DNA of 64,000 bases from positions 69,814 through 133,813 of the forward strand of contig CALVLD010000002.1 of assembly GCA_944336475.1 (NCBI GenBank), in the 5' to 3' direction. The notes beneath the pieces were generated by a model, which had not been told where the DNA came from, ran no database searches, and saw nothing but the letters and a program-made list of their open reading frames with translations. The translations under genes and the position numbers were made by a program. The DNA is from an uncultured Clostridia bacterium (GTDB lineage: Bacteria; Bacillota; Clostridia; Christensenellales; CAG-138). Positions 1-64,000 of the stretch are shown here, piece after piece (within the stretch, counting starts at the first letter, position 1; each line of letters begins with the position of its first letter).

Positions 1-948
1 CCACTGTACCCGATACTTATATCAGCTTTCAATTTGATATTTGCCGACAGCTTTGTTTCGGGATTCGTCATAAACACCCTCTGCTCATGCGGCATTGCCG
101 TTGCGATATATGAGCTTGCGCTCTGCGACATGGGCAGACGCTCAGCAGGATTCACCGTGTTCTGCACATTTGCACTTCCCACGGCGCTGTTCTTCGTCAC
201 ACCCATGAGCGAGCCGCTGTTTTTTCTGCTCTCCGTTCTGACATTACTTACCGCAAGGAAGCAGAAGTTTTGGCTTGCCGCATTGTTCGGCGCCTTGGCA
301 TCGTTTACGAGGTCGTTGGGCATCGTGCTGATTATACCGGTTGCGGCGGAGGCTGCGGCAGCCTGTGTTCGCCACTACAGGGAGCATGGAAAGGAGAAGC
401 TCAACGGTAGGATAGTCACCGCATGTATATCTACCCTCTGCGTGGGGCTCGGCACGTTCGGATATCTGCTCATCAACAAGCTCCTCTGGGGCAACTGGTT
501 CCAATTCTTGATATTCCAGAGGGAGAACTGGAATCAGAGTTTGAGCCCGTTTTTCGACACGCCCGTATATCAGCTTGAGTATCTGATAAAAGCTATTGAG
601 GAAGGGAGCGCTTCGCAGATATTTGGGCTGAGGCTGCCCAATCTGCTTGCGATATTCGGCGCCTTGATACTGTTTGTGCTTGCAGCAAAGCGCATGAGGA
701 CGTCCTATGCGATGTACTACGCCGCCTACTTTGTAGCGTCGACGAGCACCTCATGGCTTTTGTCGGCTCCGAGATACTTAGGCGCGCTTGCCGTGCTTCC
801 GATCGCCATTGCACTGCTGCTTGACAGGGGGGACGACAGGGACTCCGATCCGACCGGCACACGCCGCCGTATGATTGTAGGCGTTGTGCTGATGCTGTCA
901 CAACTCATCTACCTGTATCTCTTTGTAAGAAGATACGCCATATACTAA
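1..948 (+). CDS. Polytopic membrane protein, GT-C / PIG-V-like mannosyltransferase family (5' end lies outside window)
   Basis: Frame is open from nt 1, with no stop before the listed TTG at 34. Multiple hydrophobic helices. Family assigned only by overall resemblance. Confidence 0.5.
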   Translation, partial: PLYPILISAFNLIFADSFVSGFVINTLCSCGIAVAIYELALCDMGRRSAGFTVFCTFALPTALFFVTPMSEPLFFLLSVLTLLTARKQKFWLAALFGALASFTRSLGIVLIIPVAAEAAAACVRHYREHGKEKLNGRIVTACISTLCVGLGTFGYLLINKLLWGNWFQFLIFQRENWNQSLSPFFDTPVYQLEYLIKAIEEGSASQIFGLRLPNLLAIFGALILFVLAAKRMRTSYAMYYAAYFVASTSTSWLLSAPRYLGALAVLPIAIALLLDRGDDRDSDPTGTRRRMIVGVVLMLSQLIYLYLFVRRYAIY

Positions 949-964
949 TAACTTGGAGGTAAAA

Positions 965-1696
965 ATGATATTGCCGCTGTATTACTCAAATTACTACCTT
1001 TATGGCATGACCGATTCCATTCTTATCTTCGCGATGCTTGTTGTTATGGTGATCGGTATGATTGCTTCTGCAAGGGTGAGCTCAGTATTCAGACAATACA
1101 ATTCGCACGATTCCGGCAACGGCATGACCGCCGCCGAGGTCGCCTCCGCCATACTGCGGAGGAATGGAAGTAATGTGAGCGTCGTGCAGATACCCGGAGA
1201 CCTGACGGATAATTTCAACCCACGGAAGGGCGTGGTCTCGCTTAGCCAATCCGTCTATCCGTCCGGAAGCGTTGCAGCGATGGCCGTCGCCGTTCACGAG
1301 GTGGGTCATGTGATGCAGTATCAGGAGGGCTATCTCCCGATAAGGATACGCAACGCCATACTGCCGGTGGCATCGTTCGGCTCCAGATTCTCATATCTGT
1401 TCGTTATACTCGGGCTGTTCATGGGTGAGATGGGCTATACGATAAGCCTGATCGGGATCGGTCTGTTTGTATTTGCGCTCCTGTTTCAGCTTATAACGTT
1501 GCCGGTGGAGATCAACGCCTCACGGCGCGCGCTTGATATGCTCGTCGAGGGCGGATATATAGCCGGAGCGGAACAGGAGCAGGGCGCACGCAAGGTACTG
1601 CGTGCCGCTGCATTCACATATGTTGTTGCGGCGCTGTCGTCACTGGTCTCGCTGCTAAGGCTTATTGCAATAGCAAATCGTAACAGACGCAGATAA
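965..1696 (+). CDS. Membrane zinc metallopeptidase (Zn_peptidase_2-like)
   Basis: HEVGH (HExxH) motif and N- and C-terminal TM helices. GGAGG SD sits 6-7 nt before ATG 965, so this start is preferred over TTG 953. Confidence 0.8.
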   Translation: MILPLYYSNYYLYGMTDSILIFAMLVVMVIGMIASARVSSVFRQYNSHDSGNGMTAAEVASAILRRNGSNVSVVQIPGDLTDNFNPRKGVVSLSQSVYPSGSVAAMAVAVHEVGHVMQYQEGYLPIRIRNAILPVASFGSRFSYLFVILGLFMGEMGYTISLIGIGLFVFALLFQLITLPVEINASRRALDMLVEGGYIAGAEQEQGARKVLRAAAFTYVVAALSSLVSLLRLIAIANRNRRR

Positions 1697-1897
1697 GCTG
1701 ACCTGCTCCCGGGGGGTTCTGCCGTCAGGGCAGGCTCCTTTTTTCATGCCGGTCGTCAGCGGCGCCGTGCCGGCGGCAAGCGGCGACCGGTGTTTCTTCA
1801 ATCTCAAATATACTTTTTCCGCATCTGGCAAGAAGGGTGAATTGGAAAAAGCAGTGTGTTATAATGGCTTCAAATTTGACGTAATAGGCGGTGTTGA

Positions 1898-3694
1898 ATG
1901 GCTTCAGAAGTAAAAAAGACGGGGATAAAGAGATACTTCCCCTACACAAAGGGTTACAGGCTTGCGACATTCCTGTCTCCGGTGTTCATAGCATTTGAAG
2001 TTGCGCTTGAGATGTTCATACCCATGCTTATGGCGGCCATAGTCGATGGCGGCCTCTATGGACGGGAGGATTTTCTCCTGCGTGATATTATCCCGGCAAG
2101 CCTTAAAGCAGGCAGTCAGGAGCTTGTATTTACGCTTGGTGGACTCATGATCGTGGCGGCGCTGTGCTCGCTTGCCTGCGGAATGCTTGCGGCCCGTATG
2201 GCAGCGGTCGCATCAATGGGCTTTGCAAAGAACCTGCGCAACACCATTTTCAGCAAGATACAGACGTTCTCATTTGCAAATATCGACAGGTTTTCAACCT
2301 CGTCTCTCATTGTGCGTACCACGACGGACGTCATAACTGTGCAAAACACATTCCAGTCGATAATTCGCATGTTTGTTCGTGCGCCGCTTATGATGGTCTT
2401 TGCTGCGATAATGGCGTTCAGTATCAACTCCCAGCTCTCCTGGATATTCGTGATAGCTATACCGTTCCTCGCCGTGGCGATCATGCTGCTCATAAAGCAC
2501 GGTCACCCGAGGTTTACCCAAATGCTGAAGAAAACGGACGCGATGAACACCTCCGTGCAGGAGAATCTCATAGCCATGCGTGTGGTAAAGGCGTTTGTGC
2601 GTGAGGATTATGAAAAGCAAAAATTCCACTATGCAACGGACGATCTGCGCAGGGCGCAGATACACGCATCCAAAATATTCACATTCGTAGGCCCGATACA
2701 GATGCTCATCATGTGGACCTGTTCCATAGTACTGCTTGCGCTCGGCGGGCGTGACATAATCATCAACAGGGCATATGGCCCGGGCGAGCTCACCAGTCTT
2801 ATGACATATACGAACCAAGTGATAAGCTCGCTTGCAATGGTATCGTTCATAGTTGTGCAGATCGCCATGACAAAGGCTTCGCTCAACCGAATCAACGAGG
2901 TCATGGATGAGGAGATAGACATTGTCGAGAAGCCGAGCGACCTTAGGATTGAGACGGGCGATATCGAGTTCAAAAATGTCGATTTCAGCTACACAAAGGA
3001 TCCGAATAATCTTACGTTGGAGGGCATCAACCTGAGCATCCGCTCCGGCGAAACAATCGGCGTAATCGGTAGTACGGGTGACGGTAAATCGACTTTGGTG
3101 CAGCTGATACCAAGGTTCTACGACGTGTTAAGCGGCGAGGTGCGGGTCTCCGGCCGCAATGTCAAGGACTACTCTCTGTACGAACTGCGCGAGAGCATCT
3201 CAATGGTGCTGCAAAAGAATATGCTCTTCTCCGGCAGCATCAGGGATAATCTGCGTTGGGGCAATGAGAATGCCACTGATGCAGAGATTGAGGAGGCCTG
3301 CCGTATGGCGTGTGCGCACGACTTTATAATGAGTTTCCCTGATGGCTACGATACTGACCTGGGGCAGGGCGGCTCCAATGTTTCAGGCGGACAGAAGCAG
3401 AGGCTTTGTATAGCTCGTGCACTGCTCAAAAAGCCAAAAGTGCTCATACTTGACGATGCCACAAGCGCCGTGGATACCCATACCGATGAGAGGATCCGTG
3501 CGGCCTTCAACAAGTACATCCCCGGAACTACCAAGATAATCATCGCACAGAGGATAGTCTCCATAATGAACTGCGACCGGATCATCATAATGGATAAGGG
3601 TCGGATTTCCGATGTTGGCACCCATGATGAGCTTATGGAACGCAGCGAGATATACCGTGAGGTATATGAATCCCAGACAAAGGAGGATGCCTGA
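1898..3694 (+). CDS. ABC exporter, fused permease/ATPase, degenerate-site subunit of a heterodimer
   Basis: Six-TM domain followed by an NBD. Walker A GSTGDGKST, signature VSGGQKQR, Walker B LILDDATS (Asp replaces the catalytic Glu). Confidence 0.9.
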   Translation: MASEVKKTGIKRYFPYTKGYRLATFLSPVFIAFEVALEMFIPMLMAAIVDGGLYGREDFLLRDIIPASLKAGSQELVFTLGGLMIVAALCSLACGMLAARMAAVASMGFAKNLRNTIFSKIQTFSFANIDRFSTSSLIVRTTTDVITVQNTFQSIIRMFVRAPLMMVFAAIMAFSINSQLSWIFVIAIPFLAVAIMLLIKHGHPRFTQMLKKTDAMNTSVQENLIAMRVVKAFVREDYEKQKFHYATDDLRRAQIHASKIFTFVGPIQMLIMWTCSIVLLALGGRDIIINRAYGPGELTSLMTYTNQVISSLAMVSFIVVQIAMTKASLNRINEVMDEEIDIVEKPSDLRIETGDIEFKNVDFSYTKDPNNLTLEGINLSIRSGETIGVIGSTGDGKSTLVQLIPRFYDVLSGEVRVSGRNVKDYSLYELRESISMVLQKNMLFSGSIRDNLRWGNENATDAEIEEACRMACAHDFIMSFPDGYDTDLGQGGSNVSGGQKQRLCIARALLKKPKVLILDDATSAVDTHTDERIRAAFNKYIPGTTKIIIAQRIVSIMNCDRIIIMDKGRISDVGTHDELMERSEIYREVYESQTKEDA

Positions 3695-3695
3695 T

Positions 3696-5618
3696 ATGCC
3701 GCCTCGTGGAAATCTTAATGCAAATTACAAGGGTAAATCACGCCCCGACAGTCCGTTCCGTACGTTGGCAAGGGTGTTTTCCTATTACAAAAACTGCATG
3801 GGTGTGCTCATCGCTGCAGTGCTGTTCATACTTGTCTACTCCGTTGCGATAATTGTTGCGGCATACTTGCTTGAGCCTGCCGTACAGGTGCTTGAGGAGG
3901 CGTTGGCGGACACGGCGGGTGTCAAGACCCCCGATCTCATTGCAAGGTATACTACATTGCTCGTATACATGGGCGTGATGTACCTGCTCGGCGCAGCGAC
4001 GAACTACTGCCTCAACCGCCTTATGCTTGAGGCGACGGCAAGGGTCATGTATCAGCTCCGCATAGATCTGTTCGACCATATGCAGACGCTCCCCGTTAAG
4101 TTCTTCGATCAGCACACGCACGGCGAGCTGATGAGCTACTACACAAACGATGTCGATGCCATCCGCGAGATGCTCAACTCCAGCATCACACAGATGCTCA
4201 TATCGGGAATATCCATCATAGGCATAACAATCGCCATGCTTAAGCTCTCCGCACCGCTGTTTGTAATAGTTTTAGTACTCGGGGCATGCGTCATACTGAC
4301 GGTCAAGCTCATCGGCGGAAGGAGCCGAAAGAACTTCGTGCGTCAGCAGAAGGTGGTCTCTAAGGTAAACGGCTATATCGAGGAGATGATGGAGGGGCAG
4401 AAGGTCGTAAAAGCCTTTAACCACGAGGATAAGGCGGTAAGCGAGTTTGAAACCATGAATGAGGAGCTACGGCAGGTCTCCACACGAGCCAATACTCTTG
4501 CGAGCATAATGGGTCCCATTATGAACAACCTGTCCCACATATTCTATGCTATAACCACTACCGTAGGCGTACTCTTTGCCGCAAATGGCGAGCTTATAGC
4601 ATCGCTGTCGGCATCCTCGGCTAACTGGCAGCTCATAGGCGTGCAGGGTGCGACGCTCATAGCCTTCCTGGGTTTCATTCGCCAGTTTGCCAACCGTGTA
4701 TCCGAGATATCCCAGCACATCAACAACATAATGTTGGCGCTCGCCGGTGCAGAGCGTGTGTTTGCGCTTATGGATATGCCTCCCGAGGTCGATGACGGCA
4801 CCGTATCTCTCATCGAGGCGGAGGATGGCAGGCACTATTGGCGTGTGATAGATCAGAGCGGCAATGTGGTCAACGAGGTTCCGCTTGTCGGACGTGTTGA
4901 GCTGCATAATGTTGACTTCAGCTATGACGGCAAGAATCAGGTGCTAACCGATGTGACCCTATATGCCAAAAAAGGTCAGAAGATAGCCTTTGTCGGCTCC
5001 ACCGGCGCAGGCAAGACGACCATCACAAACCTGATAAATCGCTTCTATGATGTCGAGGATGGCGAGATAACTTACGACGGTATCGACATCCGCAACATAA
5101 AGAAGAGCGACCTGCGAGGCACTCTCGGTATGGTTTTGCAGGATACGCATCTGTTCACCGGCACCGTCATGGAGAATATCCGTTACGGTAAGCTCGATGC
5201 AACGGATGAGGAATGCGTTGCCGCCGCAAAGGTGGCAAACGCCCACTATTTTATATCCCACCTGCCGGAGGGGTATAACACCATGCTCCGCTCCGACGGT
5301 GCAAACCTTTCGCAGGGGCAGCGACAGCTTATCGCCATTGCGCGCGCCGCCGTGTCCAACCCCATAGTGTTGATACTTGATGAGGCGACCAGCTCAATAG
5401 ACACTCGCACAGAGAAGCTCATTGAGAGCGGAATGGATAAGCTCATGGAGGGGCGCACGGTGTTTGTAATAGCCCACAGGCTCTCCACGGTCAGGAACTC
5501 CAATGCAATAATGGTGCTTGAGCACGGCAGGATAATCGAGCGTGGCGACCACTATGATTTGCTCCGTCAGCAGGGCAAGTATTATCAGCTCTACACCGGC
5601 GCATTTGAACTTTCGTGA
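3696..5618 (+). CDS. ABC exporter, fused permease/ATPase, consensus-site subunit of the heterodimer
   Basis: Walker A GSTGAGKTT, non-canonical signature LSQGQRQ, Walker B LILDEATS. ATG 3696 follows AGGAGG and the upstream stop at 3692-3694. Confidence 0.9.
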   Translation: MPPRGNLNANYKGKSRPDSPFRTLARVFSYYKNCMGVLIAAVLFILVYSVAIIVAAYLLEPAVQVLEEALADTAGVKTPDLIARYTTLLVYMGVMYLLGAATNYCLNRLMLEATARVMYQLRIDLFDHMQTLPVKFFDQHTHGELMSYYTNDVDAIREMLNSSITQMLISGISIIGITIAMLKLSAPLFVIVLVLGACVILTVKLIGGRSRKNFVRQQKVVSKVNGYIEEMMEGQKVVKAFNHEDKAVSEFETMNEELRQVSTRANTLASIMGPIMNNLSHIFYAITTTVGVLFAANGELIASLSASSANWQLIGVQGATLIAFLGFIRQFANRVSEISQHINNIMLALAGAERVFALMDMPPEVDDGTVSLIEAEDGRHYWRVIDQSGNVVNEVPLVGRVELHNVDFSYDGKNQVLTDVTLYAKKGQKIAFVGSTGAGKTTITNLINRFYDVEDGEITYDGIDIRNIKKSDLRGTLGMVLQDTHLFTGTVMENIRYGKLDATDEECVAAAKVANAHYFISHLPEGYNTMLRSDGANLSQGQRQLIAIARAAVSNPIVLILDEATSSIDTRTEKLIESGMDKLMEGRTVFVIAHRLSTVRNSNAIMVLEHGRIIERGDHYDLLRQQGKYYQLYTGAFELS

Positions 5619-5690
5619 TATTCTGATACAGAGCTTTCGCTCCGGCATTCAACCATGGTAGCTGGGCGGAATTTCTAAAAGGAGCGAGCT

Positions 5691-6386
5691 ATGAAACCCA
5701 TCGCAGCCTATCCGAAGATCGGCTCGGCACAGGAGCTGATCTCACTCGTAGAGGAAGTGGGCATGCTGCCATTTTTCAACAGCGGTATAGAGGGCTTCTG
5801 TCTTGAAGCGCTCACCGATCCCGGGCACTGGTTTGTCGACGATGTTGACGGCCCGTGGGAGTGGAAGGGGACATTTCTCCAAACGGGTATGGCATATGGG
5901 AAGCTCTTCAAAAAGAAGGCTGTGTTCATGACTCGTGAGTGGTATGGCATACTTGCGTGCTACAGACGTGACGGCTATGATTTCGAGGGGATGTATGAGG
6001 ACGGGTTTGTCCCTCACGGTGGCAAATACATCGTGGAAGCGCTCGAGGGCGGCTCCATGGTGAGTACCGAGCTGCGCCGCATAACGGGTTTTACGCCCAA
6101 TAATGACGATGCTCCCATCGGCAAGGACTTTGATTCGATAGTCACCACCCTGCAAATGCAGACATTCATATCCACATCGGCGTTTGAACAGCCTGTCGAC
6201 CGTCATGGAAGGCCGTTTGGGTGGGGCCTGGCAAGATATGCTCTCTCCGACCTACGCTTTAGGGACGAGATAACCCGTGCGGAAGAACGCTACTCCCCGC
6301 AGGAGGCAAAGACCCTGATCGAGGAGCACGTTGCAAGACTGTGCCCCTCTGCGTCCGTAAAGCAGATAGAGCGCTTCACCCGATAA
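5691..6386 (+). CDS. Hypothetical cytoplasmic protein (possibly AlkZ/YcaQ-related; weak recognition)
   Basis: 231-aa ORF with AAGGAG SD. A hairpin terminator follows at 6392-6420. No diagnostic motif recognised with certainty. Confidence 0.5.
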   Translation: MKPIAAYPKIGSAQELISLVEEVGMLPFFNSGIEGFCLEALTDPGHWFVDDVDGPWEWKGTFLQTGMAYGKLFKKKAVFMTREWYGILACYRRDGYDFEGMYEDGFVPHGGKYIVEALEGGSMVSTELRRITGFTPNNDDAPIGKDFDSIVTTLQMQTFISTSAFEQPVDRHGRPFGWGLARYALSDLRFRDEITRAEERYSPQEAKTLIEEHVARLCPSASVKQIERFTR

Positions 6387-6391
6387 CAAAA

Positions 6392-6420
6392 ATACCCCGT
6401 GGGAACGACCCGCGGGGTAT
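6392..6420. terminator. Bidirectional hairpin terminator
   Basis: ATACCCCG (6392-6399) pairs with CGGGGTAT (6413-6420), between convergent genes. A-rich 5' flank and T-rich 3' flank. Confidence 0.7.
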
Positions 6421-6439
6421 TTCGATTGAGGATTTTTAT

Positions 6440-6796
6440 TTACTTCGTCGTAGTCTCCGCAGGCGCAGCATCCTCCTTTGGCTCGGCAAAGCGGCTGATA
6501 CCCGTAACACCGTCAACGGGCAGCGAGAAGCAGATGCCCATGCCTGCCTTGGAAAGCCCTGCATCCCGACAGATCGCCTCCATCATTGCGGAACGCTTTT
6601 CGCGCTCCGTGAGTATCAGCACCATTTCCTTCTCGGGCTGAATGATGGCGCCAAAGAACTTCTGAAGCTCATGCGTACCCGTACCTCTGGCATTTACAAC
6701 GGTGCCGCCGAATGCGCCCGCTTTCCTTGCGGCATCCATGACCTCATCGGCAAAACCCCTGTTAACTATCGTCATTATCAAATCGTACTTGATCAT
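6440..6796 (-). CDS. PII-like (GlnB-fold) small regulatory protein
   Basis: 118 aa with a beta-alpha-beta ... beta-alpha-beta pattern (YDLIMTIV / GFADEVMDAARKAG / GGTVVNARGTG / EMVLILT / GMGICFSLPV). 4-nt overlap with the upstream gene. Confidence 0.7.
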   Translation of the reverse strand: MIKYDLIMTIVNRGFADEVMDAARKAGAFGGTVVNARGTGTHELQKFFGAIIQPEKEMVLILTEREKRSAMMEAICRDAGLSKAGMGICFSLPVDGVTGISRFAEPKEDAAPAETTTK

Positions 6797-7257
6797 TCTT
6801 TATCACCTCCCTGCTTGGTCTCCCTGCGCTGCTGCCTTTTGTTTCTTATCTTTTGCTGTTTTTTCTTGACGGCTCTTGCGATTTTCTCCGCACCCGTTGT
6901 AATGTCTGGCATGTCCCTGTGCTCAAGATTGCCCGCCAATATCTCATACGAGGTAAGCTGGGATGCTATTGCAGAAAACGGTATCGAGAAGGCGATCCCA
7001 TTACCGGGTTTGTCGAGCCGCAGCTCGTCGGTCAGCTTCTGCATAAGCTCACCTATCCTGCTCTCGGCGACCGATAGGAAGGCGATGTCCTTTTCCTTAT
7101 CGCCGATACCTAAAAGACTGAGCGTCTGCGAATCCGCAGTCCCCCTGCCGAGCAACAGTATGTGGAATGCGACGTTCTCCTTTGCGCAGAGCTTGACCAC
7201 GCTCTCGCCCTTTCCTCGGTTAACAATGCAGCCAATCAGCTTTATTGGTTCGGTCAT
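6793..7257 (-). CDS. PII-like protein with basic K/R/Q-rich C-terminal tail
   Basis: Core has the same fold pattern (IKLIGCIVNRGKG...HILLLGRGTA...GIAFSIPF). Tail is AVKKKQQKIRNKRQQRRETKQGGDKE. Starts 2 nt after the DUF1538 gene stop. Confidence 0.6.
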   Translation of the reverse strand: MTEPIKLIGCIVNRGKGESVVKLCAKENVAFHILLLGRGTADSQTLSLLGIGDKEKDIAFLSVAESRIGELMQKLTDELRLDKPGNGIAFSIPFSAIASQLTSYEILAGNLEHRDMPDITTGAEKIARAVKKKQQKIRNKRQQRRETKQGGDKE

Positions 7258-7259
7258 TG

Positions 7260-8798
7260 TCAGACGGCCTCCTTATACTCAAACTCGATAATCGCAACCG
7301 TATCCTGCTCGGCGTACGAATGGAGCATTGCACGCTTAATCTTAATGCTGTAGGACAGGCCGAGTATCTGTATTGTTATGAGCGGAGTCATGGCAACAAA
7401 CGCAACAAGTCCGAAAGCATCGGTCAAAAGGTTGCCGCCAAGCTCGGCGCATGCGCCCATTGCAAACGGCAGCATGAAGGTTGCGGTCATGGGGCCTGAG
7501 GCAACTCCGCCGGAGTCAAACGCTATGGCGGTGAACACCTTTGGCACAAAGAAGGAGAGTATTATCGCCGCCGAATAGCCTATTACGAGGAAGTACCAAA
7601 TGGATATGCCAAGCACCACACGGAGCATGGCAAGCCCGACGGCAATGGCAACGCCTATCGAAAGCATAAGCAGCATCGCTCGCTTCGTAATGGCACCTAC
7701 GGTCAATTCCTCTACCTGACGGTTGAGCACTCGCACGGCCGGCTCCGCCATTACCACAAAGAAGCCCATTATCATGCCTATGGGTATGAGCAGCCATTCA
7801 TTGAGACCGGCCATAGTCCTGCCAAGGAACTGACCTGCAGGAAGGAAGCCCACATTGGCGCCAAGCAGGAAAAGCGAAAGCCCGATGTATGTGTACAATA
7901 TGCCAACGCCAATCCTTGCGAGGGACTTCCACGGAAGATGAAGGAATATGAACTGGAACAAAATAAACAACCCTACTATCGGCAAAAGCGCCAATGCAAC
8001 CTCCACAAGGTAGTGCGGAAGGCTTCTTATAAAATCGAGCACGACATCAGCGCCCGTGGCAACCACCGTCACAGTCTCCTCAGCGGATTGCCCATCAACA
8101 TTGCAGAAGATACCCAATATCAGCATCGCTATGATGGGTCCAACGGAACAGAGCGCAACCGTGCCAAAGCTGTCGTCTGTAGAGCTCTTACCGCCCCGAA
8201 CAGTTGCAAGACCGATGCCCATCGCCATCAGGAACGGTACGGTTATGGGGCCCGTCGTAACACCGCCGGAGTCAAAAGCAACAGCAACGAAAGTATCGGG
8301 AGCAAAGGAGGCGATTACAAACAGCAGCAGATAGAACACAGCGAGTAACAGTGAGAGGGAAACGCCCTTTAATACCCTCAAGAATGATACGACGAGAAAA
8401 ACGCCCACGCCTATGGAAACAGTGAGGATTATCGTCATGTCGTCGATTGCGGGGAACTGGGTCGCAAGCACCGTGAGATCAGGCTCGGCAATTGTAATCA
8501 GCATACCGATGAGGAAACAGCACGGTATAAGTATGTAGTACTTGCCGGAGCGTGTGATATGCGCGCCTATCCGCTCGCCCATGGGGGACATGGATATGTC
8601 CGCACCGAGCGAAAACAGCGTCATGCCCACTATGAGGAGCACGGCTGCGATAACAAACTGCAGCACCGTCCCCAAGGGCATGCCTCCGGACGGAACGAAT
8701 ATTGCAAGTACGAAATGGCAGATCAGGACTATTGCCGTAAGCGGCAGAACCGACAGCAGGGCTTCTTTTAATTTTTCAACAACGATATTCTTCAACAC
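7260..8798 (-). CDS. DUF1538-family integral membrane protein (internally duplicated)
   Basis: 512 aa and highly hydrophobic. The motif AFDSGGV(T/A)(T/S)GP(I/M)T occurs once in each half. Confidence 0.75.
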   Translation of the reverse strand: MLKNIVVEKLKEALLSVLPLTAIVLICHFVLAIFVPSGGMPLGTVLQFVIAAVLLIVGMTLFSLGADISMSPMGERIGAHITRSGKYYILIPCCFLIGMLITIAEPDLTVLATQFPAIDDMTIILTVSIGVGVFLVVSFLRVLKGVSLSLLLAVFYLLLFVIASFAPDTFVAVAFDSGGVTTGPITVPFLMAMGIGLATVRGGKSSTDDSFGTVALCSVGPIIAMLILGIFCNVDGQSAEETVTVVATGADVVLDFIRSLPHYLVEVALALLPIVGLFILFQFIFLHLPWKSLARIGVGILYTYIGLSLFLLGANVGFLPAGQFLGRTMAGLNEWLLIPIGMIMGFFVVMAEPAVRVLNRQVEELTVGAITKRAMLLMLSIGVAIAVGLAMLRVVLGISIWYFLVIGYSAAIILSFFVPKVFTAIAFDSGGVASGPMTATFMLPFAMGACAELGGNLLTDAFGLVAFVAMTPLITIQILGLSYSIKIKRAMLHSYAEQDTVAIIEFEYKEAV

Positions 8799-8915
8799 AG
8801 CCTCCGCTCACACAATTATTACAGTGATTATAACAGTTTCCGAGCATGGTTTCAAGAGTATACAAACATATATAAAGGACGGATGCCGCCGGCATCCGCC
8901 CCGATTGAAATTTAA

Positions 8916-10385
8916 TTACTGCCTGTGAGCATTCGCAAGCTCGTTGAAGCTCATTATCAGCCTATCGATCTCACCTGCCTGATTGTGGATGTTCTTCCAA
9001 TAGTTGGGATCGTACCACTGTGCGTTGAGCTCGTCAACAGACTTGCCCTGCTGCTCGACCCAGGTGTAGTACTTAAGGTTGTGTACACGCTTGCGTGCCT
9101 GGTATGTAAGCTCTTCCATGCTGTCGGTACGAATGCCCTGCAGATGCAGTGCAAAGTCGGAAGCGGCGTCAATGAGGGTGTAATCGCCTTTCTGCTCGTT
9201 TAGCTCGGCAACACGGCTGGTATACATGGCTGCGGAATCGGTGCAGACGGTTGCGATGACATCATCCTCGGTGAGGTCATAGTACTTGGCAAACTTGATG
9301 CAGCAGAGCATATTGGCAATGCCGGAAATGCCCATGAGAGGGAGCTTATCGACCAGCTCAGGCTCAAGCCCTACAAACTCCACAAGATACTGACGGCCCT
9401 CGGGCGTATTGAACAGGCGGAGCAGGTTCTGGCTGTCATCGTCGTCGATGGCTATCACCATGTCGGTATTGCGCACATTGTGTACCCAAGGCACATGCTT
9501 GTCGCCAATGCCCTCTATGCGATGGCCGCCGAAGCCGTTCTCAAGCAGCGTGGGGCACTGAAGCGCCTCACCGACGGCGAGCTTGCTGTACGGATACTTC
9601 TCCTTAAGGTAGTCACCGCTGCCCATCGTACCTGCGCTGCCGCTTGTGAAGCAGGCGCCGGCAAAACGGCTGGTGGGGGTTTTTATGCTTTCGTAGACCT
9701 CCTCAATGGCGCTGCCGGTCACATGATAGTGCCAGAGATGATTGCCCATCTCCTCAAACTGATTGAATATTATAACATCGTTACGGGTACGGCGAAGCTC
9801 CCATGTCTTGTCGAATATCTCCTTGACGTTGCTCTCGCAGCCGGGGGTGGCGATAACCTCGCCGGCGATCCGGCTAAGCCACTCAAAGCGTTCGCGGCTC
9901 ATCTCCGCAGGGAGTATGGCAATGCTGTCGCAGGAGAGCAGCTTGGAGTTGTATGCACCGCCACGGCAGTAGTTGCCTGTGGACGGCCACACGGCCTTGT
10001 TGTAAGTCGGATCAAACTGGCCTGTAACAAGACGGGGAACCAGACAGCCGAAGCTGGCGCCGACCTTGTGACAGCCCGTGGGGAACCACTTGCCAACGAG
10101 GGCGACTATTCGGGCATGCACGCCGGTGAGCTTGGAGGGCAGCTCGATGTAGTTGACTCCGCCGTAGGTTCCGCCGAATTCCTTGGGCTCATTGTGCCAT
10201 GAAATGCGAAAAAGGTTATACGGATTGACGTCCCAAAGCCCGATGTGCGTCAGCTCATCCTTGACATATTGGGGGATCAGAGCAGGGTTTTTCATCTGGG
10301 CTATCGTGGGTATTACAATGCCGCGCTCCCTTGCGCGGATAATTGCTCTTTCGAGTTTTTCCCGGTTGATTGTGAGGTCTATCAT
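8916..10385 (-). CDS. PLP-dependent enzyme, tryptophan-synthase-beta-like fold (PALP family), long 489-aa form
   Basis: Lys-containing CHKVGASFG motif and glycine-rich phosphate loop TSGSAGTMGSG. Substrate not inferable from sequence. Confidence 0.6.
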   Translation of the reverse strand: MIDLTINREKLERAIIRARERGIVIPTIAQMKNPALIPQYVKDELTHIGLWDVNPYNLFRISWHNEPKEFGGTYGGVNYIELPSKLTGVHARIVALVGKWFPTGCHKVGASFGCLVPRLVTGQFDPTYNKAVWPSTGNYCRGGAYNSKLLSCDSIAILPAEMSRERFEWLSRIAGEVIATPGCESNVKEIFDKTWELRRTRNDVIIFNQFEEMGNHLWHYHVTGSAIEEVYESIKTPTSRFAGACFTSGSAGTMGSGDYLKEKYPYSKLAVGEALQCPTLLENGFGGHRIEGIGDKHVPWVHNVRNTDMVIAIDDDDSQNLLRLFNTPEGRQYLVEFVGLEPELVDKLPLMGISGIANMLCCIKFAKYYDLTEDDVIATVCTDSAAMYTSRVAELNEQKGDYTLIDAASDFALHLQGIRTDSMEELTYQARKRVHNLKYYTWVEQQGKSVDELNAQWYDPNYWKNIHNQAGEIDRLIMSFNELANAHRQ

Positions 10386-10477
10386 AGTTATTTTCCTTTC
10401 GGCAATTTATTCGCTCAAGTATATTTCATGGAATCTGAAAAGTAAAGCCCTTTTGAGTTTTTTTGCAATAAATATAC

Positions 10478-10506
10478 TTGTTTGAGGGGTATCGGTGATG
10501 TATAAT
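10478..10506 (+). promoter_or_regulatory. Sigma-A-type promoter for buk
   Basis: TTGTTT (10478-10483), 17-nt spacer, TATAAT (10501-10506). Confidence 0.6.
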
Positions 10507-10546
10507 TACACACCAGAATGATCATTACCCGAAAGGAGCGATAAAA

Positions 10547-11626
10547 GTGAAGAAAGACTACCGTGTGCTTGTCATCAATCCCGGCTCGACATCCACAAAG
10601 GTCGGCGTCTACGAGGGGGAGACGATGCTTTACGAGGGCGTTGTTCGCCACAGCCGTGATGAGCTGAGCCCCTATCCGACCATCATCTCCCAGAAGGATA
10701 TGCGCCTCGACCTTGTTAAGAAGCTCATCGAGGAGAACGGCTACACCCTTGACGAGATGGATGCATTCGTCGGCCGAGGAGGAATAATCCGTCCTCTGTT
10801 CCATGCCGGTGTGTATACGATAAACGACCGTCTTATTGACGATCTTATCAATCTGCCGAGCGCACAGCGCCATGCGTCCGCACTCGGAGGAATAATCGCA
10901 CGAGGTTTCGGCGATGCGTACGGCAAACCCTCCTTCGTGGTGGATCCTGTAACAGTGGATGAACGTGACGAGATCGCAAAGGTTACGGGTCTTCCCTTTG
11001 TACACAGGGAGTGCATATTCCACTGTCTTAATCAAAAGGCCGCCGCACGTCACTACTGCAAGCTGAACGGCAGGAGGTATGACGAGGTCAGCGTGGTGGT
11101 CGCCCACATGGGCGGAGGAATTTCCGTTGCTGCGCATAAGAACGGCAGGATAATCGACGTCACCGATACGATGTCGGGCGAAGGTCCGTTCACTCCCGAA
11201 CGCTGCGGTGCGATCTCCGCAAAGGCGGTTGCGGAGATGATATTTGATCAGGGCAAGACTCGTGCAGAGATAAACGGCTACATCGCCGGCAAGGGCGGCC
11301 TCATGGCGCACTTCGGCACCAACTCCGCGCTCGATGTCGAGCGTAAGGCAGAGGCAGGCGATGAGCATGCAAAGCTCATATACGACGCCATGGGCTACAC
11401 CATTGCAAAGGCCGTAGGAGAGATGGCAACGGTGCTGAGCGGTAAGGTTGACGCCGTGATACTCACGGGCGGCCTTGCGTACAGCAAGCCTCTCACCGAC
11501 TATATCTCCGAGCGTGTCGGCTTCATAGCACCCATAGAGTGTTATCCCGGCGAGGGCGAGCTCTCCGCACTGGCGGCAGGTGCGATCCGTGTACTCACGG
11601 GTGAGGAAGAGCCTAGGGAGTACTGA
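10547..11626 (+). CDS. buk: Butyrate kinase
   Basis: N-terminal VLVINPGSTSTKVGVYE acetate/butyrate-kinase signature, 359 aa. GTG start after AAAGGAG. Confidence 0.9.
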   Translation: MKKDYRVLVINPGSTSTKVGVYEGETMLYEGVVRHSRDELSPYPTIISQKDMRLDLVKKLIEENGYTLDEMDAFVGRGGIIRPLFHAGVYTINDRLIDDLINLPSAQRHASALGGIIARGFGDAYGKPSFVVDPVTVDERDEIAKVTGLPFVHRECIFHCLNQKAAARHYCKLNGRRYDEVSVVVAHMGGGISVAAHKNGRIIDVTDTMSGEGPFTPERCGAISAKAVAEMIFDQGKTRAEINGYIAGKGGLMAHFGTNSALDVERKAEAGDEHAKLIYDAMGYTIAKAVGEMATVLSGKVDAVILTGGLAYSKPLTDYISERVGFIAPIECYPGEGELSALAAGAIRVLTGEEEPREY

Positions 11627-11633
11627 TCAAAGC

Positions 11634-12257
11634 ATGTTTCTAATCGTCGGATTGGGCAATCCCGGCAGGGAGTATGCCAACACAAGGCACAATGCCGGCT
11701 TCATGACGCTTGACATACTTGCCGAAAGGCTCGGCATAGACATCCGCCGCAGAGGATTCCGCTGTGTTTACGGTGAGGGCAGAGTGGACGGAGAGCGCGT
11801 CGTGCTTGCAAAGCCGGAGACGTTTATGAATAACTCCGGCTACGCTGCGGTGGAGCTCATGAACTGGTACAAGGTTGAGCATAGCCGTCTGTTGGTCATA
11901 TATGACGACGCCGATATACCATGCGGCACCATACGCATCCGTGAAAAGGGCAGCTCAGGCACGCATAACGGCATGAGGAGCATAGTCGATCTGCTGGGGT
12001 TTGATGATTTCCCCCGCATAAGGGTAGGCATAGGCGCAGCCGACAGGTGCATGATAGGCCACGTTCTGGGCGACTTCACCGAAGACGAAAAGCCCGAGGC
12101 GGCAAAGGCCGTTGCCCAGGCTGCGGAGGCGGCGGAGCTCATAGTGCGAGGACGGATATCCGACGCACAGGCAAAGTTCAACCATCGAGGCGGCAAGCCA
12201 AAGCCAAAGCCTGCGGAGGCGCCTGTGCCGGATGGGACGGCTCGGGATGTGCAATAG
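11634..12257 (+). CDS. pth: Peptidyl-tRNA hydrolase
   Basis: MFLIVGLGNPGREYANTRHNAGF signature. The internal ATG at 11634 was chosen. C-terminal Lys/Pro-rich extension. Confidence 0.9.
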   Translation: MFLIVGLGNPGREYANTRHNAGFMTLDILAERLGIDIRRRGFRCVYGEGRVDGERVVLAKPETFMNNSGYAAVELMNWYKVEHSRLLVIYDDADIPCGTIRIREKGSSGTHNGMRSIVDLLGFDDFPRIRVGIGAADRCMIGHVLGDFTEDEKPEAAKAVAQAAEAAELIVRGRISDAQAKFNHRGGKPKPKPAEAPVPDGTARDVQ

Positions 12258-12282
12258 GTTCCATTCAATATGCAAATACAAA

Positions 12283-12312
12283 GCACGATGATTGCAGATG
12301 CAGTCATCGTGC
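12283..12312. terminator. Bidirectional hairpin terminator
   Basis: GCACGATGA (12283-12291) pairs with TCATCGTGC (12304-12312). T-rich tract on both strands. Lies between convergent pth and the anti-sigma gene. Confidence 0.75.
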
Positions 12313-12334
12313 CTGTTTTAATCACAGTCCACGG

Positions 12335-13087
12335 TCAGCTGAGCTGCTTCAGTATGTATGCCTCGATGTCGTCAAGGTCAAGAGCGTCCTGCGCTCCGGG
12401 GTAGGCATCTCGGCAAAATATCAGGCCCTGCTCGGTGGAGAGAAATGCCCAGCGCATACCATCGCCAAGTCCGCAGGGGGCTATGTCGCACAGTCTCAGA
12501 GTTGCGCCGTTCTGCTCCCAAACGGATGTTTCGCTATATACATTTGCCATGAATATGCCCTCCTCAGCCTTCCCGATATGGGAGATAACGCCGCTATCCT
12601 CAGTGTAAAGCCCAACCACATCCACTGCGCAGGGGAGGAGTATGGTGATCTGCTCGCCCGGGGCTATATCCCCACCGTATACCTCGTTCACGGATATGGA
12701 CGCAAGGCAGCGAAATGCCTTCTCACCGTTAAAATCGACTGTGATATTGGTAAGCCCGGCTATCCTGCCGCGGAAGATATACATATTCTCCCGAGAGAAC
12801 ATTTTCTCCTCCGTAAAATACCAGAGAAGATCGTGCGAAGAGCGGGCGACTGCTTCCGCATCACAGCCGAAGTACACTGTTGCGGTCGATGCTTCGGAAA
12901 GGGGAATGTCGCTTAACTGTGGGTCGCCTTGACGGAATAGCGCCAGTAAGGCAACGCCCGCTATGACGCACAGGCATGCCGCCGCAGCACAGATCTGCCA
13001 AACACGCCGCTTTCCCTTAGCTTCGGCTTCCAGAACATACTCGGGGTCGATCAGATCCATCTTATCCAAAAATTCGTCTCCTCTCAT
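12335..13087 (-). CDS. Putative anti-sigma factor (single-pass membrane protein)
   Basis: ATGA overlap with the upstream ECF sigma gene. One TM helix (VWQICAAAACLCVIAGVALLALF) after a short cytoplasmic N-terminus. Confidence 0.55.
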   Translation of the reverse strand: MRGDEFLDKMDLIDPEYVLEAEAKGKRRVWQICAAAACLCVIAGVALLALFRQGDPQLSDIPLSEASTATVYFGCDAEAVARSSHDLLWYFTEEKMFSRENMYIFRGRIAGLTNITVDFNGEKAFRCLASISVNEVYGGDIAPGEQITILLPCAVDVVGLYTEDSGVISHIGKAEEGIFMANVYSETSVWEQNGATLRLCDIAPCGLGDGMRWAFLSTEQGLIFCRDAYPGAQDALDLDDIEAYILKQLS

Positions 13088-13644
13088 ATGGTATGATCCT
13101 CCTTTTTAAGATGCTCCCGCAGCTTATTTCTGCAGCGGTAGAGCGTTGTTTTTACCTTGCTCTCGGACAGAGCAAAGCGTTTGGAAATGTCTGCGACGGA
13201 GTCGAGGTACCAATAGCTACGAACAAATATTCTGCGGCATTCGGGGGTCAATGATGCAAGAAAGCTGTTCATCATATCGGCAAAGGCCATGTCGTCCAAG
13301 CGGCATTGGCAGTCGTCCGGAACAGGTATGCACTGCTCCATCTCCGCGCTCAGCTCGCAGATGTGGACACTCCTCTTCAAACGACTGCTATCCCGACATC
13401 GGTTTAATGAAACGTTTCGGGTGATGCGTGCCAGGAAGGCATACAGATGATCCTTGGGGCTGTGAGGGGGTATGGCATTCCACGCCTTAACATAGGTGTC
13501 GTTTTCACATTCCTCGGCTGTCTGTGCATCCCTCACGATGCCGTATGACAGCCGCCTCAGACGTTTTCCGTACTTCTCGGAGGTGTGACGTAGCGCCGAT
13601 TCGTCTCTTGAGAGAAACAATTCTACTATATCCCCATCTTCCAT
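13084..13644 (-). CDS. ECF-type RNA polymerase sigma factor (sigma-70 family)
   Basis: Region 2 (DTYVKAW) and region 4 HTH (SVADISKRFALSESKVKTTLYRCRNKL). The second ATG (13644) is better spaced from the AAGGAG SD than ATG 13653. Confidence 0.8.
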   Translation of the reverse strand: MEDGDIVELFLSRDESALRHTSEKYGKRLRRLSYGIVRDAQTAEECENDTYVKAWNAIPPHSPKDHLYAFLARITRNVSLNRCRDSSRLKRSVHICELSAEMEQCIPVPDDCQCRLDDMAFADMMNSFLASLTPECRRIFVRSYWYLDSVADISKRFALSESKVKTTLYRCRNKLREHLKKEDHTI

Positions 13645-13785
13645 CGACTTCATCTCCTTTCCGGGGTTCTAAAAGGCCTTTCACCCATATAATCACCGTT
13701 TGCCGCAAAAGGGTTACAAGACATGGCGCAAAACATAAAAAAGAGGCGCAGATACTATCCGCACCTCAAGCGTTCCATATTCCAA

Positions 13786-14913
13786 TCACCACGGGCGTCT
13801 GCCCCAGGCGAAGTGTTGCCGCCAGTAATAGGAGCGGCACGTCCTCAAAACGACACAGCCGTGGTTTGCGGATGCGTCTATCATCATTCCGTTGCCGACA
13901 TATATGCCCACATGACCGATCCTCGAGTAGGAATTGTTGTAGAAGAACAGCAAATCGCCGATGTGAAGATTGTCGATATTGTTCAGCATCTCCCATTCGG
14001 TAACGGAGGCGTAGCCGGCGGCGTTATAGCGGCCGCGGTTGCTTCCTGCCTCACGCAGACAGTAGTACACAAGCCCGGAGCAGTCAAATGCATTAGGCCC
14101 ACATGCGCCCAGTATGTACGGCTTGCCGAGTTGAGCATATGCGCAGCTCACCATGCGCTGTATGTTAGCACGACTCGTCTCCTGCTGAACGACCCATGCG
14201 GCAGGAACGGCGGAGGGGGAGTAGAGCTTTTCAATGGTCAGTTCGCCCGCAAGCCCGTCTACCGCAAGCCCATTGCGGGACTGGAAATCACGAACCGCCT
14301 TCTTGGTGTATGAGCCGTAGAACCCGTCAACCTCTATCACATAATAGCCCAACATCTTGAGCTGCTCCTGGAGGTTTTTGACGTCTATGCCCGTGGTCCC
14401 CTCTTCCATGACATACTTTTCCGCCTTGTCGGAGAATAGCAGCGTCAGAGTTTTTTGACCGGCCATGCCGTCCATTGTAAGGTCATGCTGACGCTGGAAG
14501 AGCTGTATTGCGGTCGCAGTCGCACTACCGAAATACTGAGTGGGCTCGTCGATGTCGAGATAGCCAAGCTCCATCAGCCTGTCCTGTAATGAGCTGACAT
14601 AAGCGCTGTTCGTGCCCTGAATGAGCATGGGGTTCACCGTCACCTTCGGTGTGGGGGCAGGAGATGTGGTCACATACGGCGTTCCCGTGGGCAGCTCAGC
14701 GCCGTTCGGAGTCTCGGTCGCATATCTTATGGCAAAGACATCCTCGTCTGAATCGCGGCCGTTCGCATTCGGCAAAACGATAACAAGCGCAACACACGTT
14801 ACTACCGTTGCGGCAACGGCGGCAAGCACGATCTTTTCCTTCAACTTAAGGCGCTTGAGCCACGATACGGCGTCCCGCACCTTGGACTTAACAGTTTGCA
14901 GAGAGAATTTCAT
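13786..14913 (-). CDS. Membrane-anchored peptidoglycan hydrolase: PG_binding_1 repeats + NlpC/P60 domain
   Basis: PG-binding repeats (LQDRLMELGYLD..., LQEQLKMLGYY...). Catalytic FDCSGLVYYC and GHVGIYVG. ATG 14913 follows an AAGGAAGG SD. Confidence 0.85.
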   Translation of the reverse strand: MKFSLQTVKSKVRDAVSWLKRLKLKEKIVLAAVAATVVTCVALVIVLPNANGRDSDEDVFAIRYATETPNGAELPTGTPYVTTSPAPTPKVTVNPMLIQGTNSAYVSSLQDRLMELGYLDIDEPTQYFGSATATAIQLFQRQHDLTMDGMAGQKTLTLLFSDKAEKYVMEEGTTGIDVKNLQEQLKMLGYYVIEVDGFYGSYTKKAVRDFQSRNGLAVDGLAGELTIEKLYSPSAVPAAWVVQQETSRANIQRMVSCAYAQLGKPYILGACGPNAFDCSGLVYYCLREAGSNRGRYNAAGYASVTEWEMLNNIDNLHIGDLLFFYNNSYSRIGHVGIYVGNGMMIDASANHGCVVLRTCRSYYWRQHFAWGRRPW

Positions 14914-15120
14914 ACCAATCCGTCCTTCCTTAAACGCATTATACACCATACCGCCTAAGTTTTCAACACTTACAGCCATATTCGGGGTATTAAATGTGAA
15001 CAAACTGTTAAAAATGGTTTAAGCGGGGGTATTTTTCCGCTTCGTTCATAAATTGTTTGTTTGTATTGAACGACATCCATGGTATAATGCGTATGTAAGA
15101 TTACAGAGGGAGGTGACGAA

Positions 15121-16740
15121 TTGGACTCGTTTTTTAAGAAAATGCTTGCATGGATACGCTCTTTGAGGCTCGATCACGTTTTCAGACCCGTCTGGGAGCG
15201 TATCACTCGCACTGTCCTAAAGATCTTTGCATCGGTTAAAAAGCATTGGCTCCCGGTGTGCAGCGTTTCCGCCGCAGCCGTGGTCGCAGTCGTGCTGATA
15301 TGCGTGCTTTCCGCAGGGGATGACGACGGAGTTGTTGCGATAAGCGGTTCTCGCAATATCGCATCTGCAGGTCAGCCGACGACAACGCCTGTGCAGACAT
15401 TGACGCATACCCCCGTTCCGACGGAGATCCCTACGCCCACGCCCGAGCCCTTGCACCTCGGCTACGGAGACCAAAACGATATTGTGGCAGGTGTTCAGGA
15501 GCGGCTTATGGCGCTCAACTACATGGATTATGATGAGCCGACGGACTTTTACGGCAGCGCCACAAGCGAGGCAGTGCGCCTGTTTCAAAGGCGAAACGGC
15601 CTCGATACAACTGGTGAACTGGATCAGGCGGGTTACGACCTGCTTATGTCGGACTCGGCTCTTATATACATGGCGATGCTGGGCGATGAGGGCACGGACG
15701 TTATCGAGATGCAAACGCGGCTCTACGAGCTCGAGTATATCGATGCCATCACGGGCTATTTTGGCGAAAAGACCGAGGCGGCGGTAAAGCTCTTTCAGGA
15801 GAAGAACGGCCTGACCGTTGACGGCAAGGTAGGCCGTATAACCAAGGAGAAGCTCTACAGTGATGATGCCGTTCCTAATTCATTGCAATACGGCTCTAAG
15901 GGCGATGAGGTGCTGAAATACCAGAACAGGCTTTCAACGCTCGGCTACCTCACCACCGAGCCGGACGGCATATACGGCAACGATACGGTCATGGCGGTAA
16001 AACGTTTTCAAGAGCGCAATGCGCTTGTTGTAGACGGGTATCTCGGCCCCACTACAAAGCAGCTTTTGATGAGCGGTGATGCCAAGGCGAACAAGCTCGA
16101 ATACACCATGAGCGGCGATGACATCACACGAGTGCAATACAGGCTTCACGAGCTGAACTATCTCCATGCTTCGAGCGTGACGGGCTACTTCGGCGCTGTT
16201 ACGGATGCGGCGGTACGCATGTTCCAGTCAAACAACGGTCTGAGCGTTGACGGCAAGGTTGGGAAGGCCACCATGAAAAAGCTCTTCTCCGATGATCCCG
16301 TCCGTGCGGCAGCATATGTGACCCAAGGTACCCCCGGTCTGGGCGACGGCGAGGGCGGCAATATCGAAACATTCATTGCTATTGCGGAGTCAAAGCTCGG
16401 CGCACCCTATGTGCGTGGCGCAAAGGGGCCAAATGCATTCGACTGCTCAGGATTCGTATACTGGTGCCTCAACCAAGCAGGCGTGCATCAGAGTTATATG
16501 ACGACCTACATGTGGCGAACGACTAACCGCTATCCGCGCATACACTCCATGAGCGATCTTCGCAGGGGCGATATAATACTCTTCAAAATGGGCGATACGA
16601 CAGGTCACATAGGCATCGTGCTCGGCGACAACATGATGATAGACGCTTCCAACAACAGAGGACAGGTGGTCATCAGAAGCTATGACACCGCCTTCTGGCG
16701 CAGAACATTCTTCTGCGGATACCGTGTATTCGGAGGATAA
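15121..16740 (+). CDS. Membrane-anchored peptidoglycan hydrolase: >=4 PG_binding_1 repeats + NlpC/P60 domain
   Basis: Repeated LxxLxYL...G.xT..AV..FQ..NGL..DG modules. Catalytic FDCSGFVYWC and GHIGIVLG. TTG start 7 nt after GGGAGG. Confidence 0.85.
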   Translation: MDSFFKKMLAWIRSLRLDHVFRPVWERITRTVLKIFASVKKHWLPVCSVSAAAVVAVVLICVLSAGDDDGVVAISGSRNIASAGQPTTTPVQTLTHTPVPTEIPTPTPEPLHLGYGDQNDIVAGVQERLMALNYMDYDEPTDFYGSATSEAVRLFQRRNGLDTTGELDQAGYDLLMSDSALIYMAMLGDEGTDVIEMQTRLYELEYIDAITGYFGEKTEAAVKLFQEKNGLTVDGKVGRITKEKLYSDDAVPNSLQYGSKGDEVLKYQNRLSTLGYLTTEPDGIYGNDTVMAVKRFQERNALVVDGYLGPTTKQLLMSGDAKANKLEYTMSGDDITRVQYRLHELNYLHASSVTGYFGAVTDAAVRMFQSNNGLSVDGKVGKATMKKLFSDDPVRAAAYVTQGTPGLGDGEGGNIETFIAIAESKLGAPYVRGAKGPNAFDCSGFVYWCLNQAGVHQSYMTTYMWRTTNRYPRIHSMSDLRRGDIILFKMGDTTGHIGIVLGDNMMIDASNNRGQVVIRSYDTAFWRRTFFCGYRVFGG

Positions 16741-17029
16741 ACAGAAACGGGCTCGGCATGGCGCCGAGCCCGTGTGCGTGTCGACAAAACTCGTAGTCCC
16801 TCTTCACTTCGGTACTCTTTGCTATCGCTTGCGATAAACTCAACCGTCTCGCCAAACCATAGCGATAGAGCGGATGTTAGGCAGGTGTGATCTTCTGCAA
16901 AGAAAAGTCGGGGTATGGGATAACGGCAATTTTCTTGCAAAATTTACTTCCAAGACTCATTTTTATTCACCATACGTTCTATGTGCGAGACCGCCGGATA
17001 GATGCTGTGGCATGTTCATTGCGCCCGTC

Positions 17030-17743
17030 TCAAAAGCAGAACGGGTTTAGGACATTCTCTGCGCCAAATACCTTTATCGCCATTCTAAACATGGCTTTGG
17101 CATGGATGCGGTCGTGCCAAATAAAGCGGCGAAGCACCTTACGGAGCGACCAACGTTCGCCGTAACTGCCGTAGATCACCGCATTTTGAAGATAATCGGA
17201 CTTCGATTCAAGCGCCGCAAAACCACGCATGCGGCAGTCATAGATATCGCCTCCGTTATCGGCATCGACCCCTATCTCCGAAAAATAGTACCCGTTGACA
17301 TTCTTTGTATGCTCGTACATCTCATCTGCCGTGCGTGGAACCGAACCGTAAAAGGTTTTGCGCTCCGGTGCGGCGGTTGCGCTTTTGTCGGGAACGGACT
17401 CGTACAATGTAAGGAAATCCCTCGCAGAGCGCAATGCAAGCACCTTCAGCCGCTTATACTCCTTTGATGACAGCGGCGCCGTTTCACTTTCGAAAAGAAC
17501 ATCGGAATCGGCGTCACAGATATTGAGCTCGGAGCTCTTTTCCTCAACTATGGTCACTTTCATGTCTCCCGCAACGGATTCTCTGCGCCATTTGCAATAA
17601 GATGCGATTTCATCGGGCATCTTTGCCATGGCGATCCCAAGACTTTCGCCACGGGTATACGCCCCGACATGATCGACAGCATACAGCAGTGTGTCGTTTC
17701 CGTTGTGTTCCCATACACAGTTTATCGTCATTACTTTCTCCAA
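17030..17743 (-). CDS. Hypothetical protein; C-terminal DinB/YfiT-like signature, HicB-like N-terminal segment (tentative)
   Basis: 237-aa ORF overlapping the upstream GNAT gene by 13 nt. WSLRKVLRRFIWHDRIHAKAM resembles the DinB-type His motif. Confidence 0.45.
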   Translation of the reverse strand: MEKVMTINCVWEHNGNDTLLYAVDHVGAYTRGESLGIAMAKMPDEIASYCKWRRESVAGDMKVTIVEEKSSELNICDADSDVLFESETAPLSSKEYKRLKVLALRSARDFLTLYESVPDKSATAAPERKTFYGSVPRTADEMYEHTKNVNGYYFSEIGVDADNGGDIYDCRMRGFAALESKSDYLQNAVIYGSYGERWSLRKVLRRFIWHDRIHAKAMFRMAIKVFGAENVLNPFCF

Positions 17744-18240
17744 TCACATTCAGACAGGCCGTATACATATAAGTCCGCCCGATTACTGTGAGCGTCCCTG
17801 ACCTGATTTTGCCGAACATCTTCAAGCTTCATTCCCAACCGGTGCATCAGTCCGACAGATTTTATAGCGTCTATCGTTTCGGCAAATATTCTGTGAGCTT
17901 TAAGTTCTCCGAAGGCGTGGTCGATAACGGCCTTGCAGGCTTCCAGGGAATAACCCTGCCTCCAATAGCTGCGATTGAAAATCCAGCCCATTTCATACAC
18001 GCCATTATCAAATTCGTTGAACAGTATGTAGCCTATCATCTTGCCGCTTTCCTTATGAACCGCAGCCACCGCTCCATGCCGTAAAATGCAAAAGTCTGTT
18101 AAGAACCTCTGCGCTTTCTCAAAATCGTATGCGGGTTCACAGTTCTCCATCGTTTCGTCATCACCCAGAATATCATGCAGATCTGTGGCATCCTTCAGCA
18201 TAAAATCACGGATGATCATACGAGGAGTTTCTATGTACAT
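17731..18240 (-). CDS. GNAT family N-acetyltransferase (RimJ/RimL-like)
   Basis: MYIETPRMIIRDF...WRQGYSLEACKAVIDHAF acetyl-CoA-binding pattern. Start set at internal ATG 18240. Confidence 0.8.
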   Translation of the reverse strand: MYIETPRMIIRDFMLKDATDLHDILGDDETMENCEPAYDFEKAQRFLTDFCILRHGAVAAVHKESGKMIGYILFNEFDNGVYEMGWIFNRSYWRQGYSLEACKAVIDHAFGELKAHRIFAETIDAIKSVGLMHRLGMKLEDVRQNQVRDAHSNRADLYVYGLSECDWRK

Positions 18241-18514
18241 GATTACCTCCTTGAACTGCTTCTGCGTACGCCTCTCACAGGTGCGCTCGAAAGTGCACGG
18301 ATAGGTAAAAAGCTGCCCTTGACAGTCGCCAAAGGGTGGACTGGCCGCCGTATCAGCCGACAAAACTACCTAACTCCCGGTTTGCATCGACGGCGCTCTG
18401 GCAATCATAAATCGACAACCGCTAATTTTTGTCTCAATTCTCATATCCCACAGGGTTGAACTTCCGGCTCGACGAGATCAGGCGAACTATGAGCCAAGCT
18501 CTTCCTTCGGATAC

Positions 18515-18555
18515 GGAATAACAAAGAATTCCGGATGCTTACACACCCGGAATTC
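18515..18555 (-). terminator. Intrinsic terminator downstream of tRNA-Pro
   Basis: GAATTCCGG / CCGGAATTC 9-bp stem (18526-18534 / 18547-18555), followed on the minus strand by TTTGTTATT. Confidence 0.75.
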
Positions 18556-18558
18556 TTG

Positions 18559-18635
18559 TGGTCTGGGTGAGAAGATTTGAACTTCCGGCCTCTTGAACCC
18601 CATTCAAGCACGCTACCAAACTGCGCTACACCCAG
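18559..18635 (-). tRNA. tRNA-Pro (anticodon GGG)
   Basis: The 77-nt reverse complement CTGGGTGTAGCGCAGTTTGGTAGCGTGCTTGAATGGGGTTCAAGAGGCCGGAAGTTCAAATCTTCTCACCCAGACCA folds as a cloverleaf. It has a 7-bp acceptor stem, anticodon loop AUGGGGU, T-loop TTCAAAT and an encoded CCA. Confidence 0.9.
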
Positions 18636-18756
18636 AAAATGCACTCTGTATTTTGATGCTCAGATATTGTAGCACCGCTTTCACGCTATGTCAAGCATGA
18701 ATGACAGTATATTTCACAAAACCGCATCATGCTCGTCCCTGGTCATAAAGGATGGG

Positions 18757-19716
18757 TTAGCTCGCAGAGATATGCTCTATTATCCTCTGCCAGACATCGG
18801 GATCCTGCTCGGTGAGGGCAAACCAATCGGTGCCCTTGAAATAGTCTGTTTTTTGCTGATCGGTTTTCAAGTTGCCTCTCTTGAGCTCGGCCTGAAACCC
18901 TCCGAACGTAGTTTTCATGGCGGATACGGCACTGTGGGTATAGTTGGGGTTATGCCCCTTGCCGTCGACAAGCAGGAAGCCGACATTGCTGCGCTTAACG
19001 GTTTTTGAAAGATACTCCGCATTCAGTCTACAGCTGACCACGGCGTCATCGGCGGAGTGGATTATGAGGAAGTCGGCATCATCATCCGCAAACGCCTGCT
19101 CGCTTGATGAGTCTACATACCCGGGGGCAAGCTCCTTTTCGTAGCGGTAAATGATACCCCTGAGCAATGCGGCGATGCCTTTTAGATACTGCTTGAGTAT
19201 GTTTTGAAACGACGTAAAACCGGAGATCACCACCACATGCCTTATCTGCTTGCGATAATTCAGTATGTTCCCTGCTGCATATCCGCCCCAACTGTGGCCG
19301 ATGACCGAAAGCTCGAGATATTTAAGGTCATCACGGGAGCGGATATAGCCTATGCATGCATCCAGATCGGCAAGGGATTGTGTCATGCTTCGTATATCTT
19401 TGCCGCCAGACATACCTGTGCCTGTTACATCATATGCCATTACTCGAAACCCACTTGAAGCAAGAAGCTCGATTTCTCTCATATAGGACAGATGACCGGG
19501 GCCTATGCCGTGACAGAAAACGACCAGACGATCCCTGTCGTGGCCGGTATAGCCGTAAATAAATCCCCTCAGCGTTATGCCTTCGTTTGAAGGGAATTCA
19601 AAAGGCTCGGCATTCAAACCGTGGAAGTCTGCGGCGTTAAAATACCGGATACCCGGCTCGTAGTCATAGCGTGCGACGATACGCTTGTATAGCTGTATAA
19701 TTTTATCCTTTAGCAA
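18757..19716 (-). CDS. Alpha/beta-fold hydrolase (S9/dienelactone-hydrolase-like)
   Basis: Nucleophile elbow GHSWGG. HG oxyanion motif (VFCHGIGPGH). TTG start. Confidence 0.75.
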   Translation of the reverse strand: MLKDKIIQLYKRIVARYDYEPGIRYFNAADFHGLNAEPFEFPSNEGITLRGFIYGYTGHDRDRLVVFCHGIGPGHLSYMREIELLASSGFRVMAYDVTGTGMSGGKDIRSMTQSLADLDACIGYIRSRDDLKYLELSVIGHSWGGYAAGNILNYRKQIRHVVVISGFTSFQNILKQYLKGIAALLRGIIYRYEKELAPGYVDSSSEQAFADDDADFLIIHSADDAVVSCRLNAEYLSKTVKRSNVGFLLVDGKGHNPNYTHSAVSAMKTTFGGFQAELKRGNLKTDQQKTDYFKGTDWFALTEQDPDVWQRIIEHISAS

Positions 19717-19928
19717 GTCAACATCTCCGACAAAAGAATAAAAAGGCGGTCAAGCCTCTGCGCCGACCGATTATACCTTCTCCAAACACATGTGTCAACC
19801 ATGCTATCAGCCGATTTTGAAGCTTTTCAACAGAAGAATTTTATCAAACAGTGAGTTTTTGATAAAAAAACCTTGTTATCTTACCCGGCACTATGATATA
19901 ATACCCTGTATTTTTATGGAGGTGAACC

Positions 19929-20993
19929 ATGCTCAAAGAATGTGAAAAGCTTATCTCCGCGCTCGCCGAGCACGATGTCGATTGTGCGTTGATGACCTCC
20001 CTTGCCAATATCCGCTATTTTTCCGGATTCACAAGCGAGGATGCTGTTCTCATAGTCTCTGCGGAAAGACGTGTACTGCTTACCGACTTTCGTTATACCA
20101 TCCAGGCCAATCAGCAGTGCCCCGATTGTGAGGTTCGTCAGGTCAGCAGGGGAATAACTCCTGCAGAGATTGCCGAGGTGCTGACTAATATCGGCGCAAA
20201 GCGCTGTGCGTTTGAGGATGGGTATCTTACCGTCCGTGCATTCAACTCATATGGCGAGCTGCCCGTGGAGCTTGTTCCCATGACGGAGGTGATCGACCGC
20301 TGCCGCCTTATAAAGAGCGAGGGGGAGATTGCCCTCATGCGCAAGGCGCAGTCTGTCTCGGACAGGGCTTTTTCGGAGCTGCTGGGCATAATGCGCGCCG
20401 GCATGACGGAGAAGCAGGTTGCAAACGAGCTTGACTATTTGCTCCGTAAGCACGGTGCGGACGAGAACTCCTTCGATACCATAGTCGGCAGCGGCCCAAA
20501 CGGCGCACTCTGCCACGCCTACCCCGGTGAGCGTGTTCTGCAGGAGGGGGATATGGTCGTACTCGACTTTGGCAGCAAGGTGGACGGCTACTGCTCGGAT
20601 ATGACCCGCACGGTCGCTATCGGCCAGCCCTGTGACGAGATGATGAAGATATACTCTATCGTCAAGGAGGCGCAAAGGCGTGCTTTAGAGGCTTTGCGCC
20701 CCGGCATAACGGGAAAGGAGCTTGACGCCGTTGCCCGTAACTACATTGCGGAGCAGGGCTATGGCGAGTGCTTCGGGCATTCCCTCGGCCACGGCTTCGG
20801 CCTCTATGTGCATGAGGCGCCGTATGCATCCATGCGTTCCGCCGATGTGCTGCTCCCCGGTACGACCATCACCATCGAGCCGGGCATATATGTCGAAGGG
20901 CTCGGCGGCGTCCGTATTGAGGACTGCTGTGTTCTGACGGAGGACGGGTTCATCAACCTTGTCGCCTCTCCCAAGGAGCTCATACTCCTGTAA
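19929..20993 (+). CDS. Xaa-Pro aminopeptidase / M24 family peptidase
   Basis: Creatinase-like N-domain plus pita-bread metal ligands (DFG...D, HSLGHGFG, EPG, E). Conserved synteny upstream of efp. Confidence 0.85.
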   Translation: MLKECEKLISALAEHDVDCALMTSLANIRYFSGFTSEDAVLIVSAERRVLLTDFRYTIQANQQCPDCEVRQVSRGITPAEIAEVLTNIGAKRCAFEDGYLTVRAFNSYGELPVELVPMTEVIDRCRLIKSEGEIALMRKAQSVSDRAFSELLGIMRAGMTEKQVANELDYLLRKHGADENSFDTIVGSGPNGALCHAYPGERVLQEGDMVVLDFGSKVDGYCSDMTRTVAIGQPCDEMMKIYSIVKEAQRRALEALRPGITGKELDAVARNYIAEQGYGECFGHSLGHGFGLYVHEAPYASMRSADVLLPGTTITIEPGIYVEGLGGVRIEDCCVLTEDGFINLVASPKELILL

Positions 20994-21044
20994 AAACGCC
21001 CTTTCGGGGCGACCCAATAAAAACAAAACCTTTGGAGGTAACTT

Positions 21045-21602
21045 ATGATTTTAGCAGGCGATTTCAGAAAGGGCGTCACCGTCGAGATAGACGGGCAGGT
21101 TTGGAGCATTGCTGATTTCCAGCATGTTAAGCCCGGCAAGGGTGCGGCATTCGTTCGTACCCGTCTCAAGAACGTCATGACTGGAGCAGTATTGGAGAAG
21201 ACATTCAGTCCCACAGACAAGTATCCCACAGCTCATATCGAGACCCGTGAGATGCAGTATCTCTACAACGACGGAAACCTCTACACATTTATGGATGTTG
21301 AGAACTACGAGCAGATCGAGCTCAACCACGAGCAGGTCGAGGACGCCATCAACTTCATCGTTGAGAATATGAATGTCACCATCCGCTTCTACAAGGGCAA
21401 AGCATTTGCCGTTGCAGCTCCCAATTTTGTCGAGCTTACCATTACCGAGTGCGAGCCCGGTGTCCGTGGCGATACCGCCACCAATGTCACTAAGCAGGCC
21501 ACTCTGGAGACCGGCTATACGGTAAACGTCCCCCTGTTTGTCAACGAGGGTGACCGCATCCGTGTTGACACCCGTACCGGCGAGTACATGGAGCGCTGCT
21601 GA
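21045..21602 (+). CDS. efp: Translation elongation factor P
   Basis: [19 protein letters not shown] signature, 185 aa. Confidence 0.95.
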
Positions 21603-21607
21603 TAGCT

Positions 21608-22024
21608 ATGAAAGAGAAGATTGCATATCTTAAAGGGCTTATCGATGGTCTTGGCATTGCAGACGATGCCAACGGCCGTGTGATTCGTGCCATAGTCGAA
21701 TGTATTGATGCCATGGCTGAGGAGATCGAGGCGGAGTCCGACAGGAGCGATAATATCGAGTGCGATGTTGCGGAGCTGAAGGAGGATGTCGATGATTTGA
21801 ACATGGCTATGGACTTCATATTCGACTATGATGACGACGAAGACGACGATGAGGACGACGACGAGGATGAGGACGAGGATGAGGACGAGAACTGGGAGGA
21901 TGACTTCTCCTGCTTCACCTGCCCCAACTGCGGTGAGTCCGTAATGCTGGACGACGATATGGTCGAGGATTCTCCCATCTGCCCCAACTGCAACAGTCCC
22001 ATATTCGACAAATCTGCGGAGTGA
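21608..22024 (+). CDS. Acidic zinc-ribbon protein (CD1247-N-terminal-domain-like, tentative)
   Basis: 138 aa. D/E tract DYDDDEDDDEDDDEDEDEDEDENWEDD. CxxC-x23-CxxC (FTCPNCG...ICPNCN). Starts 6 nt after efp. Confidence 0.6.
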   Translation: MKEKIAYLKGLIDGLGIADDANGRVIRAIVECIDAMAEEIEAESDRSDNIECDVAELKEDVDDLNMAMDFIFDYDDDEDDDEDDDEDEDEDEDENWEDDFSCFTCPNCGESVMLDDDMVEDSPICPNCNSPIFDKSAE

Positions 22025-22076
22025 TCTCCGTTTGATCGGATCCAGCGGGGTGTTTGAGGTACTGAAAAGACCAAGC

Positions 22077-22117
22077 AAAAAACGAACCGGCCGCAATATA
22101 CGGCCGGTTCGTTTTTA
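22077..22117. terminator. Bidirectional intrinsic terminator
   Basis: 13-bp stem AACGAACCGGCCG / CGGCCGGTTCGTT flanked by an A-run and a T-run. Lies between convergent genes. Confidence 0.85.
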
Positions 22118-22175
22118 GTAGGTATCTATCAATTCTCTGAGCGGCTCATCGGCAGAGCCGCCTGATCAGATCGGA

Positions 22176-23810
<1,635 letters not shown>

Positions 23811-23823
23811 TTACCTCCTGTTT

Positions 23824-24111
23824 TTAGTCTTCAACAACTGCCAGAATGTCATTCTGACGGACAATGATGTACTCGACGCCGTCAACCTTGACCTCATTGC
23901 CTGCATACTTGGAGTAGATGACCCTGTCACCGACGGTGACATTCATGGTAATCTCCTTGCCGTCAACGACCCCGCCGGGGCCAACGGCAATGACCTCAGC
24001 CATCTGAGGCTTTTCCTTCGCACTGCCTGCAAGTATGAAACCACTCTTGGTGGTCTCTTCAACGTCCAAAGACTTAATGACGACTCTGTCGGCAAGCGGC
24101 TTAAGTTTCAT
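23824..24111 (-). CDS. groS: Co-chaperonin GroES
   Basis: MKLKPLADRVVIK... 95 aa. Start set at the internal ATG (24111), downstream of CIRCE. Confidence 0.95.
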   Translation of the reverse strand: MKLKPLADRVVIKSLDVEETTKSGFILAGSAKEKPQMAEVIAVGPGGVVDGKEITMNVTVGDRVIYSKYAGNEVKVDGVEYIIVRQNDILAVVED

Positions 24112-24173
24112 AATTTTAATCCTCCGTTCAAAGATTATTGTTTGTAAATTTTGCTCGGTCTTCCGAGTGGCTG

Positions 24174-24200
24174 TTAGCACTCAATACCATCGAGTGCTAA
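24174..24200. promoter_or_regulatory. CIRCE operator (HrcA binding site)
   Basis: Perfect TTAGCACTC-N9-GAGTGCTAA inverted repeat between the promoter and groES. Confidence 0.9.
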
Positions 24201-24208
24201 CAATGAGT

Positions 24209-24237
24209 ATTATATGCACGGAGGTATTATCTGTCAA
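24209..24237 (-). promoter_or_regulatory. Consensus sigma-A promoter of groES-groEL
   Basis: On the minus strand: TTGACA (24237-24232), 17-nt spacer, TATAAT (24214-24209). Immediately upstream of CIRCE. Confidence 0.85.
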
Positions 24238-24314
24238 CAGCATATTGCCTATACGTTCAAATATATTTTTTTGAAGCACAGGTAATATATTGCACGCATA
24301 TGTCATCAGCATAC

Positions 24315-24343
24315 TTGCAATTAAACGGCAGTGGGGTTATAAT
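24315..24343 (+). promoter_or_regulatory. Sigma-A-type promoter of the leader/ABC operon
   Basis: TTGCAA (24315-24320), 17-nt spacer, TATAAT (24338-24343). Confidence 0.65.
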
Positions 24344-24375
24344 GCCATTATCTTAAAAGAAAGGAGGCTGCAAGT

Positions 24376-24462
24376 ATGCGCGGTTATTGTGTGCTCGACG
24401 CTGTGATTTCCTGCTGTGTGTATGCCCGTTCCCATGCCGCTCATATGCGGCCGACCAATTAG
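24376..24462 (+). CDS. Candidate 28-aa leader peptide (MRGYCVLDAVISCCVYARSHAAHMRPTN)
   Basis: AAGGAGG SD (24361-24367) 8 nt before the ATG. Below the ORF-track cutoff. Followed by a terminator hairpin ahead of the ABC genes. Confidence 0.5.
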   Translation: MRGYCVLDAVISCCVYARSHAAHMRPTN

Positions 24463-24485
24463 TTTATTTTAACGTGTGTATTTGG

Positions 24486-24516
24486 TCACGGGCACAGGTC
24501 AGCCCGTGATTTTTTG
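24486..24516 (+). terminator. Intrinsic terminator / attenuator in the 5' leader of the ABC operon
   Basis: TCACGGGC (24486-24493) pairs with GCCCGTGA (24502-24509), followed by TTTTTT. Located 20 nt before the ABC SD and start. Confidence 0.7.
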
Positions 24517-24535
24517 TTACCCATATGGAGGCTAT

Positions 24536-26410
24536 ATGAGAAGTAAAAAGAGAAAGCACAAAAAGACCGAACACCGTTCGATAAATTTTGCGCTGGTAAG
24601 GCGTGCGATGAGGGGGACGGGGAAGTACTTTGCGATAGCCATGGTCGCACTTGTATTTGCCGTACTCTCAGGGTATCTCATACCGATTGTGACCGGATTC
24701 ACAATGGACTATGTGCTACTCCCGTATGCGGAGGAGGGATATTCCGTAAGCATTGAACTACCCGATACAATAATGGAGTGGATAGAATCTCTCGGAGGAC
24801 GTGAGTTTTTAAGCAGCCACCTCTATATAATGGCAATACTGCTTGTGCTGGTGAGTGCAATAAACGCCTACAGCACGTATCTCAGGCGCCGAAACATCGC
24901 ATTTGCCGGAGAGAGCATGGCTAAAAACCTGCGTGATGACCTCTATGTCCATCTTTCAAATGTACCGTTTGATTATCACAAACATGTTTCAACCGGCGAT
25001 CTGGTGCAGCGGTGCACGTCGGATGTCGATACCGTGCGTCGCTTTATACAGAACCAGATACTCGAAATGGTGCGCACGGTCATAATGGTCATAAGCGCAG
25101 TGATAATACTTGTGAGTATAAACCCGATGCTGACGCTTTACTCGGTAATGCTCATGCCGTTCCTTGCGCTGTCGTCATTTATCTACTTTAAGCATGTAAG
25201 GCGTCAGTTTGCACAGGCAGACGAGGCGGAGGGAAAGCTCTCAGCAACGATACAGGAGAATCTTGCCGGCGTGAGGGTCGTAAGGGCATTTGGGCAGCAG
25301 AAGGCGGAGATGGATAACTTCACCGAGAAAAACAGCGACTATAAAAACAAGAATCAGCGGCTGCTGACGATGCTTGCCTACTACTGGGGGGTATCCGATT
25401 GCTTCGGCTATCTGCAGATAGGTATATCGCTGTGCGCCGGAATCTACTACGTTCTGATAGGCGAGCTGTCGGTCGGAGAGATGCTTGTGTTCTCATCATA
25501 CACTGGTATGCTCACATGGCCGGTGCGCCAGCTGGGCCGCATACTTGCCGACATGGGCAGGGCAACTGTCTCGCTCGGTAGGATAGATGAGATAATGTCC
25601 GTACCGGTCGAAGCGGAGCCGGGGCGTGCGCTCACGCCGGAGATACACGGCGATGTCGAATTCCGCAATGTCAGCTTCGGTTATGAGGACGGAAGGGATG
25701 TGATAAAGAACATCAGCTTCACTGCAAAGCATGGACAGACGATAGCTATACTGGGCTCTACAGGCTCGGGAAAATCCTCGCTTGTTCAGCTCATGCAGAG
25801 GCTGTACACCTGCCGAGAGGGCGAGATACTCATTGACGGCGTAAATGTCAACGACATAGAGCGGCACCATCTGCGCAGGAACATAGGCATAGTGATGCAG
25901 GAGCCCTTCCTGTATTCGCGCACCATAATGGATAACATCCGCATAGTGGCGCCCGATGCAAATGAGGAGGATGTATTCGAGGCGGCAAGAGTCGCATCCA
26001 TACATAATGTGGTGACAGGGTTTGAAAACGGATATGACACCATCGTTGGCGAGAGGGGCGTTACCCTTTCGGGAGGGCAGAAGCAGCGCGTTGCGATCGC
26101 CCGTATGCTCATGCAGAAGGCGCCCATAATCATACTGGACGACTCCATGAGCGCCGTGGATACTGAAACGGATGCGGCAATAAGGGATGCGCTGCATTCA
26201 CGCCGCAAGAGCAGCACAACGTTTATAATCTCCCACCGCATAACAACGCTCTGCAAGGCAGACAAGATACTTGTGCTCGAGGATGGCGAGCTTGTTCAGC
26301 AGGGTACTCATGAAGAGCTTATTGCTCAGGAGGGTCTGTACAAGCGCATTGCAGACATACAGAATATGCTCGAGGACGAGCTTGCAAACGACGAAGGAGG
26401 TGAGGCATAA
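24536..26410 (+). CDS. ABC exporter, fused permease/ATPase, degenerate-site subunit
   Basis: Walker A GSTGSGKSS, signature LSGGQKQR, Walker B IILDDSMS (Asp for Glu). ATG 24536 follows GGAGG. Confidence 0.9.
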   Translation: MRSKKRKHKKTEHRSINFALVRRAMRGTGKYFAIAMVALVFAVLSGYLIPIVTGFTMDYVLLPYAEEGYSVSIELPDTIMEWIESLGGREFLSSHLYIMAILLVLVSAINAYSTYLRRRNIAFAGESMAKNLRDDLYVHLSNVPFDYHKHVSTGDLVQRCTSDVDTVRRFIQNQILEMVRTVIMVISAVIILVSINPMLTLYSVMLMPFLALSSFIYFKHVRRQFAQADEAEGKLSATIQENLAGVRVVRAFGQQKAEMDNFTEKNSDYKNKNQRLLTMLAYYWGVSDCFGYLQIGISLCAGIYYVLIGELSVGEMLVFSSYTGMLTWPVRQLGRILADMGRATVSLGRIDEIMSVPVEAEPGRALTPEIHGDVEFRNVSFGYEDGRDVIKNISFTAKHGQTIAILGSTGSGKSSLVQLMQRLYTCREGEILIDGVNVNDIERHHLRRNIGIVMQEPFLYSRTIMDNIRIVAPDANEEDVFEAARVASIHNVVTGFENGYDTIVGERGVTLSGGQKQRVAIARMLMQKAPIIILDDSMSAVDTETDAAIRDALHSRRKSSTTFIISHRITTLCKADKILVLEDGELVQQGTHEELIAQEGLYKRIADIQNMLEDELANDEGGEA

Positions 26411-28266
26411 TGGAGGAACTCTCAACTTCCGCACTTAAAGAACAGGAATTCAGCCAAAAGGTCGATCTCAGAATATGGAAAAAGCTGTTCAGATATGCCC
26501 TCAGGTACAAGGGGCTTGTGATTCGCACCATAATTGCACTGCTGTTTGTCGCAGCGATAGACATAATCTATCCGCAGCTCTCCCGATATGCAATAGATAA
26601 CATAATCGGCAAGGACGATATGGGCGCATTGCCGTGGTTCGGGCTCTTCTATGCACTGATAGTCGCCGTGCAGGGCGCAGGTGTTGTGTTGTTTATAAAG
26701 GGATCGGGCAAGCTTGAAATGCGTATGGCGTTTGACATTCGTCAGGATGCCTTCCGCAAACTGCAGCAGCTTTCATTCTCCTATTATGATAAGACGGCGG
26801 TCGGCTACATAATGGCACGCATGGTAAGCGATGTTTCAAGGCTGAGCGAGCTCATAGCCTGGAGCGTTGTCGACATACTCTGGGCAAGCTGCTATGTTAT
26901 CGGCGTGATAGGCATAATGCTGTCTATGAACTGGAAGCTCGCACTCATAGTCATAGCCGTACTGCCTCCGCTTGCATTGATATGTATGTATTTTCAGAAG
27001 CGGATACTCAAGCATTACCGGGATGTAAGGAAGCAGAACTCACGCATTACAGGCGCCTTCAACGAGGGGATAATGGGTGCGGTCACAACCAAAACGCTTG
27101 TGCGTGAGGATAAGAACAGCGAGGAGTTCAGGTCGGAAACAGGCAGGATGCGCAAGGCTGCAACACGAGCCGCAGTGCTCTCCGCAATGTTCACCCCGAT
27201 AGTTATGTGTCTGGGCTCCATTGGCACGGGTCTTGCGCTCTATGCCGGCGGTATGAGCGTCACCCATGCGTGGGAGACTGCCTTCGGCATAATGACTGTG
27301 GGTACGCTGTCGTCGTTCATATCCTACTCCACAAATCTGTTCGAGCCAATTCAACAGCTTGCAGGCATATTTGCGGAGATGCAGAGCGCACAGGCGAGTG
27401 CTGAGCGTGTTATCACCCTCATAGATACCCCGTGCGACATAGTGGACAGCGACGAGGTGGTTGAAAAGTACGGCGACTGCTTTGAGCCAAAGCGTGAAAA
27501 CTGGGAGCCCATAAACGGCGACGTTACGTTTGAACATGTTGATTTTGCCTATAAGGGCGGAGAAAGCGTGCTGCATGATTTCAATCTCGATGTCAAAGCG
27601 GGCGAAACTATAGCCCTTGTGGGTGAGACGGGTGCAGGCAAGAGCACAATAGTCAACCTGGTATGTCGATTCTATGAGCCGACTGCAGGAAGGATACTCA
27701 TAGATGGCGTGGACTATCGCGAGCGCAGTCAGCTCTGGCTCCAGGATAGGCTTGGATATGTCCTGCAGCAGCCGCATCTCTTCTCGTGCAGCATAAAGGA
27801 AAACATCCGCTATGGCAGGCGTGATGCGACCGATGAGGAGGTCTATGCCGCAGCAAGGCTGGTTCATGCGGAGGAGTTCATACTTGCCCAGGAGAACGGC
27901 TATGACACCGAGGTGGGCGAGGGCGGCGCAAGGCTTTCAACGGGTCAGAAGCAGCTCATCAGCTTTGCAAGGGTAATACTTGCCGATCCGAGGATATTCG
28001 TGCTCGACGAGGCGACAAGCTCGATTGACACCGAGACCGAGCAGCTCATACAGAACGCCATCACAAAGGTGTTGGAGCATCGTACCAGCTTCATCGTTGC
28101 GCACCGCCTCTCGACCATCCGCTCTGCAGACAGGATACTTGTGATAAGGGACGGAAAGATTACGGAGTCCGGCACGCACAGGGAGCTGTTGAAGCTCGGG
28201 GGCTACTATTACGATCTCTACACCACTCAGTTTAAGGAGGAGAGAGCGGCCGACATACTCGGCTGA
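26410..28266 (+). CDS. ABC exporter, fused permease/ATPase, consensus-site subunit
   Basis: Walker A GETGAGKST, non-canonical signature LSTGQKQ, Walker B FVLDEATS. Its start overlaps the upstream stop (TAATG). Confidence 0.9.
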   Translation: MEELSTSALKEQEFSQKVDLRIWKKLFRYALRYKGLVIRTIIALLFVAAIDIIYPQLSRYAIDNIIGKDDMGALPWFGLFYALIVAVQGAGVVLFIKGSGKLEMRMAFDIRQDAFRKLQQLSFSYYDKTAVGYIMARMVSDVSRLSELIAWSVVDILWASCYVIGVIGIMLSMNWKLALIVIAVLPPLALICMYFQKRILKHYRDVRKQNSRITGAFNEGIMGAVTTKTLVREDKNSEEFRSETGRMRKAATRAAVLSAMFTPIVMCLGSIGTGLALYAGGMSVTHAWETAFGIMTVGTLSSFISYSTNLFEPIQQLAGIFAEMQSAQASAERVITLIDTPCDIVDSDEVVEKYGDCFEPKRENWEPINGDVTFEHVDFAYKGGESVLHDFNLDVKAGETIALVGETGAGKSTIVNLVCRFYEPTAGRILIDGVDYRERSQLWLQDRLGYVLQQPHLFSCSIKENIRYGRRDATDEEVYAAARLVHAEEFILAQENGYDTEVGEGGARLSTGQKQLISFARVILADPRIFVLDEATSSIDTETEQLIQNAITKVLEHRTSFIVAHRLSTIRSADRILVIRDGKITESGTHRELLKLGGYYYDLYTTQFKEERAADILG

Positions 28267-28463
28267 CGAACAAAGCATATAACATAAATGATAGGGAGCT
28301 AATGCGAAACCATTGGGATATGGGTGCAAAAGCTCCTTTTGTGCAACAGAACCCATTACACGCACAAACAACAAACCGGGCAACCAATCAGGCCTACCCG
28401 GCTTCGCTTTATCTTTATATAAATAAATGGGACAGTCCCCTGTGTCTATAATGGGGACGGCGC

Positions 28464-29405
28464 TCAGAGGTTTATGTCCTCCGCCACTATGTAGAGAGGA
28501 CGAGCTTTCACTTCGTCATATATGCGGTTCAGATACATGCCCTGCATCGCCATGAACAGCAGCGCCGCCGCCTGTATGCCCACCACGCCGCATAGAGCCC
28601 ATAGCCAGGACGGGAATGCAACGTTGCAGCATGCAAGCACTATGAGGGCTATGAGCCCAAGCACATCAAGCACGAACAGCCCGATGCCGAACTCACCGCA
28701 TAAGGTCAGCGGACGGTCGGAGAAGCCGATTATGCCGTCGGAGGCAAGGCGCAGCATCTTCTTGAGGGTGTACTTGGTCTTGCCGGCGTAGCGCTCATTT
28801 CTAACGTACTCAACGGGAACGGCCTCAAAGCCCATCCAGCCGCTCATACCACGCAGGAAGCGGTTATGCTCGCGCATTTTAAGAAAGACATCTGCCACCT
28901 TGCGGTCAAGCAGGCGGAAATCCCCCGTATCAAGGGGTATGGGATATGCGCTCATGGCGCGAAGTATGCGATAGTAGGCAAATGCCGTGAGCTTCTTGAA
29001 AACAGTCTCACCCTTGCGCTTGAGCCTCTTGCCGTAGGCGATGTCCGCACCGTTTTCCCACGCCTTTACCATATCGGCGATAACCTCAGGAGGATCCTGG
29101 AGGTCAACGTCTATGATTATGAGAGCGTCGCCCTTTGCGGCGTCCATGCCGCAGGTGACGGCGGTCTGATGCCCAAAGTTGCGGCTGAAGCTGCGTACCT
29201 TAACATGAGGATTGTCCTTTGCAATGCTGCGCAGTATCTTCATCGAGCCGTCTCGACTGCCATCGTTCACATAGATGATCTCATAGCGGTAGCCGAGATT
29301 TGCCATGGCCTCGTTCATCTTTTCGTAAGAAATAGGGAGCACCTCCTCCTCATTGTAAACGGGAACGATGAGCGAGAGCAGTTTGTCCTTCTTGACGGTA
29401 TCCAT
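28464..29405 (-). CDS. Family-2 glycosyltransferase, polyprenyl-phosphate glycosyltransferase type (GtrB/ArnC-like)
   Basis: LSLIVPVYNEEE, DxD (DVDLQDPPE), two C-terminal TM helices. The second ATG (29405) is better spaced from GGAGG. Confidence 0.85.
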   Translation of the reverse strand: MDTVKKDKLLSLIVPVYNEEEVLPISYEKMNEAMANLGYRYEIIYVNDGSRDGSMKILRSIAKDNPHVKVRSFSRNFGHQTAVTCGMDAAKGDALIIIDVDLQDPPEVIADMVKAWENGADIAYGKRLKRKGETVFKKLTAFAYYRILRAMSAYPIPLDTGDFRLLDRKVADVFLKMREHNRFLRGMSGWMGFEAVPVEYVRNERYAGKTKYTLKKMLRLASDGIIGFSDRPLTLCGEFGIGLFVLDVLGLIALIVLACCNVAFPSWLWALCGVVGIQAAALLFMAMQGMYLNRIYDEVKARPLYIVAEDINL

Positions 29406-29628
29406 AACCATCCTCCGTGCGGATTATTCATCGGGTAAGCATATCCGACGAATAGATTATACCAAATTTTTCACAGTTTGTAAGCATCACTATGGACGGA
29501 ACAAAAATATATCATATTATTTAAATATACAAACTTTATTGTTAGGGATATTTGTGGTAGTATACGGAGCAGGTGATTACAGACATGTACATGACCCGAC
29601 AATATATCGCAAGGAGTAGAGATATCAT

Positions 29629-29934
29629 ATGAGGATTGAAGAGCATCCGATACTCACCTTCAACAGAGGAAACAAGATATCATTCATTTTTGACGGACAA
29701 CGGATGACAGGCTATGAGGGGGAGACCATCGCCGCAGCGCTCCACGCAAACGGCGTAAGGGTGCTTGCGCACAGCCCGGAAAAGCACAGGCCGCGCGGAT
29801 TCTATTGCGCAATAGGCAACTGCTCAAGCTGCATGATGGTTGTTGACGGCGTTCCAAACGTCAAGACCTGCATCACGGAACTGCGTGAGGGCATGGTGGT
29901 AGAGACGCAGAAAGGCAAGGGGAAAATCATATGA
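29629..29934 (+). CDS. [2Fe-2S]-binding subunit (Fer2_4 / HcnA / SoxA-N-terminal-like)
   Basis: Cys pattern C-x4-C-x2-C-x13-C (FYCAIGNCSSCMMVVDGVPNVKTC). 101 aa. Confidence 0.75.
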   Translation: MRIEEHPILTFNRGNKISFIFDGQRMTGYEGETIAAALHANGVRVLAHSPEKHRPRGFYCAIGNCSSCMMVVDGVPNVKTCITELREGMVVETQKGKGKII

Positions 29935-31013
29935 TAAAAACAGAGCTTTTGATTATCGGCGCCGGCCCTGCAGGCCTGTGTGCCGCAATATCGGCGGCGG
30001 AAGCAGGGACGGAGGTTCTGGTGGTTGAGCGCAGCCCCAGGATAGGCGGTCAGCTCATCAAGCAGACGCATATGTTCTTCGGGTCGGAACGCCAGTATGC
30101 CTCCACCCGTGGCATAGATATAGCAGGAATACTGATGGACAAGCTGACTAAGTACGGCGACAGGGTAAGGATACTCACCGAGACTACAGTGCTCGGCATA
30201 TACGAGGACGGCATGGTGACGGCCCTGCACAGGGAGGATGACTACTTTAAGATCAGGCCCAATGCGATAGTCGTTGCGACAGGCGCATCAGAAAAGGCGC
30301 TTGCGTTCCCCAACAACGATCTTCCCGGCATCTACGGCGCAGGCGCCGTGCAGACGCTTATGAACGTATACGGCGTTAAGCCGGGCGACCGTGTGCTAAT
30401 GGTCGGTGCGGGCAACATCGGCCTTATCGTCAGCTATCAGCTCATGCAGGCAGGCGTCGAGGTTGCGGCAATACTCGATGCCGCACCGAAGATCGGCGGC
30501 TATCTCGTCCATGCCGCAAAGGTGCGCCGCATGGGAGTCCCCATAATGACCAGCCACACCGTCAAGGCGGCAATGGGCAAGGATAGCCTTGAGCAGGTCG
30601 TCATATGCATGGTCGATGACCGCTTCCGCCCGATAGAGGGTACGGAGCAGACTATAGACTGCGACGTGTGCTGTATCTCCGTAGGCCTCACGCCACTCGG
30701 AGAGCTGCTTGCGATGGCGGGCTGTGAGATGAAGTACATTCCTCAGCTCTCCGGCACGGTGCCCATGCGCAATGCGGATTATCAGACCACCGTGCCCAAC
30801 ATATTCGCCGCAGGCGACGTTACCGGCATTGAGGAGGCGTCCTCCGCCATGGTAGAGGGGTATCTTGCAGGTCTGTGCGCCGCAAAACACACCGGCCATA
30901 CCCATACCGAATATGAGAATAAGCGAGCCGACTATATCGCACAGCTCTCCCAGCTCAGGGGCGGCCCTGTGGGTAAGCGCATACTGGACGGCATAGCGCA
31001 GCAGTTGAATTGA
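29931..31013 (+). CDS. FAD/NAD(P)-dependent pyridine-nucleotide-disulfide-type oxidoreductase subunit
   Basis: Two Rossmann GxGxxG motifs (IIGAGPAG; MVGAGNIG). ATGA overlap with the upstream gene. Confidence 0.8.
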   Translation: MIKTELLIIGAGPAGLCAAISAAEAGTEVLVVERSPRIGGQLIKQTHMFFGSERQYASTRGIDIAGILMDKLTKYGDRVRILTETTVLGIYEDGMVTALHREDDYFKIRPNAIVVATGASEKALAFPNNDLPGIYGAGAVQTLMNVYGVKPGDRVLMVGAGNIGLIVSYQLMQAGVEVAAILDAAPKIGGYLVHAAKVRRMGVPIMTSHTVKAAMGKDSLEQVVICMVDDRFRPIEGTEQTIDCDVCCISVGLTPLGELLAMAGCEMKYIPQLSGTVPMRNADYQTTVPNIFAAGDVTGIEEASSAMVEGYLAGLCAAKHTGHTHTEYENKRADYIAQLSQLRGGPVGKRILDGIAQQLN

Positions 31014-31023
31014 GGTGAACATC

Positions 31024-31527
31024 ATGAGCATGGAATTATTGGAAAAAACCGGCATACCGACGGATGATATGATAAGATCCGCATTCCCTCCCGTAGAGAG
31101 GATAAACAGGGGGCGTGTTGCGGTGGCGGAGTGCTATCAAAACATACCCTGCAACCCCTGCCAGAGCTCCTGCGGCTTCTCAGCCATAACGGTCGGCGAG
31201 GATATCAACAATACCCCAAAGGTCACTTTTGACAAGTGCGTTGGCTGCGGCGCCTGCCTTACAAAGTGCCCGGGGCTTGCGATAATGCTCGTTGACGGCA
31301 GGAATGAGGACTGCATAGAGTTCAGCATACCCTATGAGCTTCTGCCGCTTCCCGAGGTTGGGGAGACGGTCGATGCGCTCGACCGCAGCGGTGAATATGT
31401 CACAGAAGCTGAGGTCACCCAGGTGCTCAACCAAAAGGGCTTTGACCGCACTCCAATAGTGCGCTTCAGAGTGCCGAGGGAGCATCTCTACACCGTACGC
31501 AATATTCGCTTGAGAAGGGGGAGCTAA
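31024..31527 (+). CDS. 4Fe-4S ferredoxin-type subunit
   Basis: CVGCGACLTKCP cluster motif plus an upstream C-x6-C-x2-C-x3-C. ATG 31024 follows GAGGTG. Confidence 0.7.
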   Translation: MSMELLEKTGIPTDDMIRSAFPPVERINRGRVAVAECYQNIPCNPCQSSCGFSAITVGEDINNTPKVTFDKCVGCGACLTKCPGLAIMLVDGRNEDCIEFSIPYELLPLPEVGETVDALDRSGEYVTEAEVTQVLNQKGFDRTPIVRFRVPREHLYTVRNIRLRRGS

Positions 31528-31530
31528 GCC

Positions 31531-31818
31531 ATGAACGACCTGGATAACACCATCATTTGCCGCTGTTCGGATGTTACACTTGGCGATATCCGCCGACTCA
31601 TTGCAGAGGGATACACCAGCTTTGACGAGATAAAGCGCATAACACGCTGTGGCATGGGGCCTTGCCAGGGCAAAACCTGCCAGCAGCTCATACAGCGTGA
31701 GATAGCAATGGCAACGGGTCAGCCCATTGCAGCGCTGCGTGACCAGACTACAAGGCCGCCCGCAACAGGGGTAAGGCTCGAGCTTGTCGCAAAGGAGGCA
31801 TATAGGGATGAGGACTAA
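31531..31818 (+). CDS. BFD-like [2Fe-2S]-binding small subunit
   Basis: CRC...CGMGPCQGKTC cysteine pattern. 95 aa. Confidence 0.7.
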   Translation: MNDLDNTIICRCSDVTLGDIRRLIAEGYTSFDEIKRITRCGMGPCQGKTCQQLIQREIAMATGQPIAALRDQTTRPPATGVRLELVAKEAYRDED

Positions 31819-32956
31819 TGCCGACATCGTAATAATCGGCGGTGGTATAACGGGCTGTTCAATAGCCTACAACCTCGCCAAGAAGGGCGTAACGAACATC
31901 GTTGTGCTCGAAAAACGCTATATTTGCAGCGGCTCCACCGGCTGCTGCGGCGCAGGCGTGCGCATGCAGTGGGGCACGGAGATGAACTGCCGCATGTCAA
32001 AATTCAGCACCGAGTTCTATGAGCACGCAAACGACATCCTTGAGTATGACGGCGACGTAGAGTTCAAACAAAAGGGCTATCTGCTTATAGCCGATACGGA
32101 GCGTGAGATAGCGCAATTCAAAAAGAATGTCGAGGTACAGCATGCCTGCGGCATACCCTCCCGTATGCTCACGCTTGCGGAAGCAAAAGAGATAGTCCCT
32201 CACCTTAACACAGACATACTGCTCGGAGCCGCATTCTGCGAGAAGGACGGCTTTCTCAACCCATTCAAGACCACCGATGCGTTCCATCGTGCAGCACGCC
32301 GCATGGGCGTTGAATTCAATACATTTACCACGGTCACGGGCATTACTGTTGAAAACGGCAGGGTAAGGGCAGTAGTCACCGACAAGGGTACCATAAACAC
32401 CCCCGTTGTTGTCAACTGCGCAGGCGGCTTCTCACATGACATTGCTCAGATGGCAGGCATAGACATCCCCGTGTATAGGGAGCGCCACCAGATACTTGTC
32501 ACGGAGCCAGTAGAACCGATGCAGGATCCTATGGTCATGGCGTTTGGCCTCAACCTTTATGTGCAGCAGTCTCCGCACGGCTCGTTCATAATGGGCAGGG
32601 GTGATGCCAACGAGCCCCGTGACGGCAGATGCACATCCTCTTGGCGTTTCCTTGAGGAGATGGCAAAGACCGTAGACAATGTTCTGCCGGCCATTGGCAA
32701 GCTCCGTGTGGTGCGCCAGTGGGCAGGTCTGTACAACATGACCCCCGACCGTCAGCCTGTGTATGACAAGTCCGAGCAGGTGGAGGGCTTCTATATGGCG
32801 ATAGGCTTCTCCGGCCACGGCTTCATGTTCGGCCCCGTCACGGGAGTCGTAATGGCGGATATGATAACTGGCAGCGAGCCGAGGATAGATGCCTCCGGGC
32901 TGAGGCTCAGCCGCTTTGCCGAGGGCAAGCTCTTTGTAGAACCCTCAGTGGTCTGA
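31808..32956 (+). CDS. FAD-dependent oxidoreductase (DAO family; sarcosine-oxidase-beta / HcnC / proline-dehydrogenase-beta-like)
   Basis: N-terminal DIVIIGGGITGCS dinucleotide fold. ATG 31808 is 9 nt after AGGAGG and overlaps the end of the previous gene. Confidence 0.85.
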   Translation: MRTNADIVIIGGGITGCSIAYNLAKKGVTNIVVLEKRYICSGSTGCCGAGVRMQWGTEMNCRMSKFSTEFYEHANDILEYDGDVEFKQKGYLLIADTEREIAQFKKNVEVQHACGIPSRMLTLAEAKEIVPHLNTDILLGAAFCEKDGFLNPFKTTDAFHRAARRMGVEFNTFTTVTGITVENGRVRAVVTDKGTINTPVVVNCAGGFSHDIAQMAGIDIPVYRERHQILVTEPVEPMQDPMVMAFGLNLYVQQSPHGSFIMGRGDANEPRDGRCTSSWRFLEEMAKTVDNVLPAIGKLRVVRQWAGLYNMTPDRQPVYDKSEQVEGFYMAIGFSGHGFMFGPVTGVVMADMITGSEPRIDASGLRLSRFAEGKLFVEPSVV

Positions 32957-32978
32957 TCAGCAGAGAAATCAAGATAGA

Positions 32979-33010
32979 GAGAGCGGCAGGCGTCGACGCC
33001 TGCCGCTCTC
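32979..33010. terminator. Bidirectional hairpin terminator
   Basis: Perfect 14-bp stem GAGAGCGGCAGGCG / CGCCTGCCGCTCTC with a TCGA loop. Lies between convergent genes. Confidence 0.8.
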
Positions 33011-33027
33011 CTTTGTAGGGAGGGAAA

Positions 33028-35658
33028 TCATTCTGTTCTCAAAGCCACCACGGGATCCTTCTTTGCCGCTTTTCGGGAGGGTATGAGCCCTGCTATGAAG
33101 GTCAGCAGCATGCTTATCGCAAGCAGCACGGCCGCACCCACGGGCGGCAGAGCGGCAACATCGGGTATGCCGCCAAGATCATAGATTATCGCATTTACGG
33201 GGATTATCAGCACAAGGGTACAACCAAGTCCGATAATACCCGATACAAAGCCGATTATGAGCGTCTCGGCATTAAACACACGGGATATGTCACGCTTCGA
33301 TGCACCTATGGCGCGCAGTATGCCTATCTCCTTGGTACGCTCAAGCACGGAGATGTTGGTGATGACGCCAATCATTATGGATGATACCACCAGCGAAACC
33401 GAAACGAATGCAATTAGTATGTAGGATATCGCATCGATTATCGTGCTCACCGAGCTCATGAGAAGCCCCACATAGTCAGTATACGATATGACCTGCTCAT
33501 CGTTGCCGGCAGCCTCGGCCCTGTCGTTGTAATCGTCGATAATCGCTTTTATCTCATCCTTTGCGGCGAAATCGGCGGGGTATATGGTTATGGATGAAGG
33601 TGAATCGAGGTCGGTAACGCCCAATAGTGAAAGATTGTCCTCGTATGTGTTGAAGTCCGACGGCTTCGGCATTCTATCCTTGAAGGCTTCTATTATCTGC
33701 TCGTCGGTCATTGCGCCGAGCATGGGCGCTATCTGATCGTATTCCTCGGCAGGCAGCGTATCGATATAGTCCATTACCTCCTCGATCGTGGGCGTATAGC
33801 TATCCGCATCGACAAATTCCACACCGGTAAACACATCCACTGTGGGGTCGTCAAGCTGCTGCCGGACGATCTCTGACGAGTTGACGGCATTGACTATAAA
33901 CTCGGTCAACTCCTTCGTATAACAAACTGCACCGGCCACCGATGTTGCGGCAGCACCCTCCTTGGGACGGATTATGCCTACTACCTTGAGTTTAACACCG
34001 TCTGCAAGCACCTCGTCAAAGCTCTCACGATCATCACGCACATCAGTCCAGCGGCCAGCCTGCTCGTCAAACTGGTAGAAAGCAGAGGGGATAACAAGCC
34101 GCAAATCGAGCGACATCAGCTCCTCATAAGTGAATGTCATGCGGTTGCCATCGTCATGTTCGCCATCATCTGCGTCCGATGGCGCAAAGTACTCGGCAAG
34201 CTCATCCCTGTCCCTGAGACCAAGCGTGTACAGCGAATAATCGGTGAGCCTATTGAACTCATCAACATTTAACACGACCTCATCATATGCGTCCGGCCAT
34301 TCGCCGGCGATCACATCAAACTGCTCCTGCAGGAGCTCATCGTTATCGACCAGCTCCTCGAACACGTCCGTCTGATAGGTGGAAGGCACGAGCGTGGAGG
34401 CCTGCTCTCCCATAACAAGCTCAAATACAGGCGAAGGATTGACCTGCACCACGCCATTGACGGACGAAGGATTATAAACATACATTCCAAAATCATAGCC
34501 GTACTGTATGGCAAGTGCATGTTCGGAAACGGCGCATTCATCGCTTTCCAAGAAGGCCTTGAAAGAACTTAGATCGTTGGTAGAGACGTTATAGAACGAA
34601 CTCAGCATCTCGCCGAGCATAGTGTTTTCGTATACCTTGGTCATGTCCGTCTCCTTATCCTGGTTCAATACTTCATCCCGGGATTGCATGATCGAGGACA
34701 TGTCCATGACTTCCGATTCAACCGAAAGAGGATATGAGGATAGAGTATCCTGCTGAACCCTGTTTATGTAATTCTGGAAACCGTCGGAGATCGACAGTAT
34801 CAGAGCAATGCCGATTATGCCGATGCTTCCCGCAAATGCCGTAAGCAGGGTACGAGCTTTTTTGGTCATTAGGTTATTAAGGCTAAGCGACAGCGCAGTG
34901 AAGAACGACATCGAGACCCTTTTCTTCTGTGTCGTTGCAACGTCATGCTTCACCTCAACATGCTTATGGGGAGCTATGGCGTTTGGGTTGGGCTCATCGC
35001 TTACGATCTTACCGTCCAGCAAACGAACTATGCGTGTAGCATACTTCGATGCAAGCTCCGCATTGTGCGTCACCATTATCACGAGCTTATCTGATGCTAT
35101 TTCACACAAAAGCTCAAGTACCTGTACGCTCGTCTCGCTGTCGAGCGCACCGGTAGGCTCATCTGCAAGTATTATCTCGGGATCGTTTACCAAAGCCCTT
35201 GCAATAGCTACCCTCTGCATCTGACCGCCGGAGAGCTGGTTGGGCTTTTTGTTCATCTGATCCTCAAGGCCGACGAGGCAGAGAGCCTCCTTTGCACGGC
35301 TGTGACGCTCCGCACGGGAAACGCCCGAAAGCGTCAGTGCAAGTTCGACATTAGCAAGCACCGTCTGGTGCGGAATAAGATTGTAGCTCTGGAAAACAAA
35401 GCCTATACTGTGGTTGCGATAGGAGTCCCAATCGCTGTCTCTGAACTGTTTTGTCGACTTCCCGTTTATGCAGAGGTCGCCGCTTGTATAACGGTCAAGT
35501 CCGCCGATTATGTTGAGCAGCGTGGTCTTGCCGCAGCCGGAGGGACCCAGTATTGCAACGAACTCCCCGGAACCGAACTCGACGTCCACGCCACGCAGGG
35601 CATGGACAACGGAGCCTGTGCTCACATAATCTTTTGTGATGTTTTTTAACTGAAGCAT
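33028..35658 (-). CDS. Fused ABC ATPase + FtsX/MacB-type permease with large extracytoplasmic domain
   Basis: N-terminal NBD (GPSGCGKTT, LSGGQMQR, ILADEPTGALD), a ~450-aa acidic domain, and a C-terminal FtsX four-helix region. 876 aa. Confidence 0.85.
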   Translation of the reverse strand: MLQLKNITKDYVSTGSVVHALRGVDVEFGSGEFVAILGPSGCGKTTLLNIIGGLDRYTSGDLCINGKSTKQFRDSDWDSYRNHSIGFVFQSYNLIPHQTVLANVELALTLSGVSRAERHSRAKEALCLVGLEDQMNKKPNQLSGGQMQRVAIARALVNDPEIILADEPTGALDSETSVQVLELLCEIASDKLVIMVTHNAELASKYATRIVRLLDGKIVSDEPNPNAIAPHKHVEVKHDVATTQKKRVSMSFFTALSLSLNNLMTKKARTLLTAFAGSIGIIGIALILSISDGFQNYINRVQQDTLSSYPLSVESEVMDMSSIMQSRDEVLNQDKETDMTKVYENTMLGEMLSSFYNVSTNDLSSFKAFLESDECAVSEHALAIQYGYDFGMYVYNPSSVNGVVQVNPSPVFELVMGEQASTLVPSTYQTDVFEELVDNDELLQEQFDVIAGEWPDAYDEVVLNVDEFNRLTDYSLYTLGLRDRDELAEYFAPSDADDGEHDDGNRMTFTYEELMSLDLRLVIPSAFYQFDEQAGRWTDVRDDRESFDEVLADGVKLKVVGIIRPKEGAAATSVAGAVCYTKELTEFIVNAVNSSEIVRQQLDDPTVDVFTGVEFVDADSYTPTIEEVMDYIDTLPAEEYDQIAPMLGAMTDEQIIEAFKDRMPKPSDFNTYEDNLSLLGVTDLDSPSSITIYPADFAAKDEIKAIIDDYNDRAEAAGNDEQVISYTDYVGLLMSSVSTIIDAISYILIAFVSVSLVVSSIMIGVITNISVLERTKEIGILRAIGASKRDISRVFNAETLIIGFVSGIIGLGCTLVLIIPVNAIIYDLGGIPDVAALPPVGAAVLLAISMLLTFIAGLIPSRKAAKKDPVVALRTE

Positions 35659-35736
35659 ATACGCCTCCCGGTAATTATTCTTGCAGAATGATACCCCGAA
35701 GAAGACAAAAAGTTAATAGGAAATGATCAAATGTTA

Positions 35737-36369
35737 TTAAAATTTTACAATAGGCACCCTGATTGCCACAGTTATTGCTTCAATCATGGCGTCAAGGCTC
35801 ATGCAGGGCACTGCCGCACGTTTGGGGTTTGACCTGACCTGCTCCTCCGAAAACGGCACGTGGATAAAACCTGCCAAGGGTGGCTCCGGCATTAGGCTGC
35901 ACTCGTGTAAAATGCGATACATGAGGGAGTTGCAAACATATGTGCCTGCACTGTTGGACACGGCGGAGGGCAGACCTCTTTCACGGACGGCAGCGACAAT
36001 ATCCTTTATGGGCAAGGTAGAAAAGTATGCTGCTTCACCGTCGGGCAGTATGACCTCATCCGTTGGCATAAAGCCGGCATTGTCGGGTATGTAGGCGTCC
36101 ATCACATTTATGGCGACCCGTTCAGGCGTGACCGCACTCCTGCCGCCGGCCTGCCCAAGCAGAATAACAACTTCCGGAGAAAGCCGCCGCATCTCGTCAA
36201 TAGCGATCTGCGCACCCCTAAAAAACTCGACAGGCAGCACTTTCTTGTGCAAACACCGTCCGCAGAGCGTGTCGGGAAGCCCGCTGAGTATGAGCTCGGT
36301 GGGGTTCGTCTCATCGCCGCCAAACGGTTCAAAGGCGGTGATGAGCACCCCGCCGCAGCCTGTCTGCAT
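35737..36369 (-). CDS. pcp: Pyroglutamyl-peptidase I
   Basis: ITAFEPFGGDETNPT, catalytic GTYVCN and GFIHVP motifs. Internal ATG 36369 lies 4 nt after the upstream stop. Confidence 0.85.
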   Translation of the reverse strand: MQTGCGGVLITAFEPFGGDETNPTELILSGLPDTLCGRCLHKKVLPVEFFRGAQIAIDEMRRLSPEVVILLGQAGGRSAVTPERVAINVMDAYIPDNAGFMPTDEVILPDGEAAYFSTLPIKDIVAAVRERGLPSAVSNSAGTYVCNSLMYRILHECSLMPEPPLAGFIHVPFSEEQVRSNPKRAAVPCMSLDAMIEAITVAIRVPIVKF

Positions 36370-36373
36370 ATCG

Positions 36374-37921
36374 TCAGTCGTCGACATCAAGCGCTTCAAG
36401 ACCCTTTTTTGCAATGGGCTTGTTGTCACCGTGCTTGACGAATATCATTGTGACAAACGCAAGTGCAACGAACACCGTAGCATATGGGAAGAGAGTAGTC
36501 ATGCCGAAATTATCCATGATGATACCGCTCAGGAAGGGCGTCAGTGCCTGTGCAGCCATACTTGCGGCATAATAGTACCCGGTGTACTTGCCGACCCTGC
36601 CGCCCCGTGCAAGCTCAACGACCATGGGGAAGCTGTTGACGTTTATCGTCGCCCAGCCGATGCCGGCAAGTGCGAACATGCAGTTCATAAGAAGCGGCGA
36701 GCTTCCCTGCCGCAGAAACGATGCAACGAAGAATGCAGCGCCAAGCATCACAACTCCTGCCAGTATGGTCTTTTTGCGCCCGACCTTTGAGGCGATAATA
36801 CCGACGGGCAGATAGGAGATTATTGCCGCAGCCTGTGCAATGAGCAGAGTGGTGTTGTAATCAAGGCCGAGGATCTTTGTGGAGTAGACAGAGTACTTCG
36901 ATATGACCGCATTATAGCCGAAGTACCACAGCGCAACCGAGGCAAGTATGAGGAGCAGCGAGGCCGTTTCAGATCTATTCAGCTTTCTATCGCTCGAGCC
37001 GTCGGCGTCGGAGTCATCAATGCCGAATCTGCGGCTCTCATCCTCCATTTCCCTGGCAAAGCGGGGCTCTTTTACCGTGATCAGGAATGCGATAAGGGCA
37101 GCGATCATGACAGCGCCCACTACCGCAAAGAACACCGTGTAGCCCATATAGCTGTTCTCCGGCTTGCCCGTGCCGAATATCATGCCGAGCACAAGCACCA
37201 GTATGCCGCCCGCAGTACCCATGAGGTTTATGACCGCATTGGCCTTTGAGCGGAGCGGCTTTATCGTCACATCCGGCATGAGCGCTACCGCAGGCGAACG
37301 GAACGTTGCCATTGCGACCAGCGTCACAAGCAATATGCCTATGAAAAACCACAGCGTGAGCTGATGCGAGGCGGTGACCGCCTCGGCATATGCCTGCCTT
37401 GCAGGGACGACATAGGTGTTCCAGTCGAAATTGATATCGTCATCGTATGCGCTTGATGCAGGAACTATCGCAAGGAACTCCTCTTCGGTGAACTTGTCGC
37501 GGATGACGAATCGCTCACCCTCGGAGGTCATCAGCTCGGCGTTTGCAACATCATCGTCGGCATATATGGCTTGCAGCGTTGCGGTATCGTTGCCGGCTAT
37601 GGCATCGACGTTTTTAAGCTGCTGCCCGTCAACGAGCGACAGACACATGAATGCCGCCACGGCAACGATCGTACCAACGAATATAAAAGGAGTGCGCTTG
37701 CCGTACTTGCTTGTACACCTGTCAGATATCGCACCGAACAGTGGGAGCATGAAAAGGGCGAGCATATTATCCAACGCCATGACTATACCGGAGCCGGCCT
37801 GGGACATACCGAACTTATCGGTCAAAATCTTGGGAATTATGGTGTCGTACGCCTGCCAGAACGTGCAGATAAGAAAAAATGCAAAACCAACGCAGATGGT
37901 GCGCCAATACTTCAGCTTCAT
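36374..37921 (-). CDS. MFS transporter with a ~110-aa acidic insertion
   Basis: About 12 hydrophobic helices. Insertion runs VDGQQLKNV...AYAEAVTASH between early helices. ATG 37921 follows an AGGGGG SD. Confidence 0.8.
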   Translation of the reverse strand: MKLKYWRTICVGFAFFLICTFWQAYDTIIPKILTDKFGMSQAGSGIVMALDNMLALFMLPLFGAISDRCTSKYGKRTPFIFVGTIVAVAAFMCLSLVDGQQLKNVDAIAGNDTATLQAIYADDDVANAELMTSEGERFVIRDKFTEEEFLAIVPASSAYDDDINFDWNTYVVPARQAYAEAVTASHQLTLWFFIGILLVTLVAMATFRSPAVALMPDVTIKPLRSKANAVINLMGTAGGILVLVLGMIFGTGKPENSYMGYTVFFAVVGAVMIAALIAFLITVKEPRFAREMEDESRRFGIDDSDADGSSDRKLNRSETASLLLILASVALWYFGYNAVISKYSVYSTKILGLDYNTTLLIAQAAAIISYLPVGIIASKVGRKKTILAGVVMLGAAFFVASFLRQGSSPLLMNCMFALAGIGWATINVNSFPMVVELARGGRVGKYTGYYYAASMAAQALTPFLSGIIMDNFGMTTLFPYATVFVALAFVTMIFVKHGDNKPIAKKGLEALDVDD

Positions 37922-37995
37922 ACTTGCCCCCTGAACCTGTAGATTTGACATGATTCTACCATATGCGACAGCCATTTACAAGCCCAACACCCGAT

Positions 37996-39024
37996 TTAGG
38001 GTGCAAAGCTGATATCTCCTATGCTGGGGGATATGCCGGCGGCTTCGGCTATCGCTCTTGCAAGGTACTGCATTGCGGCAAGAGCCTCCTCAAGCGTGTT
38101 GGCGTTATGCCCCACCTCCACCAGCAGGCATTTTGATGAAATATGCTGATTGTATCTGCCGGATTTTACACGCACATTTCGCATTAGCCTGTCGTTGTAG
38201 CCGAGCATGGTCTCCGTGAGCCTCAGTGCAAGGGCATAATTGGATTCAAAATCCGGAAGATCATCGTCCGCCGAGCCGGATGAACCTCGTCCCGTGCCTA
38301 CCACGAACATCATCCTCGCAACCCTCTGACCGTCTATCATCGCATAGTCGGTGTTGACGCCGTTTGTGGTGTAGGCGTCCCTGTGTAGATCGATGTACAG
38401 CTCCAGGGAGGGATAAGTCTGCTTATAGTACTCCATAGTGCGGAGCGAGCGTGAATAGGCGGTTTGTATGTCGGGCTGCTCATGCTGAGTTGTGTCATGT
38501 ATGACGTTGATGCCGTAATCCTCACGCAGTATTCGAGCCAACTCCTCACCTACGGCTATCACGCTGCACGATGTGTCCTCCGTGCGCCAATCGCCGCTTT
38601 CCACATATGTGTAGGTCTCTGTCTGGGTGTATGCCTCGGTGTTGTGCGTGTGGTATATGAGCACCTGCGGCTCATCGCCCGCGAAGTTTAACTCTCCGGC
38701 CCTGTCGAGCAGCTCAGCGGTAACCCCCATGAGCTGTATCACCACATCTTGAGGCACATCCGAATCAATATCTGCAAGGCTTATGAGTATCTCATTGGGG
38801 ACGGGGGAGGGGGACGCCTCTGTATGGATAATCTCAAAATCAAAGACCGGTTCTGCAAGGCTTGTCATAAAGACCGCCGTCTCCTTGGAAACGAGCGAGG
38901 CGGCTAAAAGTGCAAGCAGGGCAAATATTCCGGCCAGCAGCCCTGCCGCCCTGTCCGCAAGACGCCTACACTCGGCACTATCCGTATTTTTATCACAGTT
39001 CCTTCGCATAAATCGCCTCGTCAT
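37996..39024 (-). CDS. spoIIP: Stage II sporulation protein P
   Basis: LIYHTHNTEAY, IDLHRDAY and LLVEVGHNANTLEEA motifs typical of SpoIIP. Start uncertain (39024 or 39009). Confidence 0.75.
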   Translation of the reverse strand: MTRRFMRRNCDKNTDSAECRRLADRAAGLLAGIFALLALLAASLVSKETAVFMTSLAEPVFDFEIIHTEASPSPVPNEILISLADIDSDVPQDVVIQLMGVTAELLDRAGELNFAGDEPQVLIYHTHNTEAYTQTETYTYVESGDWRTEDTSCSVIAVGEELARILREDYGINVIHDTTQHEQPDIQTAYSRSLRTMEYYKQTYPSLELYIDLHRDAYTTNGVNTDYAMIDGQRVARMMFVVGTGRGSSGSADDDLPDFESNYALALRLTETMLGYNDRLMRNVRVKSGRYNQHISSKCLLVEVGHNANTLEEALAAMQYLARAIAEAAGISPSIGDISFAP

Positions 39025-39173
39025 CGAAAGAGTAGCCCAATACCTATATATATGCGGACAAGCATGAGATATTACAAATATTAATAAAACCGCTGCTTTA
39101 CGGATGAGAAGATGTGTATTATAATGGCGTAGCCGAGATAGTATCAAGGCCAACTTGCATAAGGTGGTGTGTT

Positions 39174-40106
39174 ATGAAGAAACGCATATCTATTCTTGCT
39201 GTTCTGCTGCTGTGCATCACGATGGCATTCGGAGTTGCCGCACGGGCCGATTTCGGGGACTTTTCCGGTGACAGCGACTATGGCGGAGGCTCCGATTGGG
39301 GTAGCTCCGATTGGGGCAGCTCCGGCTGGGACAGCGACTATGATACGGATTATGGCGGAGGCTACTATTACATCGACAGCGGCATCGACGGCGACGGCGG
39401 CTTTGGCTCCGTGGTAGTTGCAGTGATCGTGATAGCAATAATCGTCATGGTAATACTGCTGCGCAAGAGCAAGAACGGGACGGCTGGCACCCGTAAAGTC
39501 AACCCCGGTGCAGCCGCCACGCCTCAGGCACGTCTGCGTGCAATGGATGCCTACCGTGAGCTTGATCCCAACTTTAATCCCGATGAGTTTGAGTCAAGGC
39601 TTTCCAACCTCTATGTTCAGCTTCAGAACTGCTGGTCTGCAAGGGATCTGGAGCCGTTGCGCCCCTATCTGACCAATATGCTGTATGAGCAGTCCGAGCG
39701 TCAGGTCGGTCAGTATCGTAAGAACGGTCAAACTCCGCATGTTGAGCGCATTGCGGTGCTTGGGGTCGATCTGAGGGGTTGGTATCAGCAGGATTCTCAG
39801 GATCATGTGATCGCCAATGTCAGAGCTCGCATCGTCGAGTACACCACGGACGATAACACCGGAGAGGTCGTTCGGGGCAGCAGCACTGAGGAGAAGTTCC
39901 TTACATATGAGTGGGATCTTTGCCGCACCTCCGGCAAGATAACGTACACCGGAGAGGATGCCAGGGATCTCCATTGCCCGAACTGCGGGGCGCCGATGTC
40001 CATCAACCAGAGCGCAAAATGCCCGTACTGCGATTCCGTTGTTACGGTTGAGGAGCACGACTGGGTGCTTGCGGCGATAAAGGGTATATCTCAGAGGACG
40101 GATTAA
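39174..40106 (+). CDS. Tim44-like-domain membrane protein with C-terminal zinc ribbon
   Basis: Signal/TM segment, G/S/D/W/Y low-complexity repeats, a second TM, a Tim44-like domain, then CPNCG...CPYCD. ATG 39174. Confidence 0.6.
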   Translation: MKKRISILAVLLLCITMAFGVAARADFGDFSGDSDYGGGSDWGSSDWGSSGWDSDYDTDYGGGYYYIDSGIDGDGGFGSVVVAVIVIAIIVMVILLRKSKNGTAGTRKVNPGAAATPQARLRAMDAYRELDPNFNPDEFESRLSNLYVQLQNCWSARDLEPLRPYLTNMLYEQSERQVGQYRKNGQTPHVERIAVLGVDLRGWYQQDSQDHVIANVRARIVEYTTDDNTGEVVRGSSTEEKFLTYEWDLCRTSGKITYTGEDARDLHCPNCGAPMSINQSAKCPYCDSVVTVEEHDWVLAAIKGISQRTD

Positions 40107-40115
40107 ACCTAACGA

Positions 40116-40161
40116 CAATGTAAAGGAGCTGCGGACGATATACCGCAGCTCCTTTACATTG
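40116..40161. terminator. Bidirectional hairpin terminator
   Basis: 19-bp perfect stem CAATGTAAAGGAGCTGCGG / CCGCAGCTCCTTTACATTG between convergent genes. Confidence 0.8.
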
Positions 40162-40165
40162 CCCG

Positions 40166-41827
40166 TTATTGCTTCTTAAACCTTACCGTTATGGTCGTTC
40201 CGACGCCGACGGTGCTGTCGAGCGAGATCTCCGCTCCGTGGTACAGCGCCGCATGCTTGACAATTGAGAGGCCCAGACCCGTGCCGCCGGTATCCTTCGA
40301 GTGGCTCTTGTCAACACGATAGAATCGCTCAAACACACGCCCCTGCGCCTCCAGGGGTATACCGATCCCGGTATCCTTTACCGTCAGCAAGATAGCATCG
40401 GTGCCGTCCCTGATGTCAATCAACACATTTCCGCCCTCGACGTTGTATTTGACCGCATTATCGCAGAGGTTAAATAGCATCTCCTGAAGGAGCCGCCTCA
40501 CGCCTGTTATTACTGCGGCGTCGCCGTCCACGGAGAGCGATATGTGCTTGGCATCCGCACTGTGCGTGAGCGACATAACGGTCTCCTCGGCGAGCTCCCG
40601 GAGATCCACGGGCTCCTTCTCCATGTAAACGCCCTCGTCAATCTGCGATAGCCGGATAACATCGCCGATGAGCATTACCAGTCTTGAGGCCTCGGAACGG
40701 ATATGCCCTATGAAGCGAGGCATATCCTCCTCCTGCACGAGCCCGTTTTCAATAAGCTCCGCAGAACCGATAATGGATTGCAGGGGCGTTTTTATCTCAT
40801 GGGAAACATTTGCGGAGAACTCCCTGCGCTGTGTTTCGGCAAGCAGCCTTGCCGTCACGTCAAAGGCCAGTATGCAGACGCCGTCCGTTACCGTATCATG
40901 CAGTACCGGGTCAGCGCTGAACTGATATTTGCTTGTCCCGAAGTCGATTATCATCTCGCAGTGCTTGCCCTCAAGCGCACTGCCGACCAACTCACGCAGC
41001 TCGCTTCTGCGGTCGAGCGTCAGTATGTCATTGCCGATACAGCCACTATCCGTGCCGAAAAGCTGCATGGATGCTTTGTTCATGGCGACTATCGTACCAT
41101 CCGAAGTGAGAAGAATCAGACACTCGCTCATGTTGTCGGTGATTGCCGCAAACTCCTCGCACTTGCGGTTAAGCTCCTCTGACTGCGCCGCAATGCGTCT
41201 GCGCTGCGCCTCAAGTCGGGTCAAGAACGGCGCCATCTCCTTGTATGCACTGTCATTCTCAAGGGGATGGTCAAGGTCGATGTTGTTGAACGGCCGCACT
41301 ATACGCTTTGACGCCCTGCTTGCGGCAAATGCGGATATGGCAATAGCAAGCGCCAATATTATAGCGAGCGGCTGAAGCATGCCGAGCACCAGCGCAACTA
41401 TCGTATAACGGTTGACGGAGAGCCTCAGAACGCTTCCGTCGGAGAGCCGCTTTGCATAGTAAATCGTGCGTTCCGAAAGCGTCTCGGATGTACGTTCGCT
41501 CTCTCCGACGCCCGTTGCAAGCGCCTCTGCGATCTCCTCACGATCCGCATGGTTCTCCATGGAGGAAACATCCGACACCTCGTTGTCATACAGCACACGG
41601 CCGGAAGAATCGACCCAGGTTATACGATGCTTGCCGCCGTCAAGCCCGTCAAAATACTCCATGCCGGAGTGTTCAACGCCACTTGCGGCAAGCGCAGTCT
41701 CGGTGATGAGAGCCTCCTTCTGCGTAGAGGCAAAATATCTGTACATAAAGCCCATGATAACCGCAAAGCAGACAACGAGCACTATGCACGCAACAAGAAA
41801 AATAGAGCGGAATATCCTGCCGGTCAT
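40166..41827 (-). CDS. phoR: Phosphate-regulon sensor histidine kinase
   Basis: Two TM helices, PAS-like region, H-box VSHEIKTPLQSI, N box NLCDNAVKY, G boxes DTGIGI/GTGLGLSIV. Last gene of the pst-pho operon. Confidence 0.8.
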   Translation of the reverse strand: MTGRIFRSIFLVACIVLVVCFAVIMGFMYRYFASTQKEALITETALAASGVEHSGMEYFDGLDGGKHRITWVDSSGRVLYDNEVSDVSSMENHADREEIAEALATGVGESERTSETLSERTIYYAKRLSDGSVLRLSVNRYTIVALVLGMLQPLAIILALAIAISAFAASRASKRIVRPFNNIDLDHPLENDSAYKEMAPFLTRLEAQRRRIAAQSEELNRKCEEFAAITDNMSECLILLTSDGTIVAMNKASMQLFGTDSGCIGNDILTLDRRSELRELVGSALEGKHCEMIIDFGTSKYQFSADPVLHDTVTDGVCILAFDVTARLLAETQRREFSANVSHEIKTPLQSIIGSAELIENGLVQEEDMPRFIGHIRSEASRLVMLIGDVIRLSQIDEGVYMEKEPVDLRELAEETVMSLTHSADAKHISLSVDGDAAVITGVRRLLQEMLFNLCDNAVKYNVEGGNVLIDIRDGTDAILLTVKDTGIGIPLEAQGRVFERFYRVDKSHSKDTGGTGLGLSIVKHAALYHGAEISLDSTVGVGTTITVRFKKQ

Positions 41828-42501
41828 GCTTCCACCTCCCGTATGCGATAACCCATGCCTCGCACGGTCTCTATCATATCGCCGCAGACGCCGAGCTTTT
41901 GACGGAGCGTCCTTATATGAACGTCAACGGTGCGGGTTTCACCGTCGTAATCGAACCCCCATATATCCGAAAGCAGCCTGTCACGGGTAAATACCATCCC
42001 CGGGCGGCTCATGAGGAGCTTCAGCAGTTCAAATTCCTTATAGGTCAGAATGACATCGGCTCCGTTCGCCCTGACCGTGTGTTCGGCGGAATTGAGCTCG
42101 ATTCCTCCCATGCGGATGATGTCGGAGCTCTGCTTGGGAGAAGTGCGCCTTAGCACCGCACGCACCCTTGCCGCCATCTCCATCATGCCGAAGGGTTTGA
42201 CCAGATAATCATCCGCACCGAGGTCGAGACTGATTATCTTATCAAATTCGGCTCCCTTCGCCGTGGCCATTAAAACGGGTATCTCGGCGGTGGAGGGACT
42301 CGCTTTGAGCCGCTTTAGTATCGAAACGCCGTCCTCGCCCGGGAGCATGACATCCAGCAGTATGAGATCCGGCATTTTTGATTTCAATGCCTCAAACAAC
42401 TGAGCCCCGTCCGTAAATCCGACGGCGGGCAGGCCCACCGAGGAGAGGGTATAGACTTCAATATCACGGATGCTCGCATCGTCTTCGACAACAAAAATCA
42501 T
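41824..42501 (-). CDS. phoP: OmpR-family phosphate response regulator
   Basis: Receiver domain (DLILLDVMLPGEDG) plus winged-helix output (TVRGMGYRI). 4-nt overlaps on both sides. Confidence 0.85.
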   Translation of the reverse strand: MIFVVEDDASIRDIEVYTLSSVGLPAVGFTDGAQLFEALKSKMPDLILLDVMLPGEDGVSILKRLKASPSTAEIPVLMATAKGAEFDKIISLDLGADDYLVKPFGMMEMAARVRAVLRRTSPKQSSDIIRMGGIELNSAEHTVRANGADVILTYKEFELLKLLMSRPGMVFTRDRLLSDIWGFDYDGETRTVDVHIRTLRQKLGVCGDMIETVRGMGYRIREVEA

Positions 42502-43154
42502 ATCTCAGCCTCCGTTACATGTAGTCCGGTGACCGCAAATTCGACCCATTCCGCAATATTGGTGGCGTGATCGCCTATGCGTTCGAAGTATTTGGCAATC
42601 ATGAGTATGTCGAGGGCAAACTCACCCTCGTCGGGCGAGGAGACCATCATATCGATGAGCGACTTGCGCACCTTGCTAAACAGCTCATCCACTATGTCGT
42701 CCTCTCGCATAACCCTGTGGGCAAGCTCCACATCGCCCCTTACATATGCGTCTATGCTGTCGGTCACCATCCTGCCTGCGGCGGCGGCCATATCGTCTAT
42801 AAGCACAAAATCCCTGCTTGTTTTCCCCTGCATGAAGGTTATTATCTCGGCAATATCAGACGCCTGGTCGCCTATGCGCTCCATGTCGGTTATCATCTTC
42901 AGTGCAGCGGATATCTGTCGCAGATCCCGTGCAACGGGTTGCTGATGCAGGAGCAGCTTCAAACATAGTGTTTCAATGTCACGCTCCATACGGTCTATCT
43001 CGGCGTCGATGGGATATACCTTCTCCGCAAGCTCGGGACTTCCCTCAAGCAACGCCTTGCGTGCGGAGGATATGGCGTCCTCGCACAGCGCGCCCATGCG
43101 TATCAATTCCTTGTGCAGTGTTGCAAGCTGCTCGTCAAAACGGCTTCTCATCAT
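42498..43154 (-). CDS. phoU: Phosphate signalling complex protein PhoU
   Basis: 218 aa, duplicated PhoU repeat, located between pstB and the two-component genes. Confidence 0.9.
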
Positions 43155-43906
43155 CCGAACCTCCCTGTAATATAGTCCTCCGTGCGCTTATCCTGCGGAT
43201 TGGAGAACATCCTCTCCGTGTCGGCAAACTCCACAAGCTCTCCCAGCAGGAAGAATGCCGTGTTGTCCGATATGCGCAGCGCCTGCTGCATATTATGTGT
43301 GACGATGACGATAGTATATCGGTTTTTTAGATCCAATGCAAGCTCTTCTATCTTTGTTGTTGATATTGGGTCGAGTGCGCTTGTCGGCTCATCCATGAGA
43401 AGGACTTCGGGCTGTACTGCAAGCGCACGGGCTATGCAGAGCCTCTGCTGCTGACCGCCGGAGAGACCCAGTGCGCACTTCTTCAGCCTGTCCTTCACTT
43501 CATCCCATATCGCGGCGGAGCGAAGGCTTGACTCGACTATGTCATCGAGCTTGGCCTTGTTCTTTATACCGTGTGTGCGCGGGCCGTAGGCAACATTGTC
43601 ATACACGCTCATAGGGAAGGGATTGGGCTTTTGAAACACCATTCCTATCTCCCTGCGAAGCTCGGTCACATCGACATTCCTGCCGAATATGCTCTCGCCC
43701 CTGTAACGGACGTCGCCCTCTATCCTCACGGATGGGATGAGATCGTTCATGCGGTTGAGCGTTTTCAAAAAGGTAGACTTGCCGCAGCCGGAAGGGCCAA
43801 TAAGGGCGGTTATGCTCCTTTCCGGTATGCCCATGGATATGTTTTTTAATGCTAATGTTTCTCCGTATCTTAGGGAGAGCGAATCAGCTTCGATTATGCT
43901 TGTCAC
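43151..43906 (-). CDS. pstB: Phosphate ABC transporter ATP-binding protein
   Basis: [28 protein letters not shown]. Characteristic PstB C-terminus ...EDYITGRFG. Confidence 0.95.
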
Positions 43907-44766
43907 GAGATATTCCTCCTGCGCTTTAGTGTGCGTCCAACCAGATCGGCGGAAAGATTGATTATAAGCGTGAGTATCATCAGGATTGCGGCGATTGCAA
44001 ATGCGATGTCGAACTCACCACGCTCCTTTGCGTATATGTAGAGAGCAACCGTAAGGGTCGCACCTGGGCTTGCAAGACCTTCTATTATGTTGTTTACGGA
44101 GCTTGCAAGGCCGGCGGTGAACATGAGTGCGGCGGACTCGCCGAGTATCCTGCCTATGGAGAGTATGCATCCCGTGACTATGCCGTCGATACACCCCGGA
44201 AGCACTACCGTGCGAACCACCCTCCACTTCCCTGCGCCAAGGCCGAAAGCGCCCTCGCGAAGGCTCTGGGGAACCGTGCGTATGCTCTCCTGCGTGGTGC
44301 GAATGACCGTTGGAAGGTTCATTATCACGAGCGTCAGAGCACCTGCTATGAGGGATGTCTGTAATTTGCAAAACTGGCAGAATATGAGCATTCCCACAAG
44401 GCCATAGATTATTGACGGAATGCCCGACAATGTCTCTGTTGCATACTCGATTACCTTAACGATACGCTTGCTCTTGGCATATTCAGTGAGGTAGATTGCC
44501 GCTCCCACGCCTATGGGCAGGACTATAAGTATGGTTGCAAGTACTATGTAGACGGTGTTGAGAACGTAGGGCAGTATGCCCTCCGTGCCATTAAGATAGC
44601 TTGGCTCTGAAGAGAGCAGTTCCCACGTTATGTTGGGGATGCCCCTTACAAGCACATAGATTATGAGAAACAGCACCAAGCCAACCGTAAGCCCCGCTGC
44701 AATGTACATAAGGCATCTGAGCAGTACGATATTAAGCTTTCTTTTGCAAGATATCCCTTTGTTCAT
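43903..44766 (-). CDS. pstA: Phosphate ABC transporter permease PstA
   Basis: Six TM helices with an EAA-like loop. Start set at ATG 44766, which forms an ATGA overlap with the pstC stop. The listed 384-aa ORF is an upstream over-extension. Confidence 0.9.
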
Positions 44767-45653
44767 TTCTTTTCCCTCTTTAAGAAAAAGTTGAGCGTGG
44801 CGTTGATGAGCATTATGAATAGGAAGAGCACCAGCGCGATTGAAAACAATGCCTGCCGTTGCAATCCGGAGGAGTACGCCATCTCGCTTGCAACTGCTGT
44901 GGTGAGGAAGCGAACGCTTGAAAATAGCGAAGGCATGTTTGGCACATTTCCCGACACCATCATGACCGCCATAGCCTCGCCTATCGCGCGTCCCACACCG
45001 AGCACTACCGAGGCGGCAATGCCGCTCTTTGCGGATGGAACGGATACCCTGAACCATGTCTCCACAGGCGTTGCGCCAAGCGCCAAAGAGGCATCCTCAT
45101 ACTCTTGTGGAACGGCCTCGAGCGCTGTGACGCTCACCTTGATTATTGAGGGTAGTATCATTATTGCAAGCACGATCATGGCTGCAAAAAGGCTTGCGCC
45201 GTCGGAAAGGTCGAACACATCTGCAATGAACGGAACAAGTACCAGCATTCCGACAAAGCCATATACAACGGAAGGTATGCCTGCAAGCAGGCTCACAGCC
45301 TGATTTATCACGAGCCGCAGACGCTTCGGAGCGCATTTGGCAATGAACACGGCAGCAAAGAACCCGATGGGCACTCCTATAACTATCGCTCCTGCCGTGC
45401 CGTACACGGATGTAAGTATGAAAGGCAATATGCCGAATCTGGGATCGTCGGCGGTGGACTCCCATTCGGTGCCGAATAGAAACTCGACAAGTCCTATTTC
45501 CGCAATGGCGGGTATTCCCGAGATGATGAGGTAGACGGTTATCAGCAGCACACAGCCGACCGCAACAAGCCCAAGTATCAGGAATACCCCGTGTATCGCA
45601 TTTTCGGCGGCTCTGCGCCGAGCCGCCTTTTTGTTAAGCTTTATTGCCTCCAT
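44763..45653 (-). CDS. pstC: Phosphate ABC transporter permease PstC
   Basis: Permease topology. Start at ATG 45653, 4 nt after the pstS stop. Confidence 0.9.
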   Translation of the reverse strand: MEAIKLNKKAARRRAAENAIHGVFLILGLVAVGCVLLITVYLIISGIPAIAEIGLVEFLFGTEWESTADDPRFGILPFILTSVYGTAGAIVIGVPIGFFAAVFIAKCAPKRLRLVINQAVSLLAGIPSVVYGFVGMLVLVPFIADVFDLSDGASLFAAMIVLAIMILPSIIKVSVTALEAVPQEYEDASLALGATPVETWFRVSVPSAKSGIAASVVLGVGRAIGEAMAVMMVSGNVPNMPSLFSSVRFLTTAVASEMAYSSGLQRQALFSIALVLFLFIMLINATLNFFLKREKK

Positions 45654-45657
45654 GGTG

Positions 45658-46458
45658 TCAGTTTGAGGGCACGGCACCCATGAGCAGTATAACATCCGCA
45701 GCATCCTTTGAGAGTGCATACTCAAGGAATGACTTTGCCGCATCGGAGAGGCTGTCGTCGCTGCGTGTCACGAGCACGAACGGTCTCTGGATTGGGTAAC
45801 TGCCGTCCTTTATGGTGGTTTCGCTCGGCAGAACGCCGTCAACGGAAACGGTCTTGACCGCATTGCTTACAGAGGCAACGGAGGCATAGCCAATGGCGTT
45901 CTCATTCATGGAGACCGTGGTGATGACATCACCGGTGGAGGTCAGCTGCTGGCGGTACTTGCACATATCTTCGGTACCGGTAACGCTCTCAAAGCCATCA
46001 CGGGTTCCACTGCCGGCCTCGCGGCCGATAAGGACTATCTCGGAGTCTGCACCTCCGACATCACTCCAGTTGGTGATCTTTCCGGTGAATATGTCGGCTA
46101 TCTGTTCTGTAGAGAGCGAAGTCACAGGATTGTTGTTGTTAACAATGATCGCAATGCCATCGTAAGCGAGCACGGTTTCCGTCAGACCAAGCTCCTTTTC
46201 GGAATCCTTAAGAGCTCTGCTGGAGAGACCGATGTCGCAGCGGCCCTCTGCAACTGCGGTAATGCCGCCGCTGGAACCTGTTGCATTGTAGGTGACCTCG
46301 AGATCGGGGTTGGAGTCGTGGAAAGCCTCGCCAAGGCCGCCTATGACCTTCTCCATAGAGGTGGAGCCCTCGGTGGTTACCTTTGCGCCTCTGGCACAAC
46401 CTGTGAGCATCATTGCAGCCACGAGAGCCGCAGCAGTTAACATGATTATCTTTTTCAT
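45658..46458 (-). CDS. pstS: Phosphate-binding lipoprotein PstS
   Basis: Lipobox LTGC. GSTSMEKV...TGSSGG...GSGTR phosphate-binding motifs. Confidence 0.9.
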   Translation of the reverse strand: MKKIIMLTAAALVAAMMLTGCARGAKVTTEGSTSMEKVIGGLGEAFHDSNPDLEVTYNATGSSGGITAVAEGRCDIGLSSRALKDSEKELGLTETVLAYDGIAIIVNNNNPVTSLSTEQIADIFTGKITNWSDVGGADSEIVLIGREAGSGTRDGFESVTGTEDMCKYRQQLTSTGDVITTVSMNENAIGYASVASVSNAVKTVSVDGVLPSETTIKDGSYPIQRPFVLVTRSDDSLSDAAKSFLEYALSKDAADVILLMGAVPSN

Positions 46459-46504
46459 TTTAAATAACTCCTTTCGTTTGTCTGAGAATAGTTTAAGCTC
46501 GATG

Positions 46505-46544
46505 TGTAAAGTTAAAAAGCCAATCAGTGTTAAATTTTTGTTAA
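46505..46544 (-). promoter_or_regulatory. PhoP-box direct repeats upstream of pstS
   Basis: Minus strand reads TTAACA-N5-TTAACA-N5-TTGGCT-N5/6-TTTACA with ~11-bp phasing, followed by a TAAACT -10-like hexamer. Confidence 0.55.
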
Positions 46545-46689
46545 ACTATCCAAAGACAAAAGGCAGCGGGGAGCATGCTACACATTCTGTCGGTGACACT
46601 GATATCGCCAGAGATAGCTGCCGCAAAAAGGATGGTCAAACGGAAAAACCGTGCTCGACACCCTCGATTCGTTTGAGGATATAACGGCA

Positions 46690-47377
46690 TTATCTCCTCA
46701 ATGCGCAGAACGTTGTCGTTTCGCTTATTGACATCAGCGGCAATACCATGGTATAATATATCAACGACAGTTGGGGCAAGCTGATTGCCGCAACGGGCAC
46801 CTTGGCAAACACGGTCGGGCTTAACAACCCGTTCCGTTATAGGGGTATGTCTACGATACCGAAACGGGTTGGTACTACCTCCGGTCCCGTTACTATAACC
46901 CCGAGCTCTGCCGCTTCGTCTCCGCGGACGTCTACCTCTCCACCGGCCAGGGTGTGCTGGGGCACAACGCCTTTGTATACTGCCTGAATGATCCGGTGAA
47001 CATGACTGATGAAGGTGGACATTGGCCGAGTTGGGCAACTAAGCTTGTCGCAGCGGCAGTTGTCGTTGCCGTTGTCGGAGTTGTGGCAGCTGTTGCTGCT
47101 GCAACAGCTGGTGCAGGAACTGCGGCGGCTGTTATTGCCGTAGGAGCGCCAAAGGAGCTGCTATTGGAATGGCTTCAGGAGCTTCAATTGGCGCTGTGAC
47201 AGGGGCAGTAAGTCATAGAGCATCCACTGGCAGCCGGAGCGGAGCGGGCACAGCCGCACTTAATGGGATGGGTGTCGGGGCCTGTCAGGTGCCGTCACCG
47301 GTGCAATATCATGGGCTGTACTGCTGACGACCGCAATAGTGTTCATCGCCAAATGCTGCTGGATGGCTGGCAAATGA
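46690..47377 (+). pseudogene. Decayed orphan RHS C-terminal cassette (RHS-core tail + glycine-zipper/TM-rich toxin tip)
   Basis: Reads ...YLLNAQNVVVSLIDISGNTMV*YINDSWGKLIAATGTLANTVGLNNPFRYRG. An in-frame TAA lies at 46751-46753. The coding sense then moves through three further frames, shifting at 46842-46845, ~47145 and 47277-47280. Confidence 0.7.
46769..46969 (+). repeat. Copy 1 of the ~200-bp near-identical RHS-core junction repeat
   Basis: Aligns to 50551-50750 with only about six differences, one of them a 1-nt G-run indel. Sequences diverge completely downstream. Confidence 0.85.
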
Positions 47378-47510
47378 TGATTAAGCGCAAGTTGTGACCG
47401 CAGCCGCACCATCGGTTTGGATACCGTGTAAAACGGCATCACGCCGGCCAAGTCATTCAAGGATGCGGTCAATACGCCAAGTGATTGCCTTTAAAAATAT
47501 GTCAAAACGC

Positions 47511-47539
47511 TTGACGGCCTACAACGAGCATGGTATACT
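47511..47539 (+). promoter_or_regulatory. Strong sigma-A promoter with extended -10
   Basis: TTGACG (47511-47516), 17-nt spacer, TGgTATACT (-10 at 47534-47539). About 220 nt upstream of the amidase gene. Confidence 0.7.
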
Positions 47540-47760
47540 GCTTTTGCTTGGGGGTTAAGGCGGACAGACTCATGAAGTGTTGGCTGCAGCTATGTGTGTT
47601 GAGAAGCTGAGTGATGAAGCGCACATTGCCCATCGCTCACAAGGGCTCTTATCGGCAAGAGCGCAGTCACACATGGGGCGCTCGTCTGTCGTTTGCGACC
47701 CGATGCATCTACTCATCTTCCAAACATTGAAAATTTATTAAAATGTTAGGGAGGCAGATA

Positions 47761-49050
47761 ATGAAGAAAGCAAAACTGGCCATATCGATTCTTTGTGCGT
47801 GTATGTTTTTATTTCAGGGGATAACAGCCGCTCCGAATGTGAACGCTGCAACCCTGGGAGTTCACTCAAAAATTGAAAGCGTTATTGAGCAATATATTTC
47901 GTCGAAATATCACTTGATTTCGCAATTATCGGTATCTGCAAAAGGGATTGAGATGGACACTGAGTGTGTGTCAGAAAAGGCTATCAGCTTTAGACAGATA
48001 GAGAGGGCGATTCTTTCCTCATATGTGAGCTTGATGCTGTCATGTAAGAACAGTCCACGCTTCTCTATAAAAGACTTGGACTGCTCATACAGATACGCTA
48101 CCTTATGCGGCACATCTGCCGATGTATATGTGAGTGTAAGATGTAAATTCAACTATGATATTACTCCCGACGTAAATTCGGAAACGGGCGAGATATTACG
48201 CATCTATTTACATAACTCGGGCACTGGTTGGGAGATTACCGGCAGGGATTATATATCCGACTTTGACAGAGCGTTTTGGGGGTGTAAGGAGCCAACCGTT
48301 GATAATGCCTTGCGTAGAGAGCAGGAAATTTATGCAATTGCAAACAGTCTTGCTGAGCGTAAAAGTATTACTACCGAATTCTATGATGAGTGGGAGTGCG
48401 GTGATGCGGACGGTAACGATCTTGAAACTCGCTCCGTGGCAACGTATAATGCATCAGGGGCAGTGGGATGGGCGTTAGCTAACGTTGCACCGATATCGAG
48501 CACATGGAATGATGCAGGTGGATATTCTTATTCCTATCCATCGCCATATTCACAGTTCTACCATGACTGTACCAACTATGTATCGGTATGTATGAATCTC
48601 GGAGGTGACATACCATTTGATACTACCGCTTATCCCTATAACAACGGAGGTGATGTATGGTTTTATAACAGCCCCAACACTGCCGGCGCCACATACAGCT
48701 TCTCGTGGGCGACAGTCGGAAGTCTTGGCCTTTATCTTGAAGGTGGAGCGACAGCATCAGATGGGATATACAGTATAAAGGCTTATCAAAATTCGTCCTA
48801 TCCGTCTACACTTACCAATTCAACCATCCGAGCTGGAGATATTGTTCAGTTTTATGACGGCAGTATCGGGTCATGGAATCACTCGGCAATTATTACATAC
48901 TACAAGCCTGTCTTGGACATTGCATATATTTGCCAGCATGATGCCAACCAGTATATGAGCCAATGCTCGTTGGAAGGGTACTATACCGCAGTGTATGCTT
49001 CATCGGGATCGTTAATACGTTTCTTCGATGTTCGCGGATATTATAATTAA
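47761..49050 (+). CDS. Secreted protein with C-terminal putative amidase domain (Amidase_6 / papain-like)
   Basis: Signal peptide (...GITAAPNVNA). YNASGAVGWA...FYHDCTNYVSVCMNLGG...GDIVQFYDGSIGSWNHSAIITYY matches the Cys/His amidase_6 pattern. ATG 47761 follows GGGAGG. Confidence 0.8.
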   Translation: MKKAKLAISILCACMFLFQGITAAPNVNAATLGVHSKIESVIEQYISSKYHLISQLSVSAKGIEMDTECVSEKAISFRQIERAILSSYVSLMLSCKNSPRFSIKDLDCSYRYATLCGTSADVYVSVRCKFNYDITPDVNSETGEILRIYLHNSGTGWEITGRDYISDFDRAFWGCKEPTVDNALRREQEIYAIANSLAERKSITTEFYDEWECGDADGNDLETRSVATYNASGAVGWALANVAPISSTWNDAGGYSYSYPSPYSQFYHDCTNYVSVCMNLGGDIPFDTTAYPYNNGGDVWFYNSPNTAGATYSFSWATVGSLGLYLEGGATASDGIYSIKAYQNSSYPSTLTNSTIRAGDIVQFYDGSIGSWNHSAIITYYKPVLDIAYICQHDANQYMSQCSLEGYYTAVYASSGSLIRFFDVRGYYN

Positions 49051-49066
49051 ACCATAGGAGGTAAAA

Positions 49067-50458
49067 ATGAAGTTTAAGCGAATGCTGCCGATAACGGCAC
49101 TCCTGTTGTGCGCAGTGATGCTGATGGGTCTGTTGTGTGCCTGTGAGCCAACAGACCCCGTCATATCTGAAACCACCGCCACACCGGATGATACCGATGT
49201 GCCGGATGCCAATGGCATTGACGACCCCTCCTCTGTGTCCGACGATGGCATATCGCCTGTCGAAGGCATCGAAAACGCCATGATCGACTCGGGTGCAGGC
49301 AACTCCTATGCATACATATCCCCCGATGGGGTGCTGTACACATGGGGATGCAACGATGGTGCTGGCCTCGGCACGGGCAGTGTGTATGACGAATATGCGC
49401 CCGTAGAAGTTGCAAGGGATGTCCGCTGGGCTGACTTTGCCGTATATGGCAATGATGTCGGCCGGAAATACACCATGCTGCTCTATATAACCGATGACGG
49501 TCAGCTATGTGCATCGGGCTGCCTCCCGGTTGATCTCTTTAAGGAGGATCCCAATCTGCTCGGAAGCTGTTACTCGCTGTTCCTCGGGGACGAGGCGGTA
49601 GAACTTGTTTCGATAGGCGAGGACTCAGCTCTATTCGTATACACCGATGCGGGCAACATATTATACTATGATCATCTCTACAACAACTATATGTTCCACA
49701 TCCCTGAGGCCACCGAGGGGAATCCCTATCCCTCCACAAGGCAGTATCTCAATGATACTCGGCTGAACGGCAAGGTTCGTGAGATCTCTGCCGGCAGCTT
49801 CATCACCGCTTTTGTCACGACCGACGACGAGCTCTATCTCTTCGACATGAACTCGCAGGAGCTCATGTATGTCTGTGACGGTGTTGCCTCGGCACATGTG
49901 TGCGGTACGATACCGAATGTGGTCGTGCTGAAGCAGGACGGATCCCTCTACATACAGAGGTGCTATGACCCTGCCGCAGGGGCTTTTGCGGATGACTTTA
50001 ATCTCGATACCGCAGCCCCCGTGCTTGAGAACGTCACTGCACTCGACTTTGATCTCAACTCCATCGCCGCGCTCAATGCGGACGGCTCAGCTGCGCTGTT
50101 TGTGGGTGCAGTCAGCGATACACCGGATGTCAACGGGCATTATTGTGACTTCATGGCGGCTCACCTTCCCACGGTGAACGATGCCGCAATGGTGTTTGCG
50201 GATGCCGGCGGCGGTGCAGGCGTCATATACATCAACCATGACGGCGATGCCTACTATCTGCCTGTCGACGGCGAAGCCGAGTTCATAACCTCCGATGCTG
50301 CATACGCCCATTTCATCAATGGCGGTGTCGGTGCTTTTGTGATACGTCTCGATGGCAGCGTTGTCACCCATACTCGCACCGGCTGTGAGCACCGCTTCCT
50401 CGGTCTGGGCTACGGCGTGTATACCGCTCCGGAGTGTACTCAGCTCGTGTTTGAGTGA
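49067..50458 (+). CDS. Lipoprotein with RCC1-like / beta-propeller repeats
   Basis: Lipobox LLCAC. One clear RCC1 motif (DGVLYTWGCNDGAGLGTG) and about six further hydrophobic-xx-DG-x-hydrophobic blade-like repeats. Confidence 0.6.
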   Translation: MKFKRMLPITALLLCAVMLMGLLCACEPTDPVISETTATPDDTDVPDANGIDDPSSVSDDGISPVEGIENAMIDSGAGNSYAYISPDGVLYTWGCNDGAGLGTGSVYDEYAPVEVARDVRWADFAVYGNDVGRKYTMLLYITDDGQLCASGCLPVDLFKEDPNLLGSCYSLFLGDEAVELVSIGEDSALFVYTDAGNILYYDHLYNNYMFHIPEATEGNPYPSTRQYLNDTRLNGKVREISAGSFITAFVTTDDELYLFDMNSQELMYVCDGVASAHVCGTIPNVVVLKQDGSLYIQRCYDPAAGAFADDFNLDTAAPVLENVTALDFDLNSIAALNADGSAALFVGAVSDTPDVNGHYCDFMAAHLPTVNDAAMVFADAGGGAGVIYINHDGDAYYLPVDGEAEFITSDAAYAHFINGGVGAFVIRLDGSVVTHTRTGCEHRFLGLGYGVYTAPECTQLVFE

Positions 50459-50471
50459 TCGTTGTCTTGTG

Positions 50472-50499
50472 AGGGGGCGCTTTGCAAAAAGCGTCCCCT
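50472..50499 (+). other. 12-bp hairpin without U-tract, overlapping the start of the orphan RHS ORF
   Basis: AGGGGGCGCTTT / AAAGCGTCCCCT with a GCAA loop. It contains a GAGG-like motif and the TTG at 50482. Confidence 0.6.
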
Positions 50500-51360
50500 G
50501 CTTATGTAATTGACAGCACGGGCGCAGCCGTGGTATCATATATCTATGATAGTTGGGGCAAGCTGATTGCCGCAACGGGCACCTTGGCAAACACAGTCGG
50601 GCTTAACAACCCGTTCCGTTGTAGGGGGTATGTCTACGATACCGAAACGGGTTGGTACTACCTCCAGTCCCGTTACTATAACCCCGAGCTCTGCCGCTTC
50701 GTCTCCGCAGACGTCTACCTCTCCACCGGCCAGGGGGTGCTGGGGCACAATGCATTTGCGTATTGTAGGAGTAATCCCACAAACAGAATCGATGCTTCCG
50801 GCTTTTATGATGATGAACTCGATATATATAATTTAATCCGGAGCAATACAAGAGCGGCAGCAAGAACTAAAAAGCTTTTATTCTGGGGTTCTTGCCTTAT
50901 TGGTATTCACTTTAGTGTGTTCATTCCCAGCAGTATGACGATTTCTGCTGGAAGTGCAGTTGCTATAAAATATGCAGTATTTTATGAGAATGTGAAGGCA
51001 GGCGGGCCTATGGATTATAAAAATAGAGAGAGATGGGAAGCCGCTTTGCCAAACCTTCCCTATCCCGGCGATAGCGGAGAGGAGGAGATTTATCAATTCT
51101 ATGGAGAGCTGCGGAGCGCATCAGACATAGGAAATATAAACTACGGTGCCGTGGGCGCTGCGTTAGGCATCCCTTTGGAGATACTCCTGTGGCAAGCAGG
51201 CGCAGCACAGCTAAGGGACCATTACGGATATAGCATGTTTGACTCGCAATACCATTCATTTCTGGCTGGTCCGGATTCCTGTTATGGAGATCAAGAGGAC
51301 GACTACGAAAGTATAGTGCTTGGTTACAATCTATATATGGAAGGATATTTTGGAGGGTAG
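50482..51360 (+). CDS. Orphan RHS C-terminal cassette: RHS-core tail + Ntox44-like toxin domain
   Basis: YIYDSWGKLIAATG...NPFRCRGYVYDTETGWYYLQSRYYNPELCRFVSAD...NAFAYCRSNPTNRIDASGF is the end of an RHS core. The tip carries PMDYK, GNINYGAVGAALGIP, LLWQAGAAQ and YGDQEDDYESIVLGY motifs. No RHS body lies upstream. Confidence 0.75.
   Translation: MQKASPAYVIDSTGAAVVSYIYDSWGKLIAATGTLANTVGLNNPFRCRGYVYDTETGWYYLQSRYYNPELCRFVSADVYLSTGQGVLGHNAFAYCRSNPTNRIDASGFYDDELDIYNLIRSNTRAAARTKKLLFWGSCLIGIHFSVFIPSSMTISAGSAVAIKYAVFYENVKAGGPMDYKNRERWEAALPNLPYPGDSGEEEIYQFYGELRSASDIGNINYGAVGAALGIPLEILLWQAGAAQLRDHYGYSMFDSQYHSFLAGPDSCYGDQEDDYESIVLGYNLYMEGYFGG
50551..50750 (+). repeat. Copy 2 of the ~200-bp near-identical RHS-core junction repeat
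   Basis: See copy 1 (46769-46969). Confidence 0.85.
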
Positions 51361-51363
51361 TGT

Positions 51364-51885
51364 ATGATTTGTATGATTTGTCGGCGGATAATCGCAGTTT
51401 TAGTTGTTGTTTTATTCATTGTTCTATGCGGATGCACGGATCTTCTGTCAGATAACAGAATCATCCCACTTGATGAGGTTGCAACCCCTTCTGCAGAAGA
51501 ATTAACCGCATTGTATAATGCGAACAAAGATGCCTTCTTATCGGCAGCAAATGCCGTGTTGGGAAGTGAGCCTTTACGCAAACAAATTGAGGATAGAGAC
51601 ATTAGATACTTCTGTATTGCTTGTTGGGCTCACAAAGAGTTTTTTACGGAAGAGGCCTGGTATTATGTTACGGCAATATTTGGAATTGCCCACCTACACC
51701 GTATCACTCGATATATATCCGGTGCTGTATGTTTTGAATTTCTCACAAACCCAGAGACAAATACCACAGCTTATCTGTACTATTTTCCGGAGCCATCGGA
51801 CAGGTTTATTGATTTATATTTGGATATAGCATATACGATAAGCTACCATTCTATCAATGACAATTGGTGGATCAGGGTAACCTAA
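51364..51885 (+). CDS. Putative cognate immunity lipoprotein
   Basis: Starts 4 nt after the toxin stop and has its own GGAGGG SD. Lipobox LCGC. 173 aa with no recognisable family. Immunity role inferred from position. Confidence 0.55.
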   Translation: MICMICRRIIAVLVVVLFIVLCGCTDLLSDNRIIPLDEVATPSAEELTALYNANKDAFLSAANAVLGSEPLRKQIEDRDIRYFCIACWAHKEFFTEEAWYYVTAIFGIAHLHRITRYISGAVCFEFLTNPETNTTAYLYYFPEPSDRFIDLYLDIAYTISYHSINDNWWIRVT

Positions 51886-52034
51886 TCCGTATGACTTATC
51901 ATGAGAGTACGAGTAGCTTACAGGGGTATTCTCCGCAATAAACGTCATATTCATATGCTGTGACGAGGACGAGCTGAGGACGCAAAAGACCGTCGACGCT
52001 CCCTGCTTCTAACGTACCCACGGTGATATGAGGC

Positions 52035-52068
52035 TATAAAAAGCCCTGCGAAAAAACTCATCGCAGGG
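52035..52068 (-). terminator. Intrinsic terminator of the cotJ operon
   Basis: CCCTGCGA / TCGCAGGG stem, followed on the minus strand by CTTTTTAT. Confidence 0.7.
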
Positions 52069-52088
52069 TATTTCCGGCGCATGACTGC

Positions 52089-52670
52089 TTAACGCCGTCT
52101 GTTCTGCTTGCCGTTGGGATACAGCTCGTTGAGTATGTTCATACACTCTGCAAACCTCTGATAATGAACCACCTCACGCTCGCGCAGGAAGCGAAGCGGA
52201 GCAAGATACTGCTCGTTCTCGGTCTGATTCATTATGTGTTCGTAGGTAGCTCTTGCCTTTTGCTCGGCCGCCATATCCTCTGCAATGTCTGCAATGGGGT
52301 CGCCCGTGCAGGCGATATACGAGGCGGTGAACGGTATGCCGTTTGGGTCAGAGGGATAAACGCCGTGATTGTGCAAGGTGTAGTATCCCAGAAGACCTGC
52401 AGCTTCAAGCTCAGCTATACTTGCGCCCTCTATGGACTGAAGTATCATGGTACCGATCATCTCCCAGTGTGCTAATTCCTCCGTACCTATATCGTTAAGC
52501 GTCGCCCGAATGCGGTCGTCGGGCATTGAGAACCTCTGGGTGAGGTAGCGCATAGCTGCGCCTAGCTCGCTGTCGGGGCCGCCGTATTGCGCCATGAGTG
52601 CCTTAGCAACCCGCAGCTCCGGCATAGTGATGTTGATAGGGAATTCCAATTTTTTCTGATAGATCCACAT
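52089..52670 (-). CDS. cotJC: Spore coat protein CotJC (manganese-catalase-like)
   Basis: MWIYQKKLEFPINI...ELGAAMRYLTQRF...EELAHWEMIG di-metal motifs. Start at internal ATG 52670. Confidence 0.9.
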   Translation of the reverse strand: MWIYQKKLEFPINITMPELRVAKALMAQYGGPDSELGAAMRYLTQRFSMPDDRIRATLNDIGTEELAHWEMIGTMILQSIEGASIAELEAAGLLGYYTLHNHGVYPSDPNGIPFTASYIACTGDPIADIAEDMAAEQKARATYEHIMNQTENEQYLAPLRFLREREVVHYQRFAECMNILNELYPNGKQNRRR

Positions 52671-52683
52671 ATTTCCACACTCC

Positions 52684-52929
52684 TTACTGCTTTTCCCACG
52701 GCCATGCGGAGCAGACCCAGCAGCCGACATCGGTCGGCGAATGGCCAAATCCGAGAAGGGGTCCGTAGTTGGCCTCGTATTCGGAGATCAGCTGCTCCAA
52801 CATCAACGAATAGTGATAGTAGTCGCTGCGTGCAGCCTCATCTGTGGGATGGGTGTCAAGATAGAGATTAAGTTCGATGCAAACGAACTGGATCTCAGAG
52901 ATACGCATTTGAAGCTCATTCTGTGTCAT
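52684..52929 (-). CDS. cotJB: Spore coat protein CotJB
   Basis: 81 aa. LNLYLDTHPTD...YGPL pattern. Positioned between cotJA and cotJC. Confidence 0.85.
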   Translation of the reverse strand: MTQNELQMRISEIQFVCIELNLYLDTHPTDEAARSDYYHYSLMLEQLISEYEANYGPLLGFGHSPTDVGCWVCSAWPWEKQ

Positions 52930-52941
52930 GGCCCGCCTCCT

Positions 52942-53184
52942 TTAGTACTCGCTTGCAAGCTCGGGAAACAGCGTCCCGCGGCAGAGCGCCGAGTCGGGAC
53001 AGAACCCTTGCGTGTAAGACTGATCTACTGCTGTCACTTTGGGGAGCATAGTCATGCCGCCCTCATATCCGCAGGCGCTGAGTCCTGACTGAACATCGCC
53101 CGCAGGTACCGTGACGCTTGAATCGGGGGATCTCTCCCCGTTATACATGCTGCAAATGCCGCATGATGAATTGCGAACAAACAT
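52942..53184 (-). CDS. cotJA: Spore coat-associated protein CotJA
   Basis: 80 aa. C-terminal ...QGFCPDSALCRGTLFPEL motif. First gene of the cotJ triad. Confidence 0.8.
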   Translation of the reverse strand: MFVRNSSCGICSMYNGERSPDSSVTVPAGDVQSGLSACGYEGGMTMLPKVTAVDQSYTQGFCPDSALCRGTLFPELASEY

Positions 53185-53270
53185 ATTCGATACCTCCTTT
53201 GGGGTTTGTACATACTATGAGACAACAAATGGGCTTGTTACACCATATACATGCAAATTGAGCGGTGGTA

Positions 53271-53298
53271 TTGAAATTGACAAGTAATGTGATATAAT
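53271..53298 (+). promoter_or_regulatory. Sigma-A promoter with extended -10
   Basis: TTGAAA (53271-53276), 16-nt spacer, TGaTATAAT (-10 at 53293-53298). Confidence 0.65.
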
Positions 53299-53326
53299 GT
53301 ACAAATAGAATGTAAGGAGGTGCAGC

Positions 53327-53767
53327 ATGGCAAAGCCCAAGCTTGAGAAGCCCTCATATCTTTGGAGGGACAGAAAACGCATACTCGGTATGCCCATAAC
53401 ATTTGTCCGCTATCGTCTGGGGGAGGAGAGACTGTTCTTTGAAACGGGCTTTTTCAATACCCGTGTGGATGACATACTCCTTTACAGGGTAAGGGACATA
53501 TCGGTCACAATATCATTTTGGCAGCGCTTTACCGGCGTTGGCACCGTTGTGATAGACTCCTCGGATAAAACAATGCCCACGCTTGCGATGCGTGACATAA
53601 AGCATCCGAGGGAGGTCAAGGAGCTCATTCATAAGCAGGTCGAAAAGGCAAAGATAGCTTATCGTGTCCGTGTGAACGAGATGGTGGGGGAGATGGGGCC
53701 CGGCGGCATCCCTGATGTTGACGGCGACGGTGTTCCCGATGTGCTTGACGAGGACGGAATAGTTTAA
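53327..53767 (+). CDS. Bacterial PH-domain (bPH_2/DUF304) protein with acidic DxDxDG tail
   Basis: LLYRVRDISV...GTVVIDSSD pattern typical of bPH_2. C-terminal PDVDGDGVPDVLDEDG. Confidence 0.7.
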   Translation: MAKPKLEKPSYLWRDRKRILGMPITFVRYRLGEERLFFETGFFNTRVDDILLYRVRDISVTISFWQRFTGVGTVVIDSSDKTMPTLAMRDIKHPREVKELIHKQVEKAKIAYRVRVNEMVGEMGPGGIPDVDGDGVPDVLDEDGIV

Positions 53768-53929
53768 CAGGCTGCGGAGCGCTCCACAGCATACTGCATA
53801 TCGCATCGGATACTGAATGCAAAGCTCTTACAAGCGGGGCTTTGCTGTGTTGTTCCTGAGGGCATACTTTACAGGCCGGGAGGAGATTGTTTTATACCGT
53901 TTACCATAGTCAGACAGGACATTACAAGT

Positions 53930-54898
53930 ATGCAGGTGAACGCCATAGTCAATGCGGCAAACTCCGCACTGGTTCAGGGCGGAGGCGTGTGCGGTGCGAT
54001 ATTTGCAGCCGCCGGTGCGGCAGAGCTTCAGGCAGCCTGTAACAGGGTCGCTCCCGTGAGCACCGGTTATGCCGCCATCACGCCTGGCTTTAGGCTTGCG
54101 GCAAAATACATTATCCATGCGGTAGGCCCCGTTTATCGCAACCATACCCCAGAGCGGAGCGAGAGGTTGCTGCGTTCCGCATACACGCAATCCCTTCTGC
54201 TTGCACTGGATCATGGGTGTTCAAGCATTGCGTTTCCCTTGATATCAAGCGGCATATACGGTTACCCCAAGTCTGAAGCATTGCAGGTCGCAACCTGCGC
54301 CGTTAGGGATTTCCTCGAGCAATATGACATGGATGTCTACCTTGCTGTATTTGACAAGGCTTCCCTTGCGGTGAGCCGTGAGCTGCTGGGCAGTGTAAAG
54401 AGCTACATATATGACCACTATGTCGATACACACACGTTTGCGAGGGAAGACTATCACATTGCAGAGCGCAGTGGGAATATGCCCTTTTCCAATGCGGTCG
54501 GATCTGATAAATGCAAGAGCGATCGAATCTCATTGACCGAAGCCATAGGCAATTTGGACGAACCGTTCGGCACAACGCTGCTTCGCATTATAGACTCAAA
54601 GGGCATGACCGATGTCGAGGTATACAAAAGGGCCAATATGGATCGCAAGCTGTTCTCAAAGATCCGAACCGGCAAGTGGTATATGCCGAGCAAGAGAACG
54701 GTGCTGGCACTTGCAGTCGCATTGGAGCTTGACCTTAACGAAACAGAACGGCTGCTCAAAAAGGCCGGGTATGCCATCTCCCATAGTCGGAAGTCTGACG
54801 TTATCGTTGAATACTTCATAATTAACGGAAGATATGATGTTTTCGAGATAAACGAGGTGCTTTTCGAATATGATCAGCCTCTGCTCGGAATGAATTGA
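53930..54898 (+). CDS. Macro-domain protein (ADP-ribose binding/hydrolase) fused to a C-terminal HTH-like domain
   Basis: NAIVNAANSALVQGGGVCGAI and SSGIYGYP macro motifs. Coordinates start at the first ATG, but homology and the SD indicate the true start lies upstream near 53894 (see findings). Confidence 0.8.
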   Translation: MQVNAIVNAANSALVQGGGVCGAIFAAAGAAELQAACNRVAPVSTGYAAITPGFRLAAKYIIHAVGPVYRNHTPERSERLLRSAYTQSLLLALDHGCSSIAFPLISSGIYGYPKSEALQVATCAVRDFLEQYDMDVYLAVFDKASLAVSRELLGSVKSYIYDHYVDTHTFAREDYHIAERSGNMPFSNAVGSDKCKSDRISLTEAIGNLDEPFGTTLLRIIDSKGMTDVEVYKRANMDRKLFSKIRTGKWYMPSKRTVLALAVALELDLNETERLLKKAGYAISHSRKSDVIVEYFIINGRYDVFEINEVLFEYDQPLLGMN

Positions 54899-54979
54899 AT
54901 AATGTCGCCTTAAAAGCGACCCGTTGTGAGCGCCTCCTGTGTATTATTGTTCCATACTAAAAACAGGAGGACGCACAAA

Positions 54980-55630
54980 ATGAAAAAGAACTTGACCGAG
55001 CTGGCGTTTATTCTCGACAGAAGCGGCTCCATGGCAGGACTGGAGAGGGATACCATAGACGGATTCAACTCCATGCTGACAAGGCAGAGGGCGCTTGATG
55101 GCGAGTGCATCATCACAACGGTGCTCTTTGATAAGCGTTACGAGCTGCTCCACGGCCGTATTGATATCCGTGCCGTCAGCCCGCTGACCGAGGCAGACTA
55201 TTGCGTTGGCGGATGCACTGCCCTCGTAGATGCAATAGGGTGCATGATCAACAAGATCTAAGCCGTTCAAAAAAATACAGCCGTGGATTACCGTGCGGAG
55301 AATGTTATGTTCGTCATAATAACCGACGGTGAGGAGAATGCCAGCCGTGAGTACTCCTTGGGGCAGGTGCGCAGCATGGTAGAACAGCATAAGGAAAAGG
55401 ACGGCTGGGAGTTCATCTTCCTTGGGGCGAACATCAATGCCGTTACCGCAGCACGGAGCTTCGGGATACATGCCGATCGTGCCTTGGATTATGTGCCGGA
55501 TGGTGTGGGTATCGCACTTAACTTTACGGTGATGAGTGGTGCCATTGAGCAAATGCGCAGCAATAATCGTTTCGATCCACAGACCCTTGATACAATAAGG
55601 AACGATACAAATAAAAGTGGAAGGAAATGA
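54980..55630 (+). pseudogene. vWA (von Willebrand A) domain gene interrupted by an in-frame TAA
   Basis: MIDAS DRSGSM in the first part and TDGEEN in the second. Both parts share one frame and are separated only by the TAA at 55259-55261. Confidence 0.75.
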
Positions 55631-56481
55631 CAGGAGCAATAGTAGGGGACATAGTGGGCTCCGTGTACGAATGGAACAACATCAAGACCAAGGAGTTTCC
55701 GCTCTTTAGGCAGGATTGTTTCTTTACGGACGATACGGTCATGACGTGTGCCGTGGCGGAGGCGATCATGCGAGGCGGCGAGAGGGGCGACTTCATCAAC
55801 GCCATGAAGGTATACGGCAGGATGTATCCCGATGCAGGGTACGGCGGAAGGTTTGGAACATGGCTGTTTTCCAACAGCACGGAGCCGTATAACAGCTTTG
55901 GCAACGGCTCTGCCATGAGGGTGTCGCCGTGCGCATGGGTGATGAACTGCGGATTCTTGGCGAGGACGGGGATGTGGCCGGTCAATGGGCAGAATCTTGC
56001 AAGACTGTCTGCGGAGGTAACGCATAACCACCCCGAGGGCATAAAGGGGGCGTTGGCGGTTGCGGATGCCATATTCCTCTGCCGCTACTATTTCGGCGGC
56101 TGCTCCGGAGACGATAAAAATCCCATTTCAAATGATCACGATGAGTGCAAGCGGCGTATAAAAGCCCACATAGAGCAGCAGTACGGCTATGATCTCTCAA
56201 GGGCGCTTGACGAGATAAGGCCCACATACCGATTCAACGAGACCTGTCAGGATACGGTGCCGCAGGCGATTGTTGCCTTCCTTGACAGCACCGGTTTTGA
56301 GGATGCCATACGCAACGCAATTTCCCTCGGCGGAGACAGCGATACTCTTGCCGCCATAACGGGAGGCATGGCGGAGGCGGCATATGGCATACCTAAACAT
56401 ATATCCGACAAGGCGCTCAGCTATCTGGACGACACCCTGATCGATGTCGTCGACAGGTGGCAAAAGTTTATCCGCAAGTGA
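55627..56481 (+). CDS. ADP-ribosylglycohydrolase family protein
   Basis: GAIVGDIVGSVYEW...FTDDTVMT...GGDSDTLAAITGGMAEA motifs. ATGA overlap with the vWA gene. Confidence 0.85.
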   Translation: MTGAIVGDIVGSVYEWNNIKTKEFPLFRQDCFFTDDTVMTCAVAEAIMRGGERGDFINAMKVYGRMYPDAGYGGRFGTWLFSNSTEPYNSFGNGSAMRVSPCAWVMNCGFLARTGMWPVNGQNLARLSAEVTHNHPEGIKGALAVADAIFLCRYYFGGCSGDDKNPISNDHDECKRRIKAHIEQQYGYDLSRALDEIRPTYRFNETCQDTVPQAIVAFLDSTGFEDAIRNAISLGGDSDTLAAITGGMAEAAYGIPKHISDKALSYLDDTLIDVVDRWQKFIRK

Positions 56482-56603
56482 TACCGAAATACTAAAAACG
56501 GGCGCAGGCGTCTTGTATGTCGCGCTCGTTTTGCTCTTTGGGGTTGTTCCAATTTGTGCAATAATATGGTATCATTCACCATATAAACGCATTCGGAGGT
56601 GCT

Positions 56604-57272
56604 ATGGCAAGCATTCTGTTGGTCGAGGATGACAGAAATATCGTCGCAAACCTGACCGCCTTTCTGACGTCAGAGGGGTTTAAGGTCGAAAGCGCTTCGG
56701 GTCAATCGGCAGCGCTCAAGCTCCTGGCAAGCGAAGCCTTCGATTTGGCGCTGTTGGATGTCTCACTTGCCGACGGCAACGGCTTTGCCCTATGTTCGGC
56801 AGTCAAGCGTGAGCATGGCATACCCGTCATATTCCTCACCGCATCGGGCGATGAGTACAGTACCGTAACGGGTTTTGAGCTTGGTGCGGATGACTACATC
56901 GCAAAGCCCTTCCGCCCGAGGGAGCTTGTGCTTCGCATAAAGAGCGTGCTGCGCCGTACGGCCGGCGCAGGTGCGCTTGTGCACATAGGCAATGTTACGG
57001 TCGATACCGTTAAGGGGATGGCCTGCAAAAACGGACGGGATCTGTGCCTTTCAGCACTCGAGTACAGACTGCTTCTGGTATTTATCAACAACCGTGGAGC
57101 TGTACTCACAAGGGGCCAGCTCCTGGAATCCATATGGGATATTGCCGGGGAGTTTGTGAACGACAATACACTGACTGTCTATATCAAGCGTCTGCGTGAT
57201 AAGATCGAGGACGATCCGCAATCCCCCATGCTCATCAAGACCGTGCGAGGCATGGGGTATAGATTGGACTGA
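56604..57272 (+). CDS. OmpR-family response regulator (BceR-like)
   Basis: Receiver domain (DLALLDVSLADGNG) and winged helix (TVRGMGYRL). Confidence 0.9.
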   Translation: MASILLVEDDRNIVANLTAFLTSEGFKVESASGQSAALKLLASEAFDLALLDVSLADGNGFALCSAVKREHGIPVIFLTASGDEYSTVTGFELGADDYIAKPFRPRELVLRIKSVLRRTAGAGALVHIGNVTVDTVKGMACKNGRDLCLSALEYRLLLVFINNRGAVLTRGQLLESIWDIAGEFVNDNTLTVYIKRLRDKIEDDPQSPMLIKTVRGMGYRLD

Positions 57273-57274
57273 GC

Positions 57275-58276
57275 ATGAACATTTTCAGGAACCCGGATTT
57301 TAGAAAATACGTTGTTTTCTGCTGTGCGGTTGCAGTGCCGGCAGTCATAGTCTCATTCGTTTTGAATATGCGCTTCGGGTGGATGATGCTTGCCGTGTGC
57401 GGTGTGTTGCTGCTTGCCTCATATGTGTTCACACGAAACAGGTACAGGCGAATATCTGAGCTTTCGTCGGACATCGACAGACTTCTTCACGGAGAGGTGG
57501 TCGTGCCTATTGAAAGTTATTGCGAGGGAGAGCTGTCTATACTCCAGAGCGAAATTCACAAGATGACCGTTCGCCTCAGGGATCAACAGCAGAGGTTGAG
57601 TGATGACAAACTGTTCCTTGCGGATTCACTAGCCGATATTTCCCACCAGATACGGACTCCCCTCACCTCCATAAATCTGCTGGTCTCTATGCTCTGCGAT
57701 CCGGATATTGGAGCAGAACGGCGCATGGAGCTCGCCCATGAGCTCTACAAGCTCCTTGGGAGGATAGATTGGCTGATAACTGCGCTGCTCAAACTCTCAC
57801 AACTGGATGCAGGAACGGTCAAACTGAAATCTGAAAAAACGAGCCTTGCCGAGCTTGTGCAAAAGTCGGTGGCTCCGCTGCTCGTTCCGATGGAGCTGAA
57901 GAATCAAGCGCTCTCCGTATCCGCCGACGGTGAGTTTTTCGGCGACGTCGCATGGACATGTGAGGCGATAACGAACGTAGTCAAAAACTGCATGGAACAC
58001 ACGCCTTCAGGCGGGAACATAGGCATCACGGCGACCGAAAATACACTCTATTCTGAAATAATAATTGCCGACGATGGCAGCGGCATCGCCGCAGAGGATC
58101 TCCCCCACATATTCGAGCGCTTCTACAAGGGCAAGGACTCCGATGATACGAGCTTCGGTATCGGCCTTGCCTTAGCACGGGTCATAATTTTTTCGCAGAA
58201 CGGAACCATAAAAGCAGAGAACAATATCAGCTCCGGCGCAAAGTTCACCATTCGCTTCTATAAAACGACCGTATGA
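57275..58276 (+). CDS. Intramembrane-sensing histidine kinase (BceS-like)
   Basis: Two N-terminal TM helices with almost no external loop. H-box ISHQIRTPLTSI, N box NVVKNCMEHTP, G boxes DDGSGI/GIGLALA. Confidence 0.85.
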   Translation: MNIFRNPDFRKYVVFCCAVAVPAVIVSFVLNMRFGWMMLAVCGVLLLASYVFTRNRYRRISELSSDIDRLLHGEVVVPIESYCEGELSILQSEIHKMTVRLRDQQQRLSDDKLFLADSLADISHQIRTPLTSINLLVSMLCDPDIGAERRMELAHELYKLLGRIDWLITALLKLSQLDAGTVKLKSEKTSLAELVQKSVAPLLVPMELKNQALSVSADGEFFGDVAWTCEAITNVVKNCMEHTPSGGNIGITATENTLYSEIIIADDGSGIAAEDLPHIFERFYKGKDSDDTSFGIGLALARVIIFSQNGTIKAENNISSGAKFTIRFYKTTV

Positions 58277-58372
58277 CGGAGTCGCCGCAGATGACACTTT
58301 TGTAATTTGGGAGTCACCCTTGCGTAATGTTGACGCCGTATAATTGCGTCATAAACCAAAGGAGGTATTGCT

Positions 58373-59056
58373 GTGGAAATTTTAAGGGTTGAGCATCTGT
58401 GCAAAGTATACGGCAAAGGTGAAAATACGGTCAAAGCGCTTGATGATGTATCCTTTTCGGTCAACAAGGGTGATTTCGTCGCCATAATAGGGCCATCGGG
58501 CTCGGGCAAGTCCACTCTCCTGCACATACTTGGCGGAGTGGATAAACCCACCTCGGGCAGGGTTTTTATGAACGACAGCGACGTCTATGCCCAGAACGAT
58601 GAACAGCTTGCCATATTCCGCCGCAGGCAGGTCGGGCTTATTTATCAGTTCTACAATCTCATACCCGTGCTCAATGTTACCGAGAATATAACCCTCCCCG
58701 TGCTCATGGACGGCAGGAAGGTCAACATGGAGAGGCTCAACGAGCTTATCGCCACGCTGAAGCTCGGCGGAAGGGAAAATCATCTGCCGAATCAGCTTTC
58801 GGGCGGTCAACAGCAGAGGGTATCCATAGGCAGGGCGCTCATAAATGCGCCTGCGGTCGTGCTTGCAGATGAACCCACGGGCAATCTTGACTCCAAGAAC
58901 AGCCGTGAAATAGTTGATCTGTTGAAGTTGTCGAATGAAAAATACGGACAGACGCTCATCGTGATAACCCATGAGGAGAGTATTGCGCTTCAGGCCGACC
59001 GCATACTTACTATAGAAGACGGCAGAATCACCGGTGACGAGGTGGTACGCAGATGA
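58373..59056 (+). CDS. ABC transporter ATP-binding protein (BceA/MacB-type)
   Basis: [31 protein letters not shown] start after AGGAGG. Confidence 0.9.
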   Translation: MEILRVEHLCKVYGKGENTVKALDDVSFSVNKGDFVAIIGPSGSGKSTLLHILGGVDKPTSGRVFMNDSDVYAQNDEQLAIFRRRQVGLIYQFYNLIPVLNVTENITLPVLMDGRKVNMERLNELIATLKLGGRENHLPNQLSGGQQQRVSIGRALINAPAVVLADEPTGNLDSKNSREIVDLLKLSNEKYGQTLIVITHEESIALQADRILTIEDGRITGDEVVRR

Positions 59057-61758
59057 ACATATTTCAAAGAACCGCCATTGCATACCTGAAAAAGAATAAG
59101 ACCCGCACCATTGTAACCATAGTCGGTATAATACTCTCGGCAGCAATGATATGCGCCGTCACCTCTCTTGTTGCAAGCTTCGCCAACTATGCGTTGGAGA
59201 CTGCGCTCTACACTGAAGGCAACTGGCATGGGAGGCAGCTGGACGTCCCCTATTCGACATTTGAAGAGGTCGCTGATTCCGATAAGGTGGAACAGGCGGT
59301 GTATTTGCAGCGGGTAGGCTATGCTGCCGCCGAGGGCTGTGCCAACGAATTCAAGCCATACATCTACATACTTGGTGCAGGCGACGGCGCCGATGCCATG
59401 CTCCCCATACGCATAACCGCCGGACATTATCCGGTCTCTGCCGACGAGATACTGCTCCCCGAGCATTTGCGAACAAACGGCGGCGTCGATTTCCGAATTG
59501 GAGATACGATTACCCTTGATATAGGCGACCGTATACTCGATGGCATACGGCTTACTCAGGATACTTCCTGCTACAAATTTAATGATAGCTGGATCGAAGT
59601 CCACAACGGTGAAACGCTGCAGGTGAGGGAAAGCCGTACATATACGATAGCAGGCACATTTGAACGTCTGTCCTATACGATCGAGAAGCAAACGGCGCCT
59701 GGATATACTGCAATTACGCTTGCGGATGCTCCCTCAGATGGCAGCCGATATGACCTGTACCTTCGCATGAATAAGCCCAAGGATGTCTACGGCTTCTTTA
59801 AGGACATGGGGTTTGAGGAGGATTACAACACGGATGTTCTGCTGCTTATGGGGGTATCAGGTTATGATACCGTCTATTCGGTGCTGAACGGGCTTGCGGC
59901 CATAATAATATTGCTGATAATATTCGGCTCCGTTTCACTCATCTATAACGCCTTTTCCATCTCTGTATCCGAAAGGACAAAGCAGTTCGGCCTGCTTTCA
60001 TCCATCGGCGCAACCAAAAAGCAGCTTCGCCGCATGGTGCTGTTTGAAGCGTTTGCCGTCAGTGCCATAGGCATACCTCTGGGCATACTGGCAGGCATAG
60101 GCGGCATAGGTATAACGCTGCACTTTATAGGCGATAATTTCCGCTCAATGTTTGCAACACCCATAGATATGCATATGCATGTTTCCCCGGCATCCGTATT
60201 GATAGCAACAGTCGTTGCACTGATAACGGCGCTAATATCAGCGTGGATACCGTCCACACGAGCTACAAAGATATCTGCGATCGAGGCGATACGACAGAGT
60301 ACGGATATCCACACAAAGGCAAAGACCGTCAAAACACCGTGGCTGTCATACAAGCTGTTTGGCCTGTCGGGGGTGCTTGCGCAGAAGAACTATAAACGCA
60401 GCCGCAAAAAGTATCGTGCGACGGTGCTGAGCCTGTTTATGAGCATAGTCCTGTTTGTGTCTGCTTCATCGTTTTGCAGCTATCTTACCGATTCCGTAGA
60501 GGGGGTATTCTCAGGCGCAGGGTATGATATAACCATGCATATCGATGACTCAGAGCTTAATATGACTCCCGATGAATTGCTCCGTCGCATTTCAAGCTCG
60601 ACCGATGTTACTGCGGCGGCGTACGGGAAGATCACATTTCTTGAGGAAACAATGACAAAAAGCGGCAGCCTCACGCAGGAGGGACTGGAAGCAAGCCCTG
60701 TGTATTATGCGGACGGTGATATGGCCGGCGTCAATACCTTTGTAATGTTCGTAGATAACGACACATACGTCGGGCTGCTTGAGCAGTACGGCTTGGATAG
60801 GGATGTATTTTTTGATGCAGATGCCCCTGTTGCACTCGCAGCGGATACCTGCACATCCTTCAACTACAACGAACAGCGTTATGATACGATAGACTTTCTA
60901 AACTCCGACGAAGCCGAATTTGTTTACAAAACGCCCAAAGTCATAGAGGGCTACACCTACGCCGGCGAGTTTATGGACAGCAGCGGAGAACTGATGGTTC
61001 ACTATCATCAAGACGGCTATGACGACACGATATCTGGGTCGGACGAAACCGGTCTGATAGCTATACCGGCCGGCGAGGCATATGATACGGGCGTGCTGAG
61101 ATGCGGCAAGGTATTGGATGAGGCTCCTTATTTCATGCCGAATAACGGTGGGGTCACACTGATATATCCCATGCAGGCGATGGACTCCGTTGCTAAGGAC
61201 TATGTGGGCACAAGGCTGAACTTCTATATAACGTCCGATGATCATGCCGCAAGCTATGCGGCTCTGGAGACGGTTTTGATAGACGCGGGCCTTACCCCGG
61301 GCATGCTGAGGAATCATGCTGAGGAAGCTGAAACATCCCGAAATATAGTTTTAATTATACGGGTGTTCTCCTATGGCTTCATAATACTCATATCGCTGAT
61401 AGCGGCTGCTAACGTCTTTAACACCATCACGACAAACATAGGTCTGCGGCGCCGCGAGTTTGCAATGCTGAAGTCGATAGGATTGACAAACCGGGGCTTT
61501 AACCGTATGATGAACTATGAGTGTCTGCTGTACGGCTGCCGTGCGCTCCTGCTGGGGCTTCCGGCATCATGCGCAATAGCATATCTGATCCACCAAACCA
61601 TCTCAGGGGGGTATGAAACACGCTTCAGCGCTCCGTGGGATGCAATGGGTATTGCTATGCTAAGCGTATTTGCAGTGGTGTTTGCCACCATGATGTACGC
61701 CATGCGCAGGGTGAAGAAGCAAAACCCCATCGATGCTCTTAAGAGTGAAAACTTCTGA
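59053..61758 (+). CDS. FtsX-family ABC permease with two FtsX modules (BceB-like, enlarged)
   Basis: 901 aa. Two FtsX four-helix regions (~aa 270-400 and ~780-900) separated by large soluble domains. 4-nt overlap with the ATPase gene. Confidence 0.85.
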   Translation: MNIFQRTAIAYLKKNKTRTIVTIVGIILSAAMICAVTSLVASFANYALETALYTEGNWHGRQLDVPYSTFEEVADSDKVEQAVYLQRVGYAAAEGCANEFKPYIYILGAGDGADAMLPIRITAGHYPVSADEILLPEHLRTNGGVDFRIGDTITLDIGDRILDGIRLTQDTSCYKFNDSWIEVHNGETLQVRESRTYTIAGTFERLSYTIEKQTAPGYTAITLADAPSDGSRYDLYLRMNKPKDVYGFFKDMGFEEDYNTDVLLLMGVSGYDTVYSVLNGLAAIIILLIIFGSVSLIYNAFSISVSERTKQFGLLSSIGATKKQLRRMVLFEAFAVSAIGIPLGILAGIGGIGITLHFIGDNFRSMFATPIDMHMHVSPASVLIATVVALITALISAWIPSTRATKISAIEAIRQSTDIHTKAKTVKTPWLSYKLFGLSGVLAQKNYKRSRKKYRATVLSLFMSIVLFVSASSFCSYLTDSVEGVFSGAGYDITMHIDDSELNMTPDELLRRISSSTDVTAAAYGKITFLEETMTKSGSLTQEGLEASPVYYADGDMAGVNTFVMFVDNDTYVGLLEQYGLDRDVFFDADAPVALAADTCTSFNYNEQRYDTIDFLNSDEAEFVYKTPKVIEGYTYAGEFMDSSGELMVHYHQDGYDDTISGSDETGLIAIPAGEAYDTGVLRCGKVLDEAPYFMPNNGGVTLIYPMQAMDSVAKDYVGTRLNFYITSDDHAASYAALETVLIDAGLTPGMLRNHAEEAETSRNIVLIIRVFSYGFIILISLIAAANVFNTITTNIGLRRREFAMLKSIGLTNRGFNRMMNYECLLYGCRALLLGLPASCAIAYLIHQTISGGYETRFSAPWDAMGIAMLSVFAVVFATMMYAMRRVKKQNPIDALKSENF

Positions 61759-61775
61759 CGGAGGAGTCTGCATAT

Positions 61776-62468
61776 ATGATGCATATAAAACGTAAAAGGC
61801 TCATTATTGCCGTTTTTGCTGCTCTGCTGTGCCTTGCGCTCATTGGTGCGGCAGGGGTTGCGGGAATCAACGCCCATGTAAAGAGCTTCGGTGCCGGGCG
61901 AATCATCTCCGTAGCCGAGGCTGCCGAGCTGGATGGGGTAGACTGCATACTCGTGCTCGGCTGCAAGGTACATAATAACCGATATCCAAGCGTCATGTTG
62001 AAGGACAGGCTCGACACGGGCATAGGCCTGTATGAGCTCGGTGTTGCGCCAAAGCTGCTCATGAGCGGGGATCACGGCCAGGTCGAATACGACGAGGTGA
62101 ATGCCATGAAGCAGTATGCGATAGACGCCTCGGTTGCTTCTGAGGACATATTCATGGATCATGCGGGCTTCTCAACATATGAGAGCGTGTATCGGGCAAA
62201 GGCAGTATTCTGTGCAGAAAAGATAGTGATAGTCACCCAGGAATATCACCTCTACCGCGCACTGTACATTGCGCACAAGCTCGGGTTGGAGGCATATGGG
62301 GTAGTATCCGATGTCCACGCCTACGGAGGACAAGAGGCTCGCGAGACTCGTGAGGTGCTTGCCAGAGTGAAAGATTTTGCAATGTCAATATTCAAACCCG
62401 ATCCAAAATATCTTGGGGATACCATACCCGTAAGCGGCAACGGAGACGTGACTAACGATAAAGCGTAG
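61776..62468 (+). CDS. SanA/YdcF (DUF218) family membrane-anchored protein
   Basis: N-terminal TM helix. DCILVLGCKV...LLMSGDHG...YHLYRALYIA pattern. Confidence 0.8.
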   Translation: MMHIKRKRLIIAVFAALLCLALIGAAGVAGINAHVKSFGAGRIISVAEAAELDGVDCILVLGCKVHNNRYPSVMLKDRLDTGIGLYELGVAPKLLMSGDHGQVEYDEVNAMKQYAIDASVASEDIFMDHAGFSTYESVYRAKAVFCAEKIVIVTQEYHLYRALYIAHKLGLEAYGVVSDVHAYGGQEARETREVLARVKDFAMSIFKPDPKYLGDTIPVSGNGDVTNDKA

Positions 62469-62485
62469 GTGAGGGAGGCCGCAGC

Positions 62486-63499
62486 ATGCTCGATATAAGG
62501 TCGTTCGGCAGAGCGTTTGACAAGGATATACCCCTGATATGCCTGTCAAACGGCTGCACAGAGGTTCAGCTCATACCCATCGGCGCAGCCATAAGGTCAC
62601 TGCTTGTTCCCGATAGGAACGGTGTCCCCACGGATGTATGCCTGGGCTATGACAGCCCGGAGGATTACCTCAATCATGGTGCGTACATGGGCGCAACGGT
62701 CGGCAGGTGTGCAAACCGTATAGGCAACGCCCGGTTCCGCCTCGGTGGCAGGCAATACACTCTGTCCGCAAACGATGGGAAAAACCATCTTCACGGTGGG
62801 GCGGACGGATTCAGTAAGAAGCTGTGGAGCTTTTCGCCGCTCTCGGACAGCGCCGTAAGGTTTTCACTGTTTTCTCCGGCAGGCGATGAGGGCTACCCGG
62901 GTAATCTGAGCGTCGAGGTGACCTATACAGTTTCGGAATGCGACCTCTTGATAGACTTCTTTGCGACAACCGATGCGGATACCGTTGTCAATCTGACCAA
63001 CCACACATATTTCAACCTTGCAGGTCATGACGAGGGGTTCATATCCGATCACGCGCTTGCGGTAAACTCCCATATGTATACCCCGACGGATGCCGGCAAC
63101 ATCCCCACGGGAGAGCTTCTGCCTGTGAGGGACACGGCGCTCGATCTCAGGAATGCGGCTCTGCTCGGAGAGCGCCTTGAGTGTGATGCGCTGCGGAGGA
63201 CGGGAGGCTTTGATCATAATTATGTCTTAAACGACAGCTATGCCGCAAGGTTGCATTGCCTGCGCACGGGCATCACGATGAGTCTGCGCACCACATTGCC
63301 GGGCATGCAGGTATACACCTCGGGCGTCCTGTCCCAAATGCCCGGCAAGGGCGGTGCGGTATATGGCAGGAGATGCGCAATCTGCCTTGAACCTCAGTTT
63401 TTCCCCGATGCCGTAAACAAGCCGAGCTTCCAATCGCCCGTGCTGCGTGCAGGGGAGGAGTATCGACACTGCATCAGGTACATGTTTTCAGCAGAATAA
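62486..63499 (+). CDS. galM: Aldose 1-epimerase (galactose mutarotase)
   Basis: GKNHLHGG, NLTNHTYFNL and CLEPQFFPDA motifs. Confidence 0.85.
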   Translation: MLDIRSFGRAFDKDIPLICLSNGCTEVQLIPIGAAIRSLLVPDRNGVPTDVCLGYDSPEDYLNHGAYMGATVGRCANRIGNARFRLGGRQYTLSANDGKNHLHGGADGFSKKLWSFSPLSDSAVRFSLFSPAGDEGYPGNLSVEVTYTVSECDLLIDFFATTDADTVVNLTNHTYFNLAGHDEGFISDHALAVNSHMYTPTDAGNIPTGELLPVRDTALDLRNAALLGERLECDALRRTGGFDHNYVLNDSYAARLHCLRTGITMSLRTTLPGMQVYTSGVLSQMPGKGGAVYGRRCAICLEPQFFPDAVNKPSFQSPVLRAGEEYRHCIRYMFSAE

Positions 63500-63509
63500 G
63501 AATAGAAAA

Positions 63510-63534
63510 CGGAGATCCACAGCATGGATCTCCG
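63510..63534. terminator. Bidirectional hairpin terminator
   Basis: CGGAGATCCA / TGGATCTCCG stem between convergent genes. Confidence 0.7.
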
Positions 63535-63549
63535 CAATTTGTTAAAGTT

Positions 63550-63969
63550 TTACTTAAGAAGCTGGAAGCTGCCGATCACGGGCAGCGGCTTCATCTCGCC
63601 CTTTGCGGCGTTGACGATGCCGATAATCATCAGAACGATGCATGCAAGAGACAGAAGGATGCTGATAGCTATGCCAACAAAGGGGATGAGGGAGAGTACG
63701 CCTGAAACGATCGATGCAATGACGTTGGCAATAAACAGTATCAGACCCTGATTGGAATGATAGCGTGCAAAGACGGAGTCCTTTGCGGCGAATATGGGTA
63801 TGAGTACGAGCAGGCCAAAGTAGGCGAGAACACCCATCAACTTGTCATTGTCGGATTTGCCCGAAGTCTGCGGCTGACCGAAGCCGCCGTTCTGCTGATT
63901 AGCGCCGCAGGAAGGACAAAACGATGCGTTATCGTCTATCTGTGCGCCGCATTTAGTGCAAAAAGCCAT
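63550..63969 (-). CDS. Zinc-ribbon + DUF4870-like membrane protein
   Basis: N-terminal CTKCG...CPSCG ribbon, G/Q-rich linker and three TM helices (YFGLLVLIPIF...HSNQGL). Confidence 0.65.
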   Translation of the reverse strand: MAFCTKCGAQIDDNASFCPSCGANQQNGGFGQPQTSGKSDNDKLMGVLAYFGLLVLIPIFAAKDSVFARYHSNQGLILFIANVIASIVSGVLSLIPFVGIAISILLSLACIVLMIIGIVNAAKGEMKPLPVIGSFQLLK

Positions 63970-64000
63970 AAATAAACCCTCCTTAAATTTATGACGCTTA

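Follow-up and report, generated by a model that had tools for sequence, protein, structure and literature searches.

Orphan Rhs cassettes are usually regarded as silent spare parts. The locus described here, at 50473-51885 of the window (the whole stretch of DNA analysed, 64 kb long), raises the question of whether such a cassette still expresses anything, and to what end: a toxin tip without its shell is followed by the gene for a lipoprotein, and the first start-type codon of the toxin frame is buried in a hairpin. The original prediction described it as a silent cassette with a retained immunity gene. The answer proposed here, which we hold to be probable, is that the locus is an orphan Rhs toxin/immunity module, in which a promoter carried by the core stub would express an exported immunity lipoprotein, while the toxin, predicted to act on the cell envelope, remains undelivered. 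The features on which this reading is based are the following.

50472-50499, forward strand: hairpin of 12 bp, probable terminator of the Amidase_6/RCC1 operon, by folding and position
50473-51360, forward strand: cassette B, Rhs core end plus Ntox44 tip, an intact open frame
50510-50539, forward strand: putative sigma-A-type promoter, TTGACA-18-TATCAT, 11/12, TG-extended
50545-50802, forward strand: Rhs-associated core domain, TIGR03696, residues 25-110, E 1.4e-18
50980-51339, forward strand: Ntox44 toxin domain, PF15607, residues 170-289, E 1.5e-15
51350-51355, forward strand: ribosome-binding site GGAGGG of the immunity gene, read from the sequence
51364-51885, forward strand: candidate cognate immunity lipoprotein, 173 aa, with signal peptide, lipobox VLCGC and Cys24

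The frame of cassette B is open from 50473 to 51357, with the stop codon at 51358-51360; it counts 295 codons from the preceding stop, or 292 from TTG 50482, and is annotated in both NCBI and ENA records as a 292-aa protein. It had been predicted to join the final ~100 residues of an Rhs core to a toxin tip, and the TIGR03696 match (67 bits, against a cut-off of 32.5) bears this out. The core end closes with the motif NPTNRIDASGF, counterpart of PxxxxDPxGL, and alignment A3, in which related cassettes predominate, finds the core ends of solved Rhs/Tc structures when used as a profile. The amino-acid identity of the stub reaches 92% to the core ends of other cassettes, does not fall below 60% within the close clade, and is 69% to the full-length-type gene in L029: the short recombinable core before the tip, by which an orphan module is recognized, is therefore present. 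The Ntox44 identity of the tip, for which the original prediction had proposed a profile search, is established by that search: PF15607 scores 57.8 bits, where the Pfam gathering cut-off is 24, and is matched along positions 2-103 of its 104. All three motifs reported for Ntox44 (Zhang 2012) are found in the tip, namely DxK (D181, K183), GNxxxG (G220, N221, G225) and DxxxD (D273, D277); these residues are invariant in alignment A1, and every family-invariant residue is preserved in the intact 295-codon frame. The locus can be classed as an orphan cassette of the Rhs C-terminal type, and its Ntox44 tip is genuine.

The remainder of an Rhs gene is not found nearby. A YD-repeat shell, originally reported as missing from the ORF, is absent throughout the 64-kb window, where the longest ORFs measure 901 aa (an FtsX permease) and 876 aa, and where an Rhs core-end query matches solely at cassette B and at a second cassette, A, described below. 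The open stretch upstream of the anchor in cassette B is just 25 codons long, with Rhs homology beginning at 50510; neither a shell of more than 1000 residues nor the N-terminal export/anchoring region of a complete Rhs protein is present. Within ~50 kb upstream or 12 kb downstream, a full-length rhs gene from this clade was not found: the classic position of an immunity gene, 3' of a full-length rhs gene, which had been invoked for the lipoprotein gene, does not occur in the window. A parent rhs gene did not emerge from the GTDB species genomes either, where the shared core sequence, scanned as exact DNA, gave 0 matches. In another locus, L009, the same toxin subtype is located two genes after an Rhs gene of at least 507 aa, cut off at the contig end. 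The island is bounded by pstS and cotJC, and PADLOC, Rfam and tRNA scans found nothing in it. The host genome is that of a spore-forming member of the Clostridia, from gut or rumen.

TTG 50482 and a GAGG motif do lie, as had been noticed, inside the 12-bp hairpin. This structure (12 pairs, one of them G-U, with a GCAA loop, -21.1 kcal/mol) starts 13 nt past the stop of the gene for an RCC1-repeat lipoprotein (49067-50458), and its 5' arm holds both GAGGGGG (50471-77) and the TTG (50482-84). It was said to close the preceding gene: the hairpin is real and a probable terminator, similar to ~16 other hairpins of at least 11 bp in the window, several of them just beyond gene ends, but a terminator scan does not score it, since T is found in only 4 of the 8 tail bases. 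The further statement that TTG 50482 is the only in-frame start is incorrect. The frame contains 14 ATG, GTG or TTG codons, of which this is the first, and the sole one upstream of the Rhs-derived part. Bases 50473-50509, to which it belongs, are unrelated to Rhs sequence, and the significance attached to a buried start codon becomes moot: judging from the sequence, the burial is an accident of the junction, the codon being part of the stem which follows the upstream gene. A 116-aa "gene", P0121, starting at ATG 51010, was discarded as evidence for an internal start, as it derives from Logan contigs cut at 50715.

Besides serving as a recombination arm, the retained core stub appears to carry a sigma-A-type promoter. 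The first base of its TTGACA, 50510, coincides exactly with the onset of Rhs homology, and the site is encoded within the codons for I-D...V-x-Y; transcription would start near 50546. Compared with two cassettes of another organism (L006), the homology of cassette B also sets in exactly at TTGACA. The homologous position, scoring 11/12 in cassette B, scores 12/12 in its decayed sibling, cassette A, which spans 46682-47350, 3.8 kb upstream of cassette B, and is composed as follows.

46682-47011, forward strand: decayed Rhs core-end remnant, an 88% identical direct repeat of 50509-50794
46728-46757, forward strand: promoter-like TTGACA-18-TATAAT, 12/12, with TG before the -10 box
47012-47350, forward strand: frameshifted, Gly/Ala-rich, hydrophobic toxin-tip remnant, with broken ORFs 46954-47199 and 47169-47327

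The core of cassette A is interrupted by an in-frame TAA (46754-46756), which falls within the -10 hexamer, and by a 1-nt deletion in a G run near 46843; its translation reads RHYLLNAQNVVVSLIDISGNTMV, a stop, and then YINDSWGK. Its tip remnant has no significant Pfam match. Three sites in the 64-kb window reach 12/12, that of cassette A among them; sites scoring 11 or more are 11 in all, against ~0.85 expected from a rough calculation, and several of the others, judged by their coordinates, lie just upstream of long ORFs.

Conservation of the site was evaluated at synonymous positions, in 33 distinct core ends sharing 60% identity or more. Third codon positions are invariant where they fall inside the hexamers (T 33/33, C 33/33, A 32/33, A 33/33), the sequences being mutually related and the counts, for this reason, not fully independent; for equally conserved neighbouring residues, third positions are near-saturated, with an entropy of 0.9-1.9 bits. 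A promoter score of at least 10/12 is found in 32 out of 36 close-clade sequences, while distant Rhs genes average ~6. The site is present both in orphans and in full-length-type genes (L029 and L009:769), and two copies with a destroyed reading frame, cassette A and L053:11945, have nevertheless kept the hexamers. The 31-nt promoter segment, scanned for exactly in JGI metagenomes, gave 0 matches. As the promoter starts 11 nt beyond the hairpin, the likely transcript lacks TTG 50482; cassette B is probably transcribed from ~50546, with a leader of ~820 nt before the immunity gene, which would be unusually long. The description of the cassette as silent holds for the toxin, which is undeliverable and probably untranslated, but probably not for transcription, which the promoter-like site at 50510-50539 would provide for the immunity gene.

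The gene at 51364-51885 has, as predicted, its own Shine-Dalgarno sequence and a lipobox: the GGAGGG sits 8 nt before its ATG, within the last codons of the toxin frame, and the N-terminus, MICMICRRIIAVLVVVLFIVLCG followed by C, passes a PROSITE-style lipobox pattern resembling PS51257. Its product was also reported to match no known family. This is true for curated libraries, no match being found in Pfam, NCBIfam or PADLOC, but an uncurated family of ~30 representatives exists: no relatives were found by a word-indexed protein search, and a full HMMER search recovers them. Homologues 25–31% identical are located directly after the toxin in L009 (pairwise E 1e-18), L010 and L012 (alignment A2). 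Among close-type Ntox44 cassettes, the downstream gene can be seen in 14, and in all 14 this next gene is a member of the family; one further locus (L026) retains the immunity gene without the toxin. That the lipoprotein is the cognate immunity protein, as the original prediction had suggested, is very probable, because its homologues follow the same toxin subtype in 14 loci out of 14.

Export appears to be a general property of these partners. All of the 29 aligned members of the immunity family feature an N-terminal signal or anchor segment; 16 of them pass the strict lipobox pattern, the remaining ones showing near-lipobox or anchor segments. At L083, L053 and L108, where Pfam verifies an Ntox44 tip of another subtype, the protein encoded next likewise carries a hydrophobic signal or anchor at its N-terminus. 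When the immunity family was compared, profile to profile, with the lipoproteins found beside distant Ntox44-like tips, a 64% probability was obtained, for the N-terminus alone. A profile search of PDB sequences with the immunity alignment gave no match, and the single-sequence AF2 model of the protein, with a pLDDT of 46.6, is unusable.

Exported partners are difficult to reconcile with the accepted label of the toxin. Ntox44 was grouped with predicted RNases, with no immunity family listed for it (Zhang et al. 2012, PMC3482391); it is labelled a predicted RNase in the literature, and one paper counts it among characterised nuclease domains. The tip of cassette B resembles the Ntox44 described in that study in its profile match, predicted all-alpha fold, three motifs and fusion to Rhs: its AF2 model (pLDDT 88.9) is helical, with one small hairpin, in agreement with the all-alpha prediction. 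It differs from it in that every visible partner is exported, and in that searches by structure and by profile found no solved nuclease fold matching the model. Foldseek comparison to PDB and BFVD gave a best E of 0.46 and TM-scores not above 0.41, and in a profile search of PDB sequences with the toxin alignment the sole matches were Rhs core ends. A weak local likeness of the model to K+ channel pore helices was set aside as due to generic helix hairpins. Export of the immunity protein indicates that the target of the toxin is most likely the cell envelope, rather than cytoplasmic RNA; since the immunity family is consistently exported, the "RNase" annotation is probably erroneous, at least where this branch of Ntox44 is concerned. 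A more general proposal, offered tentatively and at somewhat less than even confidence, is that Ntox44 as such is not an RNase, but a domain with an unseen all-alpha fold and an extracytoplasmic or wall target, neutralised by uncurated lipoproteins, and that the 3' ends of the rhs genes of this clade carry a promoter, written in synonymous codons, which secures expression of the immunity gene.

The following sequence of events may be envisaged for the locus. The absence of a YD shell, of an N-terminal export/anchoring region and of a credible ribosome entry site indicates that the toxin is undeliverable and probably not made. Transcription from ~50546, driven by the promoter located directly behind the terminator-like hairpin of the upstream operon, would cross the untranslated toxin frame, and ribosomes entering at the GGAGGG of the lipoprotein gene would translate the latter. 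Anchored on the outer face of the membrane, the lipoprotein could shield the cell from neighbours that deploy complete Rhs proteins bearing the same Ntox44 subtype. Recombination could also still transfer the intact tip to a full-length rhs gene located elsewhere.

Other readings of the same data may be considered. The cassette could be a functionless relic in decay, a recently stranded fragment whose promoter-like site is inherited from parental coding sequence: its sibling has already lost its frame to a stop codon and frameshifts, the parent rhs gene is not visible in 64 kb, and the five sampled assemblies are identical, thus offering no population signal of selection. We regard this as unlikely, given that the immunity family is kept beside its toxin subtype in all 14 loci, and once alone, and that the hexamers are invariant at synonymous sites, amid saturated neighbours, and outlive the reading frame, as would not be expected of a coding by-product. 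Rather improbable is also an internal module of the toxin-antitoxin type, where a truncated core-plus-tip product, made at a weak internal start, would be checked by the immunity protein. In Salmonella, Rhs-CT is made from a CTG of an internal transcript and acts as a type II toxin-antitoxin system (PMC7043789), and the conserved embedded promoter, along with a 295-codon frame retaining all family-invariant residues, is compatible with a similar arrangement. An immunity protein exported in every locus, however, could not meet a cytoplasmic toxin; moreover, no in-frame start after ~50546 has a well-spaced ribosome-binding site, and no start codon conserved in the clade is seen at that position, when the alignment is inspected by eye.

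The toxin might instead be made from TTG 50482, as a 292-aa product, through read-through from the Amidase_6/RCC1 operon and melting of the hairpin. The GAGGGGG is found 4 nt ahead of this codon, termination may leak in the absence of a strong U tract, and the 292-aa ORF is called by both the NCBI and ENA pipelines. Yet ribosome-binding site and start codon are both paired in a stem of -21 kcal/mol, the first ~10 codons are unrelated flank and not Rhs, and the product, having neither signal peptide nor shell, could not reach its target: this makes such a route very improbable. Hardly credible, finally, is a mis-join, hiding a complete rhs gene which truly extends upstream of 50510. Repeats of this sort are prone to mis-assembly, and Logan contigs from three samples all end at 50715, within the repeated core, but these breaks are explained by a 42-nt exact repeat common to cassettes A and B. 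Cassette B is not an assembly artefact: an independent ENA contig of 134 kb shows the same junction, with 0 differences over 20.5 kb, four contigs from other samples agree with the region to within 1 difference, and the 292-aa protein is recorded on 10 contigs, up to 187 kb.

The preferred reading, an orphan module expressing its exported immunity lipoprotein from the core stub, has partial parallels among known systems. WapA of Bacillus subtilis is a full-length contact-dependent toxin of the YD/Rhs type, whose tRNase tips are neutralised by the cytoplasmic WapI. Like it, the locus belongs to a Firmicute Rhs-family polymorphic toxin, with a variable C-terminal tip and an immunity gene downstream; unlike it, only the tip fragment is present, and the partner is a lipoprotein. 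TelC of Streptococcus intermedius, a lipid II phosphatase delivered by a T7SS, is countered by the surface-anchored immunity protein TipC. Here the analogy is functional only, a Gram-positive toxin acting outside the membrane and a membrane-anchored, extracellular immunity protein, with no kinship in sequence or fold and a different delivery system.

The closest comparison is offered by the orphan rhs-CT/rhsI modules of Enterobacteria, reportedly the subject of earlier work by Koskiniemi/Hayes. As in the orphan modules of Salmonella, cassette B lacks a shell and is composed of a conserved core stretch, a variable tip and an adjoining immunity gene. In the main and orphan rhs of Salmonella Typhimurium, internal promoters (the P2 type) were mapped experimentally in the conserved region (Starsta et al. 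2020, PMC7043789). A promoter internal to the core, serving tip and immunity gene independently of the main rhs promoter, is thus a shared trait, here predicted from the sequence. The two promoters are not homologous, the distance to the PxxxxDPxGL-equivalent being ~230 nt here and 89 nt in Salmonella. The host also differs, being a monoderm member of the Clostridia without T6SS, and the module is not beside a full-length rhs gene; with an immunity protein that is an exported lipoprotein, an intracellular role of the toxin-antitoxin type, as in Salmonella, is unlikely.

The type of element is well known. What is new is a promoter apparently hidden in the coding stub, together with an exported antidote at odds with the "RNase" label. 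Along with ~30 related core ends, the locus makes a sequence-level case for the stub as promoter of the immunity gene in Gram-positive Clostridia of gut and rumen, a role demonstrated experimentally only in the Salmonella parallel. It also supplies the first candidate immunity family for Ntox44, whose widely copied "RNase" annotation feeds metagenomic effector profiling. If the 3' end of these rhs genes does carry a promoter, orphans would be trimmed to, and not past, the -35 box for this reason, and any cassette recombining behind it would get guaranteed expression of its immunity gene.

Cassette B (Rhs core end and Ntox44 tip) and the lipoprotein gene directly 3' of it are a genuine orphan Rhs-CT(Ntox44)/immunity module, an already known kind of element. 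The reading frame is open for 295 codons (50473-51357, stop codon at 51358-51360), and TTG 50482 is its first start-type codon. The Rhs-associated core domain TIGR03696 covers residues 25-110 (NCBIfam search, E 1.4e-18), while Ntox44 (PF15607) covers residues 170-289 (Pfam search, 57.8 bits, E 1.5e-15), well above the gathering score of 24. All three motifs described for this family (DxK, GNxxxG and DxxxD; Zhang et al. 2012, PMC3482391) are present, as D181/K183, G220/N221/G225 and D273/D277, and do not vary when 14 relatives are aligned. Score and motifs together bear out the Ntox44-type tip of the original prediction; its description of the cassette as shell-less also holds, no YD-repeat shell being found within the 64 kb window. 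The module is part of a 5.5-kb island; its features, and the genes on either side of it, are the following:

45658-46458: pstS, of the divergently oriented pst operon
46682-47350: cassette A, a decayed sibling, 3.8 kb upstream of cassette B
47743-50458: two-gene operon between the cassettes, encoding a secreted Amidase_6 (PF12671) protein and an RCC1-repeat lipoprotein (Pfam)
50473-51360: cassette B
51364-51885: candidate immunity gene, 173 aa
from 52089: cotJC/B/A, the other border of the island

The cotJC/B/A and pst borders identify the organism as a spore-forming Firmicute. Sequences most closely related to the core stub come from rumen and gut MAGs of Oscillospiraceae, Christensenellaceae and other Clostridia. 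Cassette A shares 88% identity with B across about 285 nt of core; its frame is disrupted by an in-frame TAA, by the deletion of 1 nt and, within a Gly/Ala-rich tip, by additional frameshifts. The Amidase_6/RCC1 pair may constitute a separate cell-wall hydrolase and its partner protein. An 8-bp GC-rich hairpin (52044-52068) separates the immunity gene from the convergent cotJC: since a good T run is present on the minus strand only, it probably terminates cotJ, and may be common to both genes. Just past the cotJ genes, a four-gene cluster (53930-56481) comprises a Macro-domain protein extended at its C-terminus, an ADP-ribosylglycohydrolase and two small ORFs of 93 and 107 aa, for which no Pfam hit is recorded; judging by the Macro and glycohydrolase genes, the locus may serve to reverse ADP-ribosylation or be related to defence.

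An independent 134-kb ENA contig, identical over 20.5 kb, rules out an assembly artefact, as do four other samples, whose contigs show no more than one difference. Logan contigs from three independent samples (L002, L003, L004) all break at 50715, within the repeated core, and the 116-aa predicted gene P0121 is a spurious product of such breaks: core repeats fragment short-read assemblies, producing spurious short genes. In another organism, locus L006 features an array of several orphan Rhs-CT cassettes (10001-16542), with no full-length rhs within 10 kb upstream; two of them are cut back to the same TTGACA boundary as cassette B, with different tips.

The hairpin at 50472-50499 is confirmed (12 pairs, one of them G-U, GCAA loop, -21.1 kcal/mol) and, as originally described, encloses both TTG 50482 and a GAGG-like motif, GAGGGGG. 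TTG 50482 is not the only in-frame start, however: 14 ATG, GTG or TTG codons are counted in frame. The hairpin begins 13 nt after the end of the Amidase_6/RCC1 operon, and about 16 other strong hairpins of this kind are found in the window, several just past gene ends; it does not pass a terminator scan, solely because of a weak T tail. When 107 core-end matches are lined up (78 loci), the Rhs homology of cassette B begins exactly at 50510, so that 50473-50509, TTG included, is a flank with no relation to Rhs. At L006:10073 and L006:14187 the same 42 nt, identical to cassette B, start from base 50510, while the sequences upstream are unrelated to its flank. Given this boundary and the unrelated flank, the start codon in the hairpin is an accident of the stub abutting the apparent terminator of its neighbour, hairpin and TTG both being incidental. 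Silencing by the hairpin, as originally proposed, becomes moot: the TTG belongs to the non-Rhs flank, and a putative promoter lies downstream of it.

The first six bases of the Rhs homology are TTGACA, followed 18 bases on by TGgTATCAT (11/12 match). At the homologous position, cassette A has TTGACA-18-TATAAT (12/12), its stop codon being part of the -10 box; the Amidase_6/RCC1 operon may by now have come under the control of this promoter. A further promoter-like site is found at 47511-47539. Sites scoring at least 11/12 number 11 in the whole 64 kb window, against about 0.85 expected by our own rough calculation; by coordinates, several others are just upstream of long ORFs. Synonymous sites were evaluated in 33 unique core ends, related to one another (at least 60% identity) and picked at the amino-acid level only, which keeps the test from being circular. 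Within the two hexamers, the I/L/V codon has a third-position T in all 33, Asp is always GAC and Val is GTA in 32; the codon after Val ends in A in 33 out of 33, whether it encodes E, Q, S or stop. At neighbours of equal conservation (D-2, D16, Y15, G7, G19, V10), third positions are near saturation (entropy 0.9-1.9 bits). Among 36 close-clade sequences, 30 of them demonstrable orphans, 32 score at least 10/12; more distant Rhs genes average about 6/12.

In L053 (about 11900-11960) the core-end frame is destroyed (TIVDVYYM*LLKF), yet TTGACG-18-TAAAAT persists with its normal spacing to the YDAWGK codons, as would fit selection acting on the promoter and not on the protein. Three cassettes of L026, a rumen MAG (4255-4330, 5770-5830 and about 7090), carry a perfect 11-bp hairpin, CACCAAGCGGG-GCTGCT-CCCGCTTGGTG, placed immediately past the embedded -10 box, where it breaks the core frame.

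From the hexamer matches and their conservation we infer that rhs genes of the close clade have, in their constant 3' end, a functional promoter of the sigma-A type. The transcript of cassette B would begin near 50546, past TTG 50482, and the only well-equipped translation start on it would be that of the immunity gene: the stub promoter, conserved at synonymous sites, probably keeps immunity expressed. Salmonella rhs (PMC7043789) offers an experimental precedent for such an internal promoter.

The immunity gene has GGAGGG 8 nt 5' of its ATG, and its product the lipobox VLCG|C, both as predicted; the lipobox belongs to a signal peptide. The claim that it matches no known family stands for Pfam, NCBIfam and PADLOC models, and a word-indexed protein search finds only the protein itself; full HMMER, however, reveals an uncurated family of 32 representatives. 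In L009, L010 and L012 a homologue (25-31% identity) is the next gene after the Ntox44 subtype of cassette B, and 10 further metagenome loci show the same neighbourhood; this linkage, found in 14 out of 14 loci with a visible downstream gene, upholds the lipoprotein as candidate cognate immunity protein. L098 (1179-2321) features a single Ntox44 tip followed by two tandem immunity lipoprotein paralogues; L026 keeps a homologue without toxin (8941-9489), immediately preceded by a RelB/RelE-like pair. The 29 aligned members give no significant Pfam match (one marginal, DUF3877, E 0.0068), and the family profile none among PDB sequences. A signal or anchor segment is found at the N-terminus of all 29, of which 16 satisfy a strict lipobox pattern. 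The protein, very probably the cognate immunity partner, belongs to this uncurated, exported lipoprotein family. Ntox44 tips that are of other subtypes but verified by Pfam (L083, L053, L108), and likewise remote Ntox44-like tips (L102-L107), are followed by proteins that have a hydrophobic signal or anchor at the N-terminus.

Ntox44 is called a predicted RNase in the literature (including PMC3482391), and one paper places it among characterised nuclease domains, giving no details. The AF2 model of the tip is confident (pLDDT 88.9), and matches no structure in PDB or BFVD. Immunity placed at the outer face of the membrane is expected for an envelope-acting toxin, not for a cytoplasmic nuclease; an extracytoplasmic enzymatic target is favoured on this ground, and the invariant residues (D-x-K, D and DxxxD) hint at a metal-dependent hydrolase, both with moderate confidence. 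The exported nature of the immunity family conflicts with the RNase label of Ntox44.
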